Shown here: piece after piece, positions 1 to 64,000 of the stretch
Layout of the letters: every line of letters begins with the position of its first letter
Position numbering within the stretch: the first letter of the stretch is position 1
NCBI GenBank assembly: GCA_010909165.1
Contig: MU008183.1
Span: 950,114-1,014,113 of the forward strand
Source: Anthoceros angustus
Taxonomy: Eukaryota > Plantae > Anthocerotophyta
Length of the DNA: 64,000 nt
Direction of reading: 5' to 3'
Made by a program: the position numbers and the translations under genes
The notes under the pieces: model-generated
Told to the model about the DNA's origin: nothing
The model's input: only the letters and a program-made list of their open reading frames with translations
The model's database searches: none

Positions 1-2849
1 GTAGAACCTCCTCCCCATCCACCATTGCCCTTTTACTTTTGCCCTTTGAAATACCACGTTTACTTGGTAGTTACCACCGATCGCCCTTCAATACGACCAT
101 ATAAATACACATATCAATACATCCTTACTATATCATGTAGTCTACGGTGATAAATGTAATGTATTATTCTAAGTGCTATAGGTATTCAATTTCATATAAA
201 ATAAGTTTGTATATTACGTATTACATCGTCTTTGATCATGCATATTCATGGCGATACTTTGTATTTACTATACGTAAATAGCGACGGCCCTTTATACCCC
301 TACTTTATAGCATGCTTGCGGTTTGTCCTTCACGTCAACAATAGGCTTCCGCCATGGCGCCCAAGAAGATATTGTCCCCACCTATCACCTTATTGTGACG
401 CATCACGTGAGGTTATGCCCCTACAAGATTGTCTTGTCAGGAGATTTGGTATCGCTGGCTTATGCTTTGCCTCCATGTAAGGCACTTCCGTCATCGTATG
501 CACCTACGAAACTTCCGCCTCCGTTCGATTCGCAATTTTCTTCTTCCCTCCCACTTGCGTTGGTGGGCCACTTTTTCCCGCTCCCTCCTACACATTGCAC
601 ACAAAATGAGTTATCCAGCGTTAATGGGTTTCCGACAGCCTTACCTTCCCTCTCCCTCCTCTTTCTTACGCCCTTCTTGCTGGACATTTTCCTCTTCCGT
701 CCTCCTTCTTCTTTTGCGTGCCCTTGTCACTTGCCCATGCCTCTACTCCTCCTCCCGTTTTCCTCTTTCGGCCTCCACCCTTTATCATGTGCCTCTCATG
801 GGGCTCCATGCAGTCCATGCTCTCGGCATCCGAGGTGCAAGGTATGTCTGGCATTATCGTCCTCTTGACCGCCTCCTCTGCTGCGTCCATGTTCTCTGCG
901 TCCCCCGTCTGTCCCCGGCCTCCATCATGCATTGGCCTGATATCAAGCTGCACCGCATGTTGCCCTCTTAGTCCTCCTTCATTCTCTCTCCCCTCGACAT
1001 CCTCATGTTCTGCCTTTTGCCCTGCCCGACCATGGCTGCTGGGTGATCCCTCTTGTCAGTCCTCCGCCACCTCCTCCTAGTCCCCTGCGATTTTTGGCTG
1101 TCCATAGTGCACACAAGTGTGTTTCTTCACAGTGTGATTCGTTGCCCTCCTGCTCCACCACCCGACTCCGCCCTCCACACACCTTGTTCCGCCCTCCAGC
1201 CACGTCGTCCTCCCAGCGCCTCCACCCTCCCATACATGGCCGTCACACAGCGGTCTCGGGCACCCTCCACCTCTTTTCCATTATTTGCTTGCTGCCCACG
1301 ACCTGACCCTCGTTGCCTGCCTCCATTGACCCCAATCCGGGCATGCGCTTCCACCCTAGGCAATCGTGGTGTCGCGGCACCACAATATCCCTGCTCACTC
1401 GGTTCCCCCCTCATGCCTCCTGCATGCTTCCTCAAGAGCGCCTCGTCTCCACTTCCCTCCTTGTTCATCGTCGCCTTTCCCCATTCAAAGTCCGTTGTCC
1501 CTCCCCTCGGCCTCCTTCCTCCCAAGCCCCTTGCGCCATGCATTCCTTGATAGCCTCTCGTCCATGTCACCACCTCGTGCACCATCGTTGCCTCCACCCC
1601 TTCCTTCCGTCGTCTCGGAAAGGCCACCATATCGGGATCCATCTTCAATTCAATGTCGTTAAGCAAAATGGTCATTTCCTTGTTCTCCTTGCAATAGCTT
1701 TGAACCTCTAGGATCTTTTCATACACTCCCTATCTTATCTGAAGGAACTCGGGCACTGAACCCCCCCTTTCACGATTTCCACCCTTTCCTTTCCCTTTCC
1801 TTCTGCCCGCCGTCCTCGAAGGTTGCCTCCCTTGTCTCAAGCTTGAAGCCTGCCCGGCATGCAGTGCACATGTGTTACCGTTTGTCCACCATGCCCACTC
1901 ATCGCCTCGGGACGTGTGCACACTTTGCCGTCACTTGCCGTTAGCAGTGCGAAAACCTCATCATCCGAAATAGCTCTTCATCTATTTCCTTCACTTCCGC
2001 AGCTCCAACTCCGCATCCGTCGGGAGGTTCCACGTCTCAAAGTCGTCAAAATCAAGTGGGGTTCGGCACCATGTCGCCCCTCGCCTCTTACCTCTCGACG
2101 TCTTGACGAGGAGGCTTCTTCACATCGCCGATGTCAGAATGGAGACCCGGGGTGCGGTGGATGAGAGATAGCCATTTGGCCCCTCATCCTCCCCCGGTCT
2201 GATACAGCGTCGGCGGCCCGTCCATGGTGTTCGCGGCGCCATGCGTGACTCCCCTAGCAAGCTTCACCTCGCCATACTCCCCATCCTGACGGTTGTCCAC
2301 CACCTTCGTGCCATCTTGAAATGGCTTCCCTCTCGTGAAAGGTGCGGGCCATGAGTCCGGTGTCAAGGGTGAAAAAGCTTTGTTTGCAAAGGCCCGGTGG
2401 TTGTCATTTACTCCTCTTGGCGGGACGGTTGTGCACATGCTACTTGCCCATAATCGAACAATTTTCGACCACCTCACGGACTTGGGAGCAAGTTTCATGT
2501 CCCATTGGTTACGTTGTCGTTACTCATGATGTATTATATTGCCCACATGGCGCCGCTCTCAATCGCCCATTCGCATTTTACCATTAATCATCGTCTTCCG
2601 ACCAAAGATTGCCTTGTGCATCCGGGAGGAGACAATAGACTATAACCTGCAAACCAATCACCATACATGATTTATTCCACTTTCACGCGTGACTCGAGTG
2701 CGTGCGCGGTGACTTGTCGTCGGTCAGCGTATGGACGGGCACCAAACCATACCCATCCATTCCGCCAAGCAAGAGTCATCGAGTTTTATTGCGTGTGACG
2801 GGAAGTACAAGTAGTGATCAAGGATGAAGGACTTTCCCATCCCAATGTT

Positions 2850-4520
2850 TAATTACGGTAAGCATATGTCCCCACATTGTGAGGTATAAACCGTCCCTGC
2901 TCACCGACGGCCATGCGAGGCGGAGCCAAGGGACGATGCCCTCCATACCGGGTCCTTGATGGCGGCGAGGAGAGCAACCTCCATCCATCATCCTCGATGG
3001 CCATCGTCATTGACAGAATTGCAGCCTTGTCCTTAATGGCCATCGTCGGTTTCCACCACAACAATGTGCACACATACGCAATGATCCACAGACCACAGTC
3101 GGCGGAAGGCGGCGGTTTTGACTTATGCGATTCCACAAACACTTTAGCCGCATGGACTTGTAGGTAGGCGAATAGGGCCAAAAAGTGTTCACATCCGGCG
3201 CCTCACAAAGCCATACGTGTGTGGTCACGAACACCATGCCGCACCATGTGGAAGGAACCACCTCGCCAGCGGCAAGTCCCCACGAGGATAGCCACGATGA
3301 GCGGCTACGCTCCCATGAGGCGGTGACACCCCTCCAACCTTTGCAAAGGATCCTTGATGGCCATCAAGTGTTCTAGTTGTGCACGAAGATGGAGACATGA
3401 ACACACGCCTCGTGGTGCGAACTACCACTCCACGCCCATTTAGGTTTCCTGAGCTAGCTCACATCGTCAACATGTCCGTCATACATGGCATAAGGTAGCA
3501 GGGAGGCGCAGTGGCATGTTCATGAAGACAGCTCGCCTGCGAGGATGACCAAGAGAAAGGTAGTAGCGTGAAGCGAGGGCAAGGTGGTGACATTTAAAGC
3601 GGACCACCACCTTCTGCCACTTGTGCCCAGCCACATCGGGTTGCGGATGAGAGGATCTTGAATTTCAACTGTTTACATGTGACAAACCAAACATGGCGGC
3701 TTTGATGGTGCCGTCGAATACATGTGATTCTTTGGTAAATGCAATGAGTGTGAAATGGCCGCATAAAGGAGGCCGGAATCAAGTTTGTTTTCATGTCTCC
3801 TAAATGGAAATCCTTTGCGGCGGTGCGGCCATAGTGACGTCGAGCCGTCACCCTAGCATGGTGCCGATGGCGTGAATACATTATCGTTACGCCATGTGGC
3901 GCGCATGATTGGTGGAGAGCGGTGGGAGTCTCGAGCGATGGACATCATTATCTAGGAGAACGGGAATTGGCATATATGGCAAATTCACATACGACGGTCC
4001 TTCATTCATGGCATAATGAAAGGGGCATTTAGTTTGCTTGAATGGCTCTCACGTGCCACCCACCGTCCTTGCACAATGGTGTAGATGTTGATATAGATTA
4101 TTACAAAAGCGATTGGAGCAAGCGTCTGTCTTCAAAGCGACCTTCGACGTGGCATGTTTTCTTCCATGCCATGAGTTTTCAATTATTCTAATGGCTTGCA
4201 CCCACCTTCCTTGGACCATGGTGGAGGGAGAATTTTATTTGAGAGAAAGGGAACCATTGTCCTTGGTTCATGGCGAGTTGTAAGATGGCCATGACCTTGT
4301 CATGGCATGGCACTTCCTTGGTCATCGGCCACTCGAAATCGCATTGCAAACACTTGTCCTTGGTCACGAAATGGTCATAAAAAGCGGGGACTATATATGG
4401 CATGCATGGAGGAATGGCATCGTGGACAAGGAAGGTTTTGTTTGTGCGCCGTGCACAAACACAATAGCGTGAGGAAGGTGGCATGGCAAGGCAAGGAGCC
4501 ATGGCATGGCATGCCACGTA
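2850..4520 (-). pseudogene. Decayed Ulp1/peptidase-C48-like relic, probably transposon-borne (MULE/CACTA type)
   Basis: Frameshifted minus-strand pieces read NLIP..GHFTLIAFTKESHVFD (~3790-3710) and PPPSADCGLWIIAY (~3100-3060). These resemble the H, D and C catalytic motifs of C48 proteases. Many stops, and a CATGG/CCATG excess typical of methyl-C decay. Confidence 0.3.
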
Positions 4521-6299
4521 GTCCCCTTCTTGGATGGTTTGGGACGTTGACTTTGAAGGATGGTCCTAGCACGCAAATGAGTGAGGATGTCTGCCCAGCT
4601 GGAGGAGAGGAGGGTGGTGAGTCATCGATGGAGAGTCGGCGGGAGGCGAGAGAGCGAGACTGGTGTCGGAGGGCGCTTGGATGGAAGCCGAGAGGATGGT
4701 CTAGCGAGTGGGTGGAGAGAGAAGCAGAAGTGGAGAGATGATCATCTCAGGAGGTGAGGAGGTGGGAGGTGAGGGAGCATCTGCTGAGAGAGGAGGAATC
4801 AGAAAGCAGTGGGTGTCTCTAATAGGTGGGAGCTAACTGGAGCTGCCGCAGGAGAGAATCCAAAACTTTGAGGAGGAATGCCAGGCCGTGACATCGGAGG
4901 GGAGGAGGAATTGGTGAGGAGAGGAGGAAGTGGTGGTGATCGGGAGGAGCATGGTGGTGCCGCCAAGAGGCCGACCGTGTGGCGAGAGAGAGGCCATTGG
5001 TCTTGTGGACCTTCTCGTGGCGATGGATAACCCCAACAACGTGGGAGGAGGATGCCTGTGGAGGAGGAAAGCTGCGCCACAGGAGTGGGGTCTCTGGAGG
5101 CGGTTGCGGAGGCGGGCAGCGTGCATATGATGGTCGGGAGGACGGTGAGGAGAAGGACACGGTGGCGGCAATGATGGGGAAAGCGCGGCGAGGCATGTGG
5201 AGATGGCGGATGATGAGGTGGAGCGACATCGACTACATTGCCACTACGAAATTGGAGAATTGATGGAGCGGTTGGCGTAAGCCACTAGAGCGTCATTGGC
5301 GTGTTGTGCGGTGCATGGGCGTGGTGGAGTGTACATGGTTGGAGGTTATGCGATGGAGGTTGGGTGGAGAATGAGGAGTTGGTGGTTGGTGCGGCGTGGT
5401 GATATGTAGGACGTGAGCTCTAAGTGATGTGTGTGCATGGCAGGGAAGAAGGGAAGGAAGGCGGTGGAAGGTGAAGGCCATGTCGGAAGGAAGGCAGATA
5501 CTAGTGGAGAGAAGGAAGATGGAGGAAAGGTGGCAAGCAGGGCGAGTCAAGTGATGTGGAGGCAACGTAGATGGTGGGGAACACGGATGTGGGGCGGGAG
5601 CTGGAGAGGTGGGGAACGGATGGATGAGAGAATGCGGGAGGCGCATGATACTGAAAACAACCGTGGCGGTGGGCCGTTTGTGGAGGGAATGTGAATGTTG
5701 AGCCATTTTCTTGCAGGCCGGAGTCGCCAAGCATGGTGGACGGTGATGGTCAATCAAACAAGCAGATGGAATTGGTATTCCCACCTTTATAGCCTAGCAT
5801 TTCTGAGGGTCCTTCGCTGAAAGTGGTGATTGAGGATAGATAGGTCTAGGAAGTTGTGGAGGAACCACGAAAACAATGGTGTTGGTCGAAGAGTCACCAA
5901 GGCGCGCATGGCCATGTTGTATCATAGATATGTTTATTGGAAGGCGCATGTTTGTAGATAAAGCCAAGCATCGATGTTGAAAGGGATAGAGGGCGCTTGA
6001 ACTGTCCAAAATTCCAATTAATTTGTCAATAAAATCAAACACTTATATATGCAAGGTATGAGAGTGACGTAAGGGTTAGCACATACATATTATAAACAAG
6101 TCTTGACGCCTATATATGTATATATATACAAAGGAGGCATATAAGTACACTAATATAATAGTATAACGGATGGATGTGTACATATATATGTACACATACT
6201 TATACTTATGTCTTGAAGCCTATATACATATATATGTATACAAAGGATATGCAAAGGAGGTAAAATAGGAAGGAAGGACACCCCAGAGAGAGGTCCTTG

Positions 6300-6870
6300 T
6301 TACAATCATGTTGCAAGAGGAAGAGGGAAGAGTATAAAATGGTTGTGATAGGGGAGGTCCTTCACGGTCATGATGGAGGAGGAGAAGTGAAAGAGTATAA
6401 AAGGGTGTGATAAGGGGCAATAACTAGCGTGAGGTGAGAGGAGAGAGACCAAGCATTGTGTTAAGATGGGGTGAGAAGGTGGATAAGAAAAAAACACCAA
6501 CACCAAGCCACCAAAAGTGTTGCAATTTTGAAGTGGTACATGAAGTGAGAGACCAAGCATTGTGTTAGGATGGTGGGAGAAGGAAGAGGAAAAATGGACC
6601 AACTTAACACCAAGCCATCAAAACATGTTGCAAGTTGGAAGTGTTACATAAAATTGCAACATGACTGTAACAAGGGCAGGTGGGAAATTATTAACAATGC
6701 TTGTGAGATGGGGGGTGTACCCAGAAGGGTGAGGTGGGAAGAGAGAGTGCCAGGTTCGTGTTAAGATGGTTGTTCCAAACGGGGGCAGAACTGACAAACT
6801 TAATAGCCTCCAAAGCATGTTGCAATGTGGAAGTGTAACAAAAAATTGCAACATCGACTATAACATAAGC
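6300..6870. repeat. Patchwork of degenerate direct repeats
   Basis: gagagaccaagcattgtgtta(a/g)gatgg occurs twice (~6443, ~6547). catgttgcaa..ggaagtgt.aca.aaaattgcaacat occurs twice (~6624, ~6815). gagtataaaa.ggt(t)gtgata occurs twice. Confidence 0.6.
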
Positions 6871-7074
6871 TGCCCTTTTCTAGTAGGGGATACCGCGTTA
6901 TTGTTGCAGATCGTTGTATCCTTGACTAACGCGAGTTCTGAGTCACTAAGCGGGCAAGACTTCCCCGGAGAGACTAATCCAGGTCCTGGTGACGGACCCT
7001 AACACGTCGTGGTGGTGTGTGTACAGGTGCGAAGGACCCCGGACCCCTGCTCCTCTTGGGTAGAAGTCCGACCC

Positions 7075-7429
7075 ACGGATCGGAAAGGAAGGTGATTAAC
7101 CGCACCAAGGACGTGTAGCTCGGACAGAGGAGCTCGTGGACGAACGCTGAGGTCCGTGAGCCCACACATGCCCAACCGTGACCTCAACCCAGATATTGAG
7201 TGGGTAAGAACGATAGGTGAGACGAGGTAGAGAGGGACATAGTAAGACGGATCGGAAAGGAAGGTGATTAACCGCACCAAGGACGCAGAGCTCGGACAGA
7301 GGAGCCTGGTGGACGAACGCGGAGGTCCGTAGCCCACACATGCCCAACCGTGACCCTCAACCGGTATATTGAGTGTGGGTAAGAACGATAGGTGAGACGA
7401 GGTAGAGAGGGACATAGTAAGACGGATCG
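7075..7429. repeat. Two-copy tandem repeat of ~172-175 bp inside LTR-like DNA
   Basis: acggatcggaaaggaaggtgattaaccgcaccaaggacg... starts at 7075 and again at 7247. A third acggatcg starts at 7422. Confidence 0.9.
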
Positions 7430-7672
7430 ATAGGTTACGGACATAAACGAGTCCCAAACGCTGGCCATCCGCCCGACGGAACGGTAGAGCAACCAGAGAG
7501 CGGACAACGCTATGACGTGGTTTCAGGTGGGTCGCCTCTCCAACGGTGGGGAGTGAGTAGAACAACAAGCTGCATAAATGAAACAAGTCATTCCCTTGGG
7601 AACGGACCCCATACTTCAACGACACGGGATTGGTGCGCGCCCGGCTGGCCGTCAGCGAAAGTTGCGCCTCAA

Positions 7673-9200
7673 TAGCCTACAAGAACTCCGTATGTAACTT
7701 AAAACCACATCTGATCATAAATGGTTGGTGAAGTGGATCAAGATTTATGCAATGCTGCACAATTACATGTTAAGAAAACATGATTGCTGGACACTCGAAG
7801 ACATGCGGATTTCTCCTGAAGAATCTGATCTTGCTCAAGAAGATTATAAGTGAGACTGATGCTCGTCCTGCTAGAAAAGAACTGCAAGAATCCATCATGC
7901 ATAGAGTATTGGAATTTCATAGGTGTCTTTGCATAGAATTCCAATTCCATCATCCTTTTTCTTGGTTCATTTTGGTATCCTTTGCTAGTTTCTCTAAAGG
8001 ACTTTAATGGTTATTCAATCTAAAAATACTCATCCGATGAGAATAATCTACATGCCGTTGTGTTCAGCTTGTTGAGATCTACACGACCATGTATTTCAAA
8101 GTTTTTTTTTTCATATCCAAATACTTCAAGAATTGAATAAAAAGTTTCAAAGTCTGGTATCCTTTGCTAGTTTTTAGATAGAACGAGAAGCTTATTCGAG
8201 TTTGTGCCGCTCACTCTCAAATATAACTTGAATTCTTGAACTCTTGTTGGCCGCTTCCAACTCCTGCTGATGCATATCAAGACTAGCTCGACGTAGTAGA
8301 TCTATTGATCTCTCCACTTGGCAGATGCTTGCAACATGTCCCTACAAAATTCTAGACTTGCCTTTGAATTCTCGGCATATTGAGCAGCCAAGTTTCCTTT
8401 CCACTTGTGGTTGTTGTCTTGATCAGCTGCCACCTTCTGTTTAGGGAAATGAGATTGTCTCAAATTGGAGGTGGTTGGTGGAGAAGCTAGGGAGGGAGTA
8501 GCTGCTAGGGAGGGAGGAGTTGCTGGGGAGGGAGGAGGTGCTGGGGAATGAGGAGTCTGGTTAGGGTGTCCATGAGGAGGAGGTAATTGGGACTGAGCTT
8601 CCTCCTCCTCTTGGTGTTGTGGGAAAGGAGTTGTTGAAAACCCTACAACATCGTGAATTTTTTCATCTCCTCCGCAAAGGACAAGTAGCCAAACAAAACA
8701 TGCATCATAAAAGTAGGTTAGCACAAATTCTTGAAGCAAAAAATGGAAGGAGCTAGTCTTACACAAGCAATCCGCATGAATACTATATTGGTCAAAGACC
8801 AAATATGCAACCCTCTGCCATTCTTGACCATGGGTTGCCAGGACATTTTATCTAACTTGTCATCGAGGATGAGACCTTGAGCTGCTTCCTTGGCAATCAA
8901 TCCTCCCCCAATATCATGCTGCAAAGCGTAAGCTTTTTTGAAGTTGTCCAGGCAGCTTCCAACACGTTTCGACAAGTGCAGTCCATCCATCACTAGAAAG
9001 TCAAATTGTTTCAAGACGGTAGCCATGACCGCAAAAGTTGTCTTCTTAGAGTACATGCGGGCCCCTATGCGGGTCTTCTTAGCTTCACCAAACAAAGCGC
9101 TGAAATTCTCCGGCTCTTCAAGGTCATCCTAACTGAGAGCATAATGTTCTTTTTTGAGTTCATGGAATCCGATGTTGCTTAGAGGAGGAGTGCAAGTCCC
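7673..9200. mobile_element. PIF/Harbinger remnant: transposase C-terminus (+) convergent with a Myb/SANT-like second ORF (-)
   Basis: The plus strand at ~7680-7850 reads LQELRM*LKTTSDHKWLVKWIKIYAMLHNYML, matching the Harbinger DDE C-terminal ELR...WI..C.iLHN pattern. The minus strand at 8718-9095 reads KKAYALQHDIGGGLIAKEAAQGLILDDKLDKM, followed by a Pro-rich low-complexity ORF at 8302-8802. Confidence 0.55.
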
Positions 9201-9399
9201 CTTGGCTGCAGCATATGTGCTGCCCGCAATGATAATTGCAGAGAGGACCGTACCATAGTTTTAGTTTATGTGAAGGAGGATACCAAGAAGAGAAATAACA
9301 AAAACAAGAGGATTTAGCCTGAAGAACTGGTCCCGGGTGTAGACGCTTGGTTGAAGAGCACCGGTGAATTTGAAATTCTAATTCCGAGGTTCGGTCACA

Positions 9400-9957
9400 C
9401 CCGAGTCCGTCGCTCAAACATGAAGATACAGCAGCACACCCGACTTGCCATGGGATTCAACTCTTCTCTAACTTTGCGCGTTTCGAGTTCTTGGCCGTCC
9501 GCTCCCGTCAACTCGGACGCCTATGCACGATCGGATACGACCTAACTCGTGGTAGGTTTGAGCCCCATATTACACCCGGGTCAGTTCGCTCGAAAATCAA
9601 GATAAATCAGTTCGCCCGAGTCTCGCTTCAGATGGGATTTTCGACTCTTCTCTAACTTTGCGGGTGAGTTAGGTCGTATACGGTCGCGTATAGTCGTCCT
9701 ACTTGAGCCGTAATATATTTTAATCTTTTGGCCCTCTGTCTCTTCCTCTTTGATGGTGAGAGAGCCCTCTACATATAAGGAAGAAGAAGAAGAAAAGGAA
9801 AAATCTATTACAGTCCACTTGGATGGAGGGGAAGATGTTAAGATAAACACCCTCCTAGTCCTAGCCCTTGACTGTTGAGCATGGAGGGGAAGATGAATGA
9901 GAAACACTCTCAAGGGTTACAGGACTCATGAAGTGACTTTTTGGATGGACTTCAACA
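9400..9957. mobile_element. LTR-like sequence ending in ...TTCAACA immediately upstream of the PPR gene
   Basis: Non-coding, with internal direct and inverted repeats and a TATA-like tract. It ends in the CAACA terminus typical of LTRs; a TGTTG occurs at 6902. No TSD was found. Confidence 0.3.
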
Positions 9958-9976
9958 AACTGGTGGGTTTTGTAGC

Positions 9977-12900
9977 ATGACAGAGAGTGCTCCTCTTCCC
10001 GTTTGGCTGACTTCGAGGAATGGATTGTTGGCAAACAACGAATCTGCGAGTTGCAAGACATTTGCACCAAAGCCAGCCCGCCCAAGAGGGGCTCTGTCTG
10101 GGCACGGATCGTCCAGCAGATCGTGGAGCCTGCCTGAGGATCCTGACCTTGGCGGATATGCAGGATTTGGAAGTGGGGTGACGGCTGAAACCGTGAGCAA
10201 CTTGTGCTATCAGGGGCAGCTGAGTCAGGCTGTTGAGGCTTTGGGAGTTCTGGTTCAGTGCGGCTGTTGGGTGTCCGAATCACTCTTTTGCACTGTGGTG
10301 AAGAAATGTATAGTCAAGAAAAATCTTGTTGTGGGTCGCCGGGTCCATGCTTTCACGGTGAAGAAGGGGTACCAGTCGGATACGTTCTTGGGCAACCACA
10401 TTCTGCGAATGTATGCTTCTCAGGGCAGGTTGGAAGACGCGATGAATGTGTTTGCAGTGGTTGCTGTGCCAGATGCTTTCACGTGGTCTGCCGTAATTTC
10501 TGCCCATGTTAAACATGGGCAAGACAAGCGGGCTGTAGAACTGTATCATCGAATGCGGAGGTCAAGTGTGAAGGCAGATGCCCATGTGCTGGTTGCAGCC
10601 CTTCAGGCTTGTGCAAGGGGATCAGACCTGGAAACTGGGCAGACGGTGCATGCTGACGCGTTGGCCTTTGGCCTTGAGCGGGATCTGTTTGTCTGTAACT
10701 CCTTGGTGAACATGTATGCGAAGTGTGGCAGCTTGGAAGATGCTCGGAGAGTGTTTGACGGGCTTGGTCAAAAGGATGTGGTGACGTGGACTGCTCTGAT
10801 TGCAGGATATTCGCAGCAGGGCCTGGGGCAGGAAGCTCTTCGTCTTTACAGTGTTATGCAAGAAGAAGGCACGGCTGTACCCAATTCGGTTACATTTGTG
10901 TCTCTGTTGCAGGCATGCGCCAGTGTGGGCCCTCTGGCTTTGGAGAAGGGGAAGGAGCTCCATGCACGGATTAGAGAACAAGGATATCAAGCTGATGTGT
11001 ATGTGGCGAACAGTTTGGTGAACATGTATGCAAAGTGTGGCAGCTTGGAACATGCTCAGAGGGTGTTTGACGGACTTAGTCACAAAGATGTGGTGGCCTG
11101 GAACGCCATGATAGCAGGCTATTCCCAACAGGGCATGGGACAGGAAGCCCTTAGTCTGTACACTGTCATGCAAGAACAGGGAATCGCTTTTCCAAGTTCT
11201 GTGACCTTTGTGTGTCTCCTGCAGGCCTGCGCAAGTGTGGGCACCCTGGTGTTGGAGACAGGGAAGAAGCTTCATGTTCAAATTAGAGAACAAGGACATC
11301 ATCATGATGTGTTCGTAGCCAACAGTTTGGTGAACATGTATGCAAAATGTGGCAGCTTGGAAGATGCCCAGAAAGTGTTTGATGAACTTGGACATAAGGA
11401 TGTGGTGACTTGGAATGCCATAATAGCAGGATATGCACATCAGGGTATGGGCCATAAAGCCTTTAGTCTCTACAGTGCGATGCTAGGAGAAGGGATGGCT
11501 GTACCCAACTCCGTGACGTATCTGGTTCTCCTCCAGGCATGTGCAAGTTTAGGCATCTCGGCTTTGGAGAAGGGGAGGCAGCTTCATTCTGAAGTTAGAG
11601 AACAAGGACATCAGGATGATATGTTTGTAGCCAACAGTTTGGTTAACATGTATGCCAAGTGTGGCAGCTTGGAAGATGCTCAGAGAGTGTTTGACGGACT
11701 TGGGCAAAAAGATGTGGTGTCGTGGACTACTTTAGTAGCTGGGTATTCCCAACAGGGTATGGGCCAGGAAGCCCTTTGTCTCTACAGTGCTATGCAAGAA
11801 GAAGGCATTGCTGTACCCAACTCCGTGACATATGTGTGCCTTTTGCAGGCTTGTGCAAGTGTGGGGACACCGGCTTTGGAGACGGGGAAGCAGCTTCATG
11901 CGCAAATCAGACAACGAGGATATCAAGCTGATGTCTTTGTAGCCAACAGTTTGGTGAACATGTATGCAAAGTGTGGTAGCTTGGAAGATGCTCAGACAGT
12001 GTTTGATGGACTTGGTCAAAAAGATGTAGTGACATGGAATGCCATGATAGCAGGGTGTTCCCAGCACGGCATGGGGCAGGCAGCTCTTCGCCTCTATGGT
12101 GCTATGCTAGAAGAAGGCATCATCGCCCCCAATTCTGTGACGTATGTCTGTCTCTTGCAGGCATGTGCAACTGTGGGGGTATCAGCTTTGGAGAATGGGA
12201 AGCAGCTTCATGCAGAAATTAGAGAACGGGGACATCAAGATGATGTGTTTGTAGCCAACAGTTTGCTGAACATGTATGCAAAGTGTGGCAGCATGGAAGA
12301 TGCCCAGAGAATATTCGACGGACTCAGTGAAAAGGATGTGGTGACATGGAATGCCATTATAGCAGGGTATGCACAGCAGGGCATGGGGCAGGAAGCCCTT
12401 CGTCTGTTCAGCACTATGCGTACAGAAGGCACCTGGACACCCGATTCGGTGACCTTCGTGTGTCTTCTCCAGGCATGTGCAAGTATTGGTACTTTGGCTT
12501 TGGAGAAGGGGAAAGGGCTTCATGAGCAAATTAGAGAACTAGGATACCAAGCTGATATGATGGTAGCCAATAGTCTGGTAAACATGTACGCAAAGTGTGG
12601 CAGCTTGGAAGATGCTAGGAGAGTGTTTGAGGGACTCGATGAAAAGGATCTGGTGACATGGACTGCAGTAATTGCAGGATATTCCCAGCAGGGCATGGGT
12701 CAGGAAGCTCTCCGTCTCTACAGTATGATGAAAGAAGAAGGCATGGCTGTACCCGATTCTGTGACATTTGGGTGCCTCCTGCAGGCATGTGCGAATGTGG
12801 CAGCGCTGCATCTTGGAAGGGAGCTGCATGCGCAGATTGAAGAAGAAGGGCTTGAAAATGATTTGATTGTAGCTGGCAGTTTGATAAACATGTACGGCAA

Positions 12901-13768
12901 GTCAGGGGCCATGAAAGATGCACAGCAGGTGTTTGATGCATTGCCCCAAAGAGACGCGGGCACCTGGAATGCACTCATTGCAGGCTACAGTTGTCAAGGA
13001 GACAGTGAATTGGTCTTTGACTTGGTGCAGAGAATGCTAGAGGATGGGATACAGCCAGTGGCCATCACTTTCCTTAGTATACTAACAGTATGCAGCCATG
13101 CAGGTCTAGTGATCAAGGGGAGAGAGTACTTTGAGGCTATGAGTAGGCAGTACGGCATCACTCCTGATGTTGAGCATTACACATGCATGGTGGACCTCCT
13201 GGGGCGGGCAGGCCACCTGGACGAGGCACTAGACGTGCTTAGGACAATGCCTGTAGTGCCCAACGCTGCGGTTTGGTGCACTCTGTTAGGTGCTTGTCGA
13301 AATTGGGGCAACGTAGATATAGGGCGCTATGCTTTCGACCAAGCAGTGAAGCTAGACAACGAAGTTGCTGCAGCACATGTGTTGATGTCGAATATATACA
13401 CCGGTGCTCAGATGTGGGAGCAAGCACGTATTGTGCAGGAGAGGAGGATGAGCATCAAGGCCTGGAAGCAGCCGGGTCAGAGCTGGTGGACAGACAAGGA
13501 CGGACTCGTCCATAGTTTCTTGGTTGGGGATGAGAAGCATCCCAAGAGGGAAGCAAGGCGGAGCCAGGAGTCCTCCAAAATGAGGCAACAAGGATTTCTT
13601 CCACATCTCGACTCGTTGGGGGCAGACAAACCAAATGATACAAGAGCAGACGCTTTGTTTCCAATCCCAGTAAAGATCGTGCACAATCTGCTTTGTGCTG
13701 AATCTCATACTGCCACGAAGTGGCCTGAGCATGCTGCACTGTCAAATCATGATGTCAAGTATCGTTGA
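9977..13768 (+). CDS. PLS-class PPR protein with E1/E2 and a degenerate WW-type DYW domain (organellar RNA editing factor family); intronless
   Basis: ORF with repeated S-P-L triplets (VANSLVNMYAKCG / VVTWNAMIAGY / SVTFVCLLQAC), then P2-L2-S2 (VEHYTCMVDLLGRAG), E1/E2 and KQPGQSWW..VHSFLVGDEKHP. The first ATG is at 9977; the ORF-track start at 9941 is TTG. Confidence 0.95.
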   Translation: MTESAPLPVWLTSRNGLLANNESASCKTFAPKPARPRGALSGHGSSSRSWSLPEDPDLGGYAGFGSGVTAETVSNLCYQGQLSQAVEALGVLVQCGCWVSESLFCTVVKKCIVKKNLVVGRRVHAFTVKKGYQSDTFLGNHILRMYASQGRLEDAMNVFAVVAVPDAFTWSAVISAHVKHGQDKRAVELYHRMRRSSVKADAHVLVAALQACARGSDLETGQTVHADALAFGLERDLFVCNSLVNMYAKCGSLEDARRVFDGLGQKDVVTWTALIAGYSQQGLGQEALRLYSVMQEEGTAVPNSVTFVSLLQACASVGPLALEKGKELHARIREQGYQADVYVANSLVNMYAKCGSLEHAQRVFDGLSHKDVVAWNAMIAGYSQQGMGQEALSLYTVMQEQGIAFPSSVTFVCLLQACASVGTLVLETGKKLHVQIREQGHHHDVFVANSLVNMYAKCGSLEDAQKVFDELGHKDVVTWNAIIAGYAHQGMGHKAFSLYSAMLGEGMAVPNSVTYLVLLQACASLGISALEKGRQLHSEVREQGHQDDMFVANSLVNMYAKCGSLEDAQRVFDGLGQKDVVSWTTLVAGYSQQGMGQEALCLYSAMQEEGIAVPNSVTYVCLLQACASVGTPALETGKQLHAQIRQRGYQADVFVANSLVNMYAKCGSLEDAQTVFDGLGQKDVVTWNAMIAGCSQHGMGQAALRLYGAMLEEGIIAPNSVTYVCLLQACATVGVSALENGKQLHAEIRERGHQDDVFVANSLLNMYAKCGSMEDAQRIFDGLSEKDVVTWNAIIAGYAQQGMGQEALRLFSTMRTEGTWTPDSVTFVCLLQACASIGTLALEKGKGLHEQIRELGYQADMMVANSLVNMYAKCGSLEDARRVFEGLDEKDLVTWTAVIAGYSQQGMGQEALRLYSMMKEEGMAVPDSVTFGCLLQACANVAALHLGRELHAQIEEEGLENDLIVAGSLINMYGKSGAMKDAQQVFDALPQRDAGTWNALIAGYSCQGDSELVFDLVQRMLEDGIQPVAITFLSILTVCSHAGLVIKGREYFEAMSRQYGITPDVEHYTCMVDLLGRAGHLDEALDVLRTMPVVPNAAVWCTLLGACRNWGNVDIGRYAFDQAVKLDNEVAAAHVLMSNIYTGAQMWEQARIVQERRMSIKAWKQPGQSWWTDKDGLVHSFLVGDEKHPKREARRSQESSKMRQQGFLPHLDSLGADKPNDTRADALFPIPVKIVHNLLCAESHTATKWPEHAALSNHDVKYR

Positions 13769-13818
13769 GAGATGAATCGGGCATACGCAAGTCATCCAGA
13801 AGTGGAGTTCCAGTGTAG

Positions 13819-14600
13819 TTAATGACGTTCGCGACACGAACAAGATCCTTCCATTCAGTAGTAGACTCGATGTGTATCGCGCACTGAAACCTCTCGTTTG
13901 TTAAGCCAACACATGATCTTGCGGCTACAGTGACAGTCATTGCACATGCGAGGGTTTATCACAACTGGCAAAGACGTGCTAACCGGTGTGTTTGGCAGAC
14001 CATTTGCCAAGGCCAGTTTCTCGTCATGTCCACTCAAGGCACCCTCCTTCTCCAGCTCAGACACTGCCTTAATACCAACAGAGCTTGTGGCAAGTTCTCC
14101 TTCCTCCTCCATCCTCATTGACGAGATGTCAGACTATCGTCCCTGCTGTGAACTCGTGCACCTCGTCCTTGACTTCAATGCAAGATTTCGTTGCCTTTTT
14201 TATTGCCCCAGCTGACTTTCTCAAGCTTTCTATCCTATCGACATCATCCCACCTGTCTGCATTGGCATTGATGTTCCCCAACAGCACAATACGCACTGCC
14301 ATTTCCAGGTTCCGACTCTACGAGATGCTCGAAGCATCCCTGTCCAAGTTCTACATCGCCATCGCTTTCGCTTTCGCTCAGCAGACACCAAGCCCCTGCT
14401 CGAGCCTGCCTGAAGAGGGCACACGAGGCTGACATGATGGCCCGCCGTGATACCCTCATCTTGCCTACAAAGCTAGGGCTTCTCGCCCAAATCGCCGCTT
14501 AGGATAACCTGGATGGGTCGTAGTAGTGCAACTCACCACGACTCTCTTGGGCAGGCTGTAGAACACCATTCTCGCATCATTGCATCCAGTTGCACCTGAT
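13819..14600 (-). pseudogene. DYW:KP-type PPR pseudogene (one PPR relic + E1/E2 + DYW:KP ending CSCRERH)
   Basis: Minus strand, in order: DARMVFYSLPKRVVVS...GREALAL; DGDVELGQGCFEHLVESEPGNGSAY; frameshift; VLLGNINANADRWDDVDRIESLRKSAGAIKKATKSCIEVKDEVHEFTAG; frameshift; LEKEGALSGHDEKLALANGLPNTP..NPRMCNDCHCSRKIM..REVSVRDTHRVYY*MEGSCSCRERH* (stop at 13819-13821). Confidence 0.9.
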
Positions 14601-14762
14601 GGGTTCATTAGCAAAGCTTGTAGGGTTGTGTGTGTATAAATCAGGTGAGACTTCGGGCCATTAAGCTGTGCTTAGCTATGCTCCCTACTCCAAGATGTGT
14701 GTCCAAATGGCTTTCCTCAAACGGACACAAGTGTTATAAGAACGTGGCTGTGAAGCATCCTA

Positions 14763-14945
14763 CTTAGATGGGGTGCTTAGAGGGAGTGGGTGCCCTTGGT
14801 GCTAGTAGTTTAGGCAAACTGCTTCGATCGTCACTTAGATGGGGTGTCTAGATGGAGCGGATGCTATTGGTGCTAGTAGCTTAGCCACACCATGGTACTA
14901 AGATGGGGAGCTTAGAGGGAATGGATGCCCTTGGTGCAAATTGGT
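14763..14945. repeat. Three degenerate ~65-70 bp tandem units
   Basis: ct(t/a)agatgggg..cttagaggga.tgg.tgcccttggtgc at 14763, 14834 and 14898. Confidence 0.6.
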
Positions 14946-15650
14946 ATACACCATTGTACAAATTGTGAGTACCAAGGGAATGTTTTCCTATCCAAGTGGA
15001 TTATAATAGACTTCTTCTTCTTCTACTCAAGAATCCATCTTGTGTGAGTGAGTGATGAACATCTCGGATGAGAAATCCATTGTCTTTTCATGCAAGCTTC
15101 CAATACTTAGGGCCTCTACGGAGCTGTTACCACCATAAACATCGTGTTGGTGGATTCATTTGGGAGTAGGTATCCGAACTCCTGACCCGACCGTGTAGTT
15201 CGACATCCAACTCGGGTTAGACAAGTGAGGGGCCTGTCACGGAGTCTATCCTCTCACCACCTCGTCTCCCCCCTCACCTCGGAGCACCTCCTGGACAATG
15301 AATGGCCCTCGCGCAACGCCCGTTTTTTAGGATAGCCGGGTCATTCTGCTTGTCATGGTGGAGTTCCTTGGTCGTTTCTGTTGAAGCCAGATTGTGCTGA
15401 TCCTTACTGTGTGCGTGCTGGGTTGCTTCCTGCTACGCCGCCCTTTCCTTCCCTGTAATTCTCCTCTGATTTGCTTCACATGCAATCGTTGCTTCTACAT
15501 CTAGATGTTTTCCTCAGTTGTGGGCACTGAGCTGTGTGAGTGAAATTTGAGACAGCGGTGGTGTCCAGCTTCTGCCTCCCCCCTCCCCCCCACCACCACT
15601 GTTGCGGGCTTTCTTCTTGGAAGGATCACGGACTGTTGTCTAGGTTTTTG

Positions 15651-16259
15651 ATGGCAGACAGCCATGGTCATCCGGGGAGTCCCGACAGCGGTCCTCATTC
15701 TGACAACGAATCGGGAGGTGGTCATTATGGTGGAGGCCACGATTCCTCCATCCGGGAGCAGGACCGTTTTCTTCCCATCGCAAATGTGAGCAGAATTATG
15801 AAGAAGGCGCTGCCAGCAAACGCCAAAATTTCCAAGGACGCCAAAGAGACCGTGCAGGAGTGCGTGTCCGAGTTCATCAGCTTCATCACAGGAGAGGCTT
15901 CCGACAAGTGCTTGAGGGAGAAGAGGAAAACCATCAACGGCGATGACTTATTGTGGGCTATGACCACGCTGGGCTTCGAGGATTATGTGGAGCCCTTGAA
16001 GGTTTACTTGCACAAGTACAGGGAAATGGAGGGGGAAAAGGCATCCATGGCCAAGCAAGGGGACCAGTCAGTAGTGAAGGACGGCAGCTCCGGGGCCGGA
16101 GGCATGGGTGTCGGAATGGGTGGGCTTAACGGAGGGATGCCCTCTGGCATGCACATGATGCAACAGCAGTACCCCCAGCAGCAGGGTGGTTTGATGTATG
16201 GCCAGATGATGCCGTATCAGATGGGTATGTCAGGCCCAGGCCAACCGCGGGCTATGTGA
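15651..16259 (+). CDS. NF-YB: Nuclear factor Y subunit B (histone-fold, CCAAT-binding); intronless; G/M/Q-rich C-terminus
   Basis: [76 protein letters not shown]; ATG at 15651. Confidence 0.97.
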
Positions 16260-17456
16260 TCTGTGGTTGCAGAGACGCCAGCCGCAGCTCTACAGCTTGT
16301 CTCGGGAGTAATCCTGAGGTAGAGATGCAGGAGTAGAGCAGGGAGCAGAGCACGGAGTGTAGGCCTCGTGCTCAATGTCGGCCAAGTGCCATCAGAAACA
16401 CTGCAGTATCGAGGGCTCGAGATTTGTCGTGCTGGCTACTTACATGAAGTGGATTGCATAGCGTAGTTCTGAGCACCCCAACTTTGCATGGTGTAGGGGA
16501 ACGAGAGAGGAGGTGGTGCTTGTGTATTTTCATGTGGGCTTATGAATGGCTATAGTTTGTATGATGCTCCAATCTTCCGGGTTGGAGTCCAACACTTTCG
16601 AGTTTGCGTAGACATAATTGTCGCGGACACAATAAAATGCATAGAATTCCATCGGCATTTCCTGGTGATCCCAGCGTAAGGGGTGTGCCCAGCTAACATC
16701 TAATCCGTTTGTCCATAGTTGTAACTCTACAGCTTAGTTTGGGATTAAGCCCTGAGGTAGAGGGTGAGAGAAGGGTACATTCGAGTGTGGACCTCTGCTT
16801 ACTGTTGGCCCAGCACCGTCAGCAAGTGGGTTGCATAGTGTAGTTCCGAACAACCCAACTTTGCATGGTGTCTTGGTCTTGCGGACAAAGGAACGATAGT
16901 AGGTGTTTATGTATTTTCATTAAAAAATTATTGTTATTTATATTTATATTTTTCTTATGATGGATACATTAAAAAACCTGCTTGATTTTGGAATTTATCA
17001 TCAGCGTGTTCTGGTGATTGATTCTAGGATTATGAGTAAAGGTTGTGGCCACTTGTCTTGATAGCATGAAGCATAACAAGCATGAAAAATATCAGGTAAT
17101 AGTTAGGTATTATCATTTTAGTGGAAATATGTTACATAGCATAAGCTCAAGCTAAAAACTCTTGTTTATACTCAAATGTGATAAACTTGATAAAGTTGTA
17201 CCACGTTTAAAGACTCTTGAAATCTTAATTCAATAATCTACATAAATTGAATCTTATACAAATAAAGAGAAATTTTTAATAATGATATAAGATACAAAAG
17301 ATGGGAACAAAAGAAATGTTTATTAAATAAAAAGATATAAAGATGAACCCGTCTACCAACCCTATGATAGGTTAAGAGAGTTCTATGAACTATAGGTACA
17401 ACTTAGATTATGGTTGGAGGATCAGAGTAGGATGGAAGAACCGTGCTCTATATCCG

Positions 17457-17645
17457 ATCATGTATGTTTCCTCTTATGTCATGTTGAGGGAGATGTAAGG
17501 GCCTACATACCATTAGAGTCTTCAAAGATCTATCTCCAACACTTGTAATCCAATCATGTATGTTGCCTCTTATGTCATGTTGAGGGAGATGTAAGGGCCT
17601 ACATACCATTAGAGTCTTCAAAGATCGATCTCCAATATTTGTAGT
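17457..17645. repeat. Two-copy 96-bp tandem duplication
   Basis: atcatgtatgtt(t/g)cctcttatgtcatgttgagggagatgtaagggcctacataccattagagtcttcaaagatc at 17457 and 17553. Confidence 0.9.
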
Positions 17646-18030
17646 TGTGGATTGTCGGATACAACAAGGGTACAAACAAAAGATTGATAAATCAAACTTG
17701 CTAAAAAAACTCTTAAAATTTGATTAACCTTTGCTCGAGCTCATGTGCTCATGATGTCCCAATATTTACAAAATATATCTAGTAATATATTTTCTCATGA
17801 CTAAATCTATGCACTTGAAAACATTACCTATAAGGATAGGGTTTCTCCACCCTCATATTAACCTTACTGTCACATGTATTTTTCTTACAAACACATGTGG
17901 AAGGCCAATGTTTCCATTGTCGCAGTTGCTCTCCCCATCCGCTCTCTGGAGGGCGCACCTAGGTGAGGCTTCTAGGTAACCCGTCACGCCTTGAATGCAG
18001 CATACTGGAAGAGGGTCTGGGCCTCAAGCG

Positions 18031-18710
18031 GGTCTCGCATGAGACCATGTGTTGGGGCTCGACCTTGAAGCGCAAGATCTGCTTTCACTGTTCAGGTGTG
18101 CGCCGGTTTCTCTAGAGCTACACCTTGAGGCGCGACCCCTACTATCGCCGTGTCTCGCAGGAGGTTCCCTTGTGTGAGACCTAGGTGCTCTCTTTCATGC
18201 ATGAGACCTTGTTAAGGGGGGGTTGGTTTCTCTTTTGTGAAGCGAAAAGTAGAAGGTTTTTGTGTGTGAGACCTTTCTCGCAGGAGGTTCCCTTGTGTGA
18301 GACCTAGGTGCTCTCTTTCATGCATGAGACCTTGTTAAGGGGGGGTTGGTTTCTCTTTTGTGAAGCGAAGAGCATGAGGTTTTTGTGTGTGAGACCTTTT
18401 GTGAGACGAGGAGTAGGAGGCTCCCGGGTATGAAACCTAGGTGCTTTGTTCAAGAATCTTGTTATGAGGGCATCGATTTTTCTTTTGTGAGACGAAGATT
18501 TAGCATGAGACCTTGTTTTTAGGTGAGCTAGTTTCTTTAGCATGAGACTAGAGGTCTTTGGCACAAGAGGGTCTCACAACGGACTTTGTTCAAGGTTTCT
18601 CTCGCATGAGACTAGAGGTTTTCTTGCACAGGAGGTCTTGTATCATGAGACCTTTTATGAGGTTCCAATTTTTATATGAGTATCCTATTTGTATGATGCG
18701 AGACTTTTTG
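18031..18710. repeat. GAGAC(C/T/G)-motif array containing a 123-bp tandem duplication
   Basis: At least 14 (A/G)TGAGAC-like motifs on the plus strand. The unit ctcgcaggaggttcccttgtgtgagacctagg... starts at 18154 and 18277. Confidence 0.75.
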
Positions 18711-19570
18711 TGTGTTTAATGTTTGAGTAGGTATTCTATGGTATCAGGTAGTAGTTTCGAGATGTGCCCGATGTTTATAATAACTAGGATGAAACTTACT
18801 ATGTATGTATCAACATAAGTATTTAATTAGAACTAATATTTTATATGTAGATAATGATTTATAAATTATAGATAAATGAATAAATTTTTACAGCTTGGGA
18901 TCTCATACACTACATATGTAGTGAACTAATATAATTATTTAATAACTTATATTAAAATATTTTTTGCAGATCATCTTGAGGGTACATCAGATTACTAGTA
19001 ATTAGAATAAAGAGTATTTGATAATTAGAATTAGGCATGTTATATGGTTATGGATATGGTGGTAAGAGTTTTTAATTGATATGATTATGATGGTAATAAT
19101 GATTAACTAATATGGATATGGTGTTAATAGTATTGAACTAATATTAATATATATATATATATAAATTATAATAAGATGTATCTATTAGTTAAAAATAACT
19201 ATCTTAGGATAACTATCTATATACATAGATGATAGACGGACAAGGACTAATCTGACAGGTAAGAGAGTTATTTAAGATAGCAAACAGCTGTGTTTAGTAT
19301 TGAAAAATATATATAAGAGACAAAACGGGAGTAGACAAGCGAAGAGGGTAATAAGTGTGGGATGGTTAAATAGGGGAATAGAAATGCGGGAGGGACTGAG
19401 AAAAGCAGAACATATCAGACTTTTGAAGTTCTTGACTTCATGCGCAATTTGGCGGAGTCCCGGTGCTGGCTGTTTAGGGTAGGCTTGGGACTGGTGAGCT
19501 GCTCGGGGGCTTAGCTGATTGTGGGAGGCAAGGCAAGGGAGGGCAAGGCGATCAAGACTGGTGTGCAACA

Positions 19571-20938
19571 ATGGAGGGGGGTTCGCAGTCGGGCAATCCG
19601 CGGACCGTGGAAGATGTGTTCAAAGATTTCAAAGGGAGGCGAAGCGGGATGCTCAAGGCTCTCACCACTGGTGCGTCCTGCAGTTCCCGCTCCCGCACCG
19701 CCTGCTTGCCTGCCTGCCTGTCTTTGGAGCTGCCGGCCTTGCTTCCGTGCTTGCCCCGCATTCTAGAGATGCTCCCGCTCCAGCATGCAGATGCCGCGCT
19801 TGCCTGGGACTGTGTGCTGGCTAACGCGCATTGCTGTGGTGTGGCCGGTGAATGCAGATGTGGAGGAATTTTACCGGCTGTGCGATCCAGGTCGGTGCAA
19901 GATTTCCGCTTGCCGTTGCTGCTGGAGCCTGTGGCTTGCGCCCGCCTGCTGACCTAGTCGCGTGTGCAGATAAGGAAAACCTGTGTCTTTACGGATTTCC
20001 GAACGAAGGCTGGGAGGTGAATTTGCCTGCGGAGGAGGTTCCTCCGGAGCTTCCCGAACCAGCGCTAGGCATTAACTTTGCAAGAAATGGCATGCATCGG
20101 AAGGACTGGTTATCTTTGGTTGCGGTGCACAGTGATGTTTGGCTTCTTTCCGTTGCCTTCTTCTATGGTGCGCGGCTGGATAAAAACGAGAGGTAGGTCG
20201 TCAGGCCTGTCGCGCTCGTCTCCGAGGCTGTTCTGGATGTCGGTGTTCTGGATCGCAATTCCGTTGTGTTTTCCTTGTACGGTAGGCGCATCGGTAGCTT
20301 GCTTCGCTTCCGCTTTAAGTTAGCTTAGGCATGTGGTTGTTTTTCGCTGTCGCGGTCCAGCGGATGGCAGTTTGTGCAGAAGATGTTACTGATGTTTAGT
20401 GTGTCCCCTGACTGGGTCTTTTTATTGCGTGCCGTGAGCAGGAAGCGTCTTTTTAACATGGTGAATGAGCTTCCGACTGTATTTGATGTAGTGACTGGGA
20501 AGAAGCCTCCTAAGGAAAAAGCTTATTCCAACAACAGTGGAAGCAAGAGCAAGCCTCCTGCAAAAATGGTGACACAGCTCGATCCCTTGCCCTTTCTTTT
20601 CTTCCGGAGTGCGCCTTGCTACGTTGTGACTGGTTTGCTTGTTTGCTGACAAAAGTGGCGTGGTTGTTGTGGAACTGCAGCCTAAATTGTCAAGCCCCGC
20701 TCCAGCCCTTCAGCAGCCTGATGAAGAGGATACACTGGAAGATGAGGAAGAGGAGCACGGTGATACCACATGTGGAAGCTGTGGGACCAAATATGCCACG
20801 AACGAGTTCTGGATTGCCTGCGACTTCTGTCTAAGGTGGTTCCACGGCAAATGTGTGAAGATCACTGCAACCAAGGCGGAACACATCAAGCAGTACAAGT
20901 GTCCAACGTGCCTTAAGAAGCCACGCATAAGCGGATGA
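19571..20938 (+). CDS. AL: Alfin-like PHD-finger protein, 5 exons (19571-19670, 19858-19890, 19970-20192, 20442-20568, 20681-20938)
   Basis: [76 protein letters not shown] and the C-terminal PHD CGSCG...[34 protein letters not shown] introns keep the frame. Confidence 0.97.
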
Positions 20939-21969
20939 CGTTACTTGATCTTATGGCAGCCCACAGTACAGTGGCTTGCAGAGGAGACCACCTTAGCTTG
21001 CATCATTCTTTCTATGTCACTGAAAGCAGTAGTAGAGGTGCAAATTGTTCCTTCGCATGATGGACGATGTTGTTGAAAGTCGGGGGATTGCTGTTGTCCT
21101 TGGTCAACCTTAGGTTAGGCCAAGGTATCAACGTATAACCAGCAGGTTCAGTGCAAGACTCAACTGGGACTATTGGCTGCAAGGTAGAGCTTTTCCTGTC
21201 TAGTGTTGTAGTGTTCTGTCTTTACTTACTGCTCAGGTGTAAGAACTCATCGCTGTGTGCAGCTCTGCACACGTAAAACGTTTGAAACTTCCCAAGTTTT
21301 GAGTGTAGGTGGCTCTCTTATTATGCCAGCTTAGGAACTAGGTCTAGGTGTAAACGTATTTTCTTCAGGGACATGCCTCACTTGATCGGGATTATTTTGC
21401 ACTCCTGCAAGGTATAGCCTCTCCTGTCTGGGTACAGCAGTGCTAGGTTTTGCTATTCACTATGAGCAGTTGTACATTTGCACACTTGTGAGCAGTTTGA
21501 GAGGCTCTTCGAAGTGTGTAAACCACACACCTCTTCCTTCACTGGGTTTTATGTTCCCTTCCCTGCTACCCACTGCGCGAGAGAGGAAAAGTTTGCACTA
21601 TCTGAATTGTCCTCTGGCAGCAGCAGGTGGCTACAGGCATCTCATCTGCTCCCAGAGAGGTTTCCAGAAGCATTTGTGGAAGCTTCAGGTGTTTGTGTAG
21701 CTATGGCTGATTTATGACAACAATCAGTGGCTCGAAGGCTTGAAACGTAAGCTGGATTGGACTGCCGTTGACAGGGTGGGCCAATGCGAAGTCGGCAAGA
21801 ATCTTGTGGGCCATGTGCTCGTGGCCAACCAGTACCTGAGAGAGGAGTACACATACATACCTCGGGTCCGTGCCTTTCTGCCGTGTGAGAGAGAATACAC
21901 AAGTCAGCGGTGACGAGGTCTCTCATCAGTGAACGCCTCTCTCGTGTTCCCCTCTTGCATGTGCACTGC

Positions 21970-22135
21970 GTACATGTACATACATACGTACCGTATATTG
22001 TAGTCAGCCTTCACACTGTGTATCTTCACATAAAACTACATACATACATACATCCATCCATCGATACATCCATCCATACATCCATCCATACGTACATTCA
22101 TACATACATATGTACGTACAGTGTTGTACATACGT
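21970..22135. repeat. Compound (TACA)n/(CATC)n microsatellite
   Basis: tacatacatacatacatccatccatcgatacatccatccatacatcc... Confidence 0.85.
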
Positions 22136-24260
22136 CGTAAACACTAACAGACAGGGGCGTTCAAGCTACCGGGCATCGCGGAAAGCGTGTGATCACATTT
22201 AATTATCCTCCGGCGATCGCATCTTGGCAGCTTCCTCATCTTCCACGAATTAAATCGCGGATTAGGTGGAGCCTCTTGTGCGGAGTGTCGCTCTTGGGGT
22301 TAGCAGAGCTGTGCGTACTCTCGGCAACCTTGTACATACCAAACTTTCTAGATCCCACCGTCGGACACGCTCGTGTCTCGATGCCTTTTCATCGCGGCAT
22401 GTGCCGACCAGATTCCTTCCCTGCGATGCATACAACAACTTGTCCATCTTCTCCTTCCTCCTGCATCAAAAGCACCAAACCGGCCGAGCCCGAATAGGCA
22501 GAGCGTGCTTCAACATAAGTCTGCAAACAAAAACACCTTCGGCGAACTCAGGATACAAAAGCAAGCCACTCGCAAGCAGCCCTGCTGCGAAGGGTCGCAC
22601 GACTGCAGCAGCAAGGCAACTTGGAAGGAGAACCGGACGACGCTCCTCTTGCAGATTCGGATTCACAAATCGGATGAGCTGGCTCGCTTCTCCCCTACTC
22701 TACTTTCCAAACCCTAGGAGGCGCTTTCGATTCTTGGAAACCCTGCAGCACGGAGGCAGAAGATCCACGCTACTAGGTGCTCCCAGGCTACGTCATCGCC
22801 ACACAAGGTGCAGCATGGACCTGCTGCTCGAAGTCGCAAGGCGGAAGGAAACTGCTGCAATTGGACACCGCTCCGCTGTACAAGACTCCGTTCCCGGTGA
22901 CCTACTATTTTCAATGGCTTTTTACGGTTTAATATCTGCATAACACGACCACCCGGAGCTTCAAATTCAAATGAAGCGACCAAGCGACATCAGCACGGAC
23001 AATACCCAGAACAATTCGCTTTAAAAAACGCAAAGCCACGACAGGAAGGCCAGGACTCGGGACTCGGTTGCAACGGAGTCTTCTTTTGGGTTCTTGATTC
23101 TTCGGTCTTCTTCAATTGAAAAGCTTTGTACCACCTTATTGTTTCATATAATTATTTATTTTAATAGGTATAATTTTTAATAGTAGTCAGATGCCCATAT
23201 AACTACCTATTTGATAAGATAGAATAATTATACAACCATCCAACCAATAGAATTATTCCATTGGCTATACCTATCAATACTAATATATGTGGATCTATTT
23301 TACCTTACTACAATAATTATAATAAAAAATCATATATCATTTTAATAATAATAATAATAATTATTAAATAGAGAATTTAAAATATTTATCCCAAAGAAAT
23401 TTAGGGCTACAAATCTCAAGCGTGGACATCACAATATATTATGGTTTCACTACATGTAATGGTCCCTAAAGTAATTAATGCAAAAAGCTCCCAAGAGCTT
23501 TGCATATTACCTTCAATCCACAGTGGCTATTGGGGCACAACATAATGAAAACACATTACCTATTATATATGTACATGATCAATATGGGGGTGCTAAGTAT
23601 AAATAAACATAGAGCCCAGATGAAACTAATGAATACATTCGATGCTAAGTATAAGTAAGGATAGAACCCGAAAGAGACTAATGGACACATTTCTTGTTTC
23701 ATTTGTGCATGAACAATATGGTGGAACTAGAGTACCATTCTAACATTGACATATCCACATAAAGAATCACTTACTAGAGAGCAAAAAAAAAAAAATAAGA
23801 TTATAATATAATAATATTAAAAAGGATGAATTAAGATTTTAATTTTAGCTAAAATTAGTTTATATATTTATTTTTTTCTCCCCATATATCATAGTCCATT
23901 GGAGTCCCACGGTCGTCGGTCGTTGATGTACAAAACAAAGGAGTGAAAACAAGTCCCGAGCTCGGGTCGTAATAGGAAAGACAGGTTTGATGAGAGAGAG
24001 GCAACCCTAACAAGGGTAGAGAGAGAAAGTGGGTAGGTATTCAGGTAGCTAGTAGCTATATGTCAGGATGGAGGAACAATTGACGATAGTTGCCGTTGTT
24101 TTACATACCGCTCTCAGGTGGCGCCTGCCACTCGGCACGGGCCATCAGGCCATCATAGGTGGGGGAGGCTCGATTGTCTGCAGGAGCGATGATGGCTGGA
24201 CGTGCGTGAAGCGTGAAGGAAGGCGTGACAGGGACGGGGCGAAGCCTGGCCTGGCTTGGC

Positions 24261-25511
24261 ATGGGAGAACAGATTGCGCCTTCGCAGGCGTCGCATCTCA
24301 ACGGGGGCGTGGTCCTGGAGCCTGTGGTGTCGGGAGGCAAGGGGGATGAGCTGGGAGTGGCGGGAGCGGGAGCGGGAGCTGGAGTTGGAGCTGGAGGAGG
24401 AAGATTGGCGGGAGGAGACGCGTCTCGCTGCAGGCCGCTCACGGTGTTCAAGCTGCTGCGGGGATTTGTGTGCCTCTTCGTGCTGGTGCTGACGGCATTT
24501 GTGACCTTGATCTTCCCGGGGCCGCCTGTGATGGTGGTGCGGCTCTTCAGCGTGCGCTACTTCAGGAAGTGCACGGGCTTCTTCTTCGGGCATTGGCTGT
24601 CCATGTGGCCGTTTCTGTTCGAGAAGATCAACCGGACGAGAGTGGTGTTCTCGGGGGAGAAGGTGCCGGCGGGGGAGCGGGCCATGGTGATCTGCAACCA
24701 CCGCACGGAGGTGGACTGGATGTACATTTGGAACCTGGCAACGCGCAAGGAGCGCATCGGGTTTGTCAAGTATGCGCTGAAGAGCAGCGTGAGGAATGCT
24801 CCTCTATTCGGCTGGGCCTTCCATATGCTGGAATTTCTGTTTCTGGACAGGAAGTGGGAGGTGGACGCGCCGGTGATAGCGGCTCATTTGGCAACCTTCC
24901 AAGATCGCCGGGACGCACTGTGGCTGGTGCTGTTTCCCGAGGGCACGGACTTCGCGGAGCACAAGAAGATTCAGAGCCACAGGTTTGCGGAGCAGCAGGG
25001 GCTGCCGAAGCTGGACAACGTGCTGGGGCCGCGTACTAAGGGCTTCTTTGCTTGCGTCTCGCAGCTGCGGCCGACTCTGGATGCCGTCTATGACCTCACT
25101 ATCGCCTACAAGTACCGCTGCCCCTCGTTTGTGGACAATCTGTTCGGGATCAACCCCGAGGAGGTGCACATCCATGTGCGCCGGGTGGCCGTGGACGGGG
25201 TGCCGCAATTGGAGGCGGACTCCTCCGCCTGGCTCAACGACGCCTTCCACCAGAAGGACCAGCTGCTGCACCAGTTCAATCGCGTCGGCTGCTTTCCCTC
25301 CGCAGTAGACGAGGGGGAATTGAGCGCGGTACAGGGTGCGGGGACGGCCGCCTTCTTCTCGCTTTGCAGCTTCGCTGCCGTATACGCAGTGTGGAGGAGC
25401 TCCTGGGTATTGGCCTATGTTGTCCTCAGCTGCCTGGTTCTTACCACGGCCACTTTCTTGGACTGGAGGCCTCAGCCCGTCTTGGGCTCATCGAGGAAAC
25501 GAACTTCCTGA
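24261..25511 (+). CDS. LPAT: Lysophosphatidic acid acyltransferase, LPAT4/5-like; intronless
   Basis: Acyltransferase motifs CNHRTEVDW and LFPEGTDF, plus PRTKGF and LDAVYDLTIAY and a C-terminal hydrophobic segment. First ATG at 24261. Confidence 0.93.
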   Translation: MGEQIAPSQASHLNGGVVLEPVVSGGKGDELGVAGAGAGAGVGAGGGRLAGGDASRCRPLTVFKLLRGFVCLFVLVLTAFVTLIFPGPPVMVVRLFSVRYFRKCTGFFFGHWLSMWPFLFEKINRTRVVFSGEKVPAGERAMVICNHRTEVDWMYIWNLATRKERIGFVKYALKSSVRNAPLFGWAFHMLEFLFLDRKWEVDAPVIAAHLATFQDRRDALWLVLFPEGTDFAEHKKIQSHRFAEQQGLPKLDNVLGPRTKGFFACVSQLRPTLDAVYDLTIAYKYRCPSFVDNLFGINPEEVHIHVRRVAVDGVPQLEADSSAWLNDAFHQKDQLLHQFNRVGCFPSAVDEGELSAVQGAGTAAFFSLCSFAAVYAVWRSSWVLAYVVLSCLVLTTATFLDWRPQPVLGSSRKRTS

Positions 25512-26579
25512 GCATCATCCTCGGCTTACTTTTGCTTCATCTTATTGCTTCCTCCCGCCGGCTGGTGGAGTATTTGTTGAATTCTTCCTGTGACCGACAG
25601 GAGGAATAGCACAGCATGCATGTTGCTACTACAATTATTGCTTTAGGATAGGTAGATTGGGACAAGCGCTCGGCCAGGACAGGACAGTTCTGGTCTGGTC
25701 TGGCCAGGTCAGGTCAGGTCAGGTCAGGTCAGGGGAAAGCGTACTGGACGGCATGGATTTAATGTTGCTGGATGCAGGTACGTTTTGATAACATCGAAAT
25801 TTTAGTCTACGTAAGCACAGTGAACGTGGTTTAGGTTCTTTTGTGCTTTCGCATTCATGTCCATTGAAGCCGGTATGGCCGTAGCAGACACACTGGTAGG
25901 ATGTACATATGTACATACTCCTGTCGCATTACAGTAATGTTTTTAGTCCAACGGAGTGCGTACTAGGTAGAACCTTACCATCACAGTACTAAGGGGTTAA
26001 TTTGTTTTGTCAGGGAACGAGGTGTGGCATTTCGTGTCATGAATGAATGAAGGAATGAATGACGTTGTGTTTTGACCGGCAGTGGTTGTAGCTTACGCAT
26101 GGCAACACAAGTTGAAAAAGGAGGAGAGTGTGCTTTATTGTGTGAGGAACAGCTTGTGGCTCTCTCAAAGGAATTCATTCATTGTCTTCCTACAAATGTT
26201 TATTTAGCTCAAATGAAGCATGTCTTTCAGGATGCTCTTTTTCTGCCTACTGCCTCTCATGGTAACCATCATCTACAAAAGAATCATGCTAAGAACAAAT
26301 TGATGCAGTTCTGGCCTCAAAGTTTTCAAGCGGCAATGCAGGGGCGTCAGCATCAGCTAGCTAGCCCATGCAGTGCCCTAACTAACAATAATTCAAACGC
26401 CTATAGTACATGTGCTCCAGTCATCAATCACAGAAGCAGAAAGACTCCAGTCACCGATCACTGGAGCAGATAACCAGAGCTGAAACACATCATTTCAAGA
26501 GCTGCAGAACCCGAACTTACCCTACACATCGTTTGAACAGCTGTTCTAAGCATCATTCAACCCTACGTACGCTTGGGGC

Positions 26580-27737
26580 TCAGAATACTTTTGGGATGAG
26601 GTATTTTCTGTCTTCAGGAAAGCCATCCACCTTCTTCAAGTACCACTCTTTGGTTGCCACGGCTCGTGTTGTCATGTAGATCACCACAAATACTCCTGTC
26701 CAGAATGCGATTGATGTCTGGCATATCATGGCAATACCTATGAAGTCGATGATCTCGAAGACGTAGTGAGGGCAGACCAGGTACTCGAAGGGGCCGCCTG
26801 TGGGCACCACGTAGTTTGTATGACTGATGAGGCGCCTTACGAAGAATCCAGACCTAGCCTCCTTTCGAAAACCTGCCAGCTTGTAGTGACAGTAGAAGTT
26901 CCCAGCCACTCCCACCAGGAAGGTGTAGAGGCCGAACCATTTCAGGTTCACTGCAGGTCCATTCAGGTTGGAAGCAATCTCTTGGCCATATAGTAGGTTC
27001 ACGACTCCGATACAGTAAGCGGTTGATATCGCCACAGCTTGGACAGCATGGACTGTTCCTGAGTAGACATGGAGGAACAGGATCTGGTCCACACATTTGT
27101 TTTGAAAGCGGAGAGTGAGTTGAGTGAGTGAGTGTGTCATGCATGCATTCACTTCAAGAAGTTAAAATTTTCAGTGAGACTCTTTGCGGACTTATTAAGC
27201 ATAGTGCAGCAGGAGGATGATTCTATGCCAAGAGGACTGCGATTCCTGGAGATATAATTGTGGTCGAACTCATGTCAATTGCCGGCAAGCCAGTGTGTTG
27301 GGATGCAGTGATGGGATGATGATATCTTGCAAAAAAAGAAGCGTGCAAAGAGCACTGACCTCGAGGACTCGCTTCCCGAAATGTATGATAAGCGCGGAAG
27401 CCAGCATGCGCATTCTTCTGTCCCAGTCTCTATGAAAGGAGATATGGTTGGCCCAGCCTGTGAGATGCAGCTTGTACATCACGTCCACGGGGTCCAGGAA
27501 TCCCAGCTTGGTGAGCAAGAAGGAGACGGCAATCACCGCGGACGGAACATACATAATAAGCATCCCGCGTTTACTTGTAATCTGGTGGTGCTTGGTGTTA
27601 TCAGCAAACTTGGAATACTGAAGGCTCTTGCCGGTCATTTCCATCACTGCCACCACCACTCCGACGGCCAGCATAACCATCTCCGAAACCTTGAGGTAGT
27701 GGTTCTCATGTCTATCGAACAGGAAAGTAGTACTCAT
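26580..27737 (-). CDS. Steroid 5-alpha-reductase / enoyl-reductase-like membrane protein, 2 exons (27737-27360, 27083-26580)
   Basis: LQYSKFA, IHFGKRVLE|ILFLHVYSG, GNFYCHYKLAGFRK, YVVPTGGPFEYLVCPHYVFEI and YLKKVDGFPEDRKYLIPKVF. The intron is GT..AG and in phase. Confidence 0.9.
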
Positions 27738-28468
27738 TTTTCCAGCTGTAGGAGCATAAGCAACGTTGGCCTGACACTCTGTGCGATTGTCCGCGAGATG
27801 CGCCAGGGCCCCTGGTCAGTCCTGCTCAAAATTTTCTCTAACCTACCCGGGCCGGACAACGCATTTCCCCGATGCTCTTCTCCGAAACCCCTCCGACCAC
27901 CACTTCTCGACCTCTATCCAGATCTGCAACTGCATCAGCCTTTGGGATCACCTGGACCATGATGCGCTCCTTGTTCCCAGATCCTTGCTCCGCAACGAAA
28001 CAAAATTTCAAGAAAATGCAATCACGCCATCCGCATTCTGGCCTGCGGAGGATTCACATTGAATAATCTTCCATGGCCATGGCCACAGCCACGCTGCTGC
28101 TCCTCTCGGACGCGATACAGGTCACCCGGCAACAGAGGACGTGCAGACTCGGAAAAACGCCAACCCCGAACACCTACACTGCCAAGATGCCATGGAGCCT
28201 TGCGTAATGCGGCACCTCACCCCGATCTGGATCATGCGTCTGCGTCCAGTGAAGCAAGCCTGCAGGGAAGGAAGAGGTGCATCGCTCGCGAGCCTGCGCA
28301 CACAGGAATCAAGGCGGCGGTTTGGTGTCACTTCGCAGGGGCACAGCGTCGCTTCCCCGTTCGACAACAAATGACCGTTCACACCTGCCTACTCCAAACT
28401 TTTTCCCGTCCCGGTTTCTTTGTCCTTCCGCCTCTCTCCGCCGCTGTTATACATCCTCTTATGAGGGT

Positions 28469-29821
28469 TTACAAAATGACAGTAACTCCACCCTCATCAG
28501 AAGCCGGCTCCGGCGCGATCTGCTTCTGCAGCTTGGCTATGGAGTGCCGCAATGTACTAAGCTCGCACGCAGCGTGCCGGAGATACTCGTCCGCCACAGC
28601 ATCCAGCTCCGCCTGCTGCTGCGAGGAAACAGAGCTGGAGTCGCTCGGGAGCACATTCACCGTGAACTCCTCATTCCCGACGCGCACTCGGTCGCCTCTG
28701 CTCAGGCTGAAGTCGATGGTGGACTGGTTGCCGTCGTCCGACGGCACGCTGATGTCAGGGCTGGGGCTCTCCTCATCCCCGCCCGCGGGCACCACCTCCT
28801 TCGGCCTCAGGATATACTTCTTGCTCCTGCTCTCGCTCTGTTCCTGCAGCTCGCAGTTGTATCTGGCCCCGGTGCAGGACCTGTCCAGATTCGACCTCCA
28901 CACCATCACCAGCTGCTCCGAGGTCCCGGACGTGAAGTACTCCCCGTTCTGCGAGAAGGCCGCGCAGGTGACATTTCCATCCCCATGCCCGGCCAGAGTA
29001 TACAGCCCCCTCCCCTCCCGCACATCCCACACCCGCAGTGCGTCCCCGGACGCGGAGAGCAGGAAGTGCCCCGACGGGTGGAAGCAGAGCGACTGGATGG
29101 CCCCCCCCTCGGTGTCGTAGTGCTGTACCAGCATCCGGGTCCGGATGTCGCGAATCTGGATGGCGTAGTCCGCCCCCCCGCTGGCGATGCAGTTCCCGTC
29201 CTGGCTGAACCTGGCGCAGTTCACCGTGCCCAGCAGGTCGTGGAACACGTGGATGCACTCCCGGCGCTCGAAGTTCCACAGCCGCACCGTCTTGTCGTCG
29301 CTCCCGGACACGATGAGCCTCCCGTCGTGGTTGAACTCGGCGGATCGGACCCAGTTCAGATGCCCGGCCAGGGTGAGGAGAAACCTCCGTCCCTCCACCG
29401 CCCACACCTTGAGCATCTTGTCGTCCCCTCCGCTCAGGACATGGTGCCCGTTGGGCGAGAAGGCCACCGTGCGCACCGCCCCGGAGTGGCCCTTGATCGC
29501 CCTCGACTGCCCACAAACCGTGGGCAGCCAGAATCGCAGCGTCCTGTCCTTAGAGCCAGACACGATGACGTTGTCCAGAGGCGACACGGCTATGGCGCAC
29601 ACGGCCCCTTGGTGCCCAAGAAACCTGTACGGCCTATTGCACGCATCCAGCACCCCAGGCCTCTCGTGCAGGCTCCACAGCAAAACCTGCCCATCTGCCC
29701 CTCCAGACACCAGGTGCTTCATGCTCGGCCGGAACTGGCAGGCTCCCACCCGCCCCCTGTGGCACCGGTCGTAGCGCGTCACCACGCTCGGACCCGGCGG
29801 CTTCAGCTTCCAGTGCCTCAT
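28469..29821 (-). CDS. POC1: POC1 centriole/basal-body WD40 protein; intronless
   Basis: Seven WD40 repeats collinear with POC1 (RPYRFLGH..., GHLNWVRSAEF..DGRLIVSGSDDKTVRLW...RECIH..., LVQHY, FHPSGHFL, GRGLYTLAGH, GEYF...VMVWRSNLD), followed by a C-terminal coiled segment. Confidence 0.88.
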   Translation of the reverse strand: MRHWKLKPPGPSVVTRYDRCHRGRVGACQFRPSMKHLVSGGADGQVLLWSLHERPGVLDACNRPYRFLGHQGAVCAIAVSPLDNVIVSGSKDRTLRFWLPTVCGQSRAIKGHSGAVRTVAFSPNGHHVLSGGDDKMLKVWAVEGRRFLLTLAGHLNWVRSAEFNHDGRLIVSGSDDKTVRLWNFERRECIHVFHDLLGTVNCARFSQDGNCIASGGADYAIQIRDIRTRMLVQHYDTEGGAIQSLCFHPSGHFLLSASGDALRVWDVREGRGLYTLAGHGDGNVTCAAFSQNGEYFTSGTSEQLVMVWRSNLDRSCTGARYNCELQEQSESRSKKYILRPKEVVPAGGDEESPSPDISVPSDDGNQSTIDFSLSRGDRVRVGNEEFTVNVLPSDSSSVSSQQQAELDAVADEYLRHAACELSTLRHSIAKLQKQIAPEPASDEGGVTVIL

Positions 29822-29828
29822 CTTCCTT

Positions 29829-29889
29829 GCACCTTCCGTGCACCTTCCTCGCACCTTCCGCGCACCTTCCTCGCACCTTCCGCGCAACC
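29829..29889. repeat. 11-bp tandem repeat (gcaccttcc(gt/tc/gc)) x5.5 directly before the POC1 ATG
   Basis: Units at 29829, 29840, 29851, 29862 and 29873. Confidence 0.9.
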
Positions 29890-30080
29890 TCAGCATTCAG
29901 CCTCGCCCAACCTGCCTTCCCTTGCCTTGGTTTGCTTTCCTTGCCTTGCTTGCCGGCTGGCACCGACCAGCAACCGTCTTCGTTCAAATGACAGTGAACG
30001 CTTCTTGTTATTTTTACCTCCTGCTTCCTGCTCAATCAGAGGGGATTGATGGGGTTCCGCCCATGCCCACTCCAGGAGCT

Positions 30081-31635
30081 TCACAGTGTCTTGTGGCGAC
30101 GCCTGGAAGGGGCAGGCTTGCGAGGAGGGATGAGCCACTTGATCCATCCCAGCACGCCGTCTGCTGCTGCTCCTGCAGAGGATTCTGCGACTTGGGCATG
30201 ATGTAGAGGAGAGTTCCAATCCCGGGCCACCATGCTGCGGGCGAGAGCTATCTCCAGGCGATGGGTCTGGGCCTCCAGTTTCTGCTGCAACTCCACGTTG
30301 GCGGATCTCAGCTCCGCTGCTGATGCAGACTCGGCGGTTACAGCTCTGATGAGGGCGGCCTTGTCATCTGCCAACTCCAGGAGCAGGGAGTCTATGCTCT
30401 CCAGGCTCTTGAGGTGGGAGTCGGGAAGGGTGGTTGATAGCGGGATGGAGGTACTGAGGTCTCCGAGTGAAGGTGCGCTTACTCCTGCTGGCGATGGTTG
30501 TGCTGGAACCACTGATGATGAGGGTGAAGGGTAGGTAGCCGCCGGCTGGTCTTCAGACACTGGTGGTGGTTGGGATGAAGTAGGCTCTGACTCCAAGTCG
30601 TCTGTACCAGTGCAAGCATCTGCCTTCCGCAGAGTCCCTGGAGGGACGTGATGAGACTTGGAAGATTGATGGAGTCTGGAAGTTAGCACCTTCTTCTCCT
30701 CGTGGACGACCTCGAACAAGGACTTGAGATTTGCACGATCTTTCTCCAAGGCTACTACTTGTTTCTTCTGTAACTCGTTGGCAGCTACAAGGGCTTCCGC
30801 GCTTCTTTCCAGTTTCAGTCCCTGTGACCTCATCTGAAGCACACGTTCGCCTAGTGCAACCACCTCTGCTGCGAGTGTATGTGACTGCTCGACAGCAGCA
30901 GCACTCTCTCGTTGAGCTTTTTGCACCTCAGCTCTCAGGTTTGCCATAACCAGTGCCTGCGCTTGAATCTCAGCTTCCAGCTGCGCCAGCTCATCTCTCA
31001 GCTTGTTCACCACCTTTCCCTGCTGGTTGTAGTGTTCGGTCAGAGAAGAGTGGTCCTTGGCCAGTTGACCTGCCAACTCGTTTGCTGAGGCGAGGCTACG
31101 CTGCAAAGAAACATTCTCTTGGGTGAGATCCTCAATATGCTGCTCCAATGCGCTGAAATCATCAACAGTTGCTGGAGATAGCCTGTGCCTGTGCCGAACC
31201 GCGTCTCCAGGTCCGTCCTTTGATGTGGGCAATATTGGTTCTCCAGCTGGCTGGACATCATCTGATTTAGGCAATACTGGTTCTGCAGCTGGCTGCCCAT
31301 CATCTGATGCAGGCAATACTGGTTCTCCAGCTGGCTGCTTATCAGGAACAACCACAATCCCACCATCCTGCTGACCACCTGCCTCAGGCACATCGCTGCT
31401 TGGGGTGGTTGTCAGCGAGGGCACCTTCTTCCCCTTCCCTTCCCGAAACTTCTGAAGCCGCTTGAAACCAGCATTCCAGTGCTCTTGTTTCCGAGATGAA
31501 GGCTCGGCACCTAGACAAAACCATGACCACGATTGCCTGAGGCTTAAAAGAAAGGCATACAATCATGTTGGGAGAATCAAAAAGCCCGGCAGAGTGTCTC
31601 TGACGTGTGAGATCATTACCAGTTGCAAGAAACAT
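30081..31635 (-). CDS. BLI: BLISTER-like coiled-coil protein (proposed exons 31635-31620 and 31510-30081)
   Basis: SRKQEHWNAGFKRLQKFR and DDFSALEQHIEDLTQENVSLQRSL...SSLTEHYNQQGKVVNKL match BLISTER motifs. A 16-nt first exon ATG TTT CTT GCA ACT G|gtaatg splices in phase to tag|GT GCC GAG. Confidence 0.85.
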
Positions 31636-33305
31636 TTGAAAGAAAGCTTCAGTCAGTCTTCCTGCCACCAACGATTCCTGTACACCAAGTGGCTCAGAAT
31701 GTCAAATCAATTCTTAATGAACGGAAATGCAGAGCAATCATGTCCATTTGACATGGAAATGCAACGCGTAGAGGGCGAGAACTTGCGCTCCTACGTCTTG
31801 CTGCTGTTATGGCTTCAAACTTGGACAGTCCTGCCATAAAACCTTCAAGCACGATGACATTGGTCCTCAATTGGTGAGATCTTCCACTTCGACTCGCAGG
31901 TTCTGCTTCGCAACGGTTTTCTGACCCTTATATCCGCATCTCACATCGCTTCAACCTGGTGTTGGTTCCCGATTGTGAGCAGGAAAAGTACTCACCTGCA
32001 AATATTAAGAATGTCCAGCCGATGATGGCCAGTTTAACCTTCCCTGGAAAGGACAATGATCTCCAGCTCGTATCCCCGTAAGCCAGCCACATTGGCTATT
32101 CCAAACTTTTCGATGGACCTAAACGCTATACCTGCCAAGGGCACTGCACTTTCATGGACTTCAACCCTTCCATCCATCGCCAGCCTATACCCAAACCCCC
32201 AAACCATACCTCAGAGCGGGGGTGAAGTGTCTGAATGGAGGCGTGACCAAAGCCATCAGCTTCCTGCGTAGTACAAACAAGAATCAACAACTTGAACGGC
32301 CATTTCACCGTTGCACTCCAAGTACCAGCTCATGTGCCAAAAGTTTTGCCTTTTGCACTGGGCTTCGTGTACTCACAATGGAGCAAGGAGCCCAGCAAAG
32401 CATCTTCATGCAAAATCAGAGCTCCTACAAAGTCATAGAGGACTGTGCCTCCAAAACTTGCCTCACACAGTACCTGGGAGTTTACATCTAGAGATTCTCA
32501 AGACAACCACAAGGCTCAACAGGGATGGTTGCCTGCCCCAATGCTATCAGTGCAAGCACCAAGTGATCAGAGGACGAAAGCACGCACCAGAGCGGAGCCA
32601 GCCAAACACATCACAAAGACAGGGGGAGAAAATTTTGAGAGCAACAATGCACATTGCAATAACAGCCTTGCATCATTGTCCCCCAGAAAGAAGAAAGCCT
32701 GGTGCCAATCAGTGTGAGAACATTTCGACAACCCGGCCACCATCTGATAGCACACTTGATTAGCAGGCTGGAAAAGAGATCCTATCTTAGAAACAGCAGG
32801 CCATCCACGCACACACGACTTATCGCCCTTCATTCTCAAGCTGAGGGACATTCGCACAACTGAGAAAATCACAGCTGCTGGATCTGAGAACTGGCAACTA
32901 ACCAAGATTCACGCAAGATGTACGTCACTACCAGGATCTCGACGCAGACGCACAGAAACCCTACCCGCAAGACGACCCCCCTCCGATCAAACGCTAACCA
33001 GAAAGAGCTCGCGCCCAACCACGCCCTGGCACGTCTTGCAGGCTGAAGACACGCGGGTGTAAGCGATGCACTGAGCAACGCTGACTGGTGACGGCTGCAT
33101 GTCATCCTGCCCGTGTACAGAGCTGTTCAAGTCGACATAACACGCTTGCCGCCTGATCGCAGTTAGTTTCCCACCAGCCTGGTGGCTCGATTCGAGAGAA
33201 GGGTCACTGCTGGCATCGTTTGTGAGCGCGTTGTCCACAATGGCCAAGAAGCCCCGGGAAGCTTGAGGCGCAGGGATTGCGGCAGTTGCTGTAGGACAGG
33301 CAGTC

Positions 33306-34793
33306 ATGGTGAATTGCTAGTCTCCCACTCAGAACTGAACCTGATTGTGCTGCCTTGTAGATCGTGCTGTTTGTACTGATATCTCCTGTGGGCTGGTTGG
33401 TGTTGCTCAGTCGAAGAAGAGAGGCTTGTCTTCGGAGGAAAAGCGGAGCCAGATGCTGCAAATCTTCTATGAGAGCCAGGACTTCTATCTGGTATGTTCA
33501 GAAGCTGTGGTTTGATCGTTTCCAAGTTGAAAGTGTGGCGAATGTAGTGTATCTGTTGAGATGCTGAGAATTGGTCTTGGAATGCAAGCTGCGGGAACTG
33601 GAGAAGATAGGTCCGAAGAAAGGTGTTATCAGTCAATCCGTGAAGGACGTGGTGCAGAGCTTGGTGGATGACGATCTGGTGTTCAAAGATAAAATTGGCA
33701 CCTCAGTGGGTTTCACCTTTCCGGCTTGCTTGCTATGTTCACGTTCTTACAATGTGAAGAACAGAGAGCTGACAAACTCCAAGATCGCAGGTGTATTTCT
33801 GGAGTCTTCCAAGCCGAGCTGGGAACCAGGTAATTGCAAATACGAACAGGAGTGAGAGCTAGAGAAGAGCTTGCAGCCCTCGTTTGGGACGTGGGACTGG
33901 CATTGACTAGGTGTAACCTCGCCTTTCTCTTGATTCCCTTTGTAAGCTTCGGCAAATGCACAAGAAGTTAAAAGCTGAGCTTGAAGTTGTCAAGAAGAGA
34001 CGGCTGGAGTTGCAGTCTGAGAAAGAGAACCTGCAAAAGGGAAGAGAAGCTTCGGTATGAGTCTTGCTCCTTGCTGCTGCTAACCCGTGGGCTATCTGCA
34101 TGCATATGGCCCAGTGTGATGCTGACTTGCTTATCTTGTCACCAGAGTGAGCGTGATGCTGGTTTGGCACGACTAAGAGAGCTGGAGGAGCAAGCAAAGC
34201 CCCTAAAGGTATCTCTGGCTTCATCACTGGCATTGCAGAGCTTTTTGAAATTTCGTGAGAGGGTCTGTTCAGTTTGGAGGTCTCCGAGTTGCAGGAAGAG
34301 TTGGCAACTTATGCCGAAAACGACCCAGCCGTGCAGGAAGCAATGCGTAAGTCTAGCTACTTGCCGCTACTTCAAATCCCCGTCATACAGCGAGCAATAT
34401 CCTGGTCTCACCTGCAAGGGTATCTCCTTCTTTATGTGCAGAGAAAGCAGCTGTCGTGGCAATGGAGGCTGCAAACCGGTGGACAGGTAGAATTCGTTGC
34501 TTTTTGGAGATGAGATGTCTGGTGCGATGTCCCTTTCTGTCAAGCGTCTTTGTCCCACACTACCATGCTGAGAAATCGTTGACGCCCATACCTTATGCAG
34601 ACAATGTTTTTACGCTCCAGCAATGGTGCAACAACACATTTCCTGAAGCGCGAGAAAGGCTTGAACAAGCATTCTGTGAGGTCAGCCCCGACATTTTCAG
34701 CCGTGACTGAAGTCATGCCAAGTGAAGTGCTCTCTCAGGCTTGTTTCGCTGCAGGTCGGCATCACCAGCGACTTCGACTACCTCGAAAATTGA
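33306..34793 (+). CDS. MND1: Meiotic nuclear division protein 1, 10 exons (33306-33308, 33411-33491, 33589-33705, 33791-33829, 33947-34054, 34146-34208, 34295-34346, 34442-34486, 34601-34680, 34755-34793)
   Basis: The spliced product reads M|SKKRGLSSEEKRSQMLQIFYESQDFYL|LRELEKIGPKKGVISQSVKDVVQSLVDDDLVFKDKIGTS|VYFWSLPS...ANRWT|DNVFTLQQWC...|VGITSDFDYLEN. All introns are GT-AG. Confidence 0.97.
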
Positions 34794-35464
34794 TGGACAG
34801 ACGTTTCACAGGGATTATTTCTGCCTGTGCCTCCGCCTCTGCCACTGGAAGAGGATTGTGAGTCCTATGGATTGCTAAGCACCCCAAATGCGAGGTAACC
34901 TGAAAAGAGGACGCGACGGAACACTGCGGTGGCTAGAGACGTCATGAATTTCCCACCTCGCTTAGCTCCACAGGATACGCGAAAAGCAACCCCTTAGCTG
35001 AGGACAACCTCCTGCTAGATATTACTGCTCGCATATGCAGAGGCAACCAGGCGTACATCCGGAAGCAGGGGCGCCAAGTACCCCGGAGTTGCGACAGGCT
35101 GTGACGTTCTTTTGGTGCAGAGTGCGCGTGTGGATGCGCCGTTTTCCGTCTATGACTCAACGGCAGTGCAAAAACGTTGGGGTTAGAAAAGAACGGAAGG
35201 GAGGGCCAGCTAAGGTTCCTACTAAGCAATAAATGGACTCAACTTACAACATCCAACCTCACTAATACGAGTAATCGAATGATAATTTAAATTTAAAATA
35301 AAATATTCAATTTATTCAAATAAAAGACAAAATGATGAAAATATTATTCAAATATAAGATAAAACAATTAACAATCATGTTCTTTAGTTGCTCTCCATAT
35401 CACGTATCCCTGCGGGTTTTATGCGTTAATGTTGATGAGCTCTCCTCATGTATCTCTCCTCCCT

Positions 35465-35520
35465 CACTACTAAAATTTTTATTACAATCAAGTTATAGTA
35501 ACGACGTTACTAGGGCTAGG
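35465..35520 (+). mobile_element. Possible CACTA-element terminus
   Basis: CACTACTAAAATTTT followed by the palindrome tagtaacg-a-cgttacta. No matching other end was found. Confidence 0.25.
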
Positions 35521-36489
35521 TTCCATGCCTTTGCACTTCCGCCATTCCGTTCGATCTCTACCGTACCATTACACCAACTATCTTTCGTCTTGCAACAACA
35601 GGGGTTAGTCCCCCATGGTCTAGTGCCCTACTAAGGGTTGCTCCCCCTTCTCTTGGGGTAGATGGGTTTTCCCATCTCTTTTTCGTAATAAAGTCTGCGG
35701 GGTAGACCGCTTTCGTCATTTTGCTTATAAGCCTAGCCGTGATGGCCTAGGTCTTAGTCCGTGATGCCGTGCCAAGCTCCATGTGCGCCTGCCAACTCAT
35801 TGCTTCCAACTTCCTTTCTTTGATGTCGTGAGTAGCATATTGACCAATGACCTCATGCCGACTGCGAGAAGGACTAGTATTGCTCCCTTTCACTTCTAGT
35901 ACTGCTTCGCCCATAACCAATCTAGGTATGTCCACAATGTTTGTTGCATCTTTTGGCTTGTTATTGGAGCCATTAGAATGTTCACGTGCAGACCCATGCC
36001 TACGCGAAGGCTCCAAGTCCAAATTTATCAACATGTTCCTCCTTATCCACATCAACGAATTCCAAGTTATCGTCTATATGTAAAACCTCGAGATCTATAA
36101 CAGGTAGAGCTAGTTCTGCACCTAGACATCGACCTACGTTGTCGTGGTCAATGTCTTCATCCTCCATGAAGTGTTGGTCTGTTTGTAGGGCACCGTGTTC
36201 TCTTGATCATCGTCTTCATCTACATCAAAATCAAATTGGTCTGTTACTGCACCCAGGTCCTCTTGGTCATCATCTACCTTAAACTCATGGAATATTTGTG
36301 TACCAAGGTCATCGTCTTCCTCTGGGTTTGCCACTAGGTGATAATTGTGGACCCATGTGTCCTTTGCGTGATTCATGTCAATGGACCAAGTTGGATGAAC
36401 AGCATACTAGATGTCCTATGAAATGAAATAAAGTTTGTATAGGTTAAAAATCAAAGACAAAGATCAAGAATGATATATTAAGACAGTGT

Positions 36490-36795
36490 AAGGTTTGGTC
36501 TCCCTCTAGGGCTGTACCTTTTCTTCGGTATCCGAAGGGGGATATTGCTTCTCCGCCTGGACTTCAGGTTCTTGGTGTCCCGATTGGGCCTCCTGCCTTT
36601 ACCCAGGATTATGTGCACGCAGCTTTGGTTGAGGATTTGGTACACATCGACGACCTTTCTGAACTAGAAGACCCGCAAGTGGCATTTGGGATCCTCCGTT
36701 TTGCACGCCGGCCAAGATACCTTCTCCGAGCGGTTGCCCCCTCCCCGGTTTTCTTGTCTAGCCTAAGGAATTTCGACAAGCGACTTATGCAGGTT
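36490..36795 (+). mobile_element. CRE-clade-like non-LTR retrotransposon fragment (RT C-terminal/thumb region)
   Basis: PPGLQVLGVPIGPPAFTQDYV...DDLSELEDPQVAFGILRFARRPRYLLRAV fits the G..vLG.PiG...l.dpQ.A..lLR...r..YllR pattern of RLE-type LINEs. Confidence 0.65.
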
Positions 36796-37330
36796 TGCGC
36801 GCACTGGGACTCTAGGCGAGCCGAGGTGTGCGCACGGCGTGCACCGTTGCACTGCGGCCAGGTAAGGCGCGCATCGGGACTCTAGGCGAGCCGAGGTGTG
36901 CGCACTTGGGCGCGCACGGGTCAGCGCTTATGGCAATAGGGCACCATGGGCAGGTGCGCGCGGCCTCATGGTGCCCTACGCTAATACGCGCGCCGAGGAG
37001 GGCCCATTGAGACCTCGCGTGGGTGCGACCGAGGGGTTATGTGACCATGCACCCACGGGCGCGCACTTAAGCGTTGCCCTAGTGCGCGCGCGCGCGCACC
37101 GGGTTGATGCGCGGCACACCACAGCGCCCCGCGCGCGACCGGGTCTCGGCTCGGGCCACAGTGCGCGCACGCCGCATTCTCAATGGAGCCTCGCGGCGCG
37201 CATGGGTCACATGGCCCCCGCGCACATGGCCTTTTGATGCGCGCCCGCGCGCACCGGGGGCCATGTGACCCTGGCGCGCCCGCGCGCGATCACATGCGCC
37301 AAAGCGGCGCATAAAGGCCCACCGGTGTGA
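36795..37330. repeat. GCGC-rich insertion with an internal direct repeat and a 16-bp inverted repeat
   Basis: gggactctaggcgagccgaggtgtgcgcac occurs twice ~70 bp apart. gggtcacatggccccc (37204-37219) pairs with gggggccatgtgaccc (37256-37271). Confidence 0.75.
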
Positions 37331-38999
37331 TGTGACTCGTCAGCACGCCTGCGCCATCTCCCAGCACCTTATACACGACATGGTGCCATCAGAAAAAAAC
37401 TTGGCAAGCTATAATCATCTTGGTCAACATACCTTGTCATAGCTGCGTCCAGTCCACTACGCAGGTCTTGAGTATTGCATCGCCTTGAAGCTTCATTTTG
37501 AATTGCGCCCGGACTTCATACTTCCAAGCCCATAGAATGTACCCAACTACAATCTTCTGCGTCCTCAACGCATCCATATACCCGTTCACCCAGCGCCGGA
37601 ATGGGATCAAAATTCTGTTGGGTGGAGTCCGTTCCTTCTTCATGGATGCACCATTCCTTGTCCAAGAGCCCTGCTCGATAGATCGATAAATTTCAGTCAG
37701 GTCTGATGTTGGTTGGTCGCGACCACCACGCACCTCCTCTGCTGCACTCCTCCGCTTCCAAGCTCGTGCCTCGACATTGACTTCGCCTGGTTTTGGAGGT
37801 TTGGGCTGGTGGAGGTTCAACCAAGGCGTAGTGTTTGCACGCACTGTCACGGGCAGATACAGGAAGCATTAGAGGAAATCGTGAAACACGACTGCCAAGG
37901 ACCAAAGGAAGGTTGAAGGTGTTTTGATTTCATGGAACAAGCCAAATTATGGAGCCACAAACCTACTATTTCGGGTTCTCTTTATATAGTATACACCCAA
38001 ACCCAAAGTGTCTACACCGCCAGCCACCTAAACCGCTTTTCGAACGCCAAGACCCAAGCACCTCAATCCGGTCGCACCGCCAAAAACGCTACCCCTTTGC
38101 CCAAAAACGACCATCACCGTGCAAACGCGGATCTTACGCATGTCAAAATCAAACACCAAGGATGCCCGAGAAGAAGCCAAAAGAGCCAGACTGAACCATG
38201 GTGCTCGCGGCGCGAAGAAGCTGCACTGCCCATCGATACGGCGCACAGATCAGAGTGCTCGCCAGCTGCGCACGACCCCATCGCACACCGACGGGCGCAC
38301 ACACACTGATCATGGCTAGAATCACCAGCAGCCGGAGCACTTCACCTACTTGAACTCACGCCACCTGCCTGCTCCGCGCTCTTCCTCTTTGTCGCGCTCT
38401 GCCGATCTAGATTCTTCGCTTCCTCGCAACCGTATTCTCTCGGACATGAAAACGGCTAGCGGTCATTTGTACCCAACTTTGTTTGTTTATAGGGCACAAT
38501 TAAGTGCCGCGAGTTAACCTCGCTTGCCTAAGCATGGGTTAACTAATCATGGGTTGAAGGTTAAGTGTAGGTTTCGTTATAGCCCTTATTTCAAGATGTT
38601 CGATAATTAACATTGGCGGCTACTATAACAGGTTAACCTGCCACCATAATCATCTATGGATATTTTAAGGTTCAAACAAAGATGGACAAGCTGCACACGA
38701 AGCTCTTCTTCCTCTCGAGTTGCAGACATTCGCTAAGTTTGAAGAGCTAGCAAATGCATGCGCTTCTCAACCTACTCTTGCATACAGTCCTGTGGGCGAT
38801 TGGAAGGCCATAGCGACAATGATGATGTGGTCCTGACAATGTCCCTATCTCCCAAGAGGTAACCTTATCCCGCAGTGTTCACTTTACCTTCTCCGCACAT
38901 ACCTTCATTCCTCTCTCACTGCTAATTCCTTACCAGCGCCTAGTATCCAGGGTTACTTCTCCTACTGAGTCCCCTCTTGACCTTGAGGGGCCACCATAT

Positions 39000-40000
39000 G
39001 ACACCTGTGCATTCGATTTTACGCAAGCTCGAGGTAACTTGAAATTAGAAATGCTCACCAACCAAGACTTTGCCAACAACCAACCAATTCCACTCCAAGT
39101 CATTCAACCTATCCCAGCACAGCCAGACATCGTTCTCCCTGAGATAAACCAGCCACCAGACCCCATTCCCGAGACTCCACCTGCAACACATGAAGCACCC
39201 TTCACTTTGAGGCGCTCTGCCGGCCATCGACCACCAACTCATGAATGGAGATGTTTCCCAAGATTCTTTTGCTCGGCCAACACCCAATCCACGAGCTGAG
39301 GAGCTACCAGCCCTTGCACATGTTTCACACACTGACTCAGTTCAGCTTGCTCTACATCAGGCCTTTTCAGCCATTGAAGTGAAAGGAGTACCCCTCTCAG
39401 TTGAAGAAGCTTTCAGCACTCCGGAGTGCACAATAACAGTAAAATCCGAGTACGACTCCCTCATCTCAAATAAAATTTGGAATCTCACAGACTTTCTTGA
39501 AGGCAGGAAATCCATTTCCTGCAAGTGGACATTTCGGAGAAAGCTAAATCCATATGGTAAAGTAGCAAGATACAAAGCCCAACTTGTGGCTCGGGGCTTC
39601 ACCCAAGTACCATGTTTCGACAACGAAGAAAACAGACTCTTCAACCCAGTTGCGAAGTCAACCTCCATTAGGATACTACAAGCATTTGCTACCTCACACC
39701 ACCTGCAGATACATTAGGTTGATGTTAAAACAGCATTCACATATGGGGCACTTCACGAGAAAATCTATATGCTGCAATCGCCTAGTTTCATGCGAGATCC
39801 CAAGAAAGTTTGCAAGCTCCTTAAATCCATTTACGGCTTGAAGCAGTCTGCTCATGTATGGAATGAAACCGCTGATCTGCATCTCAAGAAATGTGGCTCC
39901 ACCTCTCTCACTGCCGACACAAGCGTCTACATGCTGAGGATCAAGGACAAGTTTGCCATCGTCGCACTGTATGTGAACGGTAATTTTATTTTTGGCACTG
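39000..40000 (+). mobile_element. Ty1/copia reverse-transcriptase pseudogene fragment
   Basis: LRRS linker, then EYDSLISNKIWNL...KWTFRRKLNPYGKVARYKAQLVARGFTQ, F.PVAKSTSIRIL, H*VDVKTAF, VCKLLKSIYGLKQSAHVWN and ALYVN. Confidence 0.92.
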
Positions 40001-41269
40001 ACCTCTTTGTCATGAGTGGAGTGGATTTGTCATTGTTTTAATTTATGCCTAGATCAGCATGTCGCTTACTATGACCAACTGCAGAACAACCGTTAGATAG
40101 TTGCAGCTACATTTGTGTGTATTAATTCTCCTCATTGTATCAGTAAAGCATCCTGTATTCTAGATTCCAATTGCCTCTTTAGGAAGCTAGAGGGCACATT
40201 GTGCGCCAGTCTCTTTCTCACGAAGGGAGTCCAGATGGTATTTGAAGACAACAAGGGATTCGATGTGCTGGTAATGATCGATAATGCGGTCGGGACGGGG
40301 GCCAGCCATATCATGCTGCAGTTTTCCAATAGGCTAGGTGTGGAAAGTTTGGAAGATGCCAATTATGAGGATGAGGATGATCCATGGAGACAGCTCAAAG
40401 ACTGGCTGGAGAATATGTTACAAGGGGATGAGCTTGCCCAACCTGGTGACAAAATTAAAGACATGGTCTCGTCATGTTCCGTACACAAAGACCTTCTACA
40501 GTGCATCCTAGACGCCGAGGGGCAAGCGTGGAGTGTGACACAAAAGGATTGAATTAGGTGCTCCCTTGCCCGATATTTTATGTGCATCTGGTTAGAAAAG
40601 AGGTTTCTCTGACAAAAAGGGGTTATGGCTAAGATCCTATCTTTTTCTTGGGCAAAAACGTGCATTTTCTTTTTTTTTTAGGCTTGGGCATTCAAACCCC
40701 CGGCGCCACGCCTTGCATGTTCATTTGGTCACACTACGCCGTACCCGTGGTCATTTGGTCACAACAGCGTCTGTTCTGAAAGGGGTTTCTCCTGTCAAAA
40801 GGGGTTTTGGAAAAATCCCAACCCTATTCCGCCGAAAACCGAAGCTGGGTTGGTTTTTGTTGAGTTTTGTAGGTGTTCATCCATCGGATTCGGCATTCTC
40901 CCCGGACCACTTCCTCGTCCGTCATTTACATGGTGGCGCCTTGCACTCGTGTTCATGGATAATTTGTTGTGATGAAGGCGGACCGAATTCTTCCATAATT
41001 TCGCATGTCAAGAGTTTCGCAATTTGTGTGGTTCTATATGTTTTGTATACTGCGGGGCTAGCTAAGCGCGCCTAAACAAGGGTATGCGAAACTTGTGCGC
41101 ACAAGGCAAAACGAAAACATCAACCGAGGGAAATATGTCTTCTTGAGGTCCGTGGATGTGGCGGAAGCCCGACATAAGAAGTTGCACAACCCACGCCCAC
41201 ATAGACACACCTCATCTATCTACCCTATGCCCTAAAGCTACGAAGAATACCCTATCACCTTTCTATCCT

Positions 41270-44100
41270 CTACGGTGTTTCCGCCTCCTTCGACGGTGAC
41301 CTTGTGCCGATCATCATCAAACATGCCTTCAAAAGCACCAGAGTCCCTGCCTGCTCGCCGGTTCTTGTTGCGATTGGCCGAACCGAAGTGATGTTCATCC
41401 TGCCCGCTTGTCGAACTACACCACCCTTATTTCGGATTTTCGCCAAATCATCATTTTCCTCCAATGCATCTCCTCCGAACTTGGTGGTCTCGTGTATCTT
41501 CAACCCTATTACCTTCTTCCACGGTAGATGTTGAAGTTCGAATTTTTGTCTTGATAAGCTCCTGTACGGACTTGTAGAGTGCTATCCTTGCAAAGGAGAA
41601 CCCAGATGCCAAAATAAATGTCTCCGATATCAACATCCAGTGCTTGGTCGCCTCCGTTGTCGCAAACCCTCTCTATCACTGTGTGGAGCCAATATCTCCT
41701 CCGTAGGTACCTTCCTCAAACGCATTGCTATTCTCTCGTCACCCACCACGGACAACTAGGTAAGGTTCGCCACATAAGAAATCCAAGTCTTGACTGCAAT
41801 CCGAGAAAGGCCTGTTACGATCGTCATCTCACATGGGACGCAATCATATGGCCTCCTCGATCTCGACATATCCCCATCGAATCTCGCCAACTCGATGGTC
41901 GCTCCCGGGCCTAAAATTCCAGATACATGTGACGCGTTGCGGTTCGCGAATCGAGCCGAATGACAAAGACATCCGGAACGATGGGATTTAAGTTCCGCCC
42001 GCCCTCGTTGTACCACTCCCATGCTTTTGAAGATCTCGATGGACTCCTCCGATTTTGTCGCAAATATCGATCGTGATGCCCGTAACGAGTTCCACCATAC
42101 TTTGTCTTCCGAGATAGATATTTTTGCATCGGTTCTTCGAGGGCTTTCCTAATGGCTCAATGATTTATGCGGGTCTGCCCCGGTTTGCCATGCTTGAAGT
42201 GGACATAAAGGCGCCCCTTATATCTGCTTTCTGTATTCAAGGAACTCCAAACCTCCAACGGTTCCCAATGTGCAAGTAGAAAGTGCCTTGCCAAAGAATC
42301 ATATGGTTCGCCGCCTCTTTCTTCCCTTGAAATTTTGAATTGATGTCGATAACTATGATTGTGCAAATTCCTCACGCATCTCGTCCTCTTTACCCATCCC
42401 ATTGGGCCGATAAAGCTCGAAATCGCCACCCTAAACCATTTTCACTTCGGATTGGGTGTATAAGCGATGAATCAAACTCATAAGGGTTTCGAGTGACATT
42501 GCTTTTTGTGCCTCGAGACTTTTAGAAAAGCATGAGAACATTTGATCAATCGCATCATGTGTGTGCCCGACAAGAAGGAAGCCCACCTTCACCTTATCAA
42601 GACCCGCTTCGACAAGCATACTCAAGTATGCAAACAACAACATATTCTTGTTTTCTCGCCGTGTTGTCCAGTTGCAAGTAAAACGCCTTCGCGTCCTCAT
42701 AGGTGAGAATAACATCCGGATGATATGAATAGTTGTTGGCGCTGCTCCAATATTCGGAAGTTCACAAACACCGGTCTTCATAATGTTGTTGTATACCAAA
42801 CAACCCACAACATGGACCCGATGAGACCATCCGCAAAACCTTTGAGGGTGAAAATGGGAGCCTTGCTTTGGTCCATCCGTCTATCGCCATTCAATGTATT
42901 TGCTCGGTTGGCCTTTACACTTCAAACGTGTTTTGCAAGTTTTAGTCGCCCGCTTGATCGCCGACCGATGTTCACGAGGTGCCGCCAGACCTCACAAAAA
43001 ATGGATCACATGGTCGATTGACCTTGGTAGCGCACCGCATGACCGACCGGCGCAGACCAAGATTTCTGCGCGCGCAAGTGTGCGCGCCTGGGCGCACAAG
43101 GCAGCACCCACGCGCGGGCGCGCACAAGGCAGACCACCGCGGTGCGCCGCGCGCGCCCCGCCAGACCGCGGCCCCGGTGCGGCCAGGCGCGCACTCAGCC
43201 CCACTGCGGCGCGCACGTGTGGGCGGCGTTCGCACTAAGCGCTTGGAGTGCTCATGATTCCATGGAAGTCAAAAAGGAAACTCGGATATGAAATACCTTG
43301 TTCTTGTCGCTGTTGGTCATCTCGATGGTCGCCTTCAACGCTTCGCATTGGACGATTTTGAAAACGGCTACACTTTGGTATCTTCACTTTTGGAAAATGT
43401 TTCTTCCATAAGGCATGTATGAGAATGAGACGTTGGTCAAACCAGCCTTGAAACCTCCCGCTTGTAGTCCCGAATATCTCCTTTGGTATATGAATCGCAA
43501 GTTGAAAATCAAACATTGGCATTCGCTCACCGTTTGAAAAACTTTTCCATCCAAGCAATGCATTCCGTAACATGATCTTCGCCATGCCCTGAACTTCAAT
43601 TCGATGACCATGGTGTGTTCGTTAGTACTGCTTCAAATGTTCATACCTTCGCCATCCAATGCGTAACACTTTTCAAAACTTCAGACACAACATTGCAATC
43701 ACTGCCTCAGAGAAAATTGAGAACATTGCATCAAAGAGGTTGCTTGTTCTACCTCGAGCAATCCTTGCAAATATATTTCCGCCGTTTCGAGGCAATCCCA
43801 AGAAGCGATATCTCGAGGCTCTATATTCTTCTTTCCCAATTGCAGTAAACAACCTGCTGCTACAGAATGCTAAGACCATGCTATGTATTTCTTCAATGCC
43901 GCATTTCATGGTCCTCTTCATCTCCGGCTTGATAATGTCTACGCTTCACCGCAATGTTCACTCGACGCTTCGTGAATGGCTCGGCCCGGATGCTACACCG
44001 TGGTGTTCGTGCCCGCATCCTCCTTCCCCGCAAAATTCTCCATCATTCCCGACCTCCATGGAGCGATGAAGAAATTTCACCGTCGCTCCATCTTCGCCCG
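41270..44100 (-). mobile_element. Decayed Sola-like DDD transposase
   Basis: Across frameshifts: LWKKHFPKVKIPKCSRF; PSKY..IDG-MDQSK.PIF; VHVVGCLVY; YLQLDNTA-ENKNMLLFAYLSMLVEAG.DKVKVGFLLVGHTHDAIDQMFS; HNHSYRHQFKISR. Confidence 0.7.
43029..43242. mobile_element. 204-bp GCGC-rich insertion in the transposase, flanked by an AGCGC direct repeat (putative TSD)
   Basis: agcgc at 43029-43033 and 43238-43242. There is an abrupt composition change relative to the flanks. Confidence 0.5.
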
Positions 44101-44559
44101 CTCCCCTCGGAGCGTGGTCTCCGTAATCCTTGGCCTACATTCTCTCCCTTCTCCAACGGGAGTTGTATCGATTACAGAGACCTTCTGATGCCTTCCATGC
44201 TCTGGAGTGGTGTCCATGATTGTCACCTTCTCCACCTTCCGCGACGACGCAGAATACGAAGGCGAGACAACTACCTTCAAAACATCCATGTAGCCTTGAC
44301 CTAATCAGAATAGCCGATGAAAAGAAGCTTGTGACCTTTGTCATCCCACTTCTTGCGAGTCTCATCCGCAATATGAGCAAAAGCAGGGCTCCTAAAGACA
44401 CAAAGGTGAGAAACCCTAAGTTTATTGCCGCACTATCGCTCAAATGGAGTGGTGTTGGATAGCTCTTTGGTAGGAAGTATGTACTTCAAATAGTTAGAAG
44501 TGGAATCGATCTCAATGATCCTGGGAGCTGGAACCTTGTGAAGTGGAGGTGGAGGTGAG

Positions 44560-45095
44560 CGCATTCGAACTTTGGAAGACGCATAAGTAGGGGTATGTAC
44601 TTTGACTCCATCTCCGCTCAGGTCATCACTAACTGTCTAGGTTGGGCTGCTACCGGAGTAGCGGCCCTCAAGGTCCGAAAATATAGCGGGATGCAAGAGG
44701 GCCATCTCTTTATTCCACTTGCACTAGAAACGTATGGGGCAATGGCTAAGGACTTAAACAAATTTGTCAAGTCCTGTGCCAAAGCTTACCATGCGCACAT
44801 GCGGGGCTGTCCCTCTCGTACTTCATAGCATATTTCCGATGGCGGGTTTCAATTGCCCTTTAACGGGCGCTCTCAACGGCGATCCTCCACAAGGCGGCGA
44901 TAGTAGGTGGCGCATCTTCCTCTACCTCCGTGGTTTGCAGGCTGTTTGTTCTTCCTGCATATGACATTGTGGGTGCAGTAGGTGACTTCAGGTAGGGAGC
45001 TCAATTGCTCCTCTTCACCTCGACCCTTAGGATCCCTGTGGTTGTCCCTACCAGATGGGCTCTTCCCATCATTTTTTTACCTCAATAAAATATTT
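44560..45095 (+). mobile_element. CRE-clade-like LINE 3' end (restriction-like endonuclease domain + 3' UTR with AATAAA)
   Basis: GWAATGVAALKVRKYSG...HLFIPLALETYGAM...FRWRVSIAL*RALSTAIL fits the RLE AA...K..KY...F.P.a.ET.G pattern. cctcaataaaat occurs at ~45082. Confidence 0.75.
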
Positions 45096-45433
45096 CTTTG
45101 GCTAATGCCATTGTTGAAATCTTAAGTTGATTTTAGATCGAAATAGAATTCTCAACCACAATAATACGTAGAAGGAAAGAATCTATATTCTAGTACATAC
45201 GTGGGTAGGTACATAACCTCGATTTATCCGGGCCTGCAACCCGGCATCGCCTATATATGTGGACTATCCTCTTACGATCAGAACCAATTCTTTTCCGGTG
45301 TTCTCTCTTCCGCTCTGCCGCCGCGTGAGGGTTTGCGGAAGCTCCTCCAGCCTTTGCGTCCCTGCCTCCGGCTCTCCCCGCCTCCCTTCCCGTCCTCCTG
45401 TGCTTGTGCTTATCGCCTGTTGACGCTTCCTCG

Positions 45434-47662
45434 ATGGCTTTCACGACCTTCACTGCCCCCGCAAGCATGGATTTCCAGATGGGATCCACTGAGAAGAAGA
45501 TGGACATGACCCTAGGTGAGTCCCTTGGTTCTCCTTGTTTGCTTCCTTCCTGAAAAACCCGAAGCAGTTAGACTCTGTTGCTGCTTTGTTCATTTGGTTG
45601 GTGACGAAGGTGGTCGCTGACGGCTCTTCACCGGCTTGCAGATGATATCATAAAGCTTACGAAGAAGAACCCGAAGAAACCCCGGGTTCCGGTGAGTCAT
45701 CTCTGGTTTGACGCCTTAGGCGCTGGTTCTTTGCTCTTAACAGTGATGTGGCGTGATTGTTTGCTGCTTCACGTGCGCGAACCTGATTCGGTGGCTTGTG
45801 GTGTGTGAAGATTCGCAATCGCAACAGGAACCCTAACAACGACGGTGCTGCGAAGGCAGCTTTTCAGAGATCCGTGTCCGCGCGAGCCTCCTCCATGCGA
45901 CAGGTAGGTGTTTTGCGGTTTGTTCTTTGTAGTGTCTGTCGCGGCACGTACCGCGGGGTTCGTGGTATGGTGTGTGTTTCCTGTGCTTCCGATTCTTATC
46001 CGCGGCGTTATATGGGTTAGGGTAAGCTTGCAGACGCAAGAGCCATGAATGGGGCTGGAGCATTTCCTGCTACTCAGGCGGCTAGTCGAAGGGCTTATAC
46101 CGCTCCTGTGGCAAGTAGGACCAAGCAGTGGATAAGGAAAAGGTACGAGCTCGGAGTTTGTGTGCTGCAGTCTCAGTGCAATTGGGCCGTACAGTCTGCA
46201 GTATCTTTCGTTAGCGCCGGTCGTCTATCTGGGTCTAACTTTTGGAGAGTTTCCTGTTACAGTGATGTTCCGAGGAACAATAATATTGGCATCAGGCGCA
46301 CCGGACCTGGGTTTAAGAAGGGACCCAACTCCTTTGCTGTTGCCCCAGGCAACATGAGGATATCTGTCGTCAATGACAGTAGCAAGTGAGTGGCTGGTGC
46401 AAACGTGGCTGTGCATATGATACATCTTTCGGCCCTTCCAAGTTTATGACTTCCGGCATGTGATTGGTTTGGTCTTCATGGAGTTTCCCCCCTATGATCG
46501 TGGCTGCTCACAAGGGGAGAAATCATACAGGGTTTGAAATCAAAATTTCTTGCAAAGCCAGCCTAATTTTCTGTTCTATCATCTCACGAGAAAAAAACTA
46601 GAACAGAGCTAGATATCTCAATCGCTGTGAAAGGTCTGCTGTCATTGAGGATGTGAAAGCCTTGGCATTTGATTATCCGGAAGAGTTGCAAGTCTCTGGT
46701 GATTGTTGAAACTAGCTCTTCACGGTGAGCTGCATATGGGGGCGAGATCGGTTGGTATTGTGCCTTACCCACTATAGATGGCCACATCGGAGAGTTTCTG
46801 TATCTACGGCCAAGAAGGAGGAAACAGGAAATCTGTGGGAGACAGCTAGTTGGTGCTGTTACTCCTTCCAAGCTCTTGGTGCGGCAATCAGTCTTTTATT
46901 GAACATAGTTTGGTCAAGCTCTTCATATGTCAACGGCTGCATTCTGGGATGGACATGTTTCAGCTCTCACCCTCTATTAGATCATCTCGAAGTTCCACCT
47001 CTTTTAGTCATCTACTGTATTCAATTTATGTTGGCGTGACTGCGTATGAGGTAGGGGGCTTCATGCAGTAGCAGAGGTAGGGATATGCTTTTGCAGGCCA
47101 GGCAAAAGTAGTATCGTCTCTTCCACCCCCCGGGAGCTGATGAGTTGAGGAGTAGTCGCCCTGAGTGGGTCATGGATGTGGTTTCGGTGTAGCTGGAGGG
47201 TGGCCCTTTTTTATTCTGTTTCTGTGATGCAGGAATGTGCGTAGGCCAGCTCCGACTTACAGGAGGCGCAATGGAGCACGTCAAGTTGAGCAGGCAGGAT
47301 GGGCAGCCAACAACGCTGTAAACACCGCAGCCACCTAGTGATATGAAGTTAATTTTCTGGCTTATGCACCGAACCAGCGTTCTTGATTGAGGAGTCTGTT
47401 CTCAGAGCCGAGGATAGAGGCCTCCAGGAGCTGGGCAGCTTTGTCTACCAGCACAGTTTCAATGTTGACTCGTGTGTGCATGATTTCACAGATGGAAGTA
47501 GAGTATGTTGAACCTGTTCCTCCGAAGCCAAGGACCATGGACTCTTTGTTTTCAAGCCTGAGGCGCACCGGCGGGTCCCAGCAGGTCACTTTCAATGCCG
47601 CTGAGCAGAATCGCAGGAGAAATGTGTCAACAACTGGAGGTCGAAGGAGGCCATCGGCGTGA
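45434..47662 (+). CDS. UIEF: UAP56-interacting mRNA export factor-like protein (UIEF family), multi-exon
   Basis: N-terminal TEKKMDMTL|DDIIKL (UAP56-binding-motif-like), SSMRQ|GKLADAR..GAFPATQAASRRA, and C-terminal KPRTMDSLFSSLR. Terminal exon 47492-47662; internal exon boundaries are partly uncertain. Confidence 0.75.
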
Positions 47663-49974
47663 ATGTGCTCTGGACATGCCCAAATCGTGCTGGCTTGGAG
47701 TGTGTACTTCTCTATCTGGAATAGCCTTCCATTCTTGTGGAACAGCGGACTGAAGGTCGGGTGGAGTTGTTTGTTTGACTATGTCACTGTCACCCTGTAA
47801 TATATATGCATGAGCAGCAAGAGACAGGACACTTCAGACTAGCGTCTGGTTGTGTCGGCATCTTATCAGCATAGGTACTTCAGGTATTGGTGGAGGACTA
47901 TCCTGCGTCACAGTGGGTAGTGTCAACGGATTCCGTATGTAGATTGCAGACTATATGAAGCTAGGGGGGGCCTCTATTACCGAGCTTTCCACAATTTTTA
48001 TGTGACTTCGGTTTGAAGCACCTCTTCCGGGTGACACTTTCTGTAAAACTTTGAAAACATAACAGCTTTCTGCCACTGATTCTGAGAGATGCCCTCGCTC
48101 AGAAGTGAATCAGATGCAGCACTTGGTCTACCTCATCTGATTACGTGGATGTGCACATGGCATCCTGTATCATCGAAGTGTTGGTAAATGGGAGCGCCAC
48201 GATGCCACGGACCTTACAATGGTTGGATTACGCTATGCCAGTGAATGATAATGAAGCTGGGAACACTCAAGGAAAGGTTCTCCCCTCCCCATCTCCAAAA
48301 CAAGGAGGGGCAGCTGGGGACACTCGTGGAAAGCTACCCTCCCCACCACCTCCAAAACAGGATAACGAAGTTAAGAGGGAAAAGCTCCTCTTACTAGCCA
48401 CCTCCATCTTCACTAGCGAGGTTGGAGACGGTCCCCTTGCAGGTAAGCGGAAACAAACGCGGTCCCTTGCAAGTAAGCGAAACAAAGACGGTGGAGGTAA
48501 TACTGTGAAGAAACTTCCTGCTGTGAATTGTCCACTCTAGGTTAGCTCTCTCTTCTCGGCGTGTCTCTACAGCTTGTGATGCTCTCTCCCCGTAGTCCTA
48601 TCACACTCTGCATTACTTCTCGTGTGCTCTAAAGTCTCTGTGTACTTAGATTGTATCACCGCCTCTCTCTCTACGGCTGCGGTGATCAATTACTCTCTTC
48701 CCGCACACACTTTGGACTTCTTTCACAGTCAAGTCATTCCGGCCCTTCACTTCATTACTGCTCCGTCCGTTGTGGAGGGGAATGCGTAAAGGTGCCTTCA
48801 ACGACACTTGAAGCATATAGTCCACCCATGAAGTATGGAAGTCACCCAGAAGTCGGATTATTCTGCGGAACCATCTGGTCTCATGTTTTTTAATCGATTA
48901 CATGGAATACGACTGCTTACTTAATTACACTGGTTTTGTGGCTTTTGTCTAGTTCCAGGCTATACTCGCCGAGGCAAATATCGAGTCTCTAGACTAGCTC
49001 AGGTGGGGCAGGGGCGCACCGGCTATTCTTGGCGTTCCAATCGGGAGGATTCCAATCCCTGGGATATATCCTCTAGTGGCCACACTTATCGTACTGCCGC
49101 CTAGCATAATAGGTTTTGTTCCTTGTTTGACACATTTCTAGTATCCAAGACACAAGCAAACCTCAATGTTAATCACTTCCCAGACAACAGCCACGCCCTG
49201 GCGCCATGCTGCTTCGTCAAAACACCCTTTCGAACTTTCAAGGACACCCTACGACTGTAGATCCACTAGTGGTCTACGATGGTAGGTCAATGTTACCAAT
49301 GTGCGCAAGGAGCTTCCCTACCATCACTCCCTACGACGCCACGCAACTTCACTATCTCGTGATTTTGAGACCTTAGCCGAGCTTCCAGTCTCGTTTGGCG
49401 ACGGATTTGGGACCCTTCCCTTAAGCTTTGACTTGGCCAAGTCAGAGCCTAAGGGAAGGGACCCATGGGGCCCATTCTAATGCTACTCTTTAATCCTCTA
49501 CTCCACAATCTTAACTTTTCACCATCATCAACACTTAACTCAACTCCACACTCAATTCATCATGCCACGATCTAGGCCTCCTAATCTAACTTCAAGGCAA
49601 TCTGGCTTCAACTTGCCTTTATGGCACAATTTCTTGGGGTTCGCCTACAAGCCAGAAAGTTCTTCTTGGGCCGGTTGGAATGGGTTTGCACCAGACTTTG
49701 AGAATTTCCAGAGACTTTTTCTCTGAAACCACCTCTCAAGCCGAAAGTTCCTCAGGCACCACCACGCACCCAAAGCAAAGCAATTACAAAGCAACCATTC
49801 ACAAGAGGAAGCAACTTGCACTGGCATCCACAACGACCAAGTCTACCACCTGCAAGCACTTCGAACATCGCAACCTCCACCCTCCACAACACACAACGCA
49901 CATTCCCATTCCCACAGAGTGCAAAAAAGGATCCTTATTAAGAGTCTCTCATTGGGAACCCCACAAGCCACCGG

Positions 49975-50093
49975 CTGGTCTTTAAACAATTCCCATCTAC
50001 TCCACCCATTACCAGCGCTCATGACAACTACCCTGGTCTTTAAACAATTCCCATCTACTCCACCCATTACCAGCGCTCATGACAACTACCCTG
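49975..50093. repeat. Exact two-copy 58-bp tandem duplication
   Basis: ctggtctttaaacaattcccatctactccacccattaccagcgctcatgacaactacc at 49975 and 50033. Confidence 0.92.
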
Positions 50094-50374
50094 ATTCCCT
50101 CATCTGTCAAATTCCAACATAAACAACAATCTTAGCTGTCCATCGAAATCCTAAGGAATCTCCTCCTTAATTCGGCTCAAAGGCTGCATATAGAAATGTG
50201 CTTCACCATTGCATCAAGGACTCTACATAACATGGACATGATAGTATATATTTGGTTTTAAAATCATAGATTTAATAGGATGAATTATAAATCAACATGA
50301 TTAACTTCTAATGCACCAACGTTTCTTTTGCTAGGTTCTTACAATACATTTCCTTTTGTTTCGGGTGCCATCAA

Positions 50375-50490
50375 CATTGCATTCCATAATTATCCCCCTA
50401 CTTGAGATTTTGTTTCTTTTAAAACAACTTCTTCATTGCATTCCATATCCCCCTACTTGAGATTCTGTTTCTGTTAAAACAACTTCTTCT
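50375..50490. repeat. Two-copy ~57-59 bp tandem duplication
   Basis: ttgcattccata..atcccctacttgagatt(t/c)tgtttct..taaaacaacttcttc occurs twice. Confidence 0.8.
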
Positions 50491-50939
50491 TTGGTTATTG
50501 CTTTATTCCTTTAACATCGAGGAATTGGGAGCCATTTATTTGTTTTGTTGTAATAATATGAAATAACCTTCCAATTGTGCTGTATACTTTTAAAATATTC
50601 AATACATATGATTGCAAAAGAATAGATAGATGTATACATATGATAAGTATATCATATCGTCTGCAGTAATATTAAACACTGATAATGATAATAAAGCCAG
50701 ATCATATCGCATGCATTGATATTAAAGTGAGATTATAACTATATTCGTATGATAATCAATGGTTATACAACACAACATATATATGAAAATCAAATTTTGA
50801 TAGAGACAAATTTTCTTAGCACAATGGCATACAAAGCCATTGTTCTTAAAGTTGAATATGATTTATTATGAGCACACCTTCTGACCTCATCACACATTCT
50901 CTTTTTTAGTAAAATCGATCGTGGATTTAATTCAGAGTA

Positions 50940-51260
50940 GCCCGATAGGGCTTTCACAATATGCGGCCACGTGGGATAGGGTTTTTACAATAGGCAGCCA
51001 CATAGGATAGGGCTTTTTACAACAGGCAGCCTTGCAAGGCTTTTTTTATAATAGGAGACAAGTAACACCCTATCCGAGCAATGATCTGACTCAAGGATGG
51101 TTGACACTGGAATTCTAGTGAACTTTGCTCTTTGCAGGGAGGACAATCACTCCATTTCTCACGGTTTTTCAAAGGTACTAGTGAAGACCCTTTTTCAAAG
51201 GTGGGTCTAGAAGGCTTTTTCAAAGGTAGGTTTAGAAAAGGGGACGATCACAAATTCTCT
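50940..51260. repeat. Short degenerate tandem arrays (~31 bp gatagggc/ttttacaa..ggcagcc; tttttcaaaggt..gt.tagaa)
   Basis: Three to four ~31-bp units at 50942-51060 and three tttttcaaaggt units at ~51165-51235. Confidence 0.55.
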
Positions 51261-51802
51261 CATAGTTTTTCAGACATGCTAGTGAATGCCTTTTTGGAAG
51301 GTGCTGGTGAACGCCTTTTTGATGGAATCCGTTGTGAGGTTACTCATCTCTATTATGGCCAGTATACATGCGTTCCATAAGCAACATAAAGAATAATAAT
51401 AAAATATATTATATTAAAATTAAAATAAATTATAAATTATGAAATACTTCCACCTGTTCTAGTGGTGTTTAAAAGATCGGGGACAACCGACAACAGGGCA
51501 CCAGGCCAAAGGGGGCGTGCCCCCGCACTAATCTACCCGATAACCCCCAATAGCTATCTAACTAGAGATGTGTTAGAAGCACTATAAAATCTAACTTATA
51601 TACTCTAGTAGGGAGGCTATTTACTTAACCTCTTACGCGATTAGCCTTCTATTTGTTTGGCCCTTGGCTTTGTGTCTAATGACATCTAGTAAACCGGAGT
51701 AGCTTATGGTCCTGTCTCTAACGCCAAAGCGAGAGGCAAGCACGCTGAGGAACTGCGTCCGTCCTTGGGCCGTCGTCGTTGGAGGCTCGGAGCTGGGGCT
51801 CA

Positions 51803-53485
51803 ATGGCTTGCGGTGAGGAACCCGGCTGGCCTGGTGATATCGGTGCGGGAGAAGAGGCAGAGGCGGCGTCGCTGCCGGATCAAAGAAAATTGCAACATGT
51901 TCAAGACGCGAATGCAACGGCTACGGATCGCGCGCTTCCGGTTGGCGACGAGGCTGCGCTGCCGTCTATCGAGCAGTGTTCTACATCACACGGGAATTCA
52001 CCACTATCGGCGTCACCAGACTGCGACAGGAATCCCGATGAGGACAAGGGCGTCCGGCTCGAAGGAGCTCCGACTCTCGAGGCCTTGGCAAGGAAGGACG
52101 TGGAAGCGGATCCGGAGAACCGTCTTAGCGAGAACGTGTTGGCGGAGGGTTACGATTTTGGCCAGAACGTCTTGACCGTGGATGATTACCCAGATTGGAA
52201 GGAGTACTTCTTACACGTCGATGAAAGCAATTGGGATCGGTATTCCTTGTTGGAGGGGGATCGGACCGCCTGGGTGGAGAGTGCCACTCTTACGGATTCG
52301 GATGGAGAGGGTTTGCATCGCGCAGAGGATGCAGGAATCGACGGCGATCATGCAGGGCGAGATCCGGATCAGATGCCGCTGGATGCAAACTTTGAGCGGT
52401 ATATCATGGAGCTGGAGGCACTACTTTTCGCTGATGAGGGTTTGCATCGCGGGGAGGATGAAGGAATTGACGGCAATCATGCAGAGCGAGATCCGCATCC
52501 GGGGCTGCTGGCTGCAAACACAGAGCGGGAATTCGAGGCTCCAATTTACGGTGATGAGTTTGGAACGTCACAGGCCGGCTTCGATTCCTCGGCACTTCGG
52601 GAGGAACATGGAGAGGGAAATGAATCTCAAGAGCTAGATCAGTTTCCGGCGCTGCCGGCCACTCCAGAATTGCTGGATGCACAAAGAGAGCGGACAATGG
52701 AGGAGGCACGAGTTTACGGTGATGAGGTTGCAACGTCACAGTCCGGCTTCGAATTCTTGGCACTTCAGGAGGAACATGGAGACGGAAAGGGTTTGGATCC
52801 ATCTCTGCATCAGGAGGTGCAGGCCCCTGCAGAACTGGAGCGGGAACTCGAGGCATCACCCGACGGTGATGAGGTTGCAGAGTCACAGTCCGGCTCCGAA
52901 TTCTCGGCACTCCAGGAGGAACATGGAGATGGGAAGGGCTTGGAGCGACCTCTGCCTCAGTGGCTGGTGGCCGGTGCAGAAGTAGAGCGGGAACCCGAGG
53001 CACCACCTGACGGTGATGAGGTTGCAGAGTCACAGTCCGGCACCGAATTCTCGGCCATTCAGGAGGTGCTGGCCCCTGCAGATCTTGAATTAGAGTGGGA
53101 ACCCGAGGCACTACCTGACGGTGATGAGGTTGCAAGGTCACAGTCCGGATACGAATTCTCGGCACTTCAGGAGGAACATGGAGATCGAGAGGACTTGAAC
53201 TCTGTGGCATCCTCGCCTAAGCGCAAGAGAAGTCCACATAGCTCCGAGCTGGCAAGCCCTCCAAGAACAGGCCGAAGGATCCAATTCACAAACGCTGCCG
53301 AAGCGAGCAGACTTGAACCAGGCGCGGCCGGGGCAGTAGCCGTGGAAGGATCAAGAAGTGACAATCCTCCTCCCGATCGTGGTAGTCCCAAGGGTTTGGA
53401 GAGCAAGGCCACGGCCGACGATCAGGCCCCCGCAGCACCTGCAGGTGAGCACCAGGCCCGGTTCACGGCCGCTGATGATGCTTAG
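51803..53485 (+). CDS. Orphan acidic repeat protein, paralog A (intronless)
   Basis: ~560-aa ORF starting MACGEE, with five GDE(V/F)..SQSG.EF.A.QEEHG repeats and SPKRKR. It is collinear with paralog B, with indels in multiples of 3. Confidence 0.75.
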   Translation: MACGEEPGWPGDIGAGEEAEAASLPDQRKLQHVQDANATATDRALPVGDEAALPSIEQCSTSHGNSPLSASPDCDRNPDEDKGVRLEGAPTLEALARKDVEADPENRLSENVLAEGYDFGQNVLTVDDYPDWKEYFLHVDESNWDRYSLLEGDRTAWVESATLTDSDGEGLHRAEDAGIDGDHAGRDPDQMPLDANFERYIMELEALLFADEGLHRGEDEGIDGNHAERDPHPGLLAANTEREFEAPIYGDEFGTSQAGFDSSALREEHGEGNESQELDQFPALPATPELLDAQRERTMEEARVYGDEVATSQSGFEFLALQEEHGDGKGLDPSLHQEVQAPAELERELEASPDGDEVAESQSGSEFSALQEEHGDGKGLERPLPQWLVAGAEVEREPEAPPDGDEVAESQSGTEFSAIQEVLAPADLELEWEPEALPDGDEVARSQSGYEFSALQEEHGDREDLNSVASSPKRKRSPHSSELASPPRTGRRIQFTNAAEASRLEPGAAGAVAVEGSRSDNPPPDRGSPKGLESKATADDQAPAAPAGEHQARFTAADDA

Positions 53486-54694
53486 AGCGCCGCCAACCAT
53501 TCCGAGCCGGTGGGGGCAAAGTCCAAATGGAAACGATTTCTATTAAGCTTGTCATAAAGAGATGGATAGCAGAAGTCATGGATAGCAGCCGAACAACAGG
53601 AGCAGGAAGAAGATTGACCCATTCATATTTGGTTTCAGCACCGACAGCATCAGAAGGAGAACTATATATTATTGTCCACTTGGACGGAATTTTCTGTATG
53701 GGACTTGTATTTTGACAACTTGTACATGGTGTGTCTAAGCTACTTGCACGAAGGGCATCCACTCCCTTCAGCAAATTCCCGCCAAGGGTTAGATGTTCAG
53801 TCCAAACTCCCCCCCTTTGTAGGAATTCTGGCAGTCTCTGAGTTATTCTTCAATCCGGATGCTTAATAATGACGCTCTTATAAATGTGTTTCCGGCCTGA
53901 GCCATTAGGACACACATAAACGTAAGCATATTGATTCATATTTGGATTGGTTCAGATCCGGATTCGATAATGTTGCCGAAGATGTGGATATTGCTAGTTG
54001 CCGAAGATGTGGATATTGATTCGATAATGTTGCCAAAGATGTGGATATTGCTGGATGTTGTCGAAGATGTAGATATCACTACAGCTACAGATAGTCTAGG
54101 ATGAACCTGTTTTCAAAATGCTCTTCCCGCTATTAGGTCAAACGAGTATCACACTTTTGTATTCTGCCAGAAGTTGTGAAGTGCGTACAATAAAGTGAGA
54201 TCATAAAGAGTCTTTTATGTGCACTAACTTTGGAAAAGCGTGAAGTGCGTACAATAAAGTGAGATCATAAAGAGTCTTTTATGTGCACTACCTTTGGAAA
54301 AGCACCGTAGTATGAAAAAAAGATATTTTTTTATTATAATCAATATTAATAAATTGTAAAAATATTTTTACCCAATATTTTGATTTGGTTGTAGAACCTT
54401 GTGGTCACATCATAACTATGTTCACCAAAAAAAATATAACTCGAGTAGAAGAGTTAAATATACTAAAGACGAATTTCGAAATACTTGGACAACTTGTAGG
54501 ATGGTGAGCCTAAGCTTCTAAGCTTCTACTACCACCAAAGGCATCTACTCCCTCTAGGCACCCCATCTAAGTATCCGATCGAAGGCAGGCGTTCTTATAA
54601 GTGTTTGTCCATTTTGCCTAAGCCGTTTGTTGAATTCGTTGCAGTTGATTAGCAAGAGCGAGAGGGAACGGTGGACGCTGGTAACTGGGGCGCC

Positions 54695-56476
54695 ATGGCT
54701 TGCGGGGAGGAACGCGGCGGGCCTGGTGATATCGGTGCGGGAGAAGAAGCAGAGGCGGCGTCGCCGCCAGATCAAGGCCCATTGCAACATGTTCAAGACG
54801 CGAATGCAACGGCGAAGGATCGCGCGCTTTCGGTTGGCGACGAGGCTGCGCTTCCGTCTATCGATCAGTGCTGTACCTCAGACGTGCATTCATCAGAATC
54901 GAAGTCACCAGACTGCGACAGGAATCCCGGGCAGGACGAGGAATTCCGGCTCGACTTTCTGGACGGACCTCCGAGTCCCGAGAGCTTGCCAGGGAAGGTG
55001 CGGGAGGACGTGGAATCGGTTCCGGAGAACCGTCTCCAGGAGAACATCTTGGCGGAGGATGAAAACTATTCGGAGAACGTCTTGACCGTGGATGATTACC
55101 CGCTTCCGGAGAACGTCTTACATGTCGATGAAAGAAATCCGCATCCGAATGCCCTGGTGGCGGAGAATCGCAAGAATGTCGATCCGGAGACCGCCTCGGT
55201 GGAGGACGCCACTCTTACGGAGTTTTTGCATCGCGTGGAGGATGCAGAAATCGACGGTTCTGCAGAGCGAGACCCGGATAAGGAGCTGCTGGATGCAAAC
55301 ATGGAGCGGAAAATGATGGAGCTCGAGGCACTAGTTTACGGTGATGAGGTTGCAACGCCACCGTCCGGCTTCGAATTCTTGGCATCTCAGGAGGAACATG
55401 GAGATGGAAGGGGCTTGGATGCAGCTCTGCATCAGGAGCAGCGGGGCACTGCACTAATGCGGGATTTTGCGGCACTACTTCACGGTGATGAGGTTGCAGA
55501 GTCACAGTCCGGCTTCGAATTGTCGGCACCCCAGGAGGAACACGGAGATGGAATGGACTTGGATCTATGTCTGCATCAGGCGCTGCCGGCTACAGAACAA
55601 GGGCGGGAACTGGAGGCACGTCTACTTGAGAGTGATGAGTTTGCAAAGTCCGGCTTCGAATTCTTGGCACCTCAGGGGGAACGTGGAGATGGAAAGGGCT
55701 TGAATTTATCTCTGTATCTGGGTCTGCTGACCAGTGCAGAAGTAGAGCGGGAAGTGGAGGCACAAGGTGACGGTGATGAGGTTGCAAGGTCACAGTCCGG
55801 GTGCGAATTCTCGGCACCTCAGGAGGAACGGGGAGATGGAACGGGCTTGGAGCTATCTCTGCGTCATTGGCTGGAGGCCAGTGCACAAGTAGAGCGGGAA
55901 CCCGAGGCACTACCTGGCGGTGATGAGGTTGCAAGTTCACAGTCCGGCTTCGAATTCCCGGAACCTCCGGAGGAACATGGAAAGGGCTTGGATCTAGATC
56001 TGGATCAGGAACTGGAGCGGGAACTCGAGGCATTACCTGACGGCGATGAGGTCTCAGAGTCGCAGCCCGGCTCCGAATTCTCGGCACTTCAGGAGAGACA
56101 TGGAAATAGAGAAGACTTGGATTCTGTGCCAGCCTCGCCTAAGCGCAAGAGAGGGGCGGATAGCGCCGAGGACAAGCCCTCTAAGAACAGGCCGCAGGAT
56201 CCAACAAACGCTGCAGAAGCTACAAGACCTGGATCAGGCGCGGCCAGAGCAGTAGCCGTGGAAGGATCAAGAAGTGACAATCCTTCTCCCAACCGCGGTA
56301 GTCCCAGGGGTTTGGAGAGCGAGGCTAGGGCCGACGTTCAGGACTCAGCAGCGCCATCTCCGCAGCCCGTGAGGGCAGAGTCCAAATGGAAACGATTTTT
56401 ATCGAGATGTTCAGGAAGAGATAGAAACCGAGGAACACGAGCAGGAAGAGAGAGGAACAGGAACAGGAAGAGATAG
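54695..56476 (+). CDS. Orphan acidic repeat protein, paralog B (intronless)
   Basis: ~593-aa ORF starting MACGEE, with six repeats, SPKRKR, SKWKRFL and an R/N-rich basic tail. Confidence 0.78.
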   Translation: MACGEERGGPGDIGAGEEAEAASPPDQGPLQHVQDANATAKDRALSVGDEAALPSIDQCCTSDVHSSESKSPDCDRNPGQDEEFRLDFLDGPPSPESLPGKVREDVESVPENRLQENILAEDENYSENVLTVDDYPLPENVLHVDERNPHPNALVAENRKNVDPETASVEDATLTEFLHRVEDAEIDGSAERDPDKELLDANMERKMMELEALVYGDEVATPPSGFEFLASQEEHGDGRGLDAALHQEQRGTALMRDFAALLHGDEVAESQSGFELSAPQEEHGDGMDLDLCLHQALPATEQGRELEARLLESDEFAKSGFEFLAPQGERGDGKGLNLSLYLGLLTSAEVEREVEAQGDGDEVARSQSGCEFSAPQEERGDGTGLELSLRHWLEASAQVEREPEALPGGDEVASSQSGFEFPEPPEEHGKGLDLDLDQELERELEALPDGDEVSESQPGSEFSALQERHGNREDLDSVPASPKRKRGADSAEDKPSKNRPQDPTNAAEATRPGSGAARAVAVEGSRSDNPSPNRGSPRGLESEARADVQDSAAPSPQPVRAESKWKRFLSRCSGRDRNRGTRAGRERNRNRKR

Positions 56477-56826
56477 AAACCGAGGAACAGGAGCAGGAAC
56501 ATGAGTAGATGAGCAGGTTGAAGCGCTCCGATATGCTTGCAGGGCCGACAGCATTAGCGTGAGCAGATTGGTTCAGATCTGGATCCGGTAACGTTGTGGA
56601 AGATGTAGATATTGCTCCAGCTACAGATAGTCGAGGATGAACCGTCTTCAAAATGCTCCCTGTCGTTCGGGTTTTGTCCGGCTATCAGGGCGGTTCACTT
56701 CAAGCGAGTGCCACAGCTTTGGATTTTGCAAGAGCTGTGAAGTTGTGAAGTGTGAACAGTAAAGTGAGATCACGTTTAACTTAAACAGTCTTTCATATGG
56801 AGTGCACTACCTACATACATACATTC

Positions 56827-58526
56827 CTACGTTGTGGAAGTTGAAGCCTGAGAATATAGCACCTTCCATAATGGTTCCATATCGATGTTACCTCCGGTAA
56901 CAACAATGCCCACCTTCTTACAATCTGCCCACTTCGGTTGCATCTTAAATCCTTCAGACAGGGCAGCTGCCAGGCCAACAGCTCCACTTGGTTCCACGAC
57001 TATCTTCAGTCTCTCGAAGCACATGCGCGTTGCTTCCACGATCTGCCTATCTTGGACAACAAGCACATCATCTACCAGATCTCGGAGAGCTGGCCTGCAC
57101 CCACAATGAAGAAGGCAGACTTTAAGCCAGAGCAGACGGCGAGAACTTCTGGAATGTGTGTGTGAAAGGTCACATGCCATTGGACGTACCAAGTGAGATC
57201 TCCCAACCATGCACGCAGACCATCAGCGATTGTATTTGGTGGTGACTTTATCACTCTCCCTGAGGCCTTGGATTGAGCAGCATCATCTGCCCCTTGGGGC
57301 TCTGCAGCCACAACTTTTATTCCTGGCTTTATAGATTTAGCCCCCAATGCAATCCCAGAAATCAGACCTCCTCCTGCGGTTCCAAAAGCGTTCATCATGG
57401 TCCACTGGAAGACTAACAGAAAGAAAGCACAAAGGATCTACTAGCTTAGAGCCGAAATAACCACAAAGCACATCTGTCAAGTATGACACTACAGCTGTAT
57501 CAACAGATTTGTCAAGTTTGACACTACAGCTATAAGCAGAGCACAGCCGTCTGTCACCAACACGAGCAATTCCTGAGCTTAACAGTCCCTTACCACTCAC
57601 GGGCACAATTATTGCGTCCAGTTCGGGAACTTGCTCCAGAAATTCAAGGGCTACTGTGCCTTGGCCACTGAGAGGCCGGAGAAGGCAGTCAGGATGAGAT
57701 CCATCAATCAGTGCAGGATAACAACAAAATTTGCAAGTCTATCTCTGAGTTGAAGAGAAGCAGTTCGTCTGAAGTGACTGACAGCAGACAACTTTCAACA
57801 GACCCGAAGAGACACTCAACTTACCTGATGACCTTCCCATCGTTGAACGGATGGATCAGGAGAGCGCCTGTCTCCTTCTGTATCCGAGAAGCTTCAGCCT
57901 CCCTGGCCTGAACGTTGGATTCGCAGAAGGTGACATGTCCGCCGTATCTCCTCACGTTCTCAATCTTACAAGCGGGTGCATCCTTCGGTACCACAATATG
58001 AGCAGGAATCCCCCGCAACTGTGCAGCTAGGGCCAGTGCTGCTGCATGATTCCCACTGCCACATCCACGCAGACTGCAGCCATCAGGAAGCCATTGATTG
58101 TGACAACACTCCCACTCATCCCACTCACACTCGCACCAACTCACACCTGCTGTGCGTCACCACGCCCTTCTTCGCAGTCTCCTCATCAAGGGAAAAGACT
58201 GCATTGCAAGCCCCACGGAACTTGAAGGCGCCCCTGCAGTGCCATCAGGATCTGCAGGTTGCTGCGAAAAAGTGATCAGGATAACCTGGTTGCAGCCAAT
58301 GAGGCATCCGCTACTCCACTCACCCCTTCTGGAATATCTCACACTTGAAGAAGAGATTCCGACCAGCAAGGCCGTTCAGTGAAGATGAAGTGAGCACCGG
58401 AGTCGTGTGCGAATATGCCTGGATCCGCATCCGGGCCTCCCGGATCGAGCTCAGATCCGCTGCGTACTGCCCAAAATGCGCTGGTTTGAGCTCCTCGCTG
58501 CCGTCTTGGATCGTGGGTGCTTCCAT
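56827..58526 (-). CDS. SR: Serine racemase (PLP-dependent, fold type II), multi-exon
   Basis: YAADLSSIREARMRI...TPVLTSSSLN..AGRNLFFKCEIFQKG|GAFKFRGACNAV..GVVTHSS|GNHAAALALAA...HPFND..|SGQGTVALEFLEQVPELDAIIVP..GGGLISGIA..AEPQGADDA..TIADGLRA..VVEPSGAVGLAA..GIVVTGGNID. Confidence 0.96.
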
Positions 58527-58770
58527 CGGTGAGAGAATGACTCGAACCGTTACTCTAAGCACCACCTTCTTGAATCCGAGTCCTAGAGAGGCGAGGTTGG
58601 AGAGGAACAGATTCTATCCCCATTCAGTGCCAGGGCAGAAGAAGGGTCGTTTTAGACTGCGGGCCTCTGCTGGGCAGCACATAGGGATCCAGCAACATGT
58701 AGCCAGGAGGGAGCTCGTCTTGTTTCCGCTGCTTCAATTGTGCCTGCCCGCGTTCGCACATGTCCAGGAA

Positions 58771-60087
58771 ATGGCGGGCGTCTCGTTCAAGAACGATTTC
58801 TGGGTTTTGAGACATGGGCGCAGCATTCCCAACGAGCAAAGCCTCATTGTGGCCTGCATGGTAGGCTATGGCATGGAATAAGATGGATGCCTTCACATGT
58901 TGCCAGAACTCAGCTGGAGCTTCAGCTGTCTCCTATCACTCGGTTTTGTGGCTGTAATGTGGACGGTGGGACTGCTTCTGTTCTGTTGCAGGAGAATGGG
59001 GTCTTGCCACAATACGAGCTCGCGCCCTTAGGGCTTGAGCAAGCACGAAATGCCGGAAAGCTTTTGTCTAAGGTGAGTGAAGAAGGTTGCTGCTGCTCTG
59101 GAGCTTGAATCCTAACCGATGAAAGTGGTGAGTGAGGAATGCTGCTGCTGCTCCGGAGTTTGAATCCCTTCGGATCCTCACTGAGCACTGCCTTGTTCCA
59201 TGTGCTGTGACATGCTGCTCAAAAACAAGTTGTTGATGGATGTCTGTGACATGCTGCTCATAGGCTTAGGTTTGCTGATGCATGTCGCAGGAGCTTCAAG
59301 ATGCCGGTACACCACTGGACAAGGTCCGGATCTATGCTTCCCCTTTCAGCCGGACAAAACACACGGCAGAGGTTGTAGCTAGCGTCTTGGATCCAAGTGC
59401 AAGCGTGCTTCACGTTCAGGTAGGTTGGTGCTATGTCCTGGATCACAAACCTTCCTCATCCTGACGACCATGGTGCCATGTGTCTTGACAAGTGATGATG
59501 CCTGCTCCTTACTGCAGTTTTTGGAGGACTTGCGTGAACGATACTTCGGGCCTGGCTTCGAGCTGCAGTCTCATGACTTGGTAAGAGCTATTCCAGAACT
59601 AAATTCCTCCCTGTTCTCCTTCCTTCCTCCATTGCTTGCCCTTCATCCCACACACACCCTTCACTCCCTGTGCAGTACAAAGATATATTTAAGATGGACG
59701 AGCACGACCCCATGGTCGGCCCCGAAGGTGGTGAGAGTGTGGCTGATGTTGCACGAAGAGTGTCCAGAGTCATCCTCGATCTGGAGAACAAGCACGAGGG
59801 GTACTGTATCCACATGGACACCATCCCTCATCTTCCCCCATTCTTCTCTTCAACCAACTCTGACATGCTTGCTTCCTCTCAGATGCACCATCCTGCTGGT
59901 GAGCCACGGTGACCCACTCCAGATTCTCCAAACTGTGGTGGAAGGGGCGGTGCATGGAGCGGTGACATTGGAGAACCAAGCATCGGAGCCCTTGTCGACA
60001 TGCTTCGAGAAGGCTCTGGTGCCTTCCATCCTCGCTCATCACAGACGCCACCCATTTCAAACCGGCGAGCTCAGACGACTTGTCTGA
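58771..60087 (+). CDS. Histidine phosphatase / phosphoglycerate-mutase family protein, multi-exon
   Basis: WVLRHGRSIPN (RHG motif), IYASPFSRTKHTA, DLRERYFG, PEGGESVADV and LLVSHGDPLQILQ, joined by GT-AG introns. Confidence 0.93.
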
Positions 60088-61175
60088 GGTTTCTTCACCA
60101 AGCCATCTAAGGGCAGAGCAAGCATGTGCCCCATGCACGAGACGTCTTATCTGGCTCAAACTCTTGAAATATCACTACTTCTTAATGCCTTCATGTCACT
60201 GCTCACATTGAACCTTGAGGGAAATTCCCTTTGAAACAAGCACTTCCACTGATCTTTCTTCCTCCAGTTTCCTCGAGGACACCAAGGCAACAAATTAGGA
60301 AACTGTTTCCCCTTGCATTTCACGTGGTTGAATTGGACTCTCAGTTATAAGGTTTGTGAGCCTCTCACGAGTCACAGTGAGATCCGTGCCTGGAGCCGGA
60401 TACGATTCGGCCGCCTATTTTAACCGGCGCTGTTGCTCGCCGTCTGAAATTGATGTCTCGGGAAGCGCGCGAAGGAGCTTTGTGCTTTCACGTGTCCGGA
60501 GCCAACTTGGCGATGGAAAGGCTGGGGATTTGATACCCACTTTAATTAACTCCGACAGGGCAGAGAGGCGCAGGTGTCGGGCGCCGAGCGGCGTCCCCTC
60601 CCGCCTGACCATCCGGACATCTGTCGCTGTCTTTCTTCTCACGTCCCAACGTGAAAATTTCGACGCGGCTATGGCGTCTTTGCTGCCGCCCTGATGCAGC
60701 CAATGTGCACCTACGCCGCCCCTGGTATGTAACGTCACGTCGCCTTTTTGCCCGGGCAGCTCGCCAAACGTGCCGCCAGCGCTATTGCCTTTCTTTGCCG
60801 GCGTTGTGTGATCTTGTTTTGGTCTTGCTCGGCTGTGGTTGTTGAAAGAGCGGGTTTGGTGCGGCTTTCTGCCGAATTTTAGAGTGCTAGGATCGGTTTG
60901 GTGTGGTTTTGTGGCGGAATTGGAATGAAAGTGTCGGGTTGTGGATTTGCGGCGGGTTTGAGAGTGGAAGGTTTGGTTTGTGTGGTTTTGCGGTGGATTG
61001 GAGAGCGGGAGCATGGGTTTGGTGGTTGGTTGTGGATTTGAGAGCTGGAGCATCGGTTGGTGCGTTTTGTGGCGGATCTTGTAGGAGAAAAGGGAGGAAT
61101 GTGCATTGTGTGTCATTTTACAGTGTGTTGAGGTTTGAGACTTTTGTTTGGCAGAGGTGCGTGGAGGTGGCAAGG

Positions 61176-63566
61176 ATGGCGTGCCGAAACAGGCCGCGGC
61201 CGCCGGATTTGCGGGCCTTGTGCAGGCTCATTTCGTGCCACCAGTCCATTCGGACTTTTTGCGTAGATCAGGAGCTGCTACGGAGCTCCTCTTGGGGGCC
61301 ATCTCTAGCTGCGGGAGCCGGGAAAGATGTGCGGGGTGATGTAGAGTCCGGAGGTGCGCCTGGCGTGCCTGTGCGGAAGGGCCAGCTGGAAGTCTGTGGT
61401 GGTGGAGATAGACGAACGGAGTTGGCACCAGCCAAGGGTTCCGCAGTTCAAGGATCAAAGGGAATGAATTCTGATCAGGGTGCGGTTCGAGGAGTGGAGG
61501 GAGCTTGTCTGGGGGTGCCGCCGGGAACTGCAGCTGGCGCCGAAGACATGGCTTCTTCGGGAGGAGATGGAGGACAGGTGACTGCGCTCAAGAGGCGGAG
61601 GCTCGATGAGGATGTGGCGGAGGGTATATGCCCCCGGCAGACTCGTTTGCGGCTCGCCAGTGATGGTGAGGGCGCTTCTGGTGTCAGATCGAGTCTCGGT
61701 AGACAAACTGAAAAGACGGATTTGGCTTCTTTCGCGAACGCAGGAGGACCTGCGAGGGTTCAAGGTGCGGAATGTGAAGCTCAAGATGCACAGAAGGCAG
61801 TTCAAAATGCAAAAACGTCTGCCATGGCCGACCAATTGGTCGGGTGTTGGCTGAGGTGGTTGGACGAAGGTGTGGTGGTTGGTAGTGGTGACCAGGAGTG
61901 GCCACCTCCCTTTCGGTGTAACGAGGTCCCCTGGAGGAGGGAAACTCAAGAAGAGGTAGCGTGCGAGCAGGATGATGGCGGCATTTGTATCCAAGACCCC
62001 CTCAAAACTTTGGGTGAAGACATTCTGTACCAGATTCTCTCACATTTGAATGCTCACAGCTTGGCACGCTGCTCAGTCCTGTCGAAGGATTGGGCAAAAC
62101 TGGCGTTGGACGACTACCTTTGGCGTCCTAAGGTTTGTGTGACGTTCATTTCCAATTTCTTCCCTGCACTTTTTCTTTCCTCTCTTAGCGTTCGTGGTAT
62201 GTACTGTGGTGGGGCTGACTTTAAACGATTGCCGCAGTGTGAGCATCTGTGGACTGGGAAAGCTCATTTGCCGCGTGCCGCAATGCTGGATGGTTTACCC
62301 AAGGCGGCAGCATACTCCAAATCTGTACACGACTCGCAGCGTGTAAGTTAAATCATTCGAAACCCTTCTGAGCAGCTGACAGATGTAACCGATTCCGACG
62401 TTCGGGCAGCAGGATCAGCTGCACCTTGCTTCTTGAAGTGTGGAACCGTTGGCTTGAACTTGTCACGGAAGCGAGAGACGACTGCAATCAAGATGGCATC
62501 TGGAGGATCTGTGTTCTCTCGTTTCGGTGGACTTGTGCCCTGTAACGTTGCCAACTAACTACCTTTATGCCTCCCGTTGCAGGTGGACATCACCCAGGAG
62601 GACCTCTGTGATCATGAGTGGAACTTCCGCTTCAAGAACGTAAGTATCTTTGTCCCTGGTTGCCTCTAGACGTTTAGCGATCTAGGTATGCGACCGTTTG
62701 TCGTGTCTTGTGGACAGTGGAATGGTTGAACCATTCTAGTTTCAGCCTGTATGGAAAGTTGAGGAGCTTTGATGCAGTCTGATGTTCCTTTTTACCGCTG
62801 AGGTTTCATTTCGTTGATTCGATCACTTGTGCACTTGTCTAAACTTATGGAATAATGTGGTGCTACGTAGTCTCCAGCATGCATCTGAACGTCTGCAGAG
62901 TTGGGGCACACAGCGTTGTCGCCATTGTTAAGGTTTGGCTTCATGGAGGCTGTCGGTAGTAGAGGGTGAGCTTGTTTTTCGAATGCAGCTTGTTTTCCGA
63001 ATGCAATCATCTGACTTTGTCCTTGCAGCAGTCTGTCCTGTTGGTCATCTCACATTTTAATCTCGCTTTGTCTGCAACAAGCGGCTGTTGTGCCCCCTTC
63101 CCCCACCTTCTTGCTTGTATTCAGGGTATCCCCCCCGCCCCCTTCCTCCTTGTATTCAGGGGTATCTCCAGCCCATCTGACCTCCTCCCACATGTGACAT
63201 GCACAGTGTGCACCAGCCTACTGGCTGAACCGGGATCCGAGCTGGCGAGGAGACGGATCTCCCATGAAGCGCTTCTTCCACCGGGACTGGTCGCATACCG
63301 CTGGAGCCGACGACCTGGTCTGGGGAGGCCATGAGAGCAACTACACTCTCACTGATGAGACGGCTGAGGATGGTACGGCCTCCCACCGGTCTGTGAGGAT
63401 CAACCACTGGCCAAAGCTCTCAGTCGTCAGAACGAAGGACTGGGGTTGGCAGCTGAGCAATCGCTTTTGCTTGTATCAAAGTGTTCCCGACTTCCGGAAG
63501 GCAGGTGGTACAGGACCAATATACAGTCCACCCCCCCTAATTGGGACTGGTTCGGAGTGCCTTTAG
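61176..63566 (+). CDS. F-box protein with a conserved plant C-terminal domain, 4 coding exons; long low-complexity N-terminus
   Basis: DPLKTLGEDILYQILSHLNAHSLARCSVLSKDW..LA.DDYLWRPK|CEHLWTGKAHLPR..|VDITQEDLCDHEWNFRFKN|CAPAYW..DPSW..PMKRFFH..VWGGHE..VRINHWP...DWGWQLSN. The start codon is uncertain. Confidence 0.85.
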
Positions 63567-64000
63567 AGATCCCATTAAGGGAGGTGTCCCGATTATATTT
63601 TTCCTATTTAAAAATAATAAAAATATTATAAACTCTAAAAATTATAAAATACCCAAATAAAAGAAAATTTTAAATTTTGATTGATAGGTTTCACTAAAAA
63701 TAATTTTTATCACTTCTCCATATAGTTGTTTGAAAGCTAAAACTCTCTCCAAGCAACATCAAAAAACCTCTACCTACCATAAAGGAAAAAGCTTAGCTTA
63801 AGAGTCTTCAATCACAACTAAAAGTCTATTGTGCTCTGAAATAATTGATTTTTTCTTTTTTTTAATTTTTATTAGTAAAAAAATTAGAAATCCCATTTAG
63901 GGATGTAAAACTAACATGAATGTATGTTTCAAAAGGTCCCAATTATCATTTAGGGAAAAGTCCCATTTATTACATTGTAAACTAAATGGAGTAGGATGGG

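Follow-up and report, generated by a model that had tools for sequence, protein, structure and literature searches.

A tandem pair of acidic repeat-protein ORFs in the hornwort Anthoceros angustus: probable genes with a tentative nuclear role

We asked whether two long frames lying in tandem in a 64-kb stretch of Anthoceros angustus DNA are genes whose protein products are under selection, and what such proteins might do. The whole stretch of 64,000 nucleotides is called the window, and all positions are counted within it. The first-pass annotation had described a tandem pair of intronless paralogs, and this description was borne out: A and B are co-oriented single ORFs whose products are 56% identical over nearly their full length (BLASTP, E = 3e-168; 56-60% across measures). 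MACGEE forms the first six residues of both, and the other motifs that had been quoted, NVLTVDDYP, LDANxER..ELEAL, SPKRKR and VAVEGSRSDNP, were likewise all located in A and in B.

Layout of the pair and of its repeats

51803-53485, + strand: gene A, a single uninterrupted ORF of 560 aa plus stop; 60 kDa, pI 4.17, net charge -89
51803-52549, + strand: unique N-terminal region of A, acidic, preceding the repeat array
52166-52192, + strand: NVLTVDDYP in the N-terminal region of A (also in B)
52550-53266, + strand: repeat array of A, 5 units of 56, 49, 49, 36 and 49 aa; unit 1 (56 aa) is degenerate and one unit is shortened to 36 aa
53213-53230, + strand: SPKRKR in A, resembling a classical monopartite NLS basic cluster and overlapping an S-P-x-K/R site
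53336-53368, + strand: VAVEGSRSDNP, conserved C-terminal block, in A
54695-56476, + strand: gene B, a single uninterrupted ORF of 593 aa plus stop; 64 kDa, pI 4.41, net charge -71
54695-55339, + strand: unique N-terminal region of B, acidic, 215 aa, preceding the repeat array
55340-56188, + strand: repeat array of B, 6 units of 48, 49, 47, 49, 41 and 49 aa
56135-56152, + strand: SPKRKR in B
56252-56284, + strand: VAVEGSRSDNP, conserved C-terminal block, in B

The open frame of A runs from 51779 to 53485 with its first ATG at 51803, that of B from 54671 to 56476 with its first ATG at 54695, and matching blocks of the two copies are spaced 2892-2916 bp start-to-start. The best-conserved stretch is the first 60 codons (83-87% amino acid identity). 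Within its N-terminal region A carries an internal duplication with 129-bp spacing (52307-52399 and 52436-52528) that is absent from B. SPKRKR was kept in all six of its residues between the copies, while the surrounding 30 codons have 47% amino acid identity. The C-terminal ends are unrelated beyond '...AAP'; the last ~30 residues of B are strongly basic and are encoded by an AGGAAC-type microsatellite.

Both genes show a 147-bp period (Tandem Repeats Finder), corresponding to a unit of 49 amino acids. The copy numbers of 5 and 6 given earlier stood, while the unit length, given as ~48 residues, had to be corrected to the measured 49. The unit consensus reads GDEVAxSQSGxEFxAxQEEHGDG...ExERExEA. 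Each unit opens with an acidic stretch rich in Ser and Gly, in which EF or FEF forms an aromatic spot, and a short, helix-prone tail rich in E, R and L follows. The closest unit partners across the genes were A3-B4 (87%), A2-B5 (87%) and A5-B6 (74%). Because the best partners of several units sit in the opposite paralog, the repeat array is older than the gene duplication; unit number changed by unequal exchange after that duplication. Conservation in the conserved half of the units was equal at all three codon positions, a pattern that homogenisation at the DNA level or a recent expansion would explain just as well as constraint on the protein.

Several motif readings of the unit were considered. 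An AIM/LIR array was rejected, since the F-x-x-L form occurs in just 4/5 A units and 3/6 B units (B2, B4 and B5 do not have it) and these counts barely exceed those of shuffled sequences. An EF-hand or other calcium-binding repeat was rejected because no Pfam model matched. SQ/TQ cluster domains, typical of checkpoint-kinase substrates, contain at least three SQ or TQ sites per 100 residues. The SQ sites at 256, 275 and 312 of A and at 366, 415 and 456 of B reach this density; the clusters are a lead only, because the criterion has low specificity and the sites are copied from one repeat position.

Evidence for selection on a translated product

The comparison of A with B does not bear the classical marks of purifying selection on residues. 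The dN/dS ratio came to 0.92 for the whole comparison and to 0.88-1.03 for the unique parts (95% intervals about 0.63-1.75), and the differences at codon positions 1, 2 and 3 numbered 132, 134 and 124. This ratio had been named as a check in the first-pass annotation, with a value near 1 as one half of what would speak against its proposal, and near 1 is where the value lies. GC3 of the pair (0.54) is below that of three clearly conserved neighbours (0.68-0.85) and similar to that of two others.

Other properties of the pair were compared with neutral expectation and with the following flanking sequence.

53945-54203, + strand: 3' flank of A, homologous to the 3' flank of B (56566-56772) at 83% identity; internal non-coding control
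54204-54668, strand not assigned: AT-rich spacer 5' of B, with no counterpart 5' of A or 3' of B

Frame 0 contains no stop in either A or B, whereas each of the five other frames contains 6-33; coding on the opposite strand was rejected, its frames holding 7-24 stops each. When A was mutated by the observed substitution spectrum up to the observed divergence in 2000 runs, simulated stops averaged 13.1 and none of the runs remained open; at half that divergence the open fraction was 0.001. In the clear N-terminal DNA alignment the coding indels measure 9, 9, 3, 18, 12 and 3 nt, all six being multiples of three, whereas those of the 3' flank, which is likewise 83% identical, measure 17, 10, 7, 2, 1 and 5 nt and include no multiple of three (0/6). 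The earlier argument that a frame kept through indels indicates selection on the translated product agrees with these counts and with the lack of stops in both copies. Acidity was retained as well. At aligned sites each copy carries 126 D+E, compared with 94.4±6.7 under neutral mutation (0/3000 runs reached 126), and 96 of the 126 acidic sites were kept acidic, compared with 77.8±5.5 (p about 0.0007). Amino acid identity between A and B was 0.600, compared with a neutral 0.547±0.021 (p about 0.009).

An open frame, in-frame indels and full acidity despite neutral-rate divergence point to selection on bulk properties, that is translation, length and negative charge, and not on a fold. In fast-diverging disordered regions, net charge and other bulk features are documented targets of selection (PMC6634968). 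We consider it probable, at a moderate level of confidence, that A and B are single-exon protein-coding genes which arose by tandem duplication, belong to a fast-evolving family restricted to its lineage, and are under selection.

Relatives and alternative readings of the locus

No family had been recognised for these proteins, and the searches bore this out. Pfam held no family for A or B at E up to 1, and PDB sequences gave no match at E up to 10. A word-indexed search of 5.8 billion proteins returned no relatives of B or of its N-terminal 215 residues alone, a HMMER profile of A and B found none among 1.84 billion representatives, and the ESM Atlas gave nothing for whole B or for residues 1-250 of A. 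Exact look-up of four start variants gave no match, nor did a back-translated pattern and a repeat pattern of 23 specified bases run against metagenome contigs. Since this species is missing from the searched libraries (where the best match of a conserved neighbour gene reaches 71% identity), "orphan" here means only that nothing was found outside close kin. Neither Rfam nor tRNA scans gave a hit anywhere in the window.

Empty protein searches would also be expected if the frames were not functional genes, being either a duplicated purine-rich minisatellite segment open by chance or a recently dead gene pair. The dN/dS of about 1, the even spread of differences over codon positions and the DNA-level conservation of the repeat units point in the same direction. 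So does the upstream sequence: homology begins at 51777 and 54669, 26 nt 5' of each ATG, and B cannot carry a promoter inherited from A because the sequence further upstream is not common to the two. An alternative plus-strand frame and a minus-strand frame also carry ORFs of 136-268 codons, which is attributable to the strand being T-poor. If the frames were open by chance or recently dead, however, 560 and 593 codons would not be expected to stay open where ~13 stops were predicted (0/2000 runs), and indels would not be expected to respect the frame in the coding part (6/6) and ignore it in the flank (0/6). Acidic content lies 4-5 sd above neutral decay, and the frame is also open through the 215 codons of the unique N-terminal part, where there is no minisatellite. 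We judge a non-functional origin of the frames to be unlikely.

The abrupt, splice-acceptor-like onset of homology 26 nt before the ATG bears on the gene models as well. The coding sequence could be real and the single-exon models incomplete, extra exons upstream or downstream altering the N-terminus (by a targeting peptide, for example) or the C-terminus so that the protein would be non-nuclear (for instance an acidic scaffold in an organelle or outside the cell, or a buffer for calcium). A T-rich ...TTGCAG lies ~50 nt upstream of the B ATG, an indel of 57 nt, starting CAG|GTGAGC, accounts for the difference between the two C-termini, and introns are present in neighbouring genes (the PLP-enzyme gene is in pieces). 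Yet both copies share the same ATG and MACGEE, the start context of B is good (GCCATGG), and the frame runs into a stop no more than 24 nt upstream of either ATG. The candidate 3' intron of A would measure only ~60 nt and was rejected, since it would not restore the frame of B. Incomplete models are in our view rather improbable, if slightly less so than non-functional frames. A retrocopy origin was rejected: no poly-A tract or target-site duplication lies at the homology ends, and the copies are adjacent and co-oriented. Acidic repeat ORFs are known in some mobile elements, and the ORF could be part of, or taken up from, a mobile element or satellite-like family not yet characterised, with many copies in other parts of the genome. 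The homology barely exceeding the ORF and 3' flank would suit such an origin, as would a copia reverse-transcriptase fragment 12 kb upstream and a short dispersed repeat within the spacer. Against it, A and B contain no transposase, RT, integrase or gag domain (Pfam), no LTR or inverted repeat surrounds either copy in the interval 40000-64000, and the surroundings are closely spaced ordinary host genes. The first-pass annotation had allowed that the unit might be the internal region of a high-copy element; within the 64-kb window no further copy or fragment beyond A and B was found, and we regard a mobile-element source as very unlikely.

Proposed nuclear role and comparison with known systems

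Returning to A and B as probable protein-coding genes under selection, their pI values and net charges uphold the earlier description of acidic proteins. D+E make up 23% of residues, the longest D/E run is 3 residues, and the maximum D/E fraction per 30 residues is 0.37 in A and 0.43 in B. The AlphaFold2 model is disorder-like, as the annotation had anticipated, with short helices only in the LDAN..ELEAL segment and in the tails of the units; its mean pLDDT of 37.7 derives from a two-sequence alignment, with which a folded orphan would score low too. The model suggests that the proteins may be intrinsically disordered. There is no transmembrane stretch, and the N-terminus is acidic (11 D/E and 3 Ser/Thr in the first 50 residues).

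A nuclear role is suggested by a single feature, the conserved six-residue SPKRKR. The protein would enter the nucleus through this cluster and there make many weak, charge-based contacts with basic partners such as chromatin or RNA-binding proteins, each repeat unit contributing one acidic-aromatic contact site. We put this nuclear polyanion mechanism forward tentatively and would sooner expect it to be wrong than right. The more particular idea of a histone/protamine chaperone-like protein found no direct support, no chaperone fold being detected (Pfam) and no acidic run exceeding 3 residues. Hornwort sperm are flagellated, and one could picture a young or very fast-evolving family under selection for nothing more than being a polyanion of the nucleus that is long and soluble. 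In hornworts it would gather basic nuclear proteins by charge, as a sponge or as the scaffold of a condensate, for example in sperm chromatin compaction. Such a role would fit the neutral-rate turnover, the tandem duplication and the changing repeat number, and we hold it to be improbable. If it were true, the pair would offer an uncomplicated natural example of selection on nothing but a protein's composition and valency.

If the pair is expressed, it shows a whole protein whose amino acids change at a neutral rate while its frame, its length and its negative charge are preserved, and the two copies could be used to ask what cells select in a fully disordered protein. They would also give hornwort biology a lineage-specific component, in plants for which transformation and localisation are now practicable. 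Without expression, the locus would instead illustrate how a minisatellite free of stops builds long, convincing-looking ORFs. As things are, it counts as a further gene of the orphan repeat-protein kind, not as a new system.

Among known systems, EPYC1, CsLinker and PYCO1 share with A and B a disorder-like character and repeats of 40-80 residues, each with a short helix-prone segment. One of the EPYC1-type criteria, tandem repeats with a period of 20-100 residues and high disorder, fits the pair, with its 49-residue period, 5-6 copies and low pLDDT, and on this ground it might be a non-canonical protein that fills the missing place of Rubisco linker or scaffold in the pyrenoid of hornworts. 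Screens for Anthoceros linkers found none, using a criterion of pI above 8 (10.1101/2024.06.26.600872), and a protein like A or B would have been filtered out because of that requirement; chloroplast targeting and high expression are further criteria there. The known linkers, however, are basic with pI above 8, whereas A and B have pI 4.17 and 4.41; their acidic first 50 residues are unlike a chloroplast transit peptide; a nuclear-type basic cluster is conserved; and no binding helix is conserved at the level of residues. We rejected a pyrenoid linker for the acidic pI and an N-terminus unlike a transit peptide, and give the idea next to no credence. LEA and dehydrin motifs (K-segment, LEA repeat models) were absent from A and B in Pfam.

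The acidic nuclear chaperones (nucleoplasmin, NAP1/SET, ANP32, prothymosin alpha) resemble A and B in net negative charge, in being mostly predicted fold-free and in having, close to the C-terminal third, a basic cluster that resembles a classical NLS. A and B differ in having no nucleoplasmin, NAP or LRR core (Pfam) and no sequence similarity to them, and their acidity is dispersed (at most 43% per 30 residues), in contrast to long poly-D/E tracts. Acidic transcriptional activation domains, with their grammar of acidic plus aromatic or leucine residues (PMC13004512), likewise place acidic residues around an aromatic spot, here F-E-F or E-F-x-A-L in the unit, and likewise turn over in sequence while composition persists; A and B have no DNA-binding or known co-activator domain, and the spot is not in every unit. 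Orphan disordered tandem-repeat proteins and fast-diverging disordered regions whose bulk features are under stabilising selection (Zarin et al. 2019, PMC6634968) differ from A and B in that those regions are linkers between folded domains followed through a series of orthologues, whereas here a whole protein behaves in this way and the evidence is one paralog pair. They are alike in having no detectable homologues, in owing most of their length to in-frame internal tandem duplication, and in near-neutral amino acid drift with net charge held.

Architecture and history of the gene pair

The first-pass annotation had described a tandem pair of repeat-bearing open reading frames at this locus. 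We confirmed this observation, and all of the motifs quoted in support of it were found in both the upstream copy (A) and the downstream copy (B). The two frames and their repeat arrays are located as follows.

51779-53485, + strand: ORF A, first ATG at 51803, 560 aa
52550-53266, + strand: repeat array of A, five units at the protein level
54671-56476, + strand: ORF B, first ATG at 54695, 593 aa
55340-56188, + strand: repeat array of B, six units at the protein level

Tandem Repeats Finder identified a 147-bp period in both genes, corresponding to a 49-aa unit in which the consensus GDEVAxSQSGxEFxAxQEEHGDG is followed by a variable part and then by ExERExEA. The gene models of A and B might be incomplete, which is one rival explanation of their appearance. 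The two proteins share 56% identity over near-complete length (E = 3e-168; 60% in a global alignment), and they diverge in their ends after '...AAP', where a 57-nt insertion brings the stop in A and read-through into an AGGAAC-type microsatellite gives B a basic tail. In the region preceding the repeats, a 43-residue duplication is present in A only.

For several units the closest match belongs to the other paralog (87% for both A3-B4 and A2-B5, 74% for the terminal pair A5-B6), indicating that the repeat array is older than the gene duplication. Since the matched units are non-collinear and the number of units is unequal, unequal exchange took place after the duplication. The first 25 codons of the units are equally conserved at the three codon positions and the remainder is equally variable at all three, which suggested that similarity among units reflects history at the DNA level and not selection at the residue level. 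Homology between A and B starts at 51777 and 54669, leaving just 26 nt of shared sequence ahead of either start codon; beyond it, the 500-nt upstream regions showed no relationship (score 29 versus 21.7±3.0 in shuffles). B therefore did not inherit the promoter of A. With a promoter region different from that of A, B has nevertheless kept its 593-codon frame intact.

The intergenic sequence contains repeats of its own. A 64-bp tandem repeat in two copies, 98% identical and containing AATAAA, lies in the spacer behind A together with a 25/57-bp GATGTTGCCGAAGATGTGGATATTGCT-like repeat, one copy of which also lies behind B (joint repeat coordinates 54176-54303, 53961-54076 and 56566-56616). A perfect 58-bp tandem duplication in two copies occupies 49975-50090, in an AT-rich intergenic stretch upstream of A.

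Probable selection on frame, length and charge

We compared A and B to determine dN/dS, a check that had been proposed together with the suggestion of selection on a protein. The overall value was 0.92, and ordinary constraint on individual residues was not borne out. By part, dN/dS was 1.03 for the unique N-terminus, 0.88 for the unique N- and C-terminal parts jointly and 0.99 for the repeats, with 95% intervals of ~0.63-1.75. Differences were spread evenly over codon positions 1, 2 and 3 (132/134/124), and the N-terminal dS of 0.20 equaled the distance of 0.19 in the homologous non-coding 3' flank. Taken together, these values indicated that residues are replaced at approximately the neutral rate, as would be expected if A and B were non-functional ORFs.

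The frame itself told against that explanation. Frame 0 contains no stops in either gene, while the other five frames contain 6-33. Starting from A, we simulated mutation up to the divergence seen, under the observed substitution spectrum; runs acquired 13 stops on average, and none of 2000 remained open. In the unambiguous N-terminal DNA alignment all six coding indels are in frame (9, 9, 3, 18, 12 and 3 nt), in contrast to none of six in the 3' flank (17, 10, 7, 2, 1 and 5 nt), which still aligns, likewise at 83% identity. Each protein carries 126 acidic residues at aligned positions, a number that none of 3000 runs reached and that compares with 94±7 expected under neutral decay starting from A; 96 acidic sites were kept acidic against 78±5.5 expected. 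Amino-acid identity exceeded the neutral value only slightly (0.600 versus 0.547±0.021). Retention of an open frame, in-frame indels and acidic composition alongside neutral-rate residues argues for selection on frame, length and charge. We read composition as the conserved property of the pair, and the sequence comparison suggests that what is selected is a product that is translated, long and negatively charged, and not one with a particular fold. The same pattern has been published for disordered regions (PMC6634968).

Surroundings and relatives

Genes are closely packed in this plant window, which also contains an NF-YB gene, a lysophospholipid acyltransferase and a steroid-reductase-like gene. 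Other features are listed below; the identity of the PPR gene is presumed from our own reading of its translation.

9941-13768, + strand: large presumed PPR ORF, 1275 codons, intronless, internal repeats very regular
28469-29896, minus strand: WD40 propeller ORF, 475 aa, very high GC3 (0.85)
30081-31562, minus strand: 493-aa ORF adjoining the WD40 ORF, no Pfam match, coiled-coil-like by the look of its sequence
39241-39717, + strand: copia-type reverse transcriptase fragment (RVT_2)
56827-58144, minus strand: PLP-dependent enzyme gene, three ORFs, matching separate parts of the PALP Pfam model
60903-62351, + strand: F-box ORF beyond the PLP gene, 482 codons, F-box towards the C-terminal part, N-terminal region long and low-complexity

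The separate PALP matches indicated a PLP-dependent enzyme gene with several exons, situated directly downstream of B in tail-to-tail orientation, ~350 bp from the stop of B. Homology between the duplicated 3' flanks extends almost to the last coding exon of this enzyme gene. Rfam and tRNA scans of the window found no RNA genes.

A and B could alternatively be ORFs of a mobile element. The RVT_2 fragment is the sole clear mobile-element coding remnant seen in the window; no LTRs or inverted repeats were found around the A/B locus, and no further copies of A or B in the 64 kb. A short dispersed repeat (~50-60 nt, 83-90% identity) links 54526-54588, in the spacer upstream of B, with 14761-14879 on the opposite strand, just past the PPR gene, and may be a small mobile-element fragment.

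Neither protein matched Pfam, and no relatives were found by protein word search with the whole protein or the N-terminal domain alone, by profile search of 1.84 billion representatives at any length, or in PDB sequences, the ESM Atlas, exact look-ups and metagenome DNA. The neighboring acyltransferase showed only ~50-55% identity to land plants generally, with a single 71% match from a sequencing-run assembly, implying that the species, and probably also its close kin, is missing from the protein libraries. Given this and the neutral-rate evolution, the blank searches mean only that nothing recognizable exists outside close relatives, and they do not show the family to be new-born.

Product properties and comparison with known systems

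The products of A and B have masses of 60 and 64 kDa, pI values of 4.17 and 4.41 and net charges of -89 and -71. Aspartate and glutamate make up 22-23% of residues, dispersed such that the longest acidic run is 3. AlphaFold2, given the two-sequence alignment, predicted only short helices, at LDAN..ELEAL and the unit tails, with a mean pLDDT of 37.7, a result that fits disorder without proving it. SQ, S-x-x-E and F-x-x-L occur at one site per unit, are lost from some units and barely exceed shuffled expectation. SPKRKR forms a classical basic cluster, overlaps an S-P-x-K/R site and is fully conserved within a poorly conserved segment. This motif and the composition are the grounds on which the products might act as a nuclear multivalent polyanion, as the first-pass annotation had proposed; we consider that role possible but rather unlikely.

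A non-canonical pyrenoid linker was a further alternative. Both proteins lack a hydrophobic stretch and begin with an acidic N-terminus, giving no indication of a signal peptide, transit peptide or membrane anchor. By the criteria of 10.1101/2024.06.26.600872 both proteins fail as linkers on pI and probably on targeting. As for a putative histone or protamine chaperone role, those features of known chaperone families that we tested are absent from A and B. We favor, with moderate confidence, a real, lineage-restricted and fast-evolving gene pair encoding disordered acidic repeat proteins selected for frame, length and charge. The case for an orphan-gene pair is solid, and its selection signature neat; present evidence does not make it a system of a new kind.
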